Below are positions 1-64,000 of a stretch of 64,000 nucleotides of DNA, piece after piece. The notes beneath the pieces are model-generated. The model was not told where the DNA came from. It ran no database searches and was given only the letters and a program-made list of their open reading frames with translations. The stretch's first letter is position 1. Every line of letters starts with the position of its first letter. Origin of the DNA: Amphiscolops sp. MND2022. Its lineage: Eukaryota. The DNA lies in contig OZ076409.1 in NCBI GenBank assembly GCA_964187785.1, positions 52,144,001-52,208,000 on the forward strand, in the 5' to 3' direction. The translations under genes were made by a program, and so were the position numbers.

Positions 1-723
1 AAAATAAAATCCGTTTTTTTGATGTTTCATGTTAGGGAAAAGCGGTGTTCGAGTCTTAGGCGTATCCCTTCTGGTATTTTTCGGCGCTGTAACTTTTGAC
101 AAAAGTGTTTCTTGCATATATAAGAAACTTTAGCCTTTTGAACATAGAGCGGGGTGCCGACTTGGGTCGTTCCCGGCTAGTTTGTTTTTAGTCGGCGCTT
201 CATGAAGTGAAACGCGACTATTATAGTGACTTTTTTTTCTATCCACACGAACTGACCAAAATAGTTCTTAAAAGTTCTACAAAATATTATGGTGTCAAAT
301 TGCACCATTTGGCCTAGCGAACTGGGCCAAAATGGTTTTACCTGTTTTTCCGCGTAACATACCATACCGGGCGAGACCAAAGAGTCCCCCCTTTCAATTT
401 TTTTCGGCACTGCGAGACATTTTTTTTCGGAATTTTTTTTCCTCAAAGGGTCCCCCTGCATTTTTTTCATGTTTTGCGACAGAATGGATGTTGAAAAACC
501 TCGAAGGGTCCCCCTTTCAGTTTTTCGGCATTGTGAGACTTTAGCGCGCCAGGGGCTCGCGCTAGCGGGCCCCGGCGCGCCACTCGGTCCATTTTTTTAG
601 TATGTATTTTTTTTCAAAAAATTTTCGATTTTCGAGTACTGTAAAATACTTGACACTTGGAAGTCTTTTTGCTATTTTTGAGCCTTGGATATGGCGCCGA
701 CTTGGGCCGGTCCCGGCTTGTTT
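1..723. repeat. Interspersed non-coding repeats, two units ending in the same hairpin-like terminus (possibly non-autonomous rolling-circle/Helitron-like elements)
   Basis: GCCGACTTGGGtCGtTCCCGGCTAGTT (157-183) recurs as GCCGACTTGGGCCGGTCCCGGCTTGTT (696-722). Internal GGGTCCCCC...TTTTTCGGCA.TG.GA.AC sub-repeats recur at 9880-10410. GC-rich hairpin at 545-581. Confidence 0.5.
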
Positions 724-3700
724 GAATTACTTTAACAACCTGAATTTCTTTCGTATGCATATCATTCGCTCAATGTATTGGGCTTTGCAATAGTGATGTA
801 TTTACCGAGATAAAATTTCATGTCAAAAGTTCAGTACTTCCTGGCTATTCGTTAAGTATAATAATAGAATGCCTCAACTTTTCAGGAAGAAAACATTGCA
901 GTAAACTTTTTTATTTGAACATGTTTGGTTTCAACATACTTGGTTACTTTTGGCGACAACATTCAATCATTTCTCTATGACATCATTGTTCAAGAAGTAG
1001 AGTCTGGGTTTGACAAGAACAACCTTGGTGGAAACATTCAAGGCAATATGACTCAAACTTCAGGAGGAACACAAAAAGACAAAGCAGCGAGAAACATCGA
1101 GAAGAATCCCACTTGTAAATCAACATCAGACAACTAGCAATATTGCGCCAATTAAATGCATCGGCACCATTGCAATGACCACTAATCAACATTTTCACAT
1201 TCAGTTTCAACCCACTTAATACAGAACGTATGCCATCAAATACTACGAGCAAAGGTGCCGTTGCTTTTTTTTAAATTTCGCCCAACCTGTATATCTGTTA
1301 CTAACTGAATATTCATTTTTTGTAACTTTTGAGTTAAAGGGTTCAGAACATCATGTTCGCGAGATAACGACGATTGTCCAAAGCATCATTTTAATATTAA
1401 GTCTAACGGAATGGTCAAAAAGTAAGTTTTTTCAGTGGAATACAGGCTGAGATTACATTTTCACTTTGGAGTCCCACTTCAAGAAGAGGCAGATTAAGGC
1501 AATGGGGACTGTAGGGGGGTAACGATTACGTAATTCATTATTCCATTCAATTAGATGGTAAATTACTGATACAACAAGACTTCCGTCGAGATTAATGAGT
1601 CGACTTCTAACATTCATTGTCATTTCTAAATTTATGACCGATTGGCTAGAGTGACTGCAGATTGACCAAACCAGGTATTCCAAGGTATTCAAAAAATCCA
1701 ATTCATTTCCAAAATCCGAGAAGTTTTTGAGGAAATTTGAAAAAGGAATACCTGCTTCTACAAGAAGTATTCAATCATACATGATAGCCCTACAGAAGAT
1801 AAGACATTGAAACATTCATTGGGGCCAATCACACAACTTTCATAGAAGCTAATGTTAGATTTTATCAACATGAATAGACTGGAAATTGATATAATACAGC
1901 TCCAACAAAAAAGTGACTTTTACAACTAGAACTTGTTCAGCAATTTTACAACATTAAAGAAGCAACAAATGCTGCTTTCACCTGGGTCATCAATGAAGTC
2001 AAGTCATGTTCAAGACTTTTTGTTGACATAAAGGACATATTAAAGGAACTTTTTCAACGCTTCCGTCTGAAATGTTCGCAGTTGATCTCACTTTCTAGGA
2101 AACATGAAATATTTTAACGAGGATTTTCTAACATCTGCTTCAAAAGACAAGAATTCTACCAATCTCACGTGAAACAATACCACGGATTTTGGCACTATAT
2201 TGGGGGAGGGAAGAAAAAGATCCAATATTGGTACTTAATAAAGAAGAGAAATACATGTGTCAGGAAACAAAAAGAGGGCGGCTCCTTTTCGATTTGCAGT
2301 CAAACTTGACAAGCTAACAGCAGCAGTAGCAACATCTATCTAACTTGGTTCATCTGCAAAATAGCACCAGAGCAGTTAAAAAACGTTTCCCTGTCAAAAG
2401 TATCATGATTCTAAATCCACGATTCCATTGGGTTTTGCATGCAAAGTCTTCGAAATTGGATGAAATCATGAAATTCAGCTTGAATGGATACTTTGAAAGG
2501 GAAACATCAAGGATTGTAGTTGCATTTATTGGTAATACTCGATAACTGTTGTTACAAATTAATTACCAATCTTTTCTGATTCAATAAACTCATAGCAGAA
2601 CAGAGCAATAAAGAATCTCATCTCATGACGTCACAATTGTAATGACATCACCAGGAAATTTAACGTCATTTGATTGACCATGATATCATCAGGAGAACAA
2701 TGACGTCATTTGATTGACTACGACGTCATTCGTATGACAAGAACATCAATGAAGAGAAAGAACAAAATAAAATTCCCAACATTGCATGGAATTAGAGAAA
2801 AATAACATTCATGTCAAAAGGAAACTAATTTACATGTATTTAATGCCTCGAATGGCGTTTACAAGTAGATTCCTGCTTTTCCGCAATGAAATATTCGAAT
2901 TAAATGAAATAAGTTTTGGTTAATTACATTCAAGTTCAATACATTCTTTGAACGCGGAAAACCAGCAATACGCTCGAGGAATTAAACAACAGTTCAATAA
3001 CCACCGAGAGAGAGGAGTAGCTGTTACAGACACCAAAAATGACAAAAGTTATGATTGAACTCCAGTCATCTGATAGGAACCGTATTCACTTATATTGAAG
3101 TTATATACATCTATAAACATGGACAGCTAAACCTTTCATTTTCCAGTCAGTACGAAGTCAAAGTATGAAGCCTTTGAGGTTTGAAAGTGTCTTGGACATT
3201 ATAGTTATCAAATGTAAACAAGTTTTCGAAAAGTATGGAAAAATAATAAATAGGGGTTAGGGAAATCAACATGTTGAAAAGATATGAAGAAGTGGACGTT
3301 TTAGCACCATTTCAGCCACCGCGGGAAACCCACAGATGACTAATAGGGAGAAGGGAAGGGACGAGCAGAAAAAATAAATAATAATTGCTGCATCTAATCA
3401 ATAACGGGTGTTAAGAGATATCTTCGCCATGACGAAGACACACTTAGCACCCGAAGCACAATTAAGGGAACTTTCATTGAAATTATTAAGAGTCCGAGAG
3501 TCACTACTAAGTATTCAGTAAAACGAGTCATTCAGTCAAGTCCACAGAACGTGAAAGTTTTGTGTGCTAATTCTAAACTACTTAGAGACATCGGTGCAAA
3601 AGATGCGGCGGTAGGTTCAACAAACCAGATCTTTAGACACCACTCCAGCTTCTGCCGCGCTCACTTCTTCGAAACGTAGACCAGCATTTTCTAGCACGCA

Positions 3701-3810
3701 TTCAAAAGTTCCAAAGGTTGGCAAATGCTGTGAAAACTTCTTATGAATGCGACTAGCAGTAAAATGCGATTATCTCAACGTGCACAAGACAAGAAACGAG
3801 GACAAGTTCT

Positions 3811-4419
3811 TTATTTTTCGGCATCATGATGCCATCCATTTACAAGACCCTGGTTTTTAGGTTGTCGCAAACTCTGCACGTAAGCCTGGTGAAGTTTTTG
3901 CACGAAAGTGGAATCAGTTTGCAAAAGATAAATCATTGCCTGCTGCATTTGATCAACAGTTAACTGATTGCGACATTCATTGCTTTGACGACCCAACATC
4001 TCAGAGTCTGCAAAACTCGCTACGTCGTCAGCAAAAAGAGACAAAGACCCATTGATGTTTTGTTTAACAGGGTTTTGAGATCCACCATTGAACGCGACAG
4101 GCATAGACATGGCCAGATTCACAACGCCTGAAGTAGATTTGCGCGCCATGGTCGGCAAAGAGGCTGTTTTTGAGTTGCCCAAGTTTTGTGATGGGTTTGC
4201 AGTGTTGTATGGGTTCAAAAGCCCAGTATTAGAAGAAAGGGCGTTAGGTGATAATTCCAAGGAAGAGGTTGCGGTTGGCAATGTCGTAAGAACCTTATCG
4301 ATGCCGTTGTACCCATTGAAGCTTTCACGAGAGGGAGGTGACCCAACAGAAGAGCTACAGTCGTCTTCGTCACTCAAAAACTGACTCGGTGGCATCAAAT
4401 GCAGGGCTTGCAGAGTCTC
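3811..4419 (-). CDS. DCP1: DCP1 coding exon 6 (trimerisation domain)
   Basis: Acceptor TTTAG, ETLQALHLMPPSQF...QAMIYLLQTDSTFVQKLHQAY, stop TAA at 3811. Confidence 0.9.
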   Translation of the reverse strand, partial: ETLQALHLMPPSQFLSDEDDCSSSVGSPPSRESFNGYNGIDKVLTTLPTATSSLELSPNALSSNTGLLNPYNTANPSQNLGNSKTASLPTMARKSTSGVVNLAMSMPVAFNGGSQNPVKQNINGSLSLFADDVASFADSEMLGRQSNECRNQLTVDQMQQAMIYLLQTDSTFVQKLHQAYVQSLRQPKNQGLVNGWHHDAEK

Positions 4420-7400
4420 CTAAATTGTACGTCAAGGACATTAAAAGATGAACAATGAAAAGCAACCTTTGAAGCTATAGAAACCTGAAGCTGGAATTAT
4501 ACATCGAAAAATGTTGATTCGAAACGAAAGCTAAGAAAAAGTAGTTTATAAAGCAAGCAAACCTGTGAAGTAACGGAATTATAAACTCAATTGAAAAGTG
4601 TTTTTATCGAAGACATGAAATAAGAAAGGCGTGCACTGAAAAAACGGGCTTAGAAAAAAACAATAAATTATGCCCTTGTTAAAGAGGGACAATTCGGCGA
4701 GGAGAGGACCCTTTATTGGTGAAACACTAAAAAGAAGCTGTTAAATACTCACTTCCGATAAGATCAAATCATGATTGTCAGATTTCATTTGATCAACTTT
4801 TTTCCTGTCGTTTTGTGGCATATTTGAGCCTGAAGACAAATTACTGAAATCTGTGCTGCTTTTATTATCGTCGGAGAGCGCAAAACTTGAAGCTGTTTCA
4901 TTGGGGTTGCCTTTAAAAAGTTTCTTGTCATGCTGCGACAAAACGTCAGTGTTAGCAGCAAGGGTTGCCGTTTTCAAAAAGTTTTCTGATGACGGATGGG
5001 GGGAGAATGACTGAGGAGCCAAATGGATAGGATGGCTGTGAGTAGAGTTCACTCCATAGTTCGGAGTGGGACTAAAATTTTGAGTTGAGACGCCCTGCAT
5101 GACAGAACTAGAGTTTAGAGATGCGTTATCGGGTTTGGGTTTTAGAAGGGGTGGCTGTGACAGTGCAGTAGACGGCCCAGTGTGATCAACAGAAAAAAGT
5201 TGTTGAACTCGTTTTGAGACGCCGCTGCCGCTGTCTTCGCTGATATCTTTGGGACTGGTCGATAATGCTCTTTGATTCTGAATGAAGTCAAGACCCGCTG
5301 AAGTTGCTGCAACAGAAGTAGAGAGTGGGTGACCTGGTTGAGGATAGAGAACATCTTGCTGCTTCTGGTTACTGCCGCTGCTCGGTTTTGTTTCTGCGAA
5401 TTGAACAGTTAAAGTAGCTATACAATTCATTCGAAGACCTAGAATTGGTGTCAATTTTTAATTTTTTTTTCTATGGAGGCAGTCATTAACACACAGAGGC
5501 GAAGCGGTGCTTCGCAACACATGACGAAGACATTATTTTAATATGCGTATATATATTATTTTAATCACATGCGTATATATTCAACAGTTCAACTTTGTTC
5601 ACTAACGTCCCTATGGCACAGTGGTCAACACTTAAGCCGTGCAATCGGGAGGCTGCAGGTTCGAATCTCTCAGGGGTTTTGGCATTTGTCTAAAAGGCGC
5701 TCATTATGAAGTTGACTATTGTGGAAAAAAAACTTTCTTAGCTGGACTGCAATGCACATTGACTTCGTCATGTGCAAAAATAGGCCCCCCGGGGCACATT
5801 ACTATTTCTGCTTGAATCTTTCATCAATATTATTACACTGCTTTGTTTTAAAACCAAGATGATTTGTTTTTAATAACAAAGGTATAATTCAGTGTTTTTT
5901 TTAAATAATAGAATCATATCCGGAATACCAATACACTGTTTAATCATTATTTAGCGCACAATTAATCACTGTACAAGTTTACACCGCCTCTAATTCTTCT
6001 CGGACTAAAGAATATATAACAACTAAATGCAGGCGAAGCTCTCCGAAAACGAATATTTAACACTCATTCGCTTCATCTCAATGACGTCAGCATACAATAC
6101 TGTGATAAAGAAATCGTCCCCCTATGCGCTGAGCGTCGTTATCAACCAATTAGAATAGCGTATTTGCTCTCACTTTCAATTCTGATTGGCGCATCAAGTA
6201 AAATCTCCGGCACAGAAAGAACGCTTCTGCTATTTTTCCAGTTTTGGGCAGGTTTTTGAAATATTTTTCTGAAAATTTTAAATTCATCGAATTCGGCAGA
6301 TTGTATAGAATTCAATGATATAATTCGCAGGAAAAAACTGCGATTATTTTTCCATTTAGAATGTTTTTGAAACAAAAAGTATATCATTGAATTCTATTCA
6401 TTTCCTATCTTAATACATGTAAATCGACGAAATTTTACCTTTGGAGCATGATATTTCGAAAACGGTTTATAATTTTTCAAATCGAAAAATATCCAAAGAT
6501 TCAGTAGATTTGTGCGAGTTAATTGAGCAGAAAACTTGCCAAAAAAACTGTGGATAAAACGGTCAAAAATTGGTAAAACGGAAAAAAGCCCCAAATTTGC
6601 TCAAAATCAGCTTATTGTAACTTTCTCAATTTTTGTCCCAGAAAAATTTAAAAAACACTAATAAAACTAGATGAAATTCTAAGAAACTTTTATTCCTAAT
6701 GTTTTTCAAAATTTTCAACAGATTTCGAGAAAATCGAGCCTAACATCGCCCCGGGGGACGTTTTCTTAATGACAGTACTGTATGAATGCATAATTACCGC
6801 TCGCTCGTTCCATCGCACGAGAATGGAAATGTCGTCGGCAGCTTGAGAAATTTAATTCTCACGCTTATAGTCACTGCCGAACAAATATCTGAATTATTCA
6901 GTATCGTGCGGCGGAGCATTGTACTGAAAAAAAGTAGACATCTTGAGATTTCAATAATATTCCTGCTATCGCAGAAATAATAAAAATACATAGTGATATA
7001 ATTTTCGTGATTTTGATTCAATTTTAAAACCAAAATACCGCTGTAATCCTGATCAAAATCTGACCGACTTTTCGTTCTAAGAATTTTCTGTCACACACAT
7101 CCAAAAAAATTTTTCCGCTTTCCGAAATTTTGCCCGTGATATTAGCTGTCTAGCTTTTTGGTACCATAGTGCAACACAATTTTGATTGAAGCAATCATTT
7201 CTTTTTTATGAAAATGCTGCTTTGAAGACTATCTCCAAAGCGATATCGATCAGAAGGTTTCGTGTAAAAGAAAAAAAGTGTCATTCAAACTAGGCTAGCA
7301 ACCGAAATAAAGGTGAGACGTTTTCTAAGTATACTTTTGAGGAAAATGTCAACTCTAACCAGTTTGGGAAAACATCTGCTGTAGCAGGAGAGGCATTTCC

Positions 7401-10400
7401 TCGTTGGCCGATGAATTCGCGGCCTTGTCACATTTGATACCTAGCATTTGACCCCAAGGAGAAGAGGATTTTGACCCCTTGGATGCAGACGTGTGATTGG
7501 ACTCTGAGCGCTTTCTCTGGTGATCCCGCACCATTTTTCCATTCGCAGCAGCGGCAGACTTGTTATGTGAAACTGTGAACATCCCTTGAGAGTAGGACTC
7601 GGGGTTTGCACTTTCGGAGCGGGAGCGCACGTAAGATGGAACTGGGGGACCGAAGGCACTCGTGGCCGACGTTTTAAGGTAACCACTCCCAGCACTGATA
7701 TTCAAAGAATTGCACGGGGGCGATACTGCTTGGTCCTGGGGTGTTTGTTTGGAGCTCCTTTTGGGACAAACATCTGCATCCGTCATGTTTTTTCCAGCAG
7801 AAGCACTTCTGTGCATAGGATAGCTGGTTGGCTTGCATTTGCTCTGAAACACAAGCAAGAATAAATTTGGATTCACACACACCAAATTTTCATAAAACTA
7901 AGAATTCACCTTGGAAGCAAGCAAGTTCTACACAACAATTCCTTACTTTCTTGCAATAGAGTACTATGAATATTCATTCATTGTCGTACTAATTTGATTT
8001 CGATACATTTAATTTTGATTACTCGACAAAAAGTCTAACAAATTTCGAGGCAGAAACATTTTTGAAAGTATGATAGAATCTAACTTTTGAATCTGCAGCA
8101 TAAAGCATAGACAAAATAGAGGACGAGCCATCAGTGAGTTGGGCTCCGTTTTTGGAGACAATGGAGGATTCGTCACCGTGAGGGGATTTGTGTTTTGCGA
8201 ATGAAGGCGAACCCGATTTAGAATTTGAGGTTTTCTTCAGTTCCGGTTTCGAAGCCACAGAAGTTGGAGAAAGATTTTGTGAGGAGGGCTCAGAGCCAAT
8301 GGGATGATAACTTTTCAGAAGATTGAAAATTCTTTCGGCATCCGATTTCTCTTGGAACCACAAAGCGTAAATACCTGCAGGCAACACAGAGTCAAAATAC
8401 TAGTCACAGAATGGAATTAAATATCTAGCTACAACTTAATTTTATTGTTGAGTTCAAAATATCGATTTTCCTCAATAAAAATAGTATCCGCAATGTTTAG
8501 CAATTAAGCAACAGCCCTTGAAACTTCAATTTAGTCACCATTTCCATCTATAACCAAGTCCAAGAGTACATTACATAAAAGAGGCTATCATTAAAATTTC
8601 GAATTCTACTACAGAGATTATCCTCGAGACTATAAGTATAGTAAATACGAGAACGGAGTACAGTCAACATAGTATCCTAGTAAAAATGACAATTTTCAAC
8701 TCTGTAAAAATGATGAGACGGAAGAAGTCACTTGCATTTATTGAAGCAAGGGTACCAACCTTTAGAGTTTTTGTACAACAAACAAGGACAGTTTAGTTGC
8801 AGACCAATATCAGGAGTAAGAATCTCGGTAAGGTTTTCTTGATTCTTCGTATTCATCAACGTAAATCCAATGTAAGGACTTTTACTGCGTTTGAACACAA
8901 ACAAATGCCCTTCAATTTCCGTTTTGACCTGAAATGAAACCATTCCAATCAAATGTGAGAAAAGTTCTTGAAACACAACCACAACAGAAATTTCAAGTAC
9001 CATTGAAATCAGAGGAGCAACATGTATGAAAGTTAATTGGCGATAACGTTGAACTTTATATTTGTTCGAAAACATTTTGAAATTTGAAACAAGATGCCCA
9101 CTGAGCTCTGGGATGTTTTCCAACTTGAATTACTATTGCGACATTTTTAGCGCTCGAGCGTAGCCGATACACTTACAACAAACTTTAAGTTTAACTATTG
9201 TAAACTATACCAATTGCTTAATCGTTCAACTCATTCGTACCCACGAACACGCTCAAAATTTCACCAAAATAGCATGAAACGGTTAAAAAACATTTCAGTG
9301 GTAAAGAAAATGTTAAATATCTCCACAATTACAAACGCAACGAACCTATTTTTTTTTTCGTAGTAGACTTCTACGATTATTACACTGGATGGCAAAATTG
9401 GTTTAAAAGCGGGCTGAGAGATTAATATTTCTTTCCCATATTGAATAGGGGCTGGAAATAATGAATGAATCAAAAGTTCAGCAGAATTATTTTGAGACCC
9501 TAGTGAGTTCATTGTTAGCAGGTGTCGCCGATGAGTTAGTTGTCGCCACTGCTGATTAGAAAGTTTTCAAAATTTGACACAGTGGCTTAGTCTCTCTCTC
9601 ACGAGCTGCTAAATAACCAATAACCGGTCGAAGGATCAAATTTAGCCATCGTCAAACTTTTTAGAGCTTTAGGCCAGTTGGCTAGCTTAAATCACACAAA
9701 CGTAGACTTGTAGTGGCTTTTTCAAGACAAGCGAACTGACTTTTCTATAAATTCCTTTAACTTGTACTCAACTTGCTTCCGCCTTTCGGCCTAGTGATTA
9801 ACGCGGGCGTAACTATAAGTACGTGGGTTCGAATCTTGCGCTGAGCCAAAAACTTATGCTTGCACAAATAAAGGGGACACCAAAGGGCCCTTTTGGGGTT
9901 TTTCGGCACTATGCGACTTTTGAAAAACTTTTTGAAAACGAAGGGCGCCATTGGTTTTCAGCAGAAATAAAGCGTTTTGCGAGCATAGAGGGTACCTTAA
10001 GGTTGTTCGGCATTACGCGACTTATCGAAGAATTTTTGAGGATTTCTTTTTTCAAGGAAAACCGTTTTCCGAGTTTTAAGGGAGACCCCTTTTGTTATTC
10101 TTTGGTCCTGTGGGACTCATCAGAGTTTTCAATAATCGCGAAAGACCTACGGTTCTTCGACAATGTGCGACTTTTTTGAAAAAAAAACCATTGTCAAACG
10201 GTACCTCCTTCTCTTCTACCAAGTTTCCGGCTTGGAAAAAGCGTTACTGGAAAAAAGTCTCCCGAAAAAGGAGTTTTCCGGCATTGAGACTTTTCCCGAG
10301 TTTTCTTTTCTCTCAAGAATTGGTTTTATCGATGATTCGAGTTTGGGTAAAAACGGTTTTCGAGTATTACGGCTGTCCTTTCCGGTATTTTTTGGCGCAG

Positions 10401-10802
10401 CAAATTTGATGGAAATCTAACAGTGTCTCCTTGCATATTAAAAACACTATGCTCGTTTGAACCCTGAGCAGGGTGCCAGCTAAAAACATGTGATGATAAA
10501 ATGAACCTTTCACAATGGTGCGAGTTGAAAACGAGCGCGGATAATTGCATAATTTGGACGAATTGGAATCAATTTGTCAGAAATAATTTATTCCAAGTCC
10601 GCAGGTCAAAAAATGGCTCAAATTGCATAGGACGAAATGCCCTGCAAGTTTTGCAAGATCAAATTATTTCTCGACTAACCCATTTTGTATCTAAGGTGTT
10701 GAAGTTGTAAAGGATACATTGACTGGAATGGCAAAGAACTGTCTCTATCGAGCCATCGCGTCGTTGTAAAGCTCCCAACATTATATCACCAGCACCGGCC
10801 AT
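3811..10802 (-). CDS. DCP1: mRNA-decapping enzyme cofactor DCP1 (DCP1A/B-like); 6 coding exons join(10802..10680,8928..8760,8374..8085,7843..7360,5393..4753,4419..3811), 2316 nt, about 771 aa
   Basis: N-terminal EVH1-type domain: LGALQRRD..IETVL..SSQCILYNF..W-VKTEIEGHLFVFKRS.SP..GFTLMN..NLTE.L..LLYKN..GIYALWF. Motif-I-like SILSMLYAA, LMPPSQF, and C-terminal trimerisation helix LTVDQMQQAMIYLLQTDSTFVQKLHQAYVQSL. All introns are GT..AG with matching phases 0,1,0,1,0. Confidence 0.93.
4753..5393 (-). CDS. DCP1: DCP1 coding exon 5 (low-complexity linker)
   Basis: Acceptor TTCGCAG in phase 1, open frame to LILSE, donor GTGAGT. Confidence 0.8.
5490..5775 (-). mobile_element. Helentron-associated (HINE/DINE-like) non-autonomous element
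   Basis: 12-bp subterminal inverted repeats CACATGACGAAG (5518-5529) / CTTCGTCATGTG (5763-5774), terminal hairpin GCGAAGC-ggt-GCTTCGC (5499-5515), inserted in an A/T run without a clear TSD. Confidence 0.5.
5607..5677 (+). pseudogene. tRNA-derived sequence (SINE-head-like) inside the HINE-like element
   Basis: A box TGGCACAGTGG (5614-5624), B box GGTTCGAATCT (5658-5668); stems imperfect. Confidence 0.55.
7360..7843 (-). CDS. DCP1: DCP1 coding exon 4 (low-complexity linker)
   Basis: Acceptor TTTCAG, open frame SKCKP...LQQMFSQT, donor GTTAGA (phase 1). Confidence 0.8.
8085..8374 (-). CDS. DCP1: DCP1 coding exon 3
   Basis: Acceptor CTGCAG, GIYALWFQEKSDAERI...SILSMLYAADSK, donor GTTAGA. Confidence 0.9.
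8760..8928 (-). CDS. DCP1: DCP1 coding exon 2
   Basis: Acceptor TTTCAG, VKTEIEGHLFVFKRS...YKNSK, donor GTTGGT (phase 1). Confidence 0.9.
9781..9850 (+). repeat. tRNA-derived SINE-like segment in DCP1 intron 1
   Basis: A-box-like CGGCCTAGTGATTAA and B box GGTTCGAATCT (9826-9836); no intact cloverleaf. Confidence 0.45.
9870..10410. repeat. Diverged repeat related to the 1-723 family, in DCP1 intron 1
   Basis: Recurrent TTTTCGGCACT.TGCGAC / GGCATTGAGACTTT / CGGTTTTCGAGT motifs shared with 1-720. Confidence 0.45.
10680..10802 (-). CDS. DCP1: DCP1 coding exon 1 (41 aa)
   Basis: ATG at 10802, MAGAGDIMLGALQRRDGSIE...DTKW, donor GTTAGT. Confidence 0.9.
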
Positions 10803-10923
10803 TTTATACCTGAAAATTCTTCGTGAAAATAAAGCCTCGCACTGGATACGTATAGTGAATATACAGAGATGCCCACTCTCATTGAGACCCACTATTGCCC
10901 CAATTTTTCATCGGAGCACACCA

Positions 10924-11211
10924 GTTAGTAGGCCGGCGAGTTGGGACACCAGTTTATAATTATTCTGCGAAAGGTGATGTCAATAGAAAAGTGACTGTTA
11001 TTTTAAGGATAACAAATTTAGGGCTGACTCTGTTCTAATATGTGGATCGACAAAAATTGATATAGAAGTACAGAATGTATTTTTTCTTGAAAAGATCCAA
11101 GACTGAGATTGGATCAACAATATTTGGACTGAGATTGGATCTAAGATGCTTTTGCTTAGGTTAAATCATACCATAATGCGAAGATGAATATAAACATCTT
11201 GAAATTAGATG
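10924..11211. repeat. ~290 bp direct repeat, copy 1 (immediately upstream of DCP1)
   Basis: GTTAGTAGG.CGGCGAGTTGGGACACCAGTTT...GAAATTAGATG, high identity to 12151-12441. Confidence 0.9.
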
Positions 11212-11571
11212 GAAAAACCACTTGTGCAATCAAATTTTTTCAACAGATCAGGTTGAAACTGTCCAATTCGACTTTAAATAATATTAAAGATAGTTCTCAC
11301 TTCAAATAGAAAATTTTTAAAGAATGTGAAGCATGGGTCTTCGAACAGAATGGGAACATACTTTGTATATAGCCAACATTTAAGCATTCAAAGTTTTCAT
11401 AGAAAATTCCCCACGGTGCTGCAAGCACTATGCGTGAAGAACATCGTTGCGAAATCGCCGTTTCGAGGCACCGAACTGCACATCGAAACAATTAATTCGG
11501 AGCATGGCATGCTTCATCAAGGTTTGATCACAGAACCGCAATCTGTTATCAGCGACTGTGCGGGCTGACAT

Positions 11572-11898
11572 TCAAGTATATCTAGACACCTTGCTTCGCT
11601 TCAAACCACTTTCTTTATCGTCATCTTTCTCATAGCAACGCTTGTCTCCTTTAGGTTCAACTGCACTATTACTCGATTTTGACTGGTGACCATTCAATTG
11701 ACGCGAGGGTAACATGTTTCGTAAAAAGCGCTTGTTGACAGGTCTTACTGGACACTCCTTCCAGGCAAGAGAGCCCATTGTTTCTTCTCTTTGTTTGGCT
11801 CTGTTAGTCTCTTTCAACAATTCTTCTATAGCTTTTTGGGTGAGATCAGCAGTTTCAGCTTTGTGGTCATTTTTATTCGCGGCTGTTGACATGGACAT
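11572..11898 (-). CDS. POLR1D: POLR1D isoform-2-like small basic protein (about 108 aa; start at 11898 or 11892 uncertain)
   Basis: LTQKAIEELLKETNRAKQREETMGSLAWKECPVRPVNKRFLRNML matches from memory human POLR1D isoform 2 (LERKAIEELLKEAKRGKTRAETMGPMGWMKCPLASTNKRFLINTI), followed by a charged tail. Not the RPAC2/AC19 polymerase subunit sequence. Confidence 0.8.
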   Translation of the reverse strand: MSMSTAANKNDHKAETADLTQKAIEELLKETNRAKQREETMGSLAWKECPVRPVNKRFLRNMLPSRQLNGHQSKSSNSAVEPKGDKRCYEKDDDKESGLKRSKVSRYT

Positions 11899-12150
11899 AA
11901 GCAACACTGTATTATTCAAAATGGCTAAGACGAGAGACGTGAGCACCGGGAATTCATCTGAAACGATAAATCAAAGTAAAACACGCTTTATTTAAAATAA
12001 CAGCATTATGTCAAGTAGCCGTACAAATTAGAAGAAAAGTTGAAATTTTTCTAACAATCAAATCAACAAATGGTGCGTTACAGGGATCTTCAAATTTTGA
12101 TACGTATTTCACGCCTCCATCTTGTTTTCACGCTGTTTGCATTGTAGTAG

Positions 12151-12441
12151 GTTAGTAGGGCGGCGAGTTGGGACACCAGTTTATAATTATTGTGCGAAAG
12201 GTGATGTCAATAGAAAAGTGACTGTTATTTTAAGGATAACAAATTTAAGGCTGACTTTGTTCTAATATGTGGATCGACAAAAATTGATTTTAAAAAAGAA
12301 CAAAAAGTATTTTTTCTTGAAAAGATCCAAGACTGAGATTGGATCAACAATATTTGGACTGAGATTGGATCTAAAATGTTTTTGCTTAGGTTAAATTATA
12401 CCATAAAGCGAAGATGAATATAAACATTTTGAAATTAGATG
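12151..12441. repeat. ~290 bp direct repeat, copy 2 (upstream of the POLR1D-like gene)
   Basis: High identity to 10924-11211. Confidence 0.9.
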
Positions 12442-13046
12442 ATGATAGACTAATTTGTATCATGTTGATAATTTCTTCCGGTAGGTAATATATTTTTCCG
12501 GCATGTTTGCTTGTTGTTGTCTCTCAAGGCAGACTAACGTTTTCAGGAGGTGGGGATCATTTGTAGTTAGAAGAAGAGATCAATTAACCTTCGGGATGTG
12601 GCAGTACAAATGACTTTCTATCATTGATTCCAGAACAAAAAAATACAATAGAATTGACACAGAAGGGGTGGGCGGAAGTAGGTCGAAGGAACGGGATCGA
12701 AAATCAGAGTTGGTCCTCAGATCGACATACCAAATTTTTGAATGGGATCGAAATAACTCGGATCGAAATTTTTGTAACGTAGTCAGATATGTTCACATAC
12801 CCCTAGTGCCCTAAATGCAGGAGCGAAGCGACGTGCCATATGGCCATGCCTCAATGTTGCTACTTGGCGAAGGGAGCGAAGCGACCGAGCCATACAACAA
12901 ATACAATAAAATTCGACCGCATTCCATTCGATCAATGCAATTCGATCAAAAGGTTCGACCTCTGTCCTTTCGACCAGAAAAATTCGACCTATTTACAGCC
13001 ACCCACACAGAAGGAAGGCAGGTGAGGATTGCAGGGTTATAAGAAT
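12442..13046 (-). mobile_element. Probable 3' UTR/tail of the LINE at 42733-47290, displaced ~30 kb by nested insertions
   Basis: The ATAAGAAT TSD joins 13046 to 42733, right at the stop of the last LINE ORF. Candidate tails on the minus strand: (ATC)3 at ~12438-12447 and CAA repeats at ~12505-12520. Confidence 0.5.
12666..13004. mobile_element. Mutator-type MITE, family 1, copy a
   Basis: Imperfect TIRs GGGTGG...TAGGTCGAA / TTCGACCTA...CCACCC, perfect 9-bp TSD ACACAGAAG (12657-12665, 13005-13013), subterminal TCGA-centred repeats. Confidence 0.88.
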
Positions 13047-13263
13047 GGTTACCAGTCACTTGGCTTAATACCATTCGGCCTAATTCTTTCGTCGAGTCAT
13101 TTGGCTTAAAAAATTAAAGCCAAGTGACCACAAAATTAAGCCAACTCCATTCCAACTGAAGGAATAAATATGTCAACTCCCGGAAATATCATAATGTGGG
13201 GCACAGGGTTGTCAGTTCAATTACGTTTTTTCTGAAAATAATTGATCAATTACAAATTTGCTA

Positions 13264-13978
13264 TGTAACGTCAAGCAAGTAACGCACATACCAGAACTGG
13301 GACAGTACTTAGGTTGCCTAGACAGGAGACCATAGTCCTATAACAAGCCTAAATACTAGTTTTTCATCCCTAAAGGTCTCCTAGGGACTTTTCCAAAACA
13401 CCGTGGAGATTCCTCTTATTAGAGCTCCGTGGCGACGCGCCGGCACACTCAAAGTCCGGACACGTCCCATAAGCGTGTAAAAACGTTCCTAAAGGCTTCC
13501 TGCGGCTCTACATACTTCCGAAGTCCGAAAACAGGGCTCTAGCTGAAATGCATTCTATTTCAGAAAATAAGGTCTAAATACTCCATCACAAGGATCTGGC
13601 AGATCCAACATCATCAAAAATCTGTAAATCAATACTAATGACATTAGAATCAATCAAGATTGGCATTTCTGGCATGTTTCTATCAAATTCGCGATTCTCT
13701 TCATCTCCTTTGCTGTGGGATATCTGAATCTCAGAACGTTTTTGCATTAAAAACGCACTTTTCTGGGGAGATGACACAAATCCGGCATTTTTCTTGTTCT
13801 TCCACATCGTGTCAGTGTCTTTTTTTCCTTTTTGGGTCGGGGTTGGGTTCGTCTGTCTTCTTTTTTGCTTCCTTTTTGGTTTCAACGACCTGCCAGGTCG
13901 GCCATTTTGACTCGCACACTTTTTGGTTCTTGATCGAATTTTTCATCGAAAATTTGGTGCTGACTGGTGGACGTTACA
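13264..13978 (-). repeat. Gypsy 3' LTR
   Basis: TG..CA ends with 9-bp terminal inverted repeat; about 10-11 differences from the 5' LTR by eye. Confidence 0.97.
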
Positions 13979-13986
13979 TCCTCCCC
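13979..13986 (-). promoter_or_regulatory. Polypurine tract
   Basis: GGGGAGGA on the minus strand directly abutting the 3' LTR. Confidence 0.8.
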
Positions 13987-14442
13987 GGGCCACTGTTTGT
14001 CGTCCTCGGCAAACGGAGAAGGATGCATCATTACTTACAAATGGTTTTAGCAACGTGGTTTTCAGTTTTTCTATTAGATCTTACTGCTTCAAAATTTCGA
14101 TTTAGCACTTTTTGATCATTCTGGGACAATAAAATTCAGTTTGTTTAAAAACTCTTACCATTCGTTCCAAGCTAGTTTAAAAGTTCTTTTAAGGGTGGTT
14201 GCACTTTTGCGACACTTAGCCAGAGAAACGGAGAACTTTTTACTAAAACTTTAATTGCACTTGTTTTGGCAGTTAGGTAGGCACCAAGCTGGGACCTACC
14301 CACCGGGTAGTTACATTAGCAAAATAACCAAAATGATGTTAATACTTTGTTAACTAAAATAGCACTTTTTGTTTTGACAACTACTGAGGCATAATATGTT
14401 CTTGGTTAGTTTTGGTTTGATTAGCCAAGTTCAGTACGTGTT

Positions 14443-17400
14443 TCATTCATCGCCAGTGTCATCCATAGTAGTATCGTCATTTTGTAGCACTTCATTTAAT
14501 GATAAGGCCAATACTTCCGATGGTGGCAGGTCTTGCTGATTCAAGCTAGGTAGTTCGTTCAACTCTAATTCGATATCAGCTGCTAGTGTTCTCGTCAATG
14601 ACGTGGGCGTGACTTCCAAAGCTTCTAGCGGCACTGTCTGATCATTTGAAGTAGCATTGGTGGTGATGACAGTGGTTGGGTTAGCTGTTTCAGGGTCATG
14701 GATGGATACATTGGTGTTGGTTGGTGTTGTAGCTGTTGCAATGCTGATTTGGCTTGAGGTTGACATCATGGAAGTTAAGGTATTTTCAGCAGTAGAAGCC
14801 TCCTCGTGCCCTGCTGCCTGTCTCATTGAGGTCGAGCCCGCTGGGCTTAGTTCTGGCAGCTGGTCTGCGAGGTCTTTGAAAGTTCCAATTGCATTTAAAT
14901 AACTGTCATATACGGTGTTTCCTTCGTCCCTCTGCTTGGCTATCAGACTCATGAAGATTTCCATGGCCATTTGTGGATTGTTCGGCATCTCTTCATTCAG
15001 GGGCAAGGTCTTTCTATTGGGTTCTTTTGCAATTTTCGGAACTGTCGCTTTCAGAGTTTGAAATCCTTGGTAGATCATTCTGTCCACTATCGGCGGGTCT
15101 GCCCAATGCGTAGTGTCGGACAAGATTTTGGCTGTATCGGCTTGCGGAGTCACTCGAGGGTTATACATTCGGGATACATCTTGTATTACTCGATGCTGGA
15201 GTCTTTCTGGTGTGGAGCCTTTTCTTCGTCCACCCAGGCGTCGTTCCGCTTTGGTTAGTACTCGGAGAATACCGGGCTCATCCCAGCTGGCAAAGCCTTG
15301 CAATGCTCCAGTGGTGGGTTCTAAAGGAGCGTGCAACCATTCTACTGGATGAAGTTCTAGCGACATAGGAACAGCGCACCGCGCTCTGGCTCGGATTAGG
15401 GCACTGAAGTTGTACTCGACCTGTTTCTTGTCTTTGATAATCGTGTATGCCATTGGTGGTCGGAAGTTGGCAAAGTTGCGCACTAGCATTTGAAAATCCG
15501 GTTGTCTGGTGTCGTCTTCAGGGTCCACAAAATGTAGAATGGATAATGTAGGTGCTTTTGCGGCAACTCTAAGCGGCTGTGTGGGGTATCTCAGGGCCAT
15601 CATTGAACCAAATATAGGCCAGACTATGGGTCCGATCATGGGGACTAGATCTTCAGTTTCTACTAACAAGAGGCTGGCTACTTGCGAGGGGAATAGGAAA
15701 CCTGGCAGGTTATTGCTGTTGGGTTTTTGATTTAGCGAGTCGTCTAAAGTGCTCATTACACCAGAGACATTGACCCAGGCTGAGTAAACCCAAGCCAATA
15801 GTGTTTCGATATTCTCGGCGAGCTGGGCGCGCAACTTCAAAGCGCCTGCAGGGTCCAAAGTGTTTAGAATGGCGTTAATCCAATTCCGCTGGTTCTTGGC
15901 GAATATGAGAAAACTGAGTAGACAGGAGTTGGCTTTAGCTAGGACTAATCTCTGCACCAAGTGCACTGGGCCTTTGTAGACGGCGCCTAGACCAACGGCC
16001 ATCAAGTATGCCAGGATTTCAGCGATTGTGGCCCTCTGCATTGCTTCTACGTACAGTCTAACTTGCTGCTCATCTAAGCTGCTTTCACGCTGTACCCAAA
16101 ATGGCGAGATGTTATACAAAAATATAGGGAAGGGATTTCCATGGCTTTCTGCTGTTTCATTCAAAGTCACCTGCAGCGTCTCGTGCCAAGATTGGTAAGT
16201 ATGCTGTGGGTTCATTCGGTTTTCTTGCGCTGTCTTTTGAGCTAATACTGTCAGCAATACTAGGGTGGGGGAAACCATGTTGGGCTTTGCGTCGATCGCT
16301 TGTATCGCCACTGGAAAAACAGTCGCGTCGGTCCGAGTTTGTTTTATTCCTTCTGTCTTCTTGAAGAGAGCTAGCAGCTCTTTGTGGAATTTAGCGTTGT
16401 GTGTTCTCTCATCTAGCGTTGACTCGTCTCTCCTTTCAAACCATCCGTTGTCAATCATGTTTGCCCGTTCCTTTTCTTTAGGTTCCTTAACTCGGCGTAC
16501 CCCATTTTCATCAAAGGTGCGATGCGCCATTTGCATGCCAAAGTCAAAGGCAGTAGCATCATCAGCCAGTAATTGAGAGTTTCCCTCGTATCCGGTACAA
16601 GCCTGCAAGGCTTTCGAGATTTCCGCCAGGAGTGCAGAATAAGAGTTTTCGCCCGGACGCCAGGTTGTGGCACTCACTCTCAGGTTCGGTGCTATTATGT
16701 AAAATGACAAATTCTGTGAGTAAGATGCTTCTGATACTAGATATAACAGTTGCTGGAGTGGTTTAGGTAAGTATACGTATCCTGGGGGCGACATAAAGAC
16801 TACCCCTACGACGGGATTCATTCGCTGCACCCGCCTGATCACATTTCTCATTGCTTCGACGTACGCAATTACCTCTCCTGTCATCACTTCTTCCGTCAGT
16901 CTACGGTTGCCTCCTTCAAAGTATTTCAGCGTTCCTCGAAGAGCCAAGTGGTCGATCATGTTGCTATATATTAGGATCGGAGGGAATGGAATTGTTTCTG
17001 TGTGGTTGACGGTGGGACCGAAGACCTTGCAGGTCACCTCTGCCATTTCCTCTAGCGATGTGCAGGGCAAGTTTATAACGCGAACATCCATCAGGGTGTT
17101 GTTCCTGTTCGCCGTTGCTTTCATCGTGGAGTCCATGAACAAGGCAATTCTTGTCTTTTGCAACATCTCTTTGCCCATGGGGAGTAAGGTTGTTATGTCC
17201 CTCATGAAATCACGGCTTTTCATCAGTTGGTCATCGTATCTTGCTGGTCGTTGTATGGCTAATTTTACTTTGGAGGGGAGTGATCTCATTAATGATGAGT
17301 TGTCTTTATGAAGATTCTCCTTTACTCTCTCGAACCAGGGAGGAATGCGGTCCAGAAGGAGTGTTGGCTTCTTTACGGGCCTTAAGTAATGCACTCCGAT

Positions 17401-17922
17401 CGTTGCTTTTTCTAGGTTTTGCACATCTTCTGGGCTTCCTTTGCTGGTAGCTGTTTCGAATTTCTGCACATCCAATCCTAAGTCTCGATTCTCTGATTTC
17501 GCTTCTCGCTGCAGACGCACCGCGTCTCTGGCAGCAATGTCAAGCTGTCGTGCCTCTGTCTGCGATAGGAGCTCTTTAGAGAATCGCACTCGCCTAGGCT
17601 CCGGCTGTTGCACTGGGGATGGATTCGGGCTAGAGTTCGTTGCATCCGAATTAGCTAAGTCTCTGGCCCTTTTCTTTTGAACTAGCTGTTCGATCTTACT
17701 TTGTTCCTTTCGATTCAGTACGTCGCGGAGATCGATAGGTGCCTTGGCTGCTTGTCTTTCTGCTAGTTCTTGCTGTTTCTGTTGTTCTTGGCGTTCTGGG
17801 TCGGCCTGAAAACCTATTAGGTGATGTGGGTCCTGCAACGTTGAGGGTAGCAAGGCATCGTAAGAGTCTTGAAATCCGATCATGTCTGTCATGATGGGCA
17901 CGTCGAGCGGGTTCCGCATCAT
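14443..17922 (-). CDS. Gypsy ORF3 main frame (1159 aa) with SGNH/GDSL-hydrolase-like domain; probably continuous with 17994-18758
   Basis: Intact long ORF between pol and the PPT. RIALFMDS / VINLPCTSLEEM / ILIYSNMIDHL / NPVVGVVFMSPPG resemble SGNH blocks. The frame stays open upstream into the G-run at ~18000. Confidence 0.8.
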   Translation of the reverse strand: MMRNPLDVPIMTDMIGFQDSYDALLPSTLQDPHHLIGFQADPERQEQQKQQELAERQAAKAPIDLRDVLNRKEQSKIEQLVQKKRARDLANSDATNSSPNPSPVQQPEPRRVRFSKELLSQTEARQLDIAARDAVRLQREAKSENRDLGLDVQKFETATSKGSPEDVQNLEKATIGVHYLRPVKKPTLLLDRIPPWFERVKENLHKDNSSLMRSLPSKVKLAIQRPARYDDQLMKSRDFMRDITTLLPMGKEMLQKTRIALFMDSTMKATANRNNTLMDVRVINLPCTSLEEMAEVTCKVFGPTVNHTETIPFPPILIYSNMIDHLALRGTLKYFEGGNRRLTEEVMTGEVIAYVEAMRNVIRRVQRMNPVVGVVFMSPPGYVYLPKPLQQLLYLVSEASYSQNLSFYIIAPNLRVSATTWRPGENSYSALLAEISKALQACTGYEGNSQLLADDATAFDFGMQMAHRTFDENGVRRVKEPKEKERANMIDNGWFERRDESTLDERTHNAKFHKELLALFKKTEGIKQTRTDATVFPVAIQAIDAKPNMVSPTLVLLTVLAQKTAQENRMNPQHTYQSWHETLQVTLNETAESHGNPFPIFLYNISPFWVQRESSLDEQQVRLYVEAMQRATIAEILAYLMAVGLGAVYKGPVHLVQRLVLAKANSCLLSFLIFAKNQRNWINAILNTLDPAGALKLRAQLAENIETLLAWVYSAWVNVSGVMSTLDDSLNQKPNSNNLPGFLFPSQVASLLLVETEDLVPMIGPIVWPIFGSMMALRYPTQPLRVAAKAPTLSILHFVDPEDDTRQPDFQMLVRNFANFRPPMAYTIIKDKKQVEYNFSALIRARARCAVPMSLELHPVEWLHAPLEPTTGALQGFASWDEPGILRVLTKAERRLGGRRKGSTPERLQHRVIQDVSRMYNPRVTPQADTAKILSDTTHWADPPIVDRMIYQGFQTLKATVPKIAKEPNRKTLPLNEEMPNNPQMAMEIFMSLIAKQRDEGNTVYDSYLNAIGTFKDLADQLPELSPAGSTSMRQAAGHEEASTAENTLTSMMSTSSQISIATATTPTNTNVSIHDPETANPTTVITTNATSNDQTVPLEALEVTPTSLTRTLAADIELELNELPSLNQQDLPPSEVLALSLNEVLQNDDTTMDDTGDE

Positions 17923-17993
17923 TATGGTTCTCGGTCTTTGGCTTGTATTTTGGGTGGCATCTTCATCGTTCTGCGCGCTCGTGTGCGCTTCTT

Positions 17994-18758
17994 CTACCCC
18001 CCTTCCCCCCTGAAAGAAGAAGGGAGCATGAGTTTGTTGTTCTCTTCCAGGCGCCTGACACTAATTGGGGCGGATGATGGTGGGAGCGTCAATATTGGCG
18101 GAGGCACTGTTGGCAAAAGGCATGTGAATTGTTGTGTGGGCGATGGTTGCGTAGATTGACAGTCGCGGGCGATCTCAGGGGCAGTTATCGACGATATTGC
18201 AGGTGCTTGCGTCAGGTTCGTTTGAAGACGTCGTTGCTGTTCCATGGGAGGTCTATTAGGCTCGCCATATCTCAGGTGCGATCTGTGGTCATCAAAATGG
18301 TGGGTGAGATCGTGTCCTTGCCACGCGCCATTGTGGAATTCCGCAGTTCTGCGGTAAGATCCAATTTTAATTGATATGGAGAGGGTGAAGTCCGGATGTA
18401 TCTCGAGAGATTGCATTTGAGCAATTAGTATGGCCATCCCGGTCACCAGTGATGGAGAAGGGGTTTCTTGTAGGGTCGATTGGACCAGACCAAGCTGGTC
18501 AATTCTGGTTTGAGATTCTTCGACAGGCAGCGAGGACATGGGAGCTTCTTGCGTGGCAATTGTCGGCGGTTGTGATTGGTCCATTCTGCTGGTGCTCAGT
18601 TGCGAGCTTGTTGTTGATGGAGCTGGCATGCGGGTTTTAGCCGATTGATCCAATAAAGAGATAGGTAGCGCCTTGGATGAATGACTATGGTGGATGTACT
18701 GCAGATGTGATGATATATAACTGGCTGCGTCAAGTGCATGGGAATTGACAGGACTGAA
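17994..18758 (-). CDS. N-terminal part of ORF3 (Ser/Thr/Pro/Gln-rich), separated from the main frame by a -1 shift in a G-run
   Basis: Frame open from the AG acceptor (18760-18759) to TAG at 17994; first in-frame ATG at 18629; shift at GGGGGGAAGGGGGG. Confidence 0.6.
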   Translation of the reverse strand, partial: FSPVNSHALDAASYISSHLQYIHHSHSSKALPISLLDQSAKTRMPAPSTTSSQLSTSRMDQSQPPTIATQEAPMSSLPVEESQTRIDQLGLVQSTLQETPSPSLVTGMAILIAQMQSLEIHPDFTLSISIKIGSYRRTAEFHNGAWQGHDLTHHFDDHRSHLRYGEPNRPPMEQQRRLQTNLTQAPAISSITAPEIARDCQSTQPSPTQQFTCLLPTVPPPILTLPPSSAPISVRRLEENNKLMLPSSFRGEGG

Positions 18759-18959
18759 CTAGAAAAAAGAAAACGACAGACGTCATTTTGAGCTAAAATA
18801 TTATTGCTGATGAGTGTAATTGATATGATAAACATTAAAAGACAATAAGATAAAACAGATTCGACAATTCACGTTAAAACCTAGTTCAGGGATTACTCAA
18901 ACAGCACATATGCTAAGAACAGGACGAGTGGCCTCCCTTATTTTTTGTACCACAGTAAT

Positions 18960-20010
18960 TCAGTCAAATTTGTATTTTACATGGTTCTGATGTGTCCTCA
19001 CTAACGCAATTGATACATACACCCTATCGTGGAGGACTATGTCGATATTGGAATCAATGAAATGATCTTTCAACATTGAATACCAAGCTGGTAGCATGTT
19101 GATTGATCTTTCAGGGTCATAGATGGGAAAGTGGATATGGGTGATTTGTGCTCGTGTGAGCTTCTGCACCAGGTCTATTAGGCACAGATGTAGCACATCA
19201 TGTAAAATGGGGTGTTTACTAGAGGCTCTGGTGATTAATAGGAACATCTCGTTATTCCACGGCGTTGCGGGTGATGTAGTGAGGTGATAGCCTTTCCTAC
19301 GGCTGGGCGTAGTCTGAAAATTTCCTCCTGACCATATTCCCTAATGACGTAGCGCGCCATTGCTGAATATGATAGAAGGTCTGCCGGACAGCATATTACT
19401 ACGGCACCCTTGGCTTGCAAGATGTCAGTTTCTTCGTAATGAATCCATGATAGATAGTTCGGTTTGATCTTCGGATGCGTTATCAATAGCTTTCCCGTGA
19501 TTGTGCTTTGATTGTCTTGACTTGGCGTGAGATGATCCAAAATGGCCTTACGGTCTTGCCACACTGTTCTGCGTAAAGGTCTGTCTCCCAAGTTGGTGCA
19601 AGACCAATCGTGAACTACGGAGAGTGCTTCCAGCATGGTCACTGGGTTCTCGAATGTATACGTGTGTTTGTCTAACAGGCGTATTTTGGCTTGGCGACAG
19701 AAGACGATAGCTAGTAGTTGTAACCAATGTTGACTGAGGAATCTCCCACGATAAATATCTGCTAGATGGAAGCATAAGGTGTCCTCGAACTCTACGAGCG
19801 TACGCAAATTTTCCAAGCAAATCAGTAAAGTTTCTGGAGTCACTAGTGCGTTTCGTCCAAAGAGGTGACCAATAGCCACCAACCAGCCGTTGGGTGATAC
19901 ACGTCTCCAGGAGGGGAGGTTAGGCCATATTGCTGCCATAGTCTTCGCGCGGTGATACAGCGGACCATTGCTATTCGTGTGTCACTTGGTTCTATTTTTT
20001 CAAACATCAT
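18960..20010 (-). pseudogene. Pol C-terminal tandem macrodomains (TARG1/Poa1p-like), broken by two single-base frameshifts (~19845, ~19285)
   Basis: Domain 2: IHYEETDILQAKGAVVICCPAD...MARYVIREYG...RPAVGKAI / MFLLITR...LHLCLIDL...ITHIHFP...MLKDHFIDSNIDIVLH. Domain 1: AMVRCITA...PGDVY...WWLLVT / TPETLLICLENLR...LCFH...WLQLLAIVF...IRLL. Confidence 0.7.
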
Positions 20011-23000
20011 CGATGGTGGGAGTGGGGGTATGATTGCGGTCAACGTGAATTCTAATCCACTCTTTTCATGCCGCGTCCATTCCTTAAAACGGTAGGTGGG
20101 GCCATCTAATGGAGATGTTTCTTGCATGGCTTTTAGTGTGGTTTCCAGGGGTGGGACCACGGCTGGTCCAATGCTCGAATAGGTCTTTTCCACGGTAATC
20201 ACAACGTGATGTACTTGTGGAACCTCTTGGTCCTTAGCTTGTATGTTTCGAATGTATTGCATGTGATCTTCCGTTGTTTCAGTAACAACTGTGTCTGGGG
20301 CAGGAGCGTCTACTCCCCGGGCCAATCGCTTGTTCGGTGGTTTCACACTAATTAGGTTGACGCAACTACAGTTACGGGAACCACATGTTCCGCAGCGATA
20401 TCTAGGAGTTCTATTGCGTCGCAGCAAATAGGGTGGTGCTCGTGAGGTTGTTGTTTGTTCCGCTTCTGATTGCTCTGATGATAAACTTTCTGCAATGTTG
20501 GGTAGCGTCATTGCACGTTCCACGGTTTGAGATTGTGCTCTAGTTCGCAATCTGCCTCTCGATCTGGTGTACGGTCGGTGCGTGCTTGCAAGTGCTCTGC
20601 TTGATGAGTTGGCACTTCCTCTTCTACGATTTGGAGGTCTGCCTCTTGGCCTGCCTCTTCTACTCGCGGTTCTCCCCGATGATGGCGATGCTTCCATGCT
20701 GTGTCTGGGTTCTGGAATTTCTCTGTCAGTTCTTTCTTGGGGTTCGGGTCCCTCCTCGATAGTTTGTAGTCCTGCCGAGCTACCAGCTCGGGAATTGAAT
20801 AGTGGGAAATTGCTCAATGTGTCGGTTAAAGCTGGGTTCGAGAGCAATGGTGCTGATGTTCCTGATAGCGAGGGTATCAGACTTGGTGTTGGTTCTGGCC
20901 TGACTTCCTCTTGGTCTGAATACAGTGGTTCCAAATCATCGATATAAGGGTAGATCATTGGTTGTTGTGGCTCTTCAATGGGTTGATCCATTTGTTCTTG
21001 GTCGGATTCCGACTCAGAAGGGTATCCAAAATGACTGAATCGTCTTCGAGGGATTCCTCGTTCTAGAGCAGACTGAGTACGTGTTTGAATCGTGCTCGGG
21101 GGAACGGGCGCGGTCGGTTCCATCTCGAATGATGCCTCTGGCAGTTGTTCTGGAAGAAATGAGTCACGCGATATGTCTGACGTTATCTCCTCATTACTTT
21201 CCTCCACGTATGGGTCTGCGATGATGGCAACATTCTGGTCTAACACAAAGGGTTGATGTGCCGCCCAATCCCACGGCGCAGGCACATGCTTCTTCAGGCG
21301 TTCGAAGTGGACCTTTTGTCCTGTATCCAAAACGTATAATCTTCCATCTTGTAATACATCTGTGACCTTGTGAGGTCCACGCCAGGCACGAAGGAGTTTG
21401 CGGGTGCCACCTTTAGGAATTATGTGGCAGAAAACCCAAACAGCATCACCCACCGCGTGAGCTTTTGCTTTCAAATGCTTGTCGAACTTCTGTTTTTGTC
21501 GTATTTGCGCCTGGTGTGTGTTTCGGCGATCAAGTTCGTGGATTTCTTGTTGTCGAGCAAGTAGGTGCTCCACAAATTCTTCTTTGGACTCAAACTCTCG
21601 CGCTGCAAATTCTGGGTATATAAACGAGAGTGGAATGGATTTTTCTGCGCCATGTTGGAGCATATAGGGGGAAAATCCGGTCGTTGCATGCCTGGTAGAA
21701 TTATAGGCACCCAAGACTCCGTCTATGTGTTCATCCCAGTCAAGCACTCTTCGAGACGTATAGACTCGGAGCAAGGTCAGTAATGTTCGGTTTTGACGTT
21801 CCACTAAACCATTACCTCTCGGATGAGCTGGAGTAGACGTTATTTTGGTTACTTGCGAAGCTTTCATCAGTTCTTGAGCAATCTCAGCAGTAAAGTTGGT
21901 GGCATTGTCCGATTGCATCCTGGCAGGTGTGCCGTGTCTTGCAAACCATTTGTTCAGGATAATCTTTGCAGTCGTCTGGGCGTCATATTCGTCGTGTGCA
22001 CATGGGATTGCCTCTGCAAATTTAGTGAAATGGTCGATGATGGCTAGCAATCCATTATTCCCTGACGTTGTTTTGCATAACTTCAAATGGTCGAACTGCA
22101 CCAGGTCATTGAAATTGCTGCTGTTGATACTTTGTAACGGATAACAGGGGTTCCCAGCGGGATGTTTCGTCTGTTGGCATGTTAGGCAGTGCTTAATATG
22201 ATTGACAACATCACGCTTGATGTCTGGCCAAGTGTGGCGCTCTTGGATTCTTGTCAACACTTTACCAACGCCTTGGTGTCCTGATTCGTCATGCGCTCTG
22301 TACAGGATTTCGTGTTGGTATAGCTGGGGCATGACGATCATACACGGTCGTATGTGCATCGCGCGTTGCCGCGGGATGTAGTTGACACACAAGATATCGT
22401 TTTGATTCAGGAACAGTAAGTCTTTTTTCTGGTGAAAGTACCGTTTGGCAAAGTCTTGCACGTCTTCGGGAAACAACGTATCCTCAAGTGGCCCGTTCTT
22501 CATGAGTTTCTTCAGCGCTAGCAGATGTACATCTCTGTTTTGAGCTAGATGAAGATCTTTCAATCCGCGCATTGTTGACTGATGCTCGTGAAGCTCAGTC
22601 CCGACTAGCCGGAGGACGTCAGCTTGTTCCTGACACGGCGTAGGCAATCTACGCAGTGCTGGGTCACGTTGGATGGTGTCCAGACGTGCCGCCGGCACTT
22701 TGGTCATTACGCTAAGGATACAATTCGGTCTGTCGTCTTCGGTTGAAGTCGGAGTTGTTTCCCATTGCACCTGTGGGTACCATGGTATGGAATTCAGGGA
22801 CGGGTCTGATGTCAGATCTTCCTTTGGTGGCTTCTTCAAAATGTACAGTACTGGAAGTTGTGCTTTAGCTTCCAGTGGAAGCTCTGGATGGTTTGGGATA
22901 AATTTTCCATGTTTGTCGATATAGGGCACAGTGGGGAGTTCTTCGTAGTCTTTCTGGGGCATGAAGCTGAATCCCTTACTCACTTCTGGTAGAGTTTCCA

Positions 23001-26000
23001 CAATCTTCTCCCGATGTACGTAGTCATTGGTCCTTTTGCTAAGACCATCCACATTTCTATGTTGTGTGCGCGGTCTGTGGATCGTCTTGAAATGATATTG
23101 GTCGAGGCGCGCAATCCAGCGTCCAATCATGGCTTGATCCATTGAATATGTCTTCAGCCATGAGAGAGCCTGGTTATCCACGCGCAGCGTGAATTCTCTA
23201 CCTGCAAGGTAGGAATGAAATTTCTCGATAAAATAGAATACTGCATACATTTCCAGCTTCGGGGCGCCATATTTCATTTGTGTTTTAGTCAGTGACTTAC
23301 TGCCATAAACAATAGGACGAAGAATGGTTTTCCCATTGTATTGTTGTTCTTGGTGCAGTATGCCGGCTATAGCAACTGCACTGGCATCTGTGTCTAGAAC
23401 GAAACGTCCTTCTTCGTTGGGCGCTGCCAAAGCTGTGGCATCGACCAATGCCTGCTTTACTGCATCAAACGCTTCTTGGTGTCTTTCTTTCCAGTAGAAG
23501 TGTTGGTTCTTTTTTAACAACTCCTGCATAGGTTGCACCTTAGCAGCATGAAAAGGAATGAAATCTCGGTAGTAGTTCGCAAAACCAAGGAAGCTCTGTA
23601 ATTCTTCTCTGTTTCTGGGGGGCATCCATTCCTGGATTTTGCTGACAGCAGCCGGGTCAGTCTTTATGACTTCGGCCGAAACTACTCTTCCAAGGTATTT
23701 GGTTTCAGTGCGCATGAAGTCGCATTTCTCTGCTCGCATCTTGAAACCTGCCTCTCTGAGACACTCGAACACTTCTCTAATTCTTTCCAAGTGGTCTTCG
23801 ATGGTTTCTGTCGCAATCACTATGTCATCTATGTATGCCATGACCACGCTTCCATGTCGTTGTTGGATCTTCTGTAGAGCTCTCGTGATTGATCGCTGAA
23901 AGGTGGCCGATGCATTGCATAGCCCGAAGGGCATGCGCCGCTATTCGAACAGGCCAAGTTCACACGCGAACGCCGTTTTTCTGCGATCACGCTTCTTCAG
24001 TGGAATTTGCCAAAAAGCCCACGCCAAATCTATGCTCGTGAAGATCTTTGCATTCCCAATCCTCGAGAGGCTTTCATCGATTCTGGGTAGTGGAAATGCG
24101 TCCTTCACTGTTACATCATTTAGCGGGCGGAAGTCACAGCAAAAGCGAAGCTCGCCTGATTTCTTTTTCACCATGACTATGCCACTGGCCCACGGAGAGA
24201 AGGAGGGTTGTATCAGACCAAGGGCCAGCAAATTTTGCACTTCCTGATTGGCTTTCGCCGCCTTATCAGGGGACATTCGCCTAGCTCCTTCTCGGTGAGG
24301 TATAGCCTCCGGCTCTAGCTCTATCTTGTGCTTTGCAATCTTACACCTACCTATGTCAGACTTATTTTTCATGAATAGGTCTTCGTACTCATTTAATATA
24401 GTTTCTAACTTGTTTCTCGCCTCTTCCCCCCATGAAGAAAGGACGGAAGAGAGGTCGGGGCCTGGGATTGCTTTTAACAGCTGTGGATCTGTCCTTTTGC
24501 GCTTTTCATTATCTGATAAACCTGCCTCAGACGGTTCGGTCGACGATAAAAAGTTTTGGGCAAAGGAACTGAATTCTGAACTGGTGTCCATATCAAAGTT
24601 TCTATGTATTTGATTTACATACTCGGCAGAAAGCGTCGAAGCTTCACCTTCAGTTTGCATAAGAACAGAGTTCAATACAAAAGTGGTAAGCGCCGCTTTG
24701 CCAATTACAGTTTGTGCTTTGATTTTCACCCGTTCTTTATCAGTTTGGTTTCGGATGGCTAAAAATACTATACCTCCTTCTCCCACAGAAGTTAGTGTAT
24801 CTTCTGAAACAAAGACTGAAGTGGACTTTATGCTACATGAGTGGACCGTTACGTTTCGAAACAGAAAAGTGTCAGGTTGTTGCGTGATGATTTTCGCACG
24901 CACTATCTTCCTTTCGAATGGACCTAGTATTATGTCTTCAGTGGAAACTACAAACGATGGTTCGTGGTCGCTTACCTCATGAGTGGCTTTAAAGATTCGA
25001 GGTGTTTTGGGATCGCGGATCGTCACTTTCATTGCTGTTAGGTCCACCAACACGTTGTATGTGCGCAAGAAATTGCGACCCAGGAGGAAATCCTCTGACC
25101 CAATATGATCGGCTATAACTACAAAGTTGGTCTTCAGAGTGTATCCGCCGAGCTGAAAGTTTACATCTTCGGCTATACCCACGGTGGTGATGTTTTTACC
25201 ATTGGCAGCGAAGAGTTCAACGTCATATGGTGATAGGCTCAGCTTATGCTGGGAGGCAATATTTTTATACGCACTCAATGAAAGGATGGAAACTCCCGAA
25301 CCGGTGTCAATCATGCCGAAAAGTGGTATCGGCTTTTGCAGAGGAGTTCCGAATGCTACTACTAGCGAGGCTCGCTCATCAATCTGGGCCTCCCCTTGTG
25401 CATCTTGCACTCCAATGCTATAACAACGCAGTTCTTGCCTGCCCAGATATAGGCCTTGCGGAAAGTGTCCTTCCAGGACAACAATCGCATCAAACCTCAT
25501 GTCCACACCATCAACCGTGATCGCAACGGGAACTGGCGCGATTGTCTTCACCCTCTGTATCTGGGCCAGCTTGGTCTCATCATTCCTTGTGAAGTGGGGT
25601 AGTGGTCGCGAAGCTATCGTCAAACTGGTATTGCGGCACAGTTCTTCTTTCAGTTGTGGTAATGTGAGACTTGGACGCGCCTTTTGTTCTGCGGATAACA
25701 ACAGATGGATGGATATTAGTGTTTCAGTACAGTCAGGCGCTGGTGCCTCAAGTGTCGTCAAGATTTGTTTCTCGCCACAAGTTACAACCACAGGGCGTGA
25801 CGGGCCTCCGTCTCCCGAAGTCGAGATTACCCTTATTTGATCCTCTGAATCGCAAAAGTCTGTTGAGTTTGCGACCGGGGCGTACCACGCCGCTTTTACT
25901 TGTTCTTCCGTTGCAACATTGTGAGGCGTCTTACAATCAGATGCCACGTGGCCTACATGACCACAATTAACACAGAATGCTGATGTTCCTTGTTCTGGTA

Positions 26001-26040
26001 GGGTTGCGGGCATTAAGTCATCATTCATGCCGCGTGGGTT
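19843..26040 (-). pseudogene. pol: Gypsy pol (second zinc knuckle, PR, dUTPase-like, RT, RNase H, integrase); in-frame TAG at 23941-23943 where Trp is expected
   Basis: CVNCGHVGHVASDC; IDTGSG; SPWASGIVMV.KK..LRFCCDFRPLN; FE*RRMPFGL; YIDD; LDTDAS; HDESGH..CLTC; FDHL..SDNA..VERQNRTL; WRGPHKV. Confidence 0.96.
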
Positions 26041-28578
26041 CTACGGGCACACCCATTCTCCAGCTGTGTTCGTGCGACACGAATTAACTATTTGCTGTAC
26101 TGGTTTCCATGCTCGGTCTTTCAAAGGACAATCGGCTGCAAAGTGTGAAGGATCTCCACAATTGAAACATGTTCGCTGCGGTTGTTGTCGGAAAGCTGGA
26201 GGCTGTTGTGGGAATTGCTGGGCGTTAGGCGCTTGAGGGGCTTGTGCCTGTGCTTGGTTTTGCGGGTTCGCTGCGACAGGCGGCTGTTGTTGTTGTTGTG
26301 GTGCAGGATAATTTTCCGAACGTGTCGAACCACGCATACGCAGGTATTGTTGTACCGTGAATCGTAAGGCCTCCACAGTTGGGGGTGTGTCCACATACTG
26401 TTCCTGTGCATACATGAGTGCAAGGTTTCGTTTCAACTCATAGCTTCGTACCCCTTCGATGAACTTCTGCATAATTTCATAGCGCCTCACCGCAACTTCC
26501 TCGTTGGGAAAACCTTGGCTGCGCAAACCTTCCAATGCGTCAAGATATTGCATGTAGTCTTCATCCGGGGACTGATTACGTGTACGGAACTGTTGTTGTA
26601 TTTGGATCTTAATAGATCCTGTTCCAAATCTTCGTGCTAGCAGCGCGAAGACTTTTTCATCAGTATCGCGTTCCGCTTCTGATTTATTCGTAATATAGTC
26701 TCGTGCTTCATTTTCTAGAAATTCCACAATTGTCCATGCTTTGTCTAAAGGAGTGTCTTTTGCATGGGCTTTTTCTAGGTAACGCCTCATCAGCATTAGC
26801 CAGCCATCCACTATTCCATCGCGTGTGCCACGATACTTGGTAGGCTTGTTCTTGGATTCTTTGGCTGCCAATAATGGCTCCAGAGCTTTGGACATCGCGG
26901 TGGTTATTGCTTCCGCCAACGCTTGGCTGTGTATAGCATTCGGAGCGTTGTCCTTGTCCTTGGCAGCTCCCTCCACCGTTCCAGTGTTCAGGTTCCTTCT
27001 CGAGATTGTCTTCCTTTGCGTGCTAGAGGCCAATGACCGTAATTGATCGTTATTATGGGGTAACATTGAGCGCTTTGTGCCAAGCATTGACGAAACAGCA
27101 GTTTGATATTCGGTACTTCCTGATGCTGTTTTCATATTACTATGCATTTGGTCGCTGGCCGCCGAGTAATAATCTCCAGTCGTTGAGGCACCTCTAGCAT
27201 ATGGGTCGAATGAAGGGGGGCCTGATATGTCACAGCGCTCTACTTCAGTTTGAGTGGTTGTTGACAGTTGGGTTTTCATCGGCACCTGCTTGTACGCTGC
27301 GGGTGGTTGCAACTTTGGCTGTTTTGTCTGATCCGGTTTCGTCACACATTGGCGTTTGGCAACTTCTCGGTAGGAGGGGTGTTGACTAGGAGACGCACTC
27401 GTAGATGGTATGTCGGCAGAGTTTGGTGCCATCGGCACGGGTGTGGGACGGTTTGGTATCGCCGCCACTACGGTCTTCACCCCTAGGGTTAAATCTTGAA
27501 CCGTAGTCATGAGGTCCACCATGCGTTTGTCGACATCTAAATCTCTGTGGTGCATCATTTCGGACATGTGTTTTAGGCGCTCATCCGCTTGTCGATCTCT
27601 TTGCACCATTATTGCCGTCATCTCCGATATACGTTTTTCCGTTAGGTCCTTGACTGATGCTACGGACGTTTCTATCTTGCCCTGGTTGACTCGTCCTTCC
27701 ATCTTGATCTCACTCACCTCCTTTCGTAACTCTTCTACTTCCATTACCAAAATTTCTGTCCGACGGACATGGTCAGTGTTTTCCTGGGCTAACTTTACTT
27801 GGACTCGTTTCAATTGTTCCATACTACGTCCAAAATCTTCTCGTATGGCTTCTGTTTCTTTGATACCTCTGGCGATCGTCGAATTTGGGGATGCTGCACT
27901 GCCGGCATCGGAGTGTTGGAGCGTTGCCGTGCGTTCCAGTCGTAAGGTGCTGGGACCCAGCAATGGTGGTGTAGTGGAGGCATAGTTCTGGAGAGCCACT
28001 CCTTTTCTGGTCTTCCGCTTTCCCGGCTGACTTTCCGAAGGAGCAATCGCAGTGTCACCTAATGTATTGCTATTGCTATCAAACACTGGTACTCCGGAAC
28101 CCAGCGGGTCCGCTTTCGTGCCCAGGTGAGGGGTGATTTCTCCCAAAGTCATGCCCACATTCATATTTTCAACCCACTTACTGATATCCGAGCTAGTAGC
28201 TACCTCTCTATTCGAGTTCGGCCAGTCCCCGGTAATAATCACGGAAGTGTTCAGAGGAGGCCATACGTTGGTATGGTTCATGGTAGTCTCATTAGCTAGT
28301 TCGGTGCTATCAAAGGACATCTTGGAGGAATTTGCTTGTCTCGTACGCGCAATTTGCGAATTTTGCTCAATGTTAGACACGTTATCTGACATTACGTCGT
28401 CTAAAAACAGGTCGGCGATCATATCTAGCGGTGCTATTTCAGCTTGTGTACTCAGGGTATGCAACTCTTCTATGTTGTTCGCGAACGGGTTGGTAGCATG
28501 AAATTCGTTAGACTCCACTGATGTCTCACTCATGAATAATAAATATTCCCACTGACTCAAACTCATTTTTACTTGCAC
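26041..28578 (-). CDS. gag: Gypsy Gag with long N-terminal/coiled-coil extension and CCHC knuckle (first ATG 28566)
   Basis: KPTKYRG..VDGWL, QFRTRNQSPDEDYMQYLDALEGL, KFIEGVR, CFNCGDPSHFAADC; ends in a TAG in frame with pol. Confidence 0.93.
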   Translation of the reverse strand: MQVKMSLSQWEYLLFMSETSVESNEFHATNPFANNIEELHTLSTQAEIAPLDMIADLFLDDVMSDNVSNIEQNSQIARTRQANSSKMSFDSTELANETTMNHTNVWPPLNTSVIITGDWPNSNREVATSSDISKWVENMNVGMTLGEITPHLGTKADPLGSGVPVFDSNSNTLGDTAIAPSESQPGKRKTRKGVALQNYASTTPPLLGPSTLRLERTATLQHSDAGSAASPNSTIARGIKETEAIREDFGRSMEQLKRVQVKLAQENTDHVRRTEILVMEVEELRKEVSEIKMEGRVNQGKIETSVASVKDLTEKRISEMTAIMVQRDRQADERLKHMSEMMHHRDLDVDKRMVDLMTTVQDLTLGVKTVVAAIPNRPTPVPMAPNSADIPSTSASPSQHPSYREVAKRQCVTKPDQTKQPKLQPPAAYKQVPMKTQLSTTTQTEVERCDISGPPSFDPYARGASTTGDYYSAASDQMHSNMKTASGSTEYQTAVSSMLGTKRSMLPHNNDQLRSLASSTQRKTISRRNLNTGTVEGAAKDKDNAPNAIHSQALAEAITTAMSKALEPLLAAKESKNKPTKYRGTRDGIVDGWLMLMRRYLEKAHAKDTPLDKAWTIVEFLENEARDYITNKSEAERDTDEKVFALLARRFGTGSIKIQIQQQFRTRNQSPDEDYMQYLDALEGLRSQGFPNEEVAVRRYEIMQKFIEGVRSYELKRNLALMYAQEQYVDTPPTVEALRFTVQQYLRMRGSTRSENYPAPQQQQQPPVAANPQNQAQAQAPQAPNAQQFPQQPPAFRQQPQRTCFNCGDPSHFAADCPLKDRAWKPVQQIVNSCRTNTAGEWVCP

Positions 28579-31345
28579 AGTTTTTGCATCTCAATTAAAT
28601 TAGATTTTCTTTCGTCTTTCACTCACTCCTTCCCTTCAACAAATTGAATTAAAGGCAACTCAAAAATGGAAGTTTTGATCTCTTTCTCCGATATTCTAAC
28701 TAAATTGTCGTGCTATTAAGTTCTAGAGTTTGTAGCTCGTGATCGCCCTCTTGATTCTATTTCGAGATCAGCTGACTGTCATAAACTTCACACTCCTAAT
28801 TACATGCACTAACTCAAGATTACATGCACTGGTGTTAGTCACCACTAATCAAAACAGAAAGGTTTATATCCCCACTAACTGTAGATAATTATTCTACACA
28901 AATTCAAAGTTAAGCTTTTTAAGTTTTTTTTACAGTTACTCACACTAAACTATGCTTTATCCAGCCACAGGCTATGTGGTCGGGATAACTAAAAGGTTTT
29001 GGCGCGCTATCAGAACTTTGCAGAGATTTATTCAAGAAATCACCGCGCTTTTCTTCTGGGAGCGCACACTATGTCACTCATACTGACTTTCAATAGTAGA
29101 GCACCTGGGGTATTGCTACAACAAGGGATGTCGGGAACTAGACCTTGGGGGTGAGTAGGTGTTAGGATACTTCCAAACAAGAGAGTTATCGTAATCTGAT
29201 CGTAACATGATCAATGGAAACGCAGTTCTTTACAATTTCGAATGCTACTATACTCAATTTTCTGTCTCGAGACGCACCGCGTCCACTATCCACGTCTTCT
29301 AGAGAACTCTTATTTGCGTTTTAGCTCTCTCGCGTCACTTCTCAGTCGAGGCAAGCGTGAAAGCACCTGTCAGTTCGCACTTAGGTGACCCTGGTGGCCG
29401 TTGGGAGAGGAAATACAATTTTTGCGTTTTGCACTCCTATGTCTCGTAGACAGCTTTTTGACAAACCCAAGATTTTAGGGTTGAGCTAGCTCCATTCTGA
29501 TTACTTCAATGGGACGAGCTATGGATGCCTGGTGTAGAATTAGGGTCGTTTAAACCTTCGCTCTCAACTACACCTACGAAAAGTGTACAATTTTTCGCAA
29601 AATTTCTCAAAATCGGCAATTCTTTCGCCAAAGTGCACGCCTGGAGAAGGTGAAGATCACTTCTAGAGCTACTAGCGACCTGAACATTTGACACAGTATA
29701 TTACTGTGACCAAATCGTGAGAAAATTACCGCCGATTGCGCCAAAATTGATTATACGTGATTTGAGGTTGCTTCAGAATGTTGTTTGAAGAATCGACTAT
29801 GTTGTGAAATTTACAAAAGTCTGTCAAACTCGCCTTCTAGGCTTTCTAGCAACCTGAAATTTTGTATGCGAGCGTGAATTATACCCACGTAACAGAAAAA
29901 CAAAATAGCGAGGTGCCCAAGTCAATATTCCGCAATCCGAGTTGACAAAACTATGATGTACCCTATTAGTCACTTCCTTGGGCCAAAATTCACAAAAATG
30001 TCAATTTCTCCAAATTGGACAGTAGCAAGCTGCTCAAAATGCACAAATTGTCGGGATCTAGTGCTGTTTGTACGAAAATGCAAGAATTTTAGTGCTGGGA
30101 TACTACGAAGGTATTGCACTGTGCTCAACTAAAATTCGATTTTTTTGACAGTTTCGTACAATTTTTGAGCAAAACTGCGGCTAAGATTTCTCAATCACCA
30201 GTAGTGCAGTAGTGGTAGCGCTACGAAAATTACACCACTAACGTAACTTTTTACGGTCTACACGATGGTGCAATCCGTTTTGAGCTACTCCTAGTAGGAG
30301 AGATTTCGACCTATCTTGGGGACACTACTCCAGTGTTCCGAAAATGTCGCAAAAACAACGCGTTTTCGGCTATTTCTCAGCAACTACTGGTTGGAATCAC
30401 TCGCGGTTTTCTGCGTTTGCAACGTTATACCCTATACTAACGGAAAATAGGCAAGCGAAACCTGGCAGGTTCCAAATAAGGTCTCTCAAAATAACTTTCA
30501 AGTTGCACCTTTGACACTCTGGGAACAATGTGAAAAATACGTATTTTCCCTAGGAACTTTTTATTTCTCGGTTCCCAGATGTTCGGGATAGTTCTAAACT
30601 TAAAGTTTTCTCTATAAAAACCGCTAATTTTCTCAATGTTTCAACAATTTAGCCCAGCAAATTTTTCTGTTCCTGACCTAGCAGGTCTGATGAAACGTTT
30701 TTTTCGTATTCCCACTGGCCGTATCCTTTTCCACTAGATTTCAACTTTCAACACCTCAAAAATCGGTATTTGAGCTATATATGGTGTTATTTTCGAGGTT
30801 TTCGCGCTCAAACTTTTAATCAACTGGTCTAAACACCCACAGGGTATTTTCCCCAGTTAATTTTAGTGGGAACAGGCCTGGGAATATGCTTTTTGGGCCG
30901 ATTATTAGCAAGAATTAGCAATATAACCCGATTGATGTGGGTATACGGCAACTACAGGGGTGCTGGAGGTGTGATGTCGTAGGTGCTCACACACTGTCGT
31001 CAGCTGATTGGGGCCTTCAGCACTCGTCCTCCCGGTCCCCATACATTGCTAATTTACTGAAACGGAGCTACAAAACCCTTTATAACTAGTTCCGGATAGG
31101 CCGGATTAACATTTTCAACAGGTATTATCAAAATACAAGGGGTGCACTGTCTGAAATCGTCGATTTTGGGTTTCAGACCTCGGAAATACGCAGGGCACGC
31201 AGGAAAAACACTAGTACAAGGCCCACAGGGCTAGAATAAGGCATTAAAAACAATCTACGACTCTCCAAGAAGTTTTCCTAGATCCAGACCTAGCAGGGCC
31301 GGAAAGCAGGAAAAACTCCAATTATGGCGAAAAGATGGAAAAAAC

Positions 31346-31363
31346 GTCCCTTGTGGGGCGCCA
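31346..31363 (-). promoter_or_regulatory. Primer binding site, tRNA-Lys-like
   Basis: TGGCGCCCCACAAGGGAC versus canonical Lys(UUU) PBS TGGCGCCCGAACAGGGAC; 16 nt from the LTR edge. Confidence 0.7.
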
Positions 31364-31379
31364 TAAAAACTACTCTAGA

Positions 31380-32095
31380 TGTAACGTCAAGCAAGTAACG
31401 CACATACCAGAACTGGGACAGTACTTACGTTGCCTAGACAGGAGACCATAGTCCTATAACAAGCCTAAATACTAGTTTTTCATCCCTAAAGGTCTCCTAG
31501 GGACTTTTCCAAAACACCGTGGAGATTCCTCTTATTAGAGCTCCGTGGCGACGCGCCGGCACACTCAAAGTCCGGACACGTCCCATAAGCGTGTAAAAAC
31601 GTTCCTAAAGGCTTCCTGCGGCTCTACATACTTCCGAGGTCCGAAAACAGGGCTCTAGCTGAAATGCATTCTATTTCAGAAAATAACGTCTAAACACTCC
31701 ATCACAAGGATCTGGCAGATCCAACATCATCAAAAATCTGTAAATCAAAACTAATGACATTACAATCAATCAAGATTGGCATTTCTGGCATGTTTCTATC
31801 AAATTCGCGATTCTCTTCATCTCCTTTGCTGTGGGATATCTGAATCTCAGAACGTTTTTGCATTAAAAACGCACTTTTCTGGGGAGATGACAACAATCCG
31901 AGCATTTTTCTTGTTCTTCCACATCGTGTCAGTGTCTTTTCTTCCTTTTTGGGTCGGGGTTGGGTTCGTCTGTCTTCTTTTCTGCTTCCTTTTTGGTTTC
32001 AACGACCTGCCAGGTCGGCCATTTTGACTCGCACACTTTTTGGTTCTTGATCGAATTTTTCATCGAAAATTTGGTGCTGACTGGTGGACGTTACA
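31380..32095 (-). repeat. Gypsy 5' LTR
   Basis: Direct repeat of 13264-13978. Confidence 0.97.
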
Positions 32096-32384
32096 CTAAT
32101 TGGAATTGGAATGGATTTTTTTCAGGGAATTGGAATTGGAATTGAAACGTTTAATTTCAATTGGAATTGAAATGTTTTGAGTAATTGGAATTGAAATTCA
32201 TAAAAATAATTACCGAGAAAGCCTTTTAAGGACAATAAAACAACATCAAGTAATAAGGTTGAATTAATTGCCAATAACCGTAACCGTCAACATGAACAAA
32301 AAAGTATCAATAATGCTTGAATTAAAGTCATTCATCAAAAATGCATAGTTTTTGTTTAGGAAAACATTTCTTTGGTGATGATGG

Positions 32385-35300
32385 TGTAACGGCTGCTTGA
32401 TCCCTTCAATTGACCAAACTTTACGCCGCCCTGAATTCGGTGCTCGGCACTGCGGATCGTTACCGAACACTGCTTGCTTCTTAGATTAAAAGGACTGTAT
32501 CTTGACTTAGTAGGATCCAATGATCCCGAATCGCACTTCTTCCTTGTCTCTTAACGCGTCCAACTCTCCACAAGTTGAGAGTAACTAACTTAGTCGCCCT
32601 AAGTCTTTGGCGAAAAGTCGAAAAGAGGTGAAGAAATGAATTGAGAATTGAAATGGTCCTAAGACCCAACTTGAATACAGCGTTCCAATCATTTTGTGCC
32701 TATCTAACAATGGTATACATATCGTTTACAATTATTCGATAAATATGAGTCAAAATATGAAGTATAAATAAATGACATTTAAAGCATAAAATGAAGTTAT
32801 TGGCTAAGTAAACAAACTATAGTGTGGGTATAGCATGTTGGTTAGGTGGGCTCTAAAGCTTGTTTACACAATGTAAATATCAGTAATTTCAACAGAGATG
32901 AATTTCCTTCAAGGTCATATGAGAGAATCACATAATAATTGATACATCAAAAATTGGGTAATTCATGGGGTCCGACCTAGGTCACTTTGGGTGTTAATTG
33001 CTCGGAACCCAGGGGAGATACGGGGTAGGTTGTTAAGAGTGAAAAGTTAGGGAAGCACCACCACTATATGTGTTTCAAGGTGATTGAATGAGTGGTTTAC
33101 CGGGACGGGGGGGTGGCCCTTTTTTACATAGGGTCATTTTTACTTAGACTTGTATTTTTCCATCTAAAATCTTGATAAATTTTCTAAGTCTTTTGAGTTG
33201 TAAGTTTCATCAGTCACGTTCGAATTTGAGTTTCTGATCTCGCAATTGACTGGCGCCAACATTGCCGGCCCTGTTTTTCTCCCGAAAAACACTTTCATAG
33301 AACATGGGTGCCAGTCTCACTACTGGTGGTCTGAGATTGTCATCAGTCATCGTTGTCTTTCTAAGATCTTCAGCTTCATAGTCATGTTTGCCAGTTGTTT
33401 GCTGTGTTCTTTCTCTACTGCAATGCTTCTCCAGCCCATAATCCATTTCCCTGACCATACAGTTGTTGTCGACAAGTTGACATAAAACAAAATATTTCCA
33501 AAAAACTGTTGTCTCATTTGAAGTGATAGTTTTCCCAATTTTCCCAATCTTCATCATCAACGTCCGACATTCATTGAGTTCAATTGATTGCCTTTCTTTT
33601 GAAGCGTCGAAAGGTATGATACAAAATTGCTTCAGGTCGTTTAACCCGACTTCCAGAATAATTTCAACATCCAAAGAGTAGATTTCCATATAAGTCGAAA
33701 ATGTCTTCAGACAGTTTCCCAAGATTTGCTCTGCTACATATTTCCTCATCAAAGTTGACTGACCGCGGGGGAGATATGTCAAAGAGAGTTCGTTCTCTAA
33801 TCGTTCCATACTCAAGCTTTCAATTTGGCGTTTGGAAGAGATTATTGAATCATCCATCATCATCACCAATAGATAAAGAGAATTTCCAACATTACGGCGA
33901 CTGGAGTTTTTTCCTTTGTGTTCATTGCTCTCTTTGCATTCAATAGGAGGGGATTTGTGTTCTGAACTCAGTCGCTGTGCTGCATTTTGCTCTTTACTTA
34001 CAGACACGTCGTTTTTCGTAGCTACATCCGAGTTTTCTCCAAATAACTGCAATGCCGTGGAGTTTTGCTTCCGCTTCTGTTTGTAGAGATTCACTGTGCT
34101 TCTCTCACCACAAAACTTCAATTCCTTTTCATCTAGGTTTCTAACTGGCTCCGATAGATCAGCAGAAACTTCCAATTTACAACAAGACCCATGCCGAGTC
34201 CACATTGTCTTGAAAAGTGCAGCCGGCCCATTGCAAGACCCGTCGCTCCAACTTTCTGTGGTTGGTACTTTCAAAGAACACATTTCCATTCTTGACACTG
34301 ATGAGTTGTCTCTGAACTCACGTAGCCAAAGTGTGTCATCTTGTGGTGTTCCATTCATGTTCAACTGAGCTCCTTCCTCCATTTCCTGTATCAGGTTCCA
34401 GTTATGTTCAATCTTCCAAATTCTTTTCTTCAGTTGCTTGCGGTAGCCTTTGCTCAATTGTGTTTTGTCAATGTCGTTAGCCTGTGACACTGCGTCCATC
34501 CCTGAGTTTCCATTACCAATCCAATGGTTCCATACATTTCTATGACTCAGGTTAGTTTCTTCTAAAAGACTTTCATTGAAGTCGAAATCCGTTTTCTTTC
34601 CAAAGGTTGCATTCACGACTTGTGTTTCCGTTTTAGCATTGCTTTTCGCGGGTTTTTCATGTTTCATTGCAACGTGGCATAGCTTTTGATACATGACGAT
34701 TTCATTCAAGTCTTCTGGCAGTGTATATCGTTGCTCATTCACAAAGTCATAACTTTTGACAAATTCATAACATTTGTTTCCTTCTTCAAGGAGTAGAGTA
34801 ATGTCATAGGACACTGTCACTTGGAATAGTTTCCCCTGTCGCACGTCCTGTAGTACGGTCGAAACTTCTGCCATCTCTTGCAGCAGTTCCAATTGCACAC
34901 TCATTTCTTCCGAAGTTTCATTGTTTGATGCGAAGGCTAAGCTTCGATGTTCTTTCATAGTTTCAGTCATTGTGTAATCCAAGGTCTCTTCTGTTTGCAC
35001 TATCAAGTGCTCACTCATGACCAAGTGAATCTCTTCTTCCAAAACTTGTTCTGTATCCACGAGGAGGATTTCTGATCGGAAGTCTTGCCAGCCATTGTCT
35101 ACAAAGAACGTTTCTGGCCAGTTCCACATCCATTCTGTGATTAGATTTTTCGAAGTTCCTTTGTTTGCATTGCTTTCAATATTTGTCATATTTGAGTCTT
35201 CATGTGCTTCACGTTTGATAGTTTTGTCTTGCAACTTTCCATGGTTTGGACACTTGTCTGAACACTTCATCTGCTCAGGTTTCCATTTTTTCACTGTACA

Positions 35301-38300
35301 CTTTCCTTTTGTTGTCCAGTCAAGAGTTTTGAGCAAAACCATTTCTTCTTGCTTGCCCAAAACGTCGTCTTTTCTTTTCAGCGATTCATTACGACCACTT
35401 GAACTTTCTTTGCTCGAAGTTTGCCTTAGTTGAGTTTGCTTCACAGTTCTCATCATTGAACTACTTTCAACGCTTTTATGGTTCGAGCGCCAATGTGATC
35501 CAACAATACTCTTTGAATCAGTTCGCCCAAAACAGGCTTCTTTGTTGTTTCTCAGGTGTGAATCTTTGTTCGCCACTTCATTCATGTTGTTCCGAGAGTG
35601 AGGGTTTTGCCCACGCCGTTCAGTTCCTGTAAGAGGCTTCCTTGAGGTCGAGGATGCCCTGAAGGTCCGATAACATTTCTGAGGGCCTTTACTTGGTTGC
35701 AATTGCTTTGTCACTTTCTGTGATTGTGTCAGTTTTAGCTGCATCTCATTTCGCGCTGAATCCATGTCGTTTTTTAGGACTTGTTTGGCTCTAGCGATTT
35801 CTTCTTCGAGTTTAGCAATTTCTAGTTCTTCCGCGATTATCCTCATGTCCATCTCCTCTTGTTTCTTTCGGATCTCGGCTTTGCGTCTTGCTGCAGCTAA
35901 CTGCTCATCAATTTCATCTTGTTTCTTCATTGCTTCCAATTCTAGAAGAAGTATTCGTTTTGCATTTGATGACTTAGAACTAGCTGTTGTTCTGTTGCTC
36001 TTTGAGGTTGCTTTGACTGACCCTTTGTTGCTTTGTTCGGGTAACACTTTCACATCCCAGATTGAATTAATCACATCAGAGGGGTTGGATGCTCCAACAA
36101 CGCGTCGTTCCTCTTCAGTTACCCTGCTTGATTGTGCCAGTGATTTCATTTCACTAGCTACTTCCAATGAGCAATTGCGTTTTGTCGGGTTGAAGCTACT
36201 TTGCTTGAGCTTCCTCGTTTGAGTGCATCTCATTGCCGCATTTGTGGAGGTTCCACTTGCCTCTTGGCGAAGTTTCGTTTTGTCTGTCTCATCTTTTGGA
36301 CCCTTCATCAATGTCTTTACATCTGGGAACCAATAGCCCCAGCTGGCTTCTAACTCAGCAAAGAATTCTTTCCATTCAGTCACACTTCGACTGAGCTGTC
36401 TTTGCTTTTCTTTATTTGTAAGGTCCAACATAAGATCTACGTTATGCAACAATGCTTGTTTATTCTCGCGATATTCGAAAACCCAATCGTTCAATTCTTC
36501 TTTGCGAAGAATAGCGCCTTGCTCGTCCAGCTTGTCATCCAACTCTTTAATCAGAGTCCGTAGTCTTCCAACTTGGGTGGCCACGGCGTTCACATAAAAG
36601 CGCCACACGTACCAGTCGGAATCATTTTCCAAATCTCTTGATCTGAGGTCCATCAGTTCTTGACTCTGATTTGTGTTTCTTTGATCAAATACATTTGTCA
36701 TTCGAGGATGTTGCACCTCGAGCATTTCTTTCTTTCTGGCTTTCATTTGTTCAGATTTCAGTTTGTCGTTTAACTGGGGGTTTTTTGACTACACAATAGT
36801 TTCTTGACGTCTTTGTCACTTTTCCCAAAAACAGCAATTTGATAGATCTGAGGTGTCAACTGCTCAACCCAGTAATCAATCGCCAATTCTTGAAGAATCA
36901 ACCCAAAATGTCAATTATGCTTGCCTTCTTTGACGGATTTGATTGTTTCGGTGGACCTCGCCCAATGACTCGATCCTTTTGCTTTACTTGGTGGATATGC
37001 TTGCAGCGACGTCTTAGTTCAAACCTTTGCTTTCAATTAGGAATACGTTTCCCAAGGATACCATTCGTCCCAAACTGGAATTGAAACACAATTGCCTCCA
37101 GAGTGCTGCTAAAGCCCAACTCCCAGAGCACACAACCAATCCAGTTCCAAATCGCCCAATAGTCCAATACCAAAGCCCCAGTGTACACTTTCCCAGAGTT
37201 CCAATCACCAACTGTAGACCCAGTCTCCACAGTTCTCGTTCGTCTTGAATAGTTGTCTCAGCTACTTGTCGCGATTCCGTTCGAATGCAACGACTCTTGC
37301 AATACTTTTCGATTGCTGTGCGAACAGGATCACCTGTTGCCACTTCTGGGTTTGGAAGGTCCCTACGAATAGGCTTGTCCTCCCAGCTCTCTGGTTTGCC
37401 ACAGAAACCAGCACGGAAGCTCTTCCGAGCTTCGTGTCACTTGAACAGATAGATGTTGTGCCACCCGTTTGATGACTCTAACTGCTCACGTGTCTTCCAC
37501 CACGAATGCAATCCACCCACGATGAAGACGACGTTCCTCTTGTAGTGTCCACCCAGACTGATGTCCACTCCAACTGTTGATGTCCGCCCAATGTGTTGAT
37601 GTCCGCCCAATGTGATGTCCGCCCAATGATGACGTCCGGGTCGGCGGACCAAATGTAACGGCTGCTTGATCCCTTCAATTGACCAAACTTTACGCCGCCC
37701 TGAATTCGGTGCTCGGCACTGCGGATCGTTACCGAACACTGCTTGCTTCTTAGATTAAAAGGACTGTATCTTGACTTAGTAGGATCCAATGATCCCGAAT
37801 CGCACTTCTTCCTTGTCTCTTAACGCGTCCAACTCTCCACAAGTTGAGAGTAACTAACTTAGTCGCCCTAAGTCTTTGGCGAAAAGTCGAAAAGAGGTGA
37901 AGAAATGAATTGAGAATTGAAATGGTCCTAAGACCCAACTTGAATACAGCGTTCCAATCAATTTGTGCCTATCTATAAATGGTATACATATCGTTTACAA
38001 TTATTCGATAAATATGAGTCAAAATATGAAGTATAAATAAATGACATTTAAAGCATAAAATGAAGTTATTGGCTAAGTAAACAAACTATAGTGTGGGTAT
38101 AGCATGTTGGTTAGGTGGGCTCTAAAGCATGTTTACACAATGTAAATATCAGTAATTTCAACAGAGATGAATTTCCTTCAAGGTCATATGAGAGAATCAC
38201 ATAATAATTGATACATCAAAAATTGGGTAATTCATGGGGTCCGACCTAGGTCACTTTGGGTGTTAATTGCTCGGAACCCAGGGGAGATACGGGGTAGGTT

Positions 38301-38514
38301 GTTAAGAGTGAAAAGTTAGGGAAGCACCACCACAATATGTGTGCCAAGTTTCAAGGTGATTGAATGAGTGGTTTACCGGGACGGGGGGGATGGCCCTTTT
38401 TTACATAGGGTCATTTTTACTTAGACTTGTATTTTTCCATCTAAAATCTTGATAAATTTTCTAAGTCTTTTGAGTTGTAAGTTTCATCAGTCACGTTCGA
38501 ATTTGAGTTTCTGA
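32385..38514 (-). mobile_element. Non-autonomous BEL/Pao-derived LTR element, copy A (3' LTR 32385-33261; 5' LTR 37654-38514, outer end clipped)
   Basis: ~880 bp LTRs TGTTGGCGCC...GCCGTTACA, PBS TGGTCCGCCGACCCGGA (tRNA-Tyr-like), PPT GGGAGAAAAACAGGG, ORF ending in BEL-type RPPVVRLAP; no RT, RNase H or integrase catalytic motifs. Confidence 0.85.
33210..36746 (-). CDS. 1178-aa ORF of the BEL-derived element (Gag-like coiled-coil N-terminus, possible pol remnants)
   Basis: Intact ORF; Ser-rich stretch plus LELEAMKKQDEIDEQLAAARRKAEI coiled coil; runs into the 3' LTR. Confidence 0.7.
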   Translation of the reverse strand: MKARKKEMLEVQHPRMTNVFDQRNTNQSQELMDLRSRDLENDSDWYVWRFYVNAVATQVGRLRTLIKELDDKLDEQGAILRKEELNDWVFEYRENKQALLHNVDLMLDLTNKEKQRQLSRSVTEWKEFFAELEASWGYWFPDVKTLMKGPKDETDKTKLRQEASGTSTNAAMRCTQTRKLKQSSFNPTKRNCSLEVASEMKSLAQSSRVTEEERRVVGASNPSDVINSIWDVKVLPEQSNKGSVKATSKSNRTTASSKSSNAKRILLLELEAMKKQDEIDEQLAAARRKAEIRKKQEEMDMRIIAEELEIAKLEEEIARAKQVLKNDMDSARNEMQLKLTQSQKVTKQLQPSKGPQKCYRTFRASSTSRKPLTGTERRGQNPHSRNNMNEVANKDSHLRNNKEACFGRTDSKSIVGSHWRSNHKSVESSSMMRTVKQTQLRQTSSKESSSGRNESLKRKDDVLGKQEEMVLLKTLDWTTKGKCTVKKWKPEQMKCSDKCPNHGKLQDKTIKREAHEDSNMTNIESNANKGTSKNLITEWMWNWPETFFVDNGWQDFRSEILLVDTEQVLEEEIHLVMSEHLIVQTEETLDYTMTETMKEHRSLAFASNNETSEEMSVQLELLQEMAEVSTVLQDVRQGKLFQVTVSYDITLLLEEGNKCYEFVKSYDFVNEQRYTLPEDLNEIVMYQKLCHVAMKHEKPAKSNAKTETQVVNATFGKKTDFDFNESLLEETNLSHRNVWNHWIGNGNSGMDAVSQANDIDKTQLSKGYRKQLKKRIWKIEHNWNLIQEMEEGAQLNMNGTPQDDTLWLREFRDNSSVSRMEMCSLKVPTTESWSDGSCNGPAALFKTMWTRHGSCCKLEVSADLSEPVRNLDEKELKFCGERSTVNLYKQKRKQNSTALQLFGENSDVATKNDVSVSKEQNAAQRLSSEHKSPPIECKESNEHKGKNSSRRNVGNSLYLLVMMMDDSIISSKRQIESLSMERLENELSLTYLPRGQSTLMRKYVAEQILGNCLKTFSTYMEIYSLDVEIILEVGLNDLKQFCIIPFDASKERQSIELNECRTLMMKIGKIGKTITSNETTVFWKYFVLCQLVDNNCMVREMDYGLEKHCSRERTQQTTGKHDYEAEDLRKTTMTDDNLRPPVVRLAPMFYESVFREKNRAGNVGASQLRDQKLKFERD

Positions 38515-39060
38515 CATGCGAAGTCTGAAGGTAATTTTTGTTTAAGCGACACAAAGAGAAAAGTCTTTCAGCATCTGAAGACGAGGAGCGGAAATTCTTC
38601 ATATGCTTCTAAAAACTCGTCAAGAGGAATAATATCATCGCTCACATATGCGTGCTCAGCGGCAGGGAGCTGAGTGTTAGGCTGTTTCGAAACGACGTAA
38701 TCTTTGATTTTTTTGCAAAAAACATTATCATCACCATATGGATTAAAAATAGCCTTAACAATATCATTATCATCAATCCATTTTTCAAGTGTATCTTTAA
38801 CTGGTGAGTTAAGTAAAGGCTCAGTAGAAGCAATATGACGCAAGTATTTAATTGCAGGTTTAGCGGTAGCATGATTCGCAGTGGTATGCTGCAATAAAAC
38901 CGAAGCACTCTGAAGTGGTTTCAGAACCCCAAGTAGGCGTTTCAAAATCTCCCAATCATAGAAATCAAGTTCCTCCGGATACATGATGATAAAAACTTCC
39001 CGCAACTCATAAAATCGCGATAACATATTGTAAAGTGAATTCCACCTAGTAGACATTAGA
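38510..39060 (-). pseudogene. hAT1 transposase C-terminal fragment (continues at 32384-32330 beyond the BEL insertion)
   Basis: STRWNSLYNMLSRF, LKPLQSASVLLQ, DAERLFSLCR, then HHHQRNVFLNKN on the far side of the insertion. Confidence 0.85.
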
Positions 39061-39599
39061 CATTCTAAAATAACTTTGACATTAGTCAATATGTCAATTA
39101 GTCAATAACAAAATAACAAGCGTTTTGGATTTTGATATAAATTTTGAGAGCATGCTACAATTAAGAAATGAGTTGCAATTTATTAACTTAATTTCGAACT
39201 TTAATATTGCGAAAAATCTCTGAAATTTGGTTGGAATTGGAATTGGAATTGAAATTGAAAATTTTGCCGCATAATTGGAATTGGAATTGGTTTTATTTTT
39301 TGTAATTGGAATTGGAATTGAAAATCTCGAAAAAGCGTAATTGGAATTGAAAACGCTTAATTGGAATTGGAATTGATAATTGGAATTGGAATTGACAACC
39401 CTGGTGGGGCATATGCGGTGTATGCACGCTCGCCCTCACTGTCGCAAAGACCAGCTCCCACTACGATCACTTCGCGATCTTCGTCCTCGCTAGGTCTTTG
39501 CTCCTGTTCGACCTCGCTTAGCAAGATGGGAATATAAGCGGCCCCAAGGGGCCGCAGGGCACTAGAGGAAATGGGAAAATATCCGAGGGGGAATATGGG

Positions 39600-41594
39600 C
39601 AGGGATTTCAAGCCAATCCTTAAAAAGGACCTTCCGGTTTGAAAGCTTGAGCTAGCGATGCTTGGACTTGAATTCAAGCCCTAAATATGGTCTTGAGCTT
39701 GAGGTTGAAAGATATCTCAGGGATTGATATCTGAGCTTGAAAACAAAACGTGTCTAAATAGATCACATGTTGCGCTTTTCAACTGGTAACAATGAGAACG
39801 TCTAAAACTCAAACCGAGTCAGCTAGTGCATCAAATTGTGCGCTTTTTCAACTGGTAACAACTCTTACACAGAAAACAAACTTAGAACAAATGAATTCAA
39901 ATTTTCAAGTTAAATAAAAAAACGAATTATTCTTGGCAAAGAACACGTTTCTGGCGTAATGTTCATTACTCATTCTGCATTGTAGGAAGTTCTTGGAGAT
40001 TCTGCACAGTGAAAACAACCTTTCCGTGTCACATGATGTCGGTATAAAGTTTTTCATATACAATCTGACGTCAAAGTCATTGGCTTCTTGAGTTAATAGA
40101 AACTCGTTTAAAGGTAAAACGTGGCTTGGAACGTACGAATGGTCATCTGAAGAGGAAGAAACCGTCGAGCTGAGGCTTGAAGCAAATTCATAAACCTGTT
40201 TTGTGAACTCGTTTTGTAAATTATCAGGACTGAAAATTGCGTTAACGACAGGGTTGTTGTCAACCCATTTAGATAAGGTGTCCTGCACGGGTGAATTCAG
40301 CACTGGTTCAGCAGATTTGATATGGCGAAAGTATTTGATCACTAATTTAGCCGTCTGGACATCTGCATTACCTTTTTGCAACAATAATGCACTTTCTTTC
40401 AAAGGACGGAGGATTTTAATGCAACGTTCCAGCGAATGCCAGTCATAATCCTCTAAATCAGAAGGAAACATACCTTCAAGAAATGGTCGTAGTAGTTGGA
40501 AGCGAACCAGCATCTCCAACAGTGAATTCCAACGGGCCGTATTGTCAAGAACAACACCCAGAACAGGTTTTTCCATGGCACGTTGGTGCGAGCTCAATTT
40601 GTCTCGTTGCTTAGGTGAATTATGAACAGTGCGAACAGTTTTACGAGCGATACGAATTGCGTCCATATAATTATTACTCAAACTCAAACTCTCCGACTGA
40701 AAATGTTCGGATTCACTCTCCGAATTGTAATCCCAATCGTTCTCATTAGGAGCAGCTTCTTCGTCAGTAGGAGGACTAATAACGTTTTTTTGCAATGAGG
40801 TTAATAACATATGTCAAACAAGGAAAGTTGAACCAACCGCATAGCGTCTGCACCACAGTCTGTTACAGCAATTCTGATATCTAAGGGTATTAGATTGAAT
40901 GCCTTCAGCAAATTTTTAATGTTCACAGCAATTTCCGCACTTCCGCAGAATCCTTCATAGGGTACTATTCCTACGGTTCCTAAGGCTATCGCCTTAGATT
41001 GAACATACAAATATACACCGATAAACTTCTTTTGGTCGACAGATGTCCACTTGTCAAATGAAATTACTGGAGGCTGCTTTGCATCACGACTCGAAATAAA
41101 TGCCTGAACTTTATGGTGCAAAAATTGATACTCTTCGTCTAATGATTTATTTAAGCTGTAATTTGAAACGGGATCGAAGTTCATCCGCTTGAACCATTTC
41201 TGCAGTATTGGAGACTTAGTAACCCTGTTCACTGAAATTCTGTCTTCGTAAACCAGTCTAGCAACTTCCGAATGGCCTTTTGCTGCGCATCTGTTTGTTT
41301 GAATTTTAGGAAACGAAATTTCATGTTGGTCGTAAGTTCGTTTCCTGGTTCGATTTACGTTGGTTTGGCATTTTTGCCAATGTCTCTTCATAGTACTTGT
41401 ACCAGATTTCACACTTGAAACCCTCTCACCACATGTAATACACTTTCGTTTTGCAGTTTTCATTCCCTTGACGTAGGCAACAAGAAAAAATTTATTTATT
41501 TCCGTCTTAGTGCTGGGATTTTTCCTCCACTCCATAATGTCCTTAACTGAGTTCACTGGGGATGTACCTTCATCTTCGCCGATTTTCTTATAAT
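39600..41594 (-). mobile_element. hAT DNA transposon 2, 5' terminus lost
   Basis: CAGGG terminus at 39600; ATATGGG on both sides (39593-39599, 41595-41601) as residual TSD; transposase inside. Confidence 0.75.
39905..41556 (-). pseudogene. hAT transposase with BED zinc finger, frameshifted near 40790-40840
   Basis: CITC..GTSTMKRH, SFDKWTS, VTDCGAD, a degenerate CxxH (PCLTY) in a third frame, TARWNS, PTSCDTERLFS. Confidence 0.9.
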
Positions 41595-41928
41595 ATATGG
41601 GACAGTTTGCCGAAACCCATTTTGCCCAATCGGCAAAGTGTCCCTACCTTGCCCATTTTGCCGAATTTTTTTTCGGCAGAGTGGGCATCGAAATTCGGCA
41701 AAGTTGGCAAGGCAGTTGTCTACATCTGCGAAAACAGACTTTTTGAGAGCGAAAATATAATTTGGGGCATATCCGATGTATGCACGCTCGCCCTCACCGT
41801 CGCAAAGACCAGCTCCCACTAGGATCGCTTCGCGATCTCCGTTCCCGCTAGGATCGCTTCGCGATCTCCGTTCCCGCTAGGTCTTTGCTCCTGTTCGACC
41901 TCGCTTAGCAAGATGGGAACATAAGCGG

Positions 41929-42276
41929 GGGTGGGCGGAAGTAGGTCGAAGGAACGGGATCGAAAATCAGAGTTAGTCCTCAGGTCGACATACCAAATTT
42001 TTGAATGGGTTCGAAACAACTCGGATCAAAATTTTTATAACGTAGTCAGATCTGTTCACATACCCCTAGTGCCCTGAATGCAGGAGCGAAGCGAAGCGGA
42101 GCGACGTGCCATATGGCCATGCCTCAATGTTGCCACTTTGCGAAGGGAGCGAAGCGACCGAGCATTACAACAATACGATAAAATTCGACCGCATTCCATT
42201 CGATCCCTGCAATTCGATCAAATGGTTCGACCTCTGTCCTTTCGACCAGAACAATTCGACCTATTTACAGCCACCC
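41929..42276. mobile_element. Mutator-type MITE, family 1, copy b
   Basis: Homologous to 12666-13004; perfect 9-bp TSD CATAAGCGG (41920-41928, 42277-42285); empty site visible at 39533-39541. Confidence 0.9.
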
Positions 42277-42732
42277 CATAAGCGGCCCCAAGGGGCCGCT
42301 GGGCACTAGAGGAAATGGGGACATTTCCGAGACACGTTTTATACTTTGAATCACTTTATAGCTTTAAAAGTCTGTTTTTGCAGTCAACTGCCTTGCCCAC
42401 TTTGCCAAATTTCGATGCCCACGTTGCCGAAAAAAAGTTCGGCAAAATTTCCCATGCTTTCGGCAAAGTGGGATTCGGCAAAATGGGATTCGGCAAAAAA
42501 GGGCATATACCCCGAGGGGTACTTGATATGACATGTTATTATAATACGCTGACTACGTTATAAAGATAAATTCGACAAAATCTGTCACGTGTTTTCAACT
42601 AAGTGGTTTTGAGCCAAGTGACCAATACCCGAGACACTTAGCTTAAAAATTTAGGCCAAGTGACCAATTGTATGAAGCCAAATGACTTTAAGCCAAATGG
42701 CATTAAGCCAAGTGACCATTTACCATAAGAAT

Positions 42733-45700
42733 TAATCGATGCTAGCAATGAAACCAGCCAATGCGCTTATAACAACCTTGTTTTCGCAATGTAGCAAACT
42801 AACTAGGGTTTCGTAATTTTTTTTAAATTTTTGCGCTCCTTGATGAAACTCCTTCGGTGTTCTTGGTGGAGACACAGGAAAATAATGTGCAGTATCATCG
42901 ACAACTCTACAATAGGGACAAATATCGGTTTTGCTCTCATTACTTCTGAATGATACTTCGCGTACTTCAAAATCATTCATTAGAACCGATAGCGTGTTGA
43001 CAGAAATTTTCCTAGGATATGGTGCTAGCATTTTCATGATGCTGTTTCTTACTTTAAGCCCTTCGTAATTTGAGTATATAAGAGCTTGCTTTATTTCTCG
43101 TTGCCATAAGTGCCTGCAATACTCATCCACCTCCTTCTTAAAAGTACTGACTGAGGATTGTCTAGCACATTGTATGTAAATTGCCGGGGCAGGGACGTTT
43201 CGTCACCACCCATTTGGGCGACAAAGATTTCACCCCATTCCGGCGACAATAATGTCGCCCAAATGTCCCGTAGACTAAATAGCTAAACATGTTCACATAC
43301 CCCTAGTGCCCTAAATGCAGGAGCGAAGCGAAGCGGATCGACGTGCCATATGGCCAAGCCTCAATGTTGCTACTTGGCGAAGGGAGCGAAGGGTCATACA
43401 ACAAAAATGCTAACCTCTTCAAATATATCAGTTAATTGATCAATTTGATCAACCCATTTGGTCGACACTTTGTCGCCCTTGTGACCGACGCCATATTGTC
43501 GCCCAAATGGCTGGTGACGAAATGTCCCTGACCATATATTGCCTTAATTTCATCAGGATCACGATTTACAACTGAAAATTTGTGTAACAAAAACAATCTC
43601 ACCATAATAATATGTTGAGGTATGTTGCTAAATTACCTGGGTTTAGAATGTCTGTACTTCTAGCAGTTGAATGTAGAAACAATAATATTTGATTAGTCTA
43701 GACTAGAGACCACACTCCACCACATCTTGTCCAGAGAAGTCATTTTTTGATGAAACCAAATAGTCATACAGTACGTGACACGTGGTTTTACATATGAATC
43801 AAAGGTACTTATAGCGTAAAATGGATTTAACCCTTGCGTTATAAGTATACTAGTTTTTTTCTAGGAATTAACCATTGAGGCATAGATAATGGCAGCAAAT
43901 GTTTTGAAACTCAAATGTCGTTCAAACCATAGGCCAAGTATTATACTTCTTTTAAAAAACTTATAGTCGGACTGAAATACTTCTTTTGAGAAGGTTATAG
44001 GGTCAGTTTTGTCTTTATTCAGCAACTGCCTCCATTTGTTTGTATAGTTTTCCGCCTTTTCCAAAGATGTGCTTAGGTTTTCTTTGCTTTAAAGAGAAGT
44101 ACTGTCATCTGCATAGTGACAGTACAGCGACCTGAGGTAAACCATTAGGAAGGACAAATGACATGTCGATATAATCATTGACTTGAATACTGACTTTCCG
44201 ATTCGATAAAAAAGATTTTATAGTAGCTAACATTGGACCGTTTAAACCACTGTTTATTAGCTTGCTCAGCAAAAAAAATTGATCTACGGAATCGAAAGCT
44301 TTCTCTAGATCATATACTGTTGCTGTTGGAAAATTTTGCAATGCTAAGATATCATGATATAATTTGTATAAGTAGTGCAAAGTTGACATGCCTGGCTGAA
44401 AACAAATTGTTGTTCATCAATGTCGAGGATGTTCTATCTATCACTCGTTCAACTACTTTTCCTAGATGGGATGTAAATTGAGTATGTCTCCATGAAGATG
44501 GATTAGAATATTCAGTTTTGACAGATTTTTTCAAGAATTTGACTATGGTTTTATCAAATGGCCACATCCCCATGAAAAATGCACTGTTTATCAAGTGCAA
44601 ACACATGGTAATGGTGTTAAATTTGACTATCTTCAATAGTTTAGGGGGAAGGCCATAAGGATCTACGCCCTTGTTGTTTGTCTTCATTTTCTTTCTGGCT
44701 TGTTTAAGCCCATTCATTGTATGACACATGTTTAGATCATTCTTGGCCTCCTCCTTGTAATAATTCCAAACGGTGTGAGCTAACTTCTCTTTCACTTCCT
44801 TTTCGTTTTTTTTTTCGTAAAAAGCGTCGTCAATTAGTTTACCAGTAAGGTGTGTGTATCGAAGAAAATACGTTGAAAGAGCGCAGCTTTATGGCAATTT
44901 TTTTCCAGTGTCTTACCCTTGTGAGGAAGTAGTTCTATGTTATTTAAGTCCATTGAACCATTGAATTTGCGGATATTACCGAAAAATGTTTTTGAGTTTC
45001 CCTCATTCATTTGTATGATGCCATTTTGCCTCCAACGGGTATTATTTATTTTCATTTCCTTTCTGAATTCGATTTTAGCCATTTCAACAATGTTTTCGTT
45101 TTTCGGGTTACATTGGAGTCTATATTTTATGCGTGCTTCTTTCATTTTTTTTGATAAGTGAGTCAATTTATTGCTCCAGTATGGTTTGGAATATTTACAA
45201 AGTAATTTCCGTGGAGTCGAATTTTCACAAACTCCTCTCAAAAGGCCAATAAATATTAGGACAGCTTTCGTAGGTGCTTCCGTTATCATGCTATCCATGT
45301 TTTCCACCCTAATATTTTCCAGTTGTATACTCATTTCTTCCCAATTTGCAATTTTGCAGTTTAGAACACACTGTTCTGGATTATCATTTTCACAGGAATA
45401 TCTATATCGAACAGAATCTTCGATCACTCGTGCATTGCAAACCAGATCAGAGCAATTTCGTTCAGTGATGCAAAAATCGATTATGCTGCTAACGTTCTTG
45501 CTTGCTGAGACTGGGCTGAGAAAGTAGGCTGGTGATGGCTTATTATAGAAAGACTATTGTCGGCACAGTAGTCGGCGGGTACTTTACCATAATTATTTTC
45601 TACTTTATCAACCCATAGCGGATGCCTCGAATTCCAATCCCCGAACATTATTGGTCCAGTTTTATTTTCATTTTTGCATAACGCATAACGTATACGCTTC

Positions 45701-47290
45701 AGCCAGAACATCTGTGGCAATTACGATGTTTCCAGTGTTTCCTAACTGTTCGTATATTGATCTCAGCAACATTTTCCTCTTTTCAAGGGGATTGCTGCAA
45801 AACAGCAATCAACGCCTTCTCTGGGTGTTATTTTCACTTCATAGGAATTCAATTATTTGTGTATGAGCAATGAGCAACCAAGTTTAATTGAATGGGCGCA
45901 GTAGATATCGTAGTTACCAAAACCCTGAAATTTTCCATGATTTCAAAGACCGTAATTACTTTTGTGTTGTTGTCGTTTAAATAATTATCCATAGCATTAC
46001 ACAAGTGAACGGAGAGACCAGCAATATTTATAGTCATAGCTAAGAGCAATTGTTTCATCACGATTTGACTCTGTTCAATTTTTTCCACATTTCCTGCTAC
46101 TTTTCGCAGTTTCTATCAGATGCTGTGTGATCCTTGTGGCAACTCACACAGTAGATTTCATTTGGTGGGATACAATCTTTGGCATGTTCCTGTTTTTCCT
46201 CCTGGCATACATATTCTTTATGACGGTTTGTTGTGTGCTCTTAGCCACAGATGGCAGACCACGATTGGTTTTTACAAATTTTGGATACATGGCTACCCCA
46301 TTGTTGACTGTTGAAACATTGAATACTCCGTTTGGTGGTACGTTTTGGGTCCATCTTGAAGAACATATACTCTAGCGTAATTCCATTTTGAAGATATTCG
46401 TTAAACGTGCATTCTTTCTCGAAAACTAGTTCCACCAAAGGTATGGCCTTTCCGCCTTCGATATATCGGATCACTTGAATTTCTTCCGCTTTTTCGCCAG
46501 CTAAACACTCTTGATGTCACCATTGGAAAATTCAACCAGCACATCTCGGATTATACCCCTATGTGATCTGCTTTCATTCGGTGAAAAAACTCTAGTAAAT
46601 GTCCCGAGAAGATTCGGACACCACTTGTTTTTCACTCTAGTGCAACAGTCTTTGTTGTTAAATAATAGCAGAATCTTCCCAAGCTTGTTGGTAGAAGTGG
46701 AATCCCGTTTGATGCTGGGGAAATGAGTATACAGCCTCCGCTTTTGTAATACACTAGGAGAAAGAATATCGTCATCTGTTGTGCCAGAAATGTATAATGT
46801 TTGTTCATCAGGATACTTACGATTATCAGTGCAAGTTTCAGTTACATTAGTGGGAGGTTTTTCCGAAAGTTTGGATGCATAAGAGGGTTTATTGGTATTA
46901 AACGAGGTTACTAATTGTCGCTGGCTGCCGCCTATGATGACACTAATTATACGAATTCGGCCGCCAAGCAGGAAATAACACCCTGAACTCTCCCCATTTA
47001 TTGAAACACAAACTAGTGAGTTATGGTAATCGTTCAAATTAGTTTGTTGAATTAATTTGAAAACACTGTTGCTATATTTATATTATTAGTGTGGCAAAGT
47101 AGTATCCAAAGTAGTAGTGTCCATTCTTTGAAGTATCCATTACAGGTAGTTGATCTATTAGAATAGAGTTAGTGCAAGATGAAATTGAGAACAAGCTAAG
47201 ATGAATTGAAAACAACTAATCCGCAGAAAGGAAACGTGATCAAATGCAGAAACGTCCTTTCTCGGCGTGGATGCTTTCAGCACACGAAAC
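42733..47290 (-). mobile_element. Decayed LINE (I/Jockey-group-like): ORF1 with CCHC knuckles, ORF2 with APE endonuclease, RT and C-terminal zinc motif
   Basis: IQCFNSQQWGSHVSKIC; MTINIAGL; GDWNSRHPLW; SSWRHTQFTSHLGKVVERVI; DLEKAFDSV; GLPQVAVLS; CPYCRVVDDTAHYF. Many stops and frameshifts; 5' end approximate. Confidence 0.9.
43186..43534. mobile_element. Mutator-type MITE, family 2, inserted in the LINE
   Basis: TIRs CAGGGACGTTTCGTCACCA.CCATTTGGGCGACAA / TTGTCGCCCAAATGG.TGGTGACGAAATGTCCCTG; 9-bp TSD TAAATTGCC / TATATTGCC. Confidence 0.85.
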
Positions 47291-48096
47291 AACCAATCAA
47301 ACTACTCCATTTATTTTACTCAGTGTATATTCAATAAATTGGCCGGATACGGCCGTTTGACGCTGCTATGTATTTAATGAACAGGACTATAGGCTAATGA
47401 CTGGTTTGGGCCATTCTCTTAATTCATTGCCTAAAATAAGTCTGAGATGGAAAGATGTATGTGCTGATAATCATGTGCTACGCCCATCCAAACACCTTGC
47501 AAATAGTTGCTAACCGCAAATGAGTGTTTTCAATTGAATGGTGATAATTTTTGACCACCAGTCTAATCACCTACTCTGGCCACAATCATTGTGGCATTCT
47601 TTGGCCAAATAACCGCATTTAGCTAAAATACCATAACTTCTCGAGCATGAAATTTTTATAGTGGGGCTTTGAACTGCATACTCAGGCACGTGCCTACTAG
47701 TGCCTTACATTCTTTGAAGTGCTTTCAAGTGCTAACACCGATGATTAAACAAGCGTAAATCTTTGCTTTCCAATAACTTAAATTTTTCCGCCCACTTTGA
47801 AGCGCCTATTTGTTATCAATAAAATTCATTTCACGTATTACTAGGAAATTCCTCAGCTTGATGTGATGTTGCTATAAGTGACCACCATTTACTTCCAATA
47901 TGTAACGAATGTGAAGTATTGCCGAAAAAGTATTGTTGCTACATGCTTCGTGTTTGTTATTTTGCCTGTCCCGCCATATATGTAAAATATGTGTTTGCCA
48001 TTCCTACGGGGGTATATAAATACCTATGGCCCCAGTAGAAGACACAGTTTTTCTGCTTTACTTGATACAATTCAGGTGATTTTGTAGTTCTGTACT

Positions 48097-49036
48097 TGTT
48101 GGCGCCAGTCAATTGCGAGATCAGAAACTCAAATTCGAACGTGACTGACGAAACTTACAACTCAAAAGACTTAGAAAATTTATCAAGATTTTAGATGAAA
48201 AAATACAAGTCTAAGCAAAAATGACCCTATGTAAAAAAGGGCCACCCCCCCCGTCCCGGTAAACCACTCATTCAATCACCTTGAAACTTGGCACACATAT
48301 AGTGGTGGTGATTCACTAACTTTTCACTCTTAACAACCTACCCCGTATCTCCCCTGGGTTCCGAGCAATTAACACCCAAAGTGACCTAGGTCGGACCCCA
48401 TGAATTACCCAATTTTGATGTATCAATTATTATGTGATTCTCTCATATGACCTTGAAGGAAATTCATCTCTGTTGAAATTACTGATATTTACATTGTGTA
48501 AACATACTTTCTAACCCACCTGACCAACATGCCAAAACCACCTTATAGTTTGTTTACTTAGCCAATAACTTCATTTTATGCTTTAAATGTCATTTATTTA
48601 TACAACATATTTCAACTAATATTTGTTCTATATTTACTGTAGAATTGTAAACCACATGTATACCATTATGCGATAGAGATTTTAACGACTGAATAGCTGT
48701 AGTCAAGTTGGGTCTTAGGACCATTTCAATTCTCAATTCATTTCTTCACCTCTTTTCGACTTTTCGCCAAAGACTAAGGGCGACTAAGTTAGTTACTCTC
48801 AACCTGTGGAGAGTTGGACGCGTTAAGAGACAAGGAAGAAGTGCAATTCGGGATCATTGGATCCTATTAAGTCAAGATACAGTCCTTTTTAACCTAAGAA
48901 GCAAGCAGTGTTCGGTAACGATCTGCAGTGCCGAGCACCGAATTCAGGGCGGCGTAAAGTTTGGTCAATTGAAGGGATCAAGCAGCCGTTACATTTGGTC
49001 CGCCGACCCGGACGTCATCATTGGGCGGACATCACA
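48097..49036 (+). mobile_element. BEL-derived 5' LTR (48097-48993) plus PBS, orphaned by the tandem duplication
   Basis: Same left flank GTACT as copy B; ends 43 bp into the leader. Confidence 0.9.
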
Positions 49037-49212
49037 GCCTCAATGTTGCTACTTGGCGAAGGGAGCGAAGGGTCATACAACAAAAATGCTAACCTCTTCA
49101 AATATATCAGTTAATTGATCAATTTGATCAACCCATTTGGTCGACACTTTGTCGCCCTTGTGACCGACGCCATATTGTCGCCCAAATGGCTGGTGACGAA
49201 ATGTCCCTGACC

Positions 49213-52200
49213 ATATATTGCCTTAATTTCATCAGGATCACGATTTACAACTGAAAATTTGTGTAACAAAAACAATCTCACCATAATAATATGTTGAGGT
49301 ATGTTGCTAAATTACCTGGGTTTAGAATGTCTGTACTTCTAGCAGTTGAATGTAGAAACAATAATATTTGATTAGTCTAGACTAGAGACCACACTCCACC
49401 ACATCTTTTCCAGAGAAGTCATTTTTTGATGAAACCAAATAGTCATACAGTACGTGACACGTGGTTTTACATATGAATCAAAGGTACTTATAGCGTAAAA
49501 TGGATTTAACCCTTGCGTTATAAGTATACTAGTTTTTTTTCTAGGAATTAACCATTGAGGCATAGATAATGGCAGCAAATGTTTTGAAACTCAAATGTCG
49601 TTCAAACCATAGGCCAAGTATTTTACTTCTTTTAAAAAACTTATAGTCGGACTGAAATACTTCTTTTGAGAAGGTTATAGGGTCAGTTTTGTCTTTATTC
49701 AGCAATTGCCTCCATTTGTTTGTATAGTTTTCCGCCTTTTCCAAAGATGTGCTTAGGTTTTCTTTGCTTTAAAGAGAAGTACTGTCATCTGCATAGTGAC
49801 AGTACAGCGACCTGAGGTAAACCATTAGGAAGGACAAATGACATGTCGATATAATCATTGACTTGAATACTGACTTTCCGATTCGATAAAGAAGATTTTA
49901 TAGTAGCTAACATTGGACCGTTTAAACCACTGTTTATTAGCTTGCTCAGCAAAAAAAATTGATCTACGGAATCGAAAGCTTTCTCTAGATCATATACTGT
50001 TGCTGTTGGAAAATTTTGCAATGCTAAGATATCATGATATAATTTGTATAAGTAGTGCAAAGTTGACATGCCTGGCTGAAAACAAATTGTTGTTCATCAA
50101 TGTCGAGGATGTTCTATCTATCACTCGTTCAACTACTTTTCCTAGATGGGATGTAAATTGAGTATGTCTCCATGAAGATGGATTAGAATATTCAGTTTTG
50201 ACAGATTTTTTCAAGAATTTGACTATGGTTTTATCAAATGGCCACATCCCCATGAAAAATGCACTGTTTATCAAGTGCAAACACATGGTAATGGTGTTAA
50301 ATTTGACTATCTTCAATAGTTTAGGGGGAAGGCCATAAGGATCTACGCCCTTGTTGTTTGTCTTCATTTTCTTTCTGGCTTGTTTAAGCCCATTCATTGT
50401 ATGACACATGTTTAGATCATTCTTGGCCTCCTCCTTGTAATAATTCCAAACGGTGTGAGCTAACTTCTCTTTCACTTCCTTTTCGTTTTTTTTTCGTAAA
50501 AAGCGTCGTCAATTAGTTTACCAGTAAGGTGTGTGTATCGAAGAAAATACGTTGAAAGAGCGCAGCTTTATGGCAATTTTTTTCCAGTGTCTTACCCTTG
50601 TGAGGAAGTAGTTCTATGTTATTTAAGTCCATTGAACCATTGAATTTGCGGATATTACCGAAAAATGTTTTTGAGTTTCCCTCATTCATTTGTATGATGC
50701 CATTTTGCCTCCAACGGGTATTATTTATTTTCATTTCCTTTCTGAATTCGATTTTAGCCATTTCAACAATGTTTTCGTTTTTCGGGTTACATTGGAGTCT
50801 ATATTTTATGCGTGCTTCTTTCATTTTTTTGATAAGTGAGTCAATTTATTGCTCCAGTATGGTTTGGAATATTTACAAAGTAATTTCCGTGGAGTCGAAT
50901 TTTCACAAACTCCTCTCAAAAGGCCAATAAATATTAGGACAGCTTTCGTAGGTGCTTCCGTTATCATGCTATCCATGTTTTCCACCCTAATATTTTCCAG
51001 TTGTATACTCATTTCTTCCCAATTTGCAATTTTGCAGTTTAGAACACACTGTTCTGGATTATCATTTTTCACAGGAATATCTATATCGAACAGAATCTTC
51101 GATCACTCGTGCATTGCAAACCAGATCAGAGCAATTTCGTTCAGTGATGCAAAAATCGATTATGCTGCTAACGTTCTTGCTTGCTGAGACTGGGCTGAGA
51201 AAGTAGGCTGGTGATGGCTTATTATAGAAAGACTATTGTCGGCACAGTAGTCGGCGGGTACTTTACCATAATTATTTTCTACTTTATCAACCCATAGCGG
51301 ATGCCTCGAATTCCAATCCCCGAACATTATTGGTCCAGTTTTATTTTCATTTTTGCATAACGCATAACGTATACGCTTCAGCCAGAACATCTGTGGCAAT
51401 TACGATGTTTCCAGTGTTTCCTAACTGTTCGTATATTGATCTCAGCAACATTTTCCTCTTTTCAAGGGAGATTGCTGCAAAACAGCAATCAACGCCTTCT
51501 CTGGGTGTTATTTTCACTTCATAGGAATTCAATTATTTGTGTATGAGCAATGAGCAACCAAGTTTAATTGAATGGGCGCAGTAGATATCGTAGTTACCAA
51601 AACCCTGAAATTTTCCATGATTTCAAAGACCGTAATTACTTTTGTGTTGTTGTCGTTTAAATAATTATCCATAGCATTACACAAGTGAACGGAGAGACCA
51701 GCAATATTTATAGTCATAGCTAAGAGCAATTGTTTCATCACGATTTGACTCTGTTCAATTTTTTCCACATTTCCTGCTACTTTTCGCAGTTTCTATCAGA
51801 TGCTGTGTGATCCTTGTGGCAACTCACACAGTAGATTTCATTTGGTGGGATACAATCTTTGGCATGTTCCTGCTTTTCCTCCTGGCATACATATTCTTTA
51901 TGACGGTTTGTTGTGTGCTCTTAGCCACAGATGGCAGACCACGATTGGTTTTTACAAATTTTGGATACATGGCTACCCCATTGTTGACTGTTGAAACATT
52001 GAATACTCCGTTTGGTGGTACGTTTTGGGTCCATCTTGAAGAACATATACTCTAGCGTAATTCCATTTTGAAGATATTCGTTAAACGTGCATTCTTTCTC
52101 GAAAACTAGTTCCACCAAAGGTATGGCCTTTCCGCCTTCGATATATCGGATCACTTGAATTTCTTCCGCTTTTTCGCCAGCTAAACACTCTTGATGTCAC

Positions 52201-52970
52201 CATTGGAAAATTCAACCAGCACATCTCGGATTATACCCCTATGTGATCTGCTTTCATTCGGTGAAAAAACTCTAGTAAATGTCCCGAGAAGATTCGGACA
52301 CCACTTGTTTTTCACTCTAGTGCAACAGTCTTTGTTGTTAAATAATAGCAGAATCTTCCCAAGCTTGTTGGTAGAAGTGGAATCCCGTTTGATGCTGGGG
52401 AAATGAGTATACAGCCTCCGCTTTTGTAATACACTAGGAGAAAGAATATCGTCATCTGTTGTGCCAGAAATGTATAATGTTTGTTCATCAGGATACTTAC
52501 GATTATCAGTGCAAGTTTCAGTTACATTAGTGGGAGGTTTTTCCGAAAGTTTGGATGCATAAGAGGGTTTATTGGTATTAAACGAGGTTACTAATTGTCG
52601 CAGGCTGCCGCGTATGATGACACTAATTATACGAATTCGGCCGCCAAGCAGGAAATAACACCCTGAACTCTCCCCATTTATTCAAACACAAACTAGTGAG
52701 TTATGGTAATCGTTCAAATTAGTTTGTTGAATTAATTTGAAAACACTGTTGCTATATTTATATTATTAGTGTGGCAAAGTAGTATCCAAAGTAGTAGTGT
52801 CCATTCTTTGAAGTATCCATTACAGGTAGTTGATCTATTAGAATAGAGTTAGTGCAAGATGAAATTGAGAACAAGCTAAGATGAATTGAAAACAACTAAT
52901 CCGCAGAAAAGAAACGTGATCAAATGCAGAAACGTCCTTTCTCGGCGTGGATGCTTTCAGCACACGAAAC
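49213..52970 (-). mobile_element. Second copy of the decayed LINE, created by the tandem duplication
   Basis: Almost identical to 43535-47290. Confidence 0.9.
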
Positions 52971-53776
52971 AACCAATCAAACTACTCCATTTATTTTACT
53001 CAGTGCATATTCAATAAATTGGCCGGATACGGCCGTTTGACGCTGCTATGTATTTAATGAACAGGACTATAGGCTAATGACTGGTTTGGGCCATTCTCTT
53101 AATTCATTGCCTAAAATAAGTCTGAGATGGAAAGATGTATGTGCTGATAATCATGTGCTACGCCCATCCAAACACCTTGCAAATAGTTGCTAACCGCAAA
53201 TGAGTGTTTTCAATTGAATGGTGATAATTTTTGACCACCAGTCTAATCACCTACTCTGGCCACAATCATTGTGGCATTCTTTGGCCAAATAACCGCATTG
53301 AGCTAAAATACCATAACTTCTCGAGCATGAAATTTTTATAGTGGGGCTTTGAACTGCATACTCAGGCACGTGCCTACTAGTGCCTTACATTCTTTGAAGT
53401 GCTTTCAAGTGCTAACACCGATGATTAAACAAGCGTAAATCTTTGCTTTCCAATAACTTAAATTTTTCCGCCCACTTTGAAGCGCCTATTTGTTATCAAT
53501 AAAATTCATTTCACGTATTACTAGGAAATTCCTCAGCTTGATGTGATGTTGCTATAAGTGACCACCATTTACTTCCAATATGTAACGAATGTGAAGTATT
53601 GCCGAAAAAGTATTGTTGCTACATGCTTCGTGTTTGTTATTTTGCCTGTCCAGCCATATATGTAAAATATGTGTTTGCCATTACTACGGGGGTATATAAA
53701 TACCTATGGCCCCAGTAGAAGACACAGTTTTTCTGCTTTACTTGATACAATTCAGGTGATTTTGTAGTTCTGTACT

Positions 53777-56700
53777 TGTTGGCGCCAGTCAATTGCGAGA
53801 TCAGAAACTCAAATTCGAACGTGACTGACGAAACTTACAACTCAAAAGACTTAGAAAATTTATCAAGATTTTAGATGAAAAAATACAAGTCTAAGCAAAA
53901 ATGACCCTATGTAAAAAAGGGCCACCCCCCCCCGTCCCGGTAAACCACTCATTCAATCACCTTGAAACTTGGCACACATATAGTGGTGGTGATTCACTAA
54001 CTTTTCACTCTGAACAACCTACCCCGTATCTCCCCTGGGTTCCGAGCAATTAACACCCAAAGTGACCTAGGTCGGACCCCATGAATTACCCAATTTTGAT
54101 GTATCAATTATTATGTGATTCTCTCATATGACCTTGAAGGAAATTCATCTCTGTTGAAATTACTGATATTTACATTGTGTAAACATACTTTCTAACCCAC
54201 CTGACCATCATGCCAAAACCACCTTATAGTTTGTTTACTTAGCCAATAACTTCATTTTATGCTTTAAATGTCATTTATTTATACAACATATTTCAACTAA
54301 TATTTGTTCTATATTTACTGTAGAATTGTAAACCACATGTATACCATTATGCGATAGAGATTTTAACGACTGAATAGCTGTAGTCAAGTTGGGTCTTAGG
54401 ACCATTTCAATTCTCAATTCATTTCTTCACCTCTTTTCGACTTTTCGCCAAAGACTAAAGGCGACTAAGTTAGTTACTCTCAACCTGTGGAGAGTTGGAC
54501 GCGTTAAGAGACAAGGAAGAAGTGCAATTCGGGATCATTGGATCCTATTAAGTCAAGATACAGTCCTTTTTAACCTAAGAAGCAAGCAGTGTTCGGTAAC
54601 GATCCGCAGTGCCGAGCACCGAATTCAGGGCGGCGTAAAGTTTGGTCAATTGAAGGGATCAAGCAGCCGTTACATTTGGTCCGCCGACCCGGACGTCATC
54701 ATTGGGCGGACATCACATTGGGCGGACATCAACACATTGGGCGGACATCAACAGTTGGAGTGGACATCAGTCTGGGTGGACACTACAAGAGGAACGTCGT
54801 CTTCATCGTGGGTGGATTGCATTCGTGGTGGAAGACACGTGAGCAGTTAGAGTCATCAAACGGGTGGCACAACATCTATCTGTTCAAGTGACACGAAGCT
54901 TGGAAGAGCTTCCGTGCTGGTTTCTGTGGCAAACCAGAGAGCTGGGAGGACAAGCCTATTCGTAGGGACCTTCCAAACCTAGAAGTGGCAGCAGGTGATC
55001 CTGTTCGCACAGCAATCGAAAAGTATTGCAAGAGTCGTCGCATTCGAACGGAATCGCGACAAGTAGCTGAGACGACTATTCACGACGAACGAGAACTGTG
55101 GAGACTGGGTCTACAGTTGGTGACTGGAACTCTGGGAAAGTGTACACTGGGGCTTTGATATTGGACTATTGGGCGATTTGGAACTGGATTGGTTGTGTAC
55201 TCTGGGAGTTGGGCTTTAGCAGCACTCTGGAGGCAAGTGTGCTTCAATTCCAGTTTGGGACGAGTTGTATCCTTGGGAAACGTATTCCTAATTGAAAGCA
55301 AAGGTTTGAACTAAGACGTCGCTGCAAGCATATCCACCAAGTAAAGCAAAAGGATCGAGTCATTGGGCGAGGTCCACCGAAACAATCAAATCCGACAAAG
55401 AAGGCAAGCTTAATTGACATTTTGGGTTGATTCTTCAAGAATTGGCGATTGATTACTGGGTTGAGCAGTTGACACCTCAGATCTATCAAATTGCTGTTTT
55501 TGGGAAAAGTGACAAAGACGTCAAGAAACTATTGTGTAGTCAAAAAACCCCCAGTTAAACGACAAACTGAAATCTGAACAAATGAAAGCCAGAAAGAAAG
55601 AAATGTTCGAGGTGCAGCATCCTCGAATGACAAATGTATTCGATCAAAGAAACACAAAGCAGAGTCAAGAACTGATGGAACTCAGATCAAGAGATTTGGA
55701 AAATGATTCCGACTGGTACGTGTGGCGCTTTTATGTGGACGCCGTGGCCACCCAAGTTGGAAGACTACGGACTCTGATTAAAGAGTTGGATGACAAGCTG
55801 GACGAGCAAGGCGCTATTCTTCGCAAAGAAGAATTGAACGATTGGGTTTTCGAATATCGCGAGAATAAACAAGCATTGTTGCATAACGTAGATCTTATGT
55901 TGGACCTTACAAATAAAGAAAAACAAAGACAGCTCAGTCGAAGTGTGACTGAATGGAAAGAATTCTTTGCTGAGTTAGAAGCCAGCTGGGGATATTGGTT
56001 CCCAGATGTAAAGACATTGATGAAGGGTCCAAAAGATGAGACACACAAAACGAAACTTCGCCAAGAGGCAAGTGGAGCCTCCACAAATGCGGCAATGAGA
56101 TGCACTCAAACGAGGAAGCTTAAGCAAAGTAGCTTCAACCCGACAAAACGCAATTGCTCATTGGAAGTAGCTAGTGAAATGAAATCACTGGCACAATCAA
56201 GCAGGGTAACTGAAGAGGAACGACGCGTTGTTGGAGCATCCAACCCCTCTGATGTGATTAAATCAATCTGGGATGTGAAAGTGTTACCCGAACAAAGCAA
56301 GAAAGGGTCAGTCAAAGCAACCTCAAAGAGCAACAGAACAACAGCTAGTTCTTAGTCATCAAATGCAAAACGAATACTTCTTCTAGAATTGGAAGCAATG
56401 AAGAAACAAGATGAAATTGATGAGCAGTTAGCTGCATCAAGACGCAAAGCCGAGATCCGAAAGAAACAAGAGGAGATGGACATGAGGATACTCGCAGAAG
56501 AATTAGAAATTGCTAAACTCGAAGAAGAAGCCGCTAGAGCCAAACAAGTCTTAAAAAACGACATGGATTCAGCGCGAAATGAGATGCAGCTAAAACTGAC
56601 ACAATCACAGAAAGTGACAAAGCAATTGCAACCAAGTAAAGGCCCTCAGAAATGTTATCGGACCTTCAAGGCATCCTCGACCTCAAGGAAGCCTCTTACA

Positions 56701-59700
56701 GGAGCGGAACTGCGTGAGCAAAGCGCTCACTCTCGGAACAACATGAATGAAATGACGAACAAAGAGTCACCCCAGAGAAGCAACAAGGAACCCTGTTTTG
56801 GGCAAATTGATTCAAAGAGCATTGTTGGATCACATTTGCGCTCTAACCGTGAAAGCGTTGAAAGTAGTTCAACAATGACAATTGTAAAGCAAACTCAACC
56901 AAGGCATACTTCAAGCAAAGAAAGTTCAGGTGATCGCAATGAATCGCTGAAAAGAAGAAAAGACGAACTTTTGGGCAAGCAAGAAGAAAGGGCTTCGCTC
57001 AAAGCTCTTGACTGTACAACAAAAGGAAAGTGTACAGTGAAAAAATGGAAACCTGAGCAGATGAAGTGTTCAGACAAGTGTCCAAACCATGGAAAGTTGC
57101 AAGACAAAACTATCAAACGTGAAGCACATGAAGATTCAAATATGACAAATATTGAAAGCAATGCAAACAAAGGAACTTCGAAAAATCTAATCGCAGAATG
57201 GATGTGGAACTGGCCAGAAACGTTCTTTGTAGACAATGGCTGGCAAGACTTCCGATCAGAAATCCTCCTCGTGGATACAGAACAAGTTTTGGAAGAAGAG
57301 ATTCACTTGGTCATGAGTGAGCACTTGGTAGTGCAAACAGAGGAGACTTTGGATTACAGAATGACTGAAACAATGCAAGAGCATCGAAGCTTAGCGTTTG
57401 CATCGAACAATGAATCTTCGGAAGATTTCAGTGTGCAATTGGAAGTGCTGCAAGTGATGGCAGAAGTTTCCACCGTACTACAGGACGTGCGACAGGGGAA
57501 ACTGTTCCAAGTGACAGTGTTCTATGACATTACTCTACTTCTTGAAGAAAGAAACAAATGTTATGAATTTGTCAAATGTTATGACTTTGTGAATGAGCAA
57601 CGATATACACTTCCAGAAGACTTGAATGAAATAGTCATGCATCGAAAGCAATGCCACGTTGCAATGAAACATGAAAAACCCGCGAAAAGCAATGCTAAAA
57701 CGGAAACACAAGTCGTGAATGCAACCTTTGGAAAGAAAACGAATTTCGACTTCAAGGAAAGTCTTTTAGAAGAAACTAACCTGAGTCATAGAAATGTATG
57801 GAACCATTGGATTGGTAATGGAAACTCAGGGATGGACGGAGTGTCACAGGCTAACGACATTGACAAAACACAATTGAGCAAAGGCCACCGCAAGCAACTG
57901 AAGAAAAGAATTTGGAAGATTGAACATAACTGGAACCTGATTCATGGAATGGAGGAAGGAGCTCAGTTGAACATGAATGGAACACCACAAGATGACACAC
58001 TTTGGCTACGTGAGTTCAGAGACAACTCATCAGTGTCAAGAATGGAAATGTGTTCTTTGAAAGTACCAACCACAGCAAGTTGGAGCGACGGGTCTTGCAA
58101 TGGGCCGGCTGCACTTTTCAAGACAATGTGGACTCGGCATGGGTCTTTTGGTAAATTGGAAGTTTTTGCTGATCTATCGGAGCCGGTTAGAAACCTAGAT
58201 GAAAAGAAATTGAAGTTTTGTAGTGAGAGAAGCACAGTGAATCTCTACAAACAGAAGCGGAAGCAAAACACCACGGCATTGCAGTTGTTTGGAGAAAACT
58301 CGGATGTAGCTACGAAAAACGACGTGTCTGTAAGTAAAGAGCAAAATGCAGCGCAGCGACTGAGTTCACTATACAAATCCCCTCCTATTGGATAAAAAGA
58401 GAGCATTGAACACAAAAGAAAAAACTCCAGTCGCCGTAATGTTGGAAATTCACTTTATCTATTGATGATGATAATGGATGACTCAATAATCTCTTCCGAA
58501 CGCCAAATTGAAAGCTTGAGTATGGAACGAATAGAGAACGAACTCTCTTTGACATATCTTCCCTGCGGTCAGTCAACTTTGATGAGGAAATATGTAGCAG
58601 AGCAAATCTTGGGAAACTGTATGGAGACATTTTCGACTCATCTGGAAATCTTTTCTTTGGATGTTGAAGTAATTATGGAAGTCGAGTTAAATGTACTGAA
58701 GCAATTTTGTATCATACCTGTTAAAGGTTCAAGAGAAAAAGAATTGGTTGAACACAATAAATGTCGGACGTTGATGACGAAGATTGGGATGATGGGGAAA
58801 ACTATCACTTCAAACAAATCAACAGTTTTTTGGAAATATTTTGTGTTATGTCAACTTGTCGACAACAACTGTATGGTCAGGGAAATGGATTATGGGCTGG
58901 AGAAGCATTGCAGTAGAGAAAGAACACATCAAACAACTGGCAAACATGACTACGGTACAGAAGAATTCAGAAAGACAACGATGACTGATGACAATCTCAG
59001 ACCACCAGTAGTGAGACTGGCACCCATGTTCTACGAAAGTATTTTCGGGAGAAAAACAGGGCCGGCAATGTTGGCGCCAGTCAATTGCGAGATCAGAAAC
59101 TCAAATTTGAACGTGACTGACGAAACTTACAACTCAAAAGACTTAGAAAATTTATCAAGATTTTAGATGAAAAAATACAAGTCTAAGCAAAAATGACCCT
59201 ATGTAAAAAAGGGCCACCCCCCCGTCCCGGTAAACCACTCATTCAATCACCTTGAAACTTGGCACACATATAGTGGTGGTGATTCACTAACTTTTCACTC
59301 TTAACAACCTACCCCGTATCTCCCCTGGGTTCCGAGCAATTAACACCCAAAGTGACCTAGGTCGGACCCCATGAATTACCCAATTTTGATGTATCAATTA
59401 TTATGTGATTCTCTCATATGACCTTGAAGGAAATTCATCTCTGTTGAAATTACTGATATTTACATTGTGTAAACATACTTTCTAACCCACCTGACCAACA
59501 TGCCAAAACCACCTTATAGTTTGTTTACTTAGCCAATAACTTCATTTTATGCTTTAAATGTCATTTATTTATACAACATATTTCAACTAATATTTGTTCT
59601 ATATTTACTGTAGAATTGTAAACCACATGTATACCATTATGCGATAGAGATTTTAACGACTGAATAGCTGTAGTCAAGTTGGGTCTTAGGACCATTTCAA

Positions 59701-59964
59701 TTCTCAATTCATTTCTTCACCTCTTTTCGACTTTTCGCCAAAGACTAAGGGCGACTAAGTTAGTTACTCTCAACCTGTGGAGAGTTGGACGCGTTAAGAG
59801 ACAAGGAAGAAGTGCAATTCGGGATCATTGGATCCTATTAAGTCAAGATACAGTCCTTTTTAACCTAAGAAGCTAGCAGTGTTCGGTAACGATCCGCAGT
59901 GCCGAGCACCGAATTCAGGGCGGCGTAAAGTTTGGTCAATTGAAGGGATCAAGCAGCCGTTACA
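53777..59964 (+). mobile_element. Non-autonomous BEL/Pao-derived LTR element, copy B (LTRs 53777-54674 and 59069-59964)
   Basis: Perfect 5-bp TSD GTACT (53772-53776, 59965-59969), PBS at ~54677, PPT at ~59048-59061, nearly identical LTRs. Confidence 0.92.
55582..59166 (+). pseudogene. Copy B ORF, broken by stops at 56353 and 58393 and a late frameshift
   Basis: Collinear with the 1178-aa ORF of copy A. Confidence 0.85.
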
Positions 59965-60026
59965 GTACTATCTGATTAACTTTTAAAACAAGATTATTTC
60001 AAATTTTATCTTTCGGATTCTTATCG

Positions 60027-61668
60027 ATGCCTACTACTAGGAAGCAAAAGAAAGCTAGAAAGTCAAGGGGACTGGAGTGGCTCTCGGACATCGAGGAATC
60101 TAGATATAAAGCTATGTGGAAACCATTTTAACCCCAGAGAAAGGGATGAGAGTTTAAATAGCAACCTTGCTAGAGGGCCTGAAAGTGCATTACCAATGAT
60201 TTCGGAAACGAAGGCGAGAAAACTCATTTGAACCCGGGGATTGCCAATTTAGGTCTTAATACCGATTTTGTTCGAAATTCAGGAACTGTGAACTCTAGCT
60301 ATGAGATCAATAGACTGTCGAGTGAACTGAATTCTAGGATATCTAGGGAGATGGATGAGATGATGAACAGTGTCAATGTTCGAATCCAAAGAGCCATTAG
60401 TGATGCCATTAGTAATCATGTTTTACCACAGATTCAAATGCCATCTTGGCCAGTTCAAGAGAGGATGGAACTTTCCGGCTGAGAGACCAAAAATTAATCC
60501 CAATGATTACTGCAGTGAGAAAACTGAAGGAAACTTTAGAAGTGAGCTTACAGTGATTGTTTGCTCGCCAATATTCAAGAACAAGCTTACGACATGGTGG
60601 CAGGAGAAAACGAATCTCCAACCATAGTTCCTGAGCTTCTCACGGGACGAATGCCATCACGAAGCCATCTCAACCAATCACATGATGACCTCAATCCCCT
60701 ACCCGACACGACAATCCCAGCGCAAGAGAGAACCGCCCCGGCTACAGAATCAGATTCAATTAGCAGACTAGCTGATGTCTTGACGAATACGCAGAATCGT
60801 CCAACAGCCCAACAACTCACTATTCGTCCTGTCAATTTTGACACAACGACCTTTTGACGGCAAAAGCGAGAAGTTCGAGCTGTTTGAGGATCTTTTCCAC
60901 ACCATGATCAAGAAGCAGCCCGAGATGTCTGAGCAGATGAGAATCATCCACTTTCACTCACTTCTTAGGAAAAATGCGTTACAGACATCCAGAAACATTA
61001 GCACAGCCAAAAGACAAATTCTTGAAGACGTATTAGTCATCTTCAGACGCAAATACGTCAAGCCTGAGTCGTATGCCTGTGCCGTACATAAATGGCACCG
61101 CTTGATCTTCGACCCCAACACAATGAAGTTACCAGACTTCCTTGAAGAGTTGAAGCAGAACGCAGAAAAAGCGGTTGAAGACAACACCCAAAAAACGATT
61201 GACAGTCTCTTATACGCAACACTGCCACCAAAACTCAAATGATCAGTCAACATGGCCAGACTGGCAAATGGCTCATATGAGGAGATAGTTGCTCACTAGG
61301 AGAGAGAGCTCGAGCTTCACGCCCTTGAGGAGTCAGATGACCTACCAGTGGCAACGATGACCTCATCAACTTCTAAGCCTAAAACATCTCTCTCCACTGG
61401 GCAAACGTCCGACATCACCTGCAATTACTGCAAGGAAAAGGGCCACATGGTCAAAGACTGCGAGAAACTCGAAAGGAGAAAAGAAAAAGATGCCCAACAA
61501 GGAAAATCGACTCAGAAGAAAACCTATACTGAGTGTGGGACGTGTGGCAAGAAAAACCAACCTGAGGAAAAATGTTGGCAAGGCGCAGGTGCGCACCTCA
61601 AACCCAAACGGACCAGATCTGAGGATTCAAATTACAAAAATTCGGATTCTAAATTGCAAAAACATCGT
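60027..61668 (+). pseudogene. gag: Relic retrotransposon gag region (upstream coiled-coil ORF, capsid-like region, two zinc knuckles), truncated
   Basis: FDGKSEKFELFEDLF...HFHSLLRKNALQ...FRRKYVK, CNYCKEKGHMVKDC, CGTCGKKNQPEEKC; multiple stops and frameshifts. Confidence 0.75.
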
Positions 61669-64000
61669 GGTCCATCTTGAAGAACATATACTCTAGCGTA
61701 ATTCTATTTGAAGATATTTGTTAAACGTGCATTCTTTCTCGAAAACTAGTTCCACTAAAGGTATGCCTTTCCGCCTTCAATATATCGGATCACTTGAATT
61801 TCTTCCTCTTTTTCGCCAGCTAAAACTTTCTTGATGTCACCATTGGAAAATTCAACCAGCACATCTCGGATTATACCCCTATGTGATCTGCTTTCTTTCG
61901 GTGAAAAAACTCTAGTACATGTCCTGAGAAGATTCGGACACTTGTTTTTCACTCTAGTGCAACAGTCTTCGTTGTTAAATCTTCCCAAGCTTGTTGGTAG
62001 AAGTGGAATTCAGTTTGATGCTGGGGAAATGAGTATACAGCCTCCGCTTTTGTAATACACTAGGAGAAAGAATATCGTCATCTGTTGTGCCAGAAATGTA
62101 TAATGTTTGTTCATCAGGATACTTACGATTATCAGTGCAAGTTTCAGTTACTATAGTGGGAGGTTTTTCCGAAAGTTTGGATGCATAAGAGGGTTTATTG
62201 GTATTAAACGAGGTTACTAATTGTCGCAGGCTGCCGCCTATGATGACACTGATTATACAAATTCGGCCGCCAAGCAGGAAAAAACACCCGGAACTCTCCC
62301 CATTTAGTGAAACACAAACTAGTGAGTTATCGTAATCGTTCAAATTAGTTTGTTGAACTCTGTTGAAAACACTGTTGCTATTTTATACTTTTAGTCTGTT
62401 AAAGTATTACGATTTGGAAGTATCCAAATCAGGCAGTTGATCTATTAGAATAGAGTAAGTGCAAGATGAAACTCAGAAGAAGCTAAGATGAATTGAAAGC
62501 AACTAATCCGCAGAAAGGAAACGTGTTCAAATGCAGAAACGTCGTTTCTCGGCGTCGATGCTCTCAGCACACCAAACAACCAATCAAACTACTCCATTTA
62601 TTGTACTCAGTGTATATTCAATAAATTGGCCGGATACGGCCGTTTGACGCTGCTATGTAATTATTGAACAGGACAATAGGATAATGACCGGTTTGGGCCA
62701 TTCTCTTAATTCATTGCTTAAAATAAATCTAAGATGGAAAGATGTATGTCCTGATAATCATGTGCTACGCCCATCCAAACACCTTGCAATTAGTTGCTAA
62801 ACGCAATCGAGTGTTTTCAATTGAATGGTGATAATTTTTGACCACCAGTCTAATCACCTACTCTGGCCACAATCATTGTTGCATTCTTTGGCCAAATAAC
62901 CGGTTTGGGCTATAATACCATAACTTCTCGAGCATGAAATTTTTATAGTGGGTCTTTGAACTGCATACTCAGGCACGTGCTTACTAGTGCCTTACATTCT
63001 TTGAAGTGCTTTCAAGTGCTAACACCGATGATTAAACAAACCTAAATATTTGCTTTCCATTATTTTAAATTATTCCGCCCACTTTGAAGCGCCTATTTGT
63101 ATTCAATAAAACTCATTTCGCGTATTACTAGGAAGCACCTTAGCTTGATGTGATGTTGCCATAATTGACCACCATTTAATTCCAATATGTAAGGAATGTG
63201 AAGTATTGCCGAAATATTTTTGTTGCTACAGCTTCGTGTTTGTTATTTTGCCTGTCCTGCCAAATAAGTAAAATATGTGTTTGCCATTCCAACGGGGGAA
63301 TATATACCTATGGTCCCATTAGAAGACACAGTTTTTTTGCTTTACTTGATACAATTCAGTTGATTTTGTAAATCTGTAATATCTGACTAACTTTTAGAAC
63401 AAGATTATTTCATATTTTTTATCTTTCGGATACTTATCGATGCCTACTACTATGAAACAAAAGAAAGCTAGAAAGTCAAGGGGACTGGAGATGCTCTCGG
63501 ATTTGAGGAATCTAGATATAAGGCTATGTGAAAACCATTTTATCCCCAGAAAAAGGGATGAGAGTTTAAACACCAACCTTGCTAGAGGGCCTGAAAGTGC
63601 AGTTAGCAAGGATTTCGGAAACCAAGGCGAGGATACTCATTTGAACCCGGGTATTGCCAATTTAGGTCTTAATACCAAATTTGACCGAAATTGAGCAACT
63701 GTGAACTTTAACTATGAGATCAATAGACTGTCGAGTGAACTGAATTCTAGGATATTTAGGGAGATGGATGAGATGATGAACAGTGTCAAGGTTCGAATCC
63801 AAAGAGCCATTTGTGATGCCATTAGTAATCATGTTTTACCACAGATTCAAATGCCATCTTGGCCAGTTCAAGAGAGGATGGAACTTTCCGGCTGAGAGAC
63901 CAAAAATTAATCCCAATGATTACTGCAGTGAGAAAACTGAAGGAAACTTTAGAAGTGAGCTTACACGTGATTGTTTGCTCGACAATATTCAAGAACAAGC
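61669..64000. repeat. Older diverged duplicate of LINE ORF1/5' end plus spacer plus gag-relic start (paralogous to 52028-53776 joined to 59970-60590)
   Basis: Collinear match with many substitutions; lacks the BEL insertion (empty site GTAAT at ~63376-63380). Confidence 0.9.

Follow-up and report, generated by a model that had tools for sequence, protein, structure and literature searches.

The window, the 64,000-nt stretch analysed here, carries on its minus strand an LTR retrotransposon whose terminal repeats have TG..CA ends. Its features, in the 5' to 3' order of the element, are:

32096..32098 (-), target-site duplication of 3 bp, 5' copy, reading TAG on the element strand
31380..32095 (-), 5' LTR, TG..CA, 716 nt
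31364..31379 (-), 16-nt spacer from LTR end to primer-binding site
31346..31363 (-), primer-binding site, 18 nt, exact complement of the host tRNA-Lys(TTT) 3' end plus CCA
28591..31345 (-), non-coding leader after the primer-binding site
18960..28590 (-), single Gag-Pol frame, about 3,210 codons
26347..26847 (-), capsid-like region, with PNMA matches that stay below the Pfam cut-off (E 0.0013 for family A, 0.00016 for family F)
25930..26178 (-), two zinc knuckles of the CX2CX4HX4C type
25399..25833 (-), protease-like repeat that lacks DTG, weakly homologous to the true protease
24991..25398 (-), aspartyl protease, DTGS ... LLGRNF
24682..24990 (-), dUTPase-like relic in which no catalytic motif is recognisable (weak)
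23080..24345 (-), reverse transcriptase (YIDD) with RNase H contiguous to it, Ty3 being the best solved relative
21286..22341 (-), integrase with HHCC, D-D35-E and W-R-G-P-H
20100..20403 (-), linker with a conserved CxxCxxxxCxC motif, matched by six of seven family representatives
19664..20025 (-), macro-like domain 1, highly degenerate (moderate to weak support)
19020..19462 (-), macrodomain 2, TARG1/DarG class by predicted structure
18759..18780 (-), pyrimidine tract plus AG, candidate splice acceptor just before ORF3, in all seven families
14443..18758 (-), ORF3, about 1,440 codons, one frameshift
16582..17157 (-), SGNH-fold domain, with the Asp-Ser of block I kept and Arg in place of the block V His
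15238..16437 (-), conserved part of ORF3, all helical
13979..13990 (-), polypurine tract
13264..13978 (-), 3' LTR, TG..CA, 715 nt
13261..13263 (-), 3' copy of the target-site duplication

Architecture, abundance and selection

The overall layout agrees with the initial annotation, which had proposed LTRs about 98.5% identical, a 2.8 kb leader, a Gag-Pol of about 3200 codons after repair of two TAGs and two deletions, and a separate ORF3 of about 1400 codons. The aligned LTRs are identical at 706 of 716 positions (98.6%), with one 1-nt indel, and 2,789 nt of leader lie between the LTR and the long frame. Gag-Pol is interrupted by two in-frame stops, at 26041-26043 and 23941-23943, and by two frameshifts, one near 19.87 kb and one near 19.30 kb, and ORF3 by a frameshift near 18.00 kb that had not been listed. 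Genome searches recovered many naturally open Gag-Pol frames of 3,180-3,310 codons in sister families and naturally open ORF3 frames of about 1,400-1,500 codons in sister copies, those listed by the searches having 1,400-1,450 codons, so the breaks are specific to the window copy; intact Gag-Pol is one frame and uses neither frameshift nor readthrough. About 285 nt present in the leader of three sister copies are missing here at 30596/30597, and the usual element is therefore about 19.1 kb long. Over its first 2 kb or so, the leader shows a conservation among families that far exceeds that of synonymous sites.

The element has the defining traits of Ty3/Gypsy (Metaviridae; PMC7879559), namely two LTRs, an 18-nt tRNA primer-binding site, a polypurine tract, the order PR-RT-RH-IN, and an RT-RH closest to Ty3 (a contiguous 425-residue match of 260 bits). 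It shares with Ty3 the arrangement LTR-PBS-gag-pol-PPT-LTR, YIDD, an RT-RH without tether domain, CX2CX4HX4C knuckles and TG..CA ends. Pfam matched two zf-CCHC, one aspartyl protease, RVT_1, RT_RNaseH, Integrase_H2C2 and rve, confirming the RT, RNase H and integrase previously recognised by motif, and matched nothing in the accessory parts. CX2CX4HX4C, YIDD and W-R-G-P-H occur in all seven families, and we take the GPH of the last to be a variant of the GPF/Y motif.

These families are part of a clade of at least seven Ty3/Gypsy families, with relatives in other genomes, LTRs of about 710-735 bp and an internal region of about 17.4 kb. The host genome contains 3,429 LTR-primer-site junctions, which at about 19 kb each correspond to up to about 65 Mb of 1.07 Gb (about 6%); this figure is an upper bound, since many of the copies can be expected to be partial. 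The accessory regions are present in all seven families examined and are thus fixed and not one-off captures, in line with the giant Gypsy lineage proposed earlier. Between families A and B, dN/dS lies at 0.03-0.13 for the protease-like repeat, the dUTPase-like segment, the two macrodomains and, within ORF3, the SGNH and helical portions; these values, computed per whole domain and hence blind to selection at single sites, depart from neutrality and indicate that all accessory parts are under purifying selection. Taken together, the window element is probably a recently inserted, now dead copy from a giant, intracellular Ty3/Gypsy clade that was recently and massively active.

Integration footprint and relationship to known elements

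Integrated copies stop exactly at CA and are bordered by 3-bp duplications, which were found in 36 of 38 scored copies, a sample biased to young copies since it was picked by paired LTRs or long frames. The exceptions are L021/L022, with a 5-bp match, and one copy with none. Primer sites across the clade lie 14-16 nt beyond the CA of the LTR and match host tRNA-Lys or tRNA-Arg. Spacer and U5 pair into a hairpin in families A-D only; it reaches significance in A, B and D, with z of -2.4 to -3.2, and fails to do so in E and F. The 3-bp duplications and the displaced primer site are the most unusual features of the clade, and both were absent from the initial annotation.

A 4-6-bp duplication is typical of Ty3/Gypsy, a trait that stands outside the ICTV profile and is attributed to all LTR elements but Troyka in the accessible part of a 2025 paper by a Repbase curator (PMC12440569); the clade, with 3 bp in nearly all scored copies, departs from it. 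The clade further differs from Ty3 in its internal length, its primer-site distance, its protease repeat, its tandem degenerate macrodomains and its long ORF3. As far as the accessible parts of PMC12440569 and PMC11673190 go, it resembles Troyka and the Kuafuorterviruses in the 3-bp duplication, the single Gag-Pol frame and the domain order. The same sources give Troyka CG..CG ends, LTRs of 100-400 bp, an internal part of up to 7.7 kb, a CX2CX8-10HX4C knuckle, IADD/VADD/LADD in the RT and no GPF/Y motif. Membership in Troyka was rejected on the TG..CA ends, the LTR and internal lengths, CX2CX4HX4C, YIDD and W-R-G-P-H of the clade.

Reverse transcription would leave a cDNA with a 14-16-bp extension at its U5 end. 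Integrase would trim this extension back to CA and then join the end at a stagger of 3 bp. If so, the 3-bp footprint would have arisen independently of Troyka.

It is possible, if rather doubtful, that the clade has already been catalogued, for example under a species-specific Gypsy name in Repbase or Dfam, perhaps with its 3-bp duplication noted. The clade is very abundant, identical or near-identical proteins are present in public ENA assemblies, and Repbase Reports and most subscription papers lay outside the reach of our search. Against this, none of the homologs among the matches listed bears an informative name, the literature searched gave no description of this combination of features, and PMC12440569, in the part accessible, assigns 4-6 bp to LTR elements other than Troyka.

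Accessory domains and their possible roles

The initial annotation had named a doubled protease, a dUTPase-like segment, two macrodomains and an SGNH-like domain. Predicted structures bear out macrodomain 2 and the SGNH fold of ORF3, and one aspartyl protease is found by Pfam; macrodomain 1, the second protease and the dUTPase-like segment are putative, with weak scores (E 0.001-0.6). For the dUTPase-like segment, closely related dUTPases make up 13 of 16 PDB rows, with E from 0.11 to 0.59, with motif residues unmatched in the alignment shown and no Pfam match.

Catalytic positions in the macro and SGNH domains were set by sequence register and not by model coordinates. In all eight rows aligned to the canonical macrodomain of L109, macrodomain 2 has Arg for the catalytic Lys; the GCGLD of L109 reads (Y/H/I/L)DPER, with YDPER in the GCG loop of the window copy. 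By motif, we equate the Lys and Asp of L109 with Lys84 and Asp125 of TARG1, whose catalytic roles are given in the accessible part of PMC9411070. By model and register, macrodomain 2 is thus of TARG1/DarG fold and appears to lack the catalytic Lys and the TARG1 Asp. In the SGNH domain, with block register from the table in PMC10792757, block I keeps Asp (17/17) and Ser (16/17), while block V reads Arg-Pro instead of His-Pro in 23 of 24; the His/Asp of the triad are replaced. The block II Gly is found in only 2 of 22, and block III reads N-x-x-D-H versus Gly-x-Asn-Asp, with Asn in 22/22 and His in 19/23.

Since the Ser is nearly invariant and the block III Asn and His are kept, altered catalysis is possible, and the accessory domains could be active enzymes of changed chemistry. 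ORF3 would then use its Ser with the block III His, and the Glu that by eye takes the DTG-equivalent place in the protease repeat would serve an intramolecular protease with two lobes, as in pepsin; alternatively, the repeat would keep the protease inactive up to particle assembly. This Glu is invariant in seven families, dN/dS of the repeat (0.03) equals that of the true protease, a similar repeat precedes the protease in the outside contig L120, and SCO6735 is a TARG1-class enzyme without Lys84/Asp125 (PMC9411070, accessible part). We nevertheless regard this as unlikely, given that the repeat resembles the protease profile weakly, at E 0.0012 and a probability of 19% and over no more than the C-terminal 40 columns, and that the PDB search with the repeat found no protease.

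Each type of accessory part is separately preceded, as far as the accessible parts of the sources go. Bdelloid Vesta and Juno carry a dUTPase between PR and RT and a GDSL/SGNH ORF3, as does the clade, but with SGNH catalytic residues reported intact (PMC5408684) where the clade has lost block V; unlike theirs, the SGNH domain here makes up about 200 of some 1,440 ORF3 residues. The word "macro" does not occur in the text of that paper. Planarian Burro resembles the clade in its giant multidomain polyprotein, several zinc knuckles, dUTPase-like segment and thousands of copies (PMC6431247), but exceeds 30 kb and has BIR, BCL2, MATH, ankyrin and Env-like parts, none of which Pfam found in the clade; neither "macro" nor "SGNH" occurs in that review. 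Macro ORFs are known in fish ERVs (PMC4977317). In the same genome L109-L112 form an unrelated Gypsy family, of which L109 (24% identity over RT-RH) has a TARG1-type macrodomain C-terminal to integrase as in the clade, but a single canonical one with Lys and GCGLD, a 5-bp duplication and an abutting primer site. The OSK domain of Oskar lacks the serine kept in the clade's SGNH domain and offers a functional analogy only.

The reading we favour, and consider probable, is an intracellular Ty3/Gypsy clade with U5 trimming and a 3-bp stagger, a spliced ORF3 and accessory domains kept as non-enzymatic modules. ORF3 would be made from spliced RNA, with the conserved acceptor candidate upstream; no conserved splice donor was found among the element families. 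The macrodomains, SGNH domain, dUTPase-like segment and protease repeat would serve as binding, scaffolding or regulatory modules and no longer as the ancestral enzymes. The likeliest role of the macro pair would be to tether integrase to nucleic acid or chromatin, and that of ORF3 to handle or localise the long RNA or the particle.

The initial annotation's view, in which the macrodomains would remove the ADP-ribosylation defence of the host and the SGNH protein would work on membranes so that an infectious, virus-like element passes from cell to cell, is improbable: the macro and SGNH fold classes were correct, ORF3 lies in the env position behind the candidate acceptor, one moderately hydrophobic, proline-rich segment is common to all seven families, and rotifer LTR-element GDSL ORF3s are discussed in such terms in parts of PMC5408684 and PMC6431247, but the catalytic residues are replaced in both domains, whole-domain dN/dS, blind to single sites, points to steady purifying selection, and the ORF3 core model found no fusion protein among the 50 viral-library matches listed, none of which reached E 0.001. 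"Virus-like" in the envelope sense is not supported, as the N-terminal ORF3 domain covered by the model is SGNH and not a fusion protein, and no Env-like features were seen beyond that one segment.

Implications

More tentatively, we may be dealing with an undescribed, multi-species giant Gypsy clade that combines a new integration geometry (14-16-nt trimming, 3-bp stagger) convergent on Troyka with a two-lobed tandem protease of pepsin-like form and with macro and SGNH modules that, as pseudo-enzymes, read ADP-ribosylated chromatin and RNA.

Duplication length reflects the hold of integrase on target DNA, and a length of 3 bp now serves as a Troyka hallmark; a Gypsy clade that has 3 bp together with TG..CA ends allows the determinants of the stagger to be compared in an independent natural case. 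From the displaced primer site an unusual cDNA end is predicted, which is directly testable. LTRharvest by default requires a duplication of at least 4 bp and an LTR distance of at most 15 kb (PMC2253517), and the clade is missed because its 3-bp duplication and its length of about 19 kb both fall outside. If such default filters have failed on both counts, the clade may hide in many animal genomes. It also shows enzyme folds that appear to be under strong selection after the loss of their catalytic residues.

The element and its lesions

The giant element is real and belongs to Ty3/Gypsy; among solved structures, Ty3 is the nearest to its reverse transcriptase-RNase H. Its principal features are:

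32095-31380, minus strand, 5' LTR (TG..CA)
28590 to 18960, minus strand, long frame broken by two stops and two frameshifts
13978-13264, minus strand, 3' LTR (TG..CA)

The near-identity of the paired LTRs reported in the initial annotation holds at 706 of 716 aligned positions. That annotation also proposed one long frame after repair of two stops and two frameshifts, and a separate ORF3 of about 1400 codons. Both are borne out by the genome search: two sister families have many naturally open long frames, 3,180-3,310 codons in length, and open ORF3 frames of 1,400-1,450 codons were also recovered (the window copy has one frameshift in ORF3). Because such frames exist in sister families, the breaks are lesions peculiar to this copy. 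In the C-terminal region, identity to public proteins of 2,500-3,100 residues is 86-90%. The leader of the window copy lacks about 285 nt, so that the usual element size is about 19.1 kb.

AATTGG-rich repeats lie at 32097-32198 and 39233-39397, and the element is inserted at the edge of one. A second LTR-type family (32385-38514 and 53777-59964; LTRs about 900 bp) has a single 1,192-codon ORF without Pfam match and is probably non-autonomous; a 5-bp duplication flanks its 53777-59964 copy, and 5.68-kb repeat units at 43357-54226 are related to it. A dispersed repeat of about 350 bp occurs at 12666-13009 and 41929-42276, and also inside the 3' LTR of a family A copy (L018:8752-9101). Three window ORFs of 238-302 codons (39905-41643, 4741-5457, 44834-45553) gave no Pfam matches.

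Families and relatives of the clade

With ORF3 and the Pol C-terminus as queries, seven families were recovered: A (that of the window copy), B, B2, C, D, E and F. Their ORF3 identities to A are 72-76% (B, B2), 46-47% (C, D) and 28-30% (E, F). The architecture is common to all seven at about 18.7-19.4 kb, apart from one A and one E copy of about 17.5 kb. B, D, E and F include several LTR pairs with 100% identity across the aligned stretch, which indicates recent insertion. Between B and B2 (loci L031 and L033), dS is 0.11 for RT and 0.25 for RNase H versus 0.6-2.3 elsewhere, which suggests inter-family recombination. A non-coding leader block of about 900 nt (window about 29.6-30.6 kb) is 79-92% identical between A and D. 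BLAST gives no counterpart in E or F, Rfam has no match, and the block is a candidate packaging or regulatory RNA.

Two divergent ORF3 homologs, P0228 and P0223, reach at best only 27-33% and 28-29% identity in the host genome, in a search scored for the best candidates, and are thus probably from other genomes. One of the 14 metagenome loci that matched in RT, L120, shows 60% identity across the RT N-terminus and has the same order of capsid, two knuckles, protease repeat, protease and dUTPase-like segment; it groups with A-F (support 100/99) while covering only 28% of tree columns. Another public homolog, P0173, is an ORF3 fragment on an 816-nt contig whose record bears a bacterial MAG label; it is probably binned host DNA.

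Target-site duplication and displaced primer site

The window copy and 30 fetched LTR pairs gave 27 scorable cases. The duplication is 3 bp in 25 of them and 4 bp in none; of the other two, one shows a 5-bp match and one no duplication. In the last, a polypurine tract precedes the 5' LTR, so this copy is probably internal to a tandem. E and F pairs show 3 bp in all 11 scored (12 examined), which brings the total to 36 of 38 scored copies among 43 examined, chosen for paired LTRs or long frames. Among 702 pairs of mismatched flanks, 3.3% agree over 3 bp. Both controls, a different LTR element of the window and an unrelated Gypsy copy (LTR pair obtained from only one of three loci fetched), have 5 bp by eye in the flanks. 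Duplications of 3 bp are described for Troyka, other LTR elements having 4-6 bp (Kojima 2025, PMC12440569, available part); every other Troyka feature fails in the present clade, as far as the available parts of PMC12440569 and PMC11673190 describe them.

In families A, B and B2 the primer-binding site is perfectly complementary to host tRNA-Lys(TTT); in C-F its match is tRNA-Arg(TCG). In most LTR elements it lies 0-3 nt from the LTR, and in the control Gypsy it abuts the LTR, unlike the offset of 14-16 nt from the terminal CA in every scored fetched copy. The pattern of LTR end, gap and primer site has 3,429 exact genome matches with gaps of 13-18 nt, against one with 0-8 nt and none for the reversed control. 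Pairing of the spacer with U5 is indicated in A (z -2.85), B (-2.41) and D (-3.16), and is absent in E and F by the same test. The standard reverse-transcription scheme would imply cDNA with a long U5-end extension, which would have to be removed later since integrated 3' LTRs stop at CA.

Both primer tRNAs are encoded in large tandem arrays, with 914 pattern matches for tRNA-Lys(TTT) when one mismatch is tolerated and 256 for tRNA-Arg(TCG); the arrays (loci L044 and L068) are at:

C7, 5.22-5.24 Mb, primer-tRNA array
C1504, 0.28-0.30 Mb, primer-tRNA array
C9, 57.54-57.58 Mb, primer-tRNA array

Precedents and proposed cycle

In the available parts of the sources, the accessory domain types have separate precedents in bdelloid LTR elements (PMC5408684), fish ERVs (PMC4977317) and the planarian Burro elements (PMC6431247); the ICTV profile admits internal regions above 15 kb (PMC7879559). 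The available part of a chromatin-evolution preprint (10.1101/2021.11.30.470311) holds nothing pertinent. Neither the accessory combination nor a Gypsy with TG..CA ends and a 3-bp duplication was found in the literature searched; Repbase, Dfam, GyDB or paper supplements may contain either. An unrelated Gypsy family of the same genome (L109-L112, C12:44.81-44.83 Mb) carries one canonical TARG1-type macrodomain after the integrase, with a 5-bp duplication and an LTR apparently ending in GA.

The accessory folds may have counter-defence or membrane roles, but this is the less likely reading. We propose a Ty3-like intracellular cycle with a single polyprotein, in which reverse transcription would be tRNA-primed from the displaced site, and the integrase would trim the long end and then cut with a 3-bp stagger. 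ORF3 would probably be expressed from spliced RNA, and the accessory folds may most simply be read as non-catalytic binding modules.

Follow-up and report, generated by a model that had tools for sequence, protein, structure and literature searches.

A Ty3/gypsy LTR retrotransposon in the genome of Amphiscolops sp. MND2022 carries, fused in frame behind its integrase, two tandem units that are predicted from structure models to adopt a minimal macro fold closest to TARG1, DarG and Poa1p. Both units have lost the equivalents of the TARG1 residues K84 and D125 together with the loop glycines, and both are under purifying selection.

The element and its reading frame

The full-length element (18.8 kb) occupies positions 13264..32095 of the window, i.e. 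the whole stretch of 64,000 nucleotides analyzed here, and lies on the minus strand, as do all of its parts given below. It has TGT...ACA termini and a TAG/TAG 3-bp target duplication. The 5' LTR (31380..32095) and the 3' LTR (13264..13978), 716 and 715 bp long with TG...CA ends, are 98.5% identical, and a purine-rich tract adjoins the 3' LTR upstream. A TGGCGCC motif (window 31379-31355), which we take to be a primer binding site, starts 16 nt downstream of the 5' LTR rather than adjoining it, with identical spacing in two sisters. Pfam identified zf-CCHC, protease, RT, RNase H, H2C2 and rve on the element, and the pol order PR-RT-RH-IN, found in the window copy and in two full-length sister frames, is that of Ty3/gypsy elements, as are the LTRs with TG...CA ends and the target duplication of the window copy.

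The window copy is defective, with two in-frame stops and three frameshifts. In-frame stops end both the gag piece with its zf-CCHC (26041..28590) and the piece with the protease and the N-terminal part of RT (23941..26040), while 19843..23940 encodes the C-terminal part of RT, RNase H, the integrase (H2C2, rve), a GPY/F-like motif, a linker and the first half of macro unit 1. The motif behind the integrase (21384-21364), presumably a GPY/F, is separated from the start of unit 1 near 20016 by an S/R-rich linker of about 450 aa, within which a Cys4 motif (20403-20362) was noted that is also present in relatives at 40% identity and is a possible zinc site. A conserved strand and helix, confidently folded in the model, directly precede unit 1 (20017..20211). 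Unit 1 itself, with a reduced TARG1-like fold, spans 19670..20016, and unit 2, with the full fold, 19017..19447; between them lies a segment with two predicted helices (19448..19669; dN/dS 0.04-0.08). The gag-pol terminal stop at 18960..18962 is common to most sisters. Downstream, a second ORF (ORF2; 14443..18758) occupies two frames in the window copy and one frame of 1450 aa in a sister, and neither this copy nor the sister's (L055:2-4219) had any Pfam or PDB match. By eye, one segment resembles what we take to be an SGNH/GDSL pattern; ORF2 is absent from the young subfamily copy with a frame of 2999 aa. For LTR elements of rotifers, ORFs of the GDSL type have been reported (PMC5408684).

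The original prediction had stitched three frames across two single-base shifts, and all three are present on the minus strand over the macro region, as stop-to-stop frames at 19843-23940, 19235-19981 and 18960-19340. By searching the 1.07 Gb host genome at the DNA level, where 40 of 752 candidate loci were scored (94-100% identity), we found that, relative to 19/19 fetched sister loci (95-98% identical), the window copy lacks one base near 19848, in unit 1, and another near 19287, in unit 2. In 14 of these 19 sisters, a single frame runs uninterrupted through both sites and ends at the same terminal stop, i.e. the sister copies do not all stop at 19843, and the two indels suspected earlier are confirmed. 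Both one-base shifts are thus private to the window copy, through either mutation or assembly error, and an artefactual origin of the in-frame fusion was rejected because of the 14 open sisters.

A protein search with unit 2, in which 150 of 3478 candidates were scored, returned loci that were all at least 83% identical, about 34 of them (counted by eye) with frames of at least 2900 aa. Many sisters have one frame of about 3000-3200 aa ending in both units, and the two long frames that were checked, of 2999 and 3111 aa, run from gag through integrase to the tail. Natural sister copies were used for the protein work throughout. Some loci contain two copies of the tail region at a distance of about 2.3 kb (C2:94.117/94.120 Mb, L049/L050; C11:34.376/34.378 Mb, L044). 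Other repeats in the window, among 32385-38514, 43357-54570 and 54568-59860, include a 5.68-kb tandem duplication and another element family, present in both orientations, with an ORF of 1192 aa at 33210-36788.

Fold and pocket of the two units

No Pfam family matched unit 1 or unit 2 in the window ORF, the sister protein or the aligned members, and neither the sister protein nor any of the 93 aligned members reached the cut-off of Macro (PF01661); the Pfam search that had been suggested as a check thus failed to recognize either unit. Crystall_4, a weak Pfam match (E 0.03-0.2), was rejected as the identity of the tail. A single-sequence PDB search with the tail gave no matches, and a profile (A3) whose rows carried long flanks gave 0 matches to the PDB. 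Relatives were gathered as 58 proteins and 252 cluster representatives, and with a profile of unit 2 the TARG1/C6orf130 chains were the top five of seven PDB matches, over their full length, at E 0.006-0.01.

The structure models agree with this. AlphaFold modeled the two units of a natural sister with a pLDDT of 83.3 and a pTM of 0.52, all structure matches of this model running through unit 2. Unit 2 matched TARG1 with a Foldseek E of 8e-9, a TM of 0.83 and an rmsd of 2.3, and with a VIA Z of 16.6 (rmsd 4.0, 142 residues aligned), DarG being next (Z 15.2). Unit 1, folded alone, reached a pLDDT of 88.5, and TARG1 chains were all eight of its Foldseek matches at E <= 0.001 (TARG1 E 1.7e-4). 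Its Z to TARG1 was 10.9 (rmsd 3.1), tied with 2AFC and DarG. Human TARG1 (OARD1/C6orf130; PDB 4J5S, 2LGR; ALC1-like class) is consequently the top structural match of both units, and the top profile match of unit 2, as the claim of two tandem TARG1-like units had foreseen; the claim needs amending for unit 1, which is TARG1-like in a reduced form only, with loop-1/helix-1 shortened and 116 of 152 residues aligned. The Trp counted in the original motif pattern lies three residues past the conserved TARG1-type position. The minimal macro fold is shared with DarG (5M3I), Poa1p (6LFQ) and the BT1257-type 2AFC, which gave Z scores of 15.2, 11.8 and 12.7 with unit 2 and of 10.1, 9.2 and 10.4 with unit 1. 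Unlike TARG1, to which they are 12-17% identical, the units are tandem and fused to a retrotransposon polyprotein. When trimmed profiles of the two were compared (hhalign), they matched each other with a probability of 93.4 and an E of 2.4e-7. In the ESM Atlas, unit 2 matched unnamed clusters (0.90-0.91) and a Macro cluster (0.89), which serves as a lead only, and unit 1 had no match; neither unit matched anything in a phage collection.

The catalytic dyad of TARG1 consists of Lys84 and Asp125 (PMC9411070, available text), position 125 being written as Glu125 in PMC7050489 while the PDB chain has Asp. Residues were counted over 93 aligned rows, the loop positions of TARG1 being derived from D125 in the PDB chain, where it is part of GCGLD. 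In unit 2, the K84 equivalent is Arg in 49/57 rows and Lys in 2/57, and the D125 equivalent is Ser (20) or Pro (16) in most of 46 rows, Asp not being among the common residues. G43 is replaced by Ala (49/62), G121 by Asp (41/47), G123 by Glu (34/46) and L124 by Arg (41/46), i.e. the loop G-C-G-L-D has become D-P-E-R-S. In unit 1, the K84 equivalent is Ala (25) or Ser (22) of 53, the G123 equivalent Tyr (46/60) and the D125 equivalent Gly (56/59), and the loop reads D-x-Y-R-G. Neither unit retains the Lys84/Asp125 dyad or the glycine-rich ADP-ribose loops (G43, G121-C-G123) of TARG1. The catalytic-site motifs had been described as altered, and this is now made precise: the dyad and the G-C-G-L loop have given way to a conserved D-x-x-R, common to both units (D in 52/60 and R in 54/60 rows of unit 1; D in 41/47 and R in 41/46 rows of unit 2).

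Because both units have D-x-x-R, the alignment suggests that the remodeling of the pocket preceded the duplication. In an unrooted tree of 18 rows, a 100/100 branch separates both units from the intact domains described below, although the branches are long and unit 2 was not recovered as one group. The original prediction had also proposed non-catalytic readers of ADP-ribose. Loss of the catalytic motifs is in line with the first half of this, but the reading of ADP-ribose is disfavored, since the diphosphate-loop glycines are replaced, with Glu or Tyr at the G123 equivalent, and G123E abolishes ADP-ribose binding by TARG1. In the available text of PMC5928194, TARG1 G43E and G123E lose both ADP-ribose binding and catalysis but retain RNA binding. 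Loss of motifs is in itself no proof of inactivity, since SCO6735, a member of the same fold group and a weak match of an intact-domain gypsy family, is an ALC1-class hydrolase that is active although it lacks the Lys/Asp dyad (PMC9411070, available text). According to the same text DarG retains its catalytic Lys80, whereas the units have neither the Lys nor a toxin partner.

Selection and related domains

Purifying selection on both units was evident from codon comparisons between natural subfamily copies. In the three unsaturated pairs of five, dN/dS was 0.12, 0.05 and 0.11 for unit 1 and 0.07, 0.09 and 0.10 for unit 2, compared with 0.02-0.04 for RT and integrase and 0.13-0.15 for the S/R-rich linker; the low value of the linker makes the signal only modestly specific to the units. 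The remaining two pairs are saturated at synonymous sites and were compared by identity only, the units being 41-47% identical and RT and integrase 66-80% (RT 80%). The pair is kept, and ORF2 lost, in a young copy whose two LTRs are identical (100%). The module is retained across saturated subfamilies and in relatives at 30-35% identity. Among the latter, the database proteins P0118, which carries both units, and P0199 show no more than 34-36% identity to any locus scored in the host genome, and the two-unit module is therefore probably present in other genomes as well. Searching other taxa for full-length relatives had little power: one search returned the tandem-pair family only, and of the 155 candidates in another, three were non-gypsy proteins.

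Searching the host genome with Pfam Macro gave 59 matches, most of them in long frames. Four other Ty3/gypsy families (L077, L078, L079 and L080) each carry one near-canonical TARG1-type domain, located after the integrase in L077 and L078, between RNase H and integrase in L079, and between protease and RT in L080. The domain is thus of the same class as the pair and likewise within pol, but single and with its motifs kept. L[IV]TK and GCG[LRV]D are maintained at the family level, with IRK in the L079 copy itself, and the L077 domain, with its Lys and GCGLD, matches TARG1 at E 1e-27. L077 and L078 are 70% identical to each other over RT-RH, and all four families are 24-34% identical to the tandem-pair family over the same region. 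A search with one intact domain, in which 150 of 1556 candidates were scored, gave E <= 2e-21 throughout. By comparison of sequences, the occurrence of intact domains in several families would reflect either separate captures or swaps between elements.

Further macrodomains came up in these searches. L057, L058 and L059 are macrodomain exons in short frames that look host-like and, by eye, resemble MacroD and macroH2A. The long metagenome proteins P0212 and P0214 have intact TARG1-type domains; P0214 also matches Pfam PF01660, which we take to be a viral methyltransferase, and is probably an RNA-virus replicase.

What the pair may do

The explanation that we favor, and consider reasonably probable, is that the pair is a selected, non-enzymatic pseudo-macrodomain module that binds RNA, DNA or a host protein and thereby aids replication or integration of the element; here the function is inferred and the fold is predicted. 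An ancestral element would have captured an active TARG1-like eraser, such as other gypsy families in the genome still appear to have. The pocket of this eraser would then have been remodeled to D-x-x-R and the remodeled domain duplicated, and the binding surface of the present pair would lie outside the ADP-ribose pocket, which TARG1 likewise does not need for binding RNA. The net charges of the units (+1 and -2) are not basic, which does not favor binding of nucleic acids. That the pair is instead a neutral leftover of a captured gene is highly improbable: the catalytic residues are lost and the window copy is broken, but a dN/dS of about 0.1 largely refutes neutrality, and the retention across subfamilies and distant relatives also stands against it.

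Unit 2 might still read or erase ADP-ribose with a rewired site, so that cDNA ends or proteins of the element would be protected against ADP-ribosylation by the host, and the conserved Arg at the K84 position together with the Asp and Arg of the loop could make up that site; both proposals seem unlikely. They would fit the full fold of unit 2, its pocket-lining positions, which are conserved rather than drifting, and the intact sites in other gypsy families, and there is precedent both in the dyad-less SCO6735 and in TARG1, whose substrates include ADP-ribosylated nucleic-acid ends (PMC7050489). Neither glycine-rich phosphate loop is preserved, however; the G123 position holds a Glu, which kills binding in TARG1, and in unit 1 part of the pocket is missing. 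A decoy or inhibitor, mimicking host TARG1 and blocking a putative host ADP-ribosyltransferase or defense protein without catalysis, is quite unlikely. Dead mutants of DarG, TARG1 and SCO6735 have been tested on DarT, with SCO6735 showing inhibition by interaction (PMC9411070, available text), and the units diverge faster between subfamilies than RT and integrase do; within subfamilies, on the other hand, dN/dS is far below 1.

The original prediction had further placed the pair in the position of a chromodomain and proposed that it targets integration. In chromoviruses, a chromodomain follows the integrase. The pair does lie C-terminal to the integrase in the same frame, and the likeness to chromoviruses (named in the available text of PMC6338049) goes this far, but the position is only loosely that of a chromodomain, given the long linker after GPY/F; the chromodomain is also of another fold, and no chromodomain family was matched when the window ORF and two full-length frames were scanned with Pfam. 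Among 18 insertion sites of young copies on many contigs, no shared target sequence was found; the flanks are AT-rich (GC 0.31-0.41 in 17 sites), with only three cross-site repeat matches. A 3-bp target duplication was called by script in 13/18 of these copies, or 15/18 when two with mis-picked LTR starts are counted (L103-L136), against 14/306 in a cross-site control, and duplications of 4 or 5 bp in 0/18. The window copy (13261-13263 and 32096-32098) and the C9 copy have the 3-bp duplication too. LTR elements usually duplicate 4-6 bp, and the shorter duplication hints at unusual behavior of the integrase, which would suit a tether that, like a chromodomain, directs integration into certain chromatin. 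Such a tether is nevertheless very unlikely, considering the distance from GPY/F, the 18 sites without a common flank, and the three different places in pol at which other families carry their intact domains, because of which the domain's position is not fixed to the integrase.

Captured macro domains have been described in other LTR retroelements, namely as ORFs in teleost epsilon-like endogenous retroviruses (Basta et al. 2009, as cited in the available text of PMC4977317). Those are additional ORFs in Retroviridae, whereas the gypsy pair is tandem, in frame, degenerate and situated in pol. Reviews on accessory domains and giant elements (PMC6431247, PMC13524379 and the available text of PMC6338049) do not mention a macrodomain. 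No description of a TARG1-type domain in gypsy pol was found in the literature searched, subscription papers and Repbase notes lying outside its scope. Poa1p-like macro domains are probably annotated in database entries of arthropod gypsy polyproteins, which would make the intact versions less novel.

Since the pair is invisible to Pfam, pol tails of this kind are probably under-annotated. The pair is a natural pseudo-macrodomain with the same substitution that has been used to kill binding in TARG1, and together with the four intact-looking families it makes up a natural active-versus-dead series, with activity predicted from motifs. Viral macrodomains mark conflict with host ADP-ribosylation, and the finding of four intact-looking families and a selected dead pair in one genome suggests that this conflict may extend to LTR retrotransposons. 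SIRT6 ADP-ribosylation takes part in L1 silencing (PMC4695847, available text). Tentatively, and with more doubt than confidence, ADP-ribosylation may act in this lineage as a host defense against LTR retrotransposons, which the erasers located at three pol positions in several distant gypsy families would counter, while the tandem pseudo-enzyme at the integrase tail of the very abundant family, converted from such an eraser, would tether or decoy host factors.
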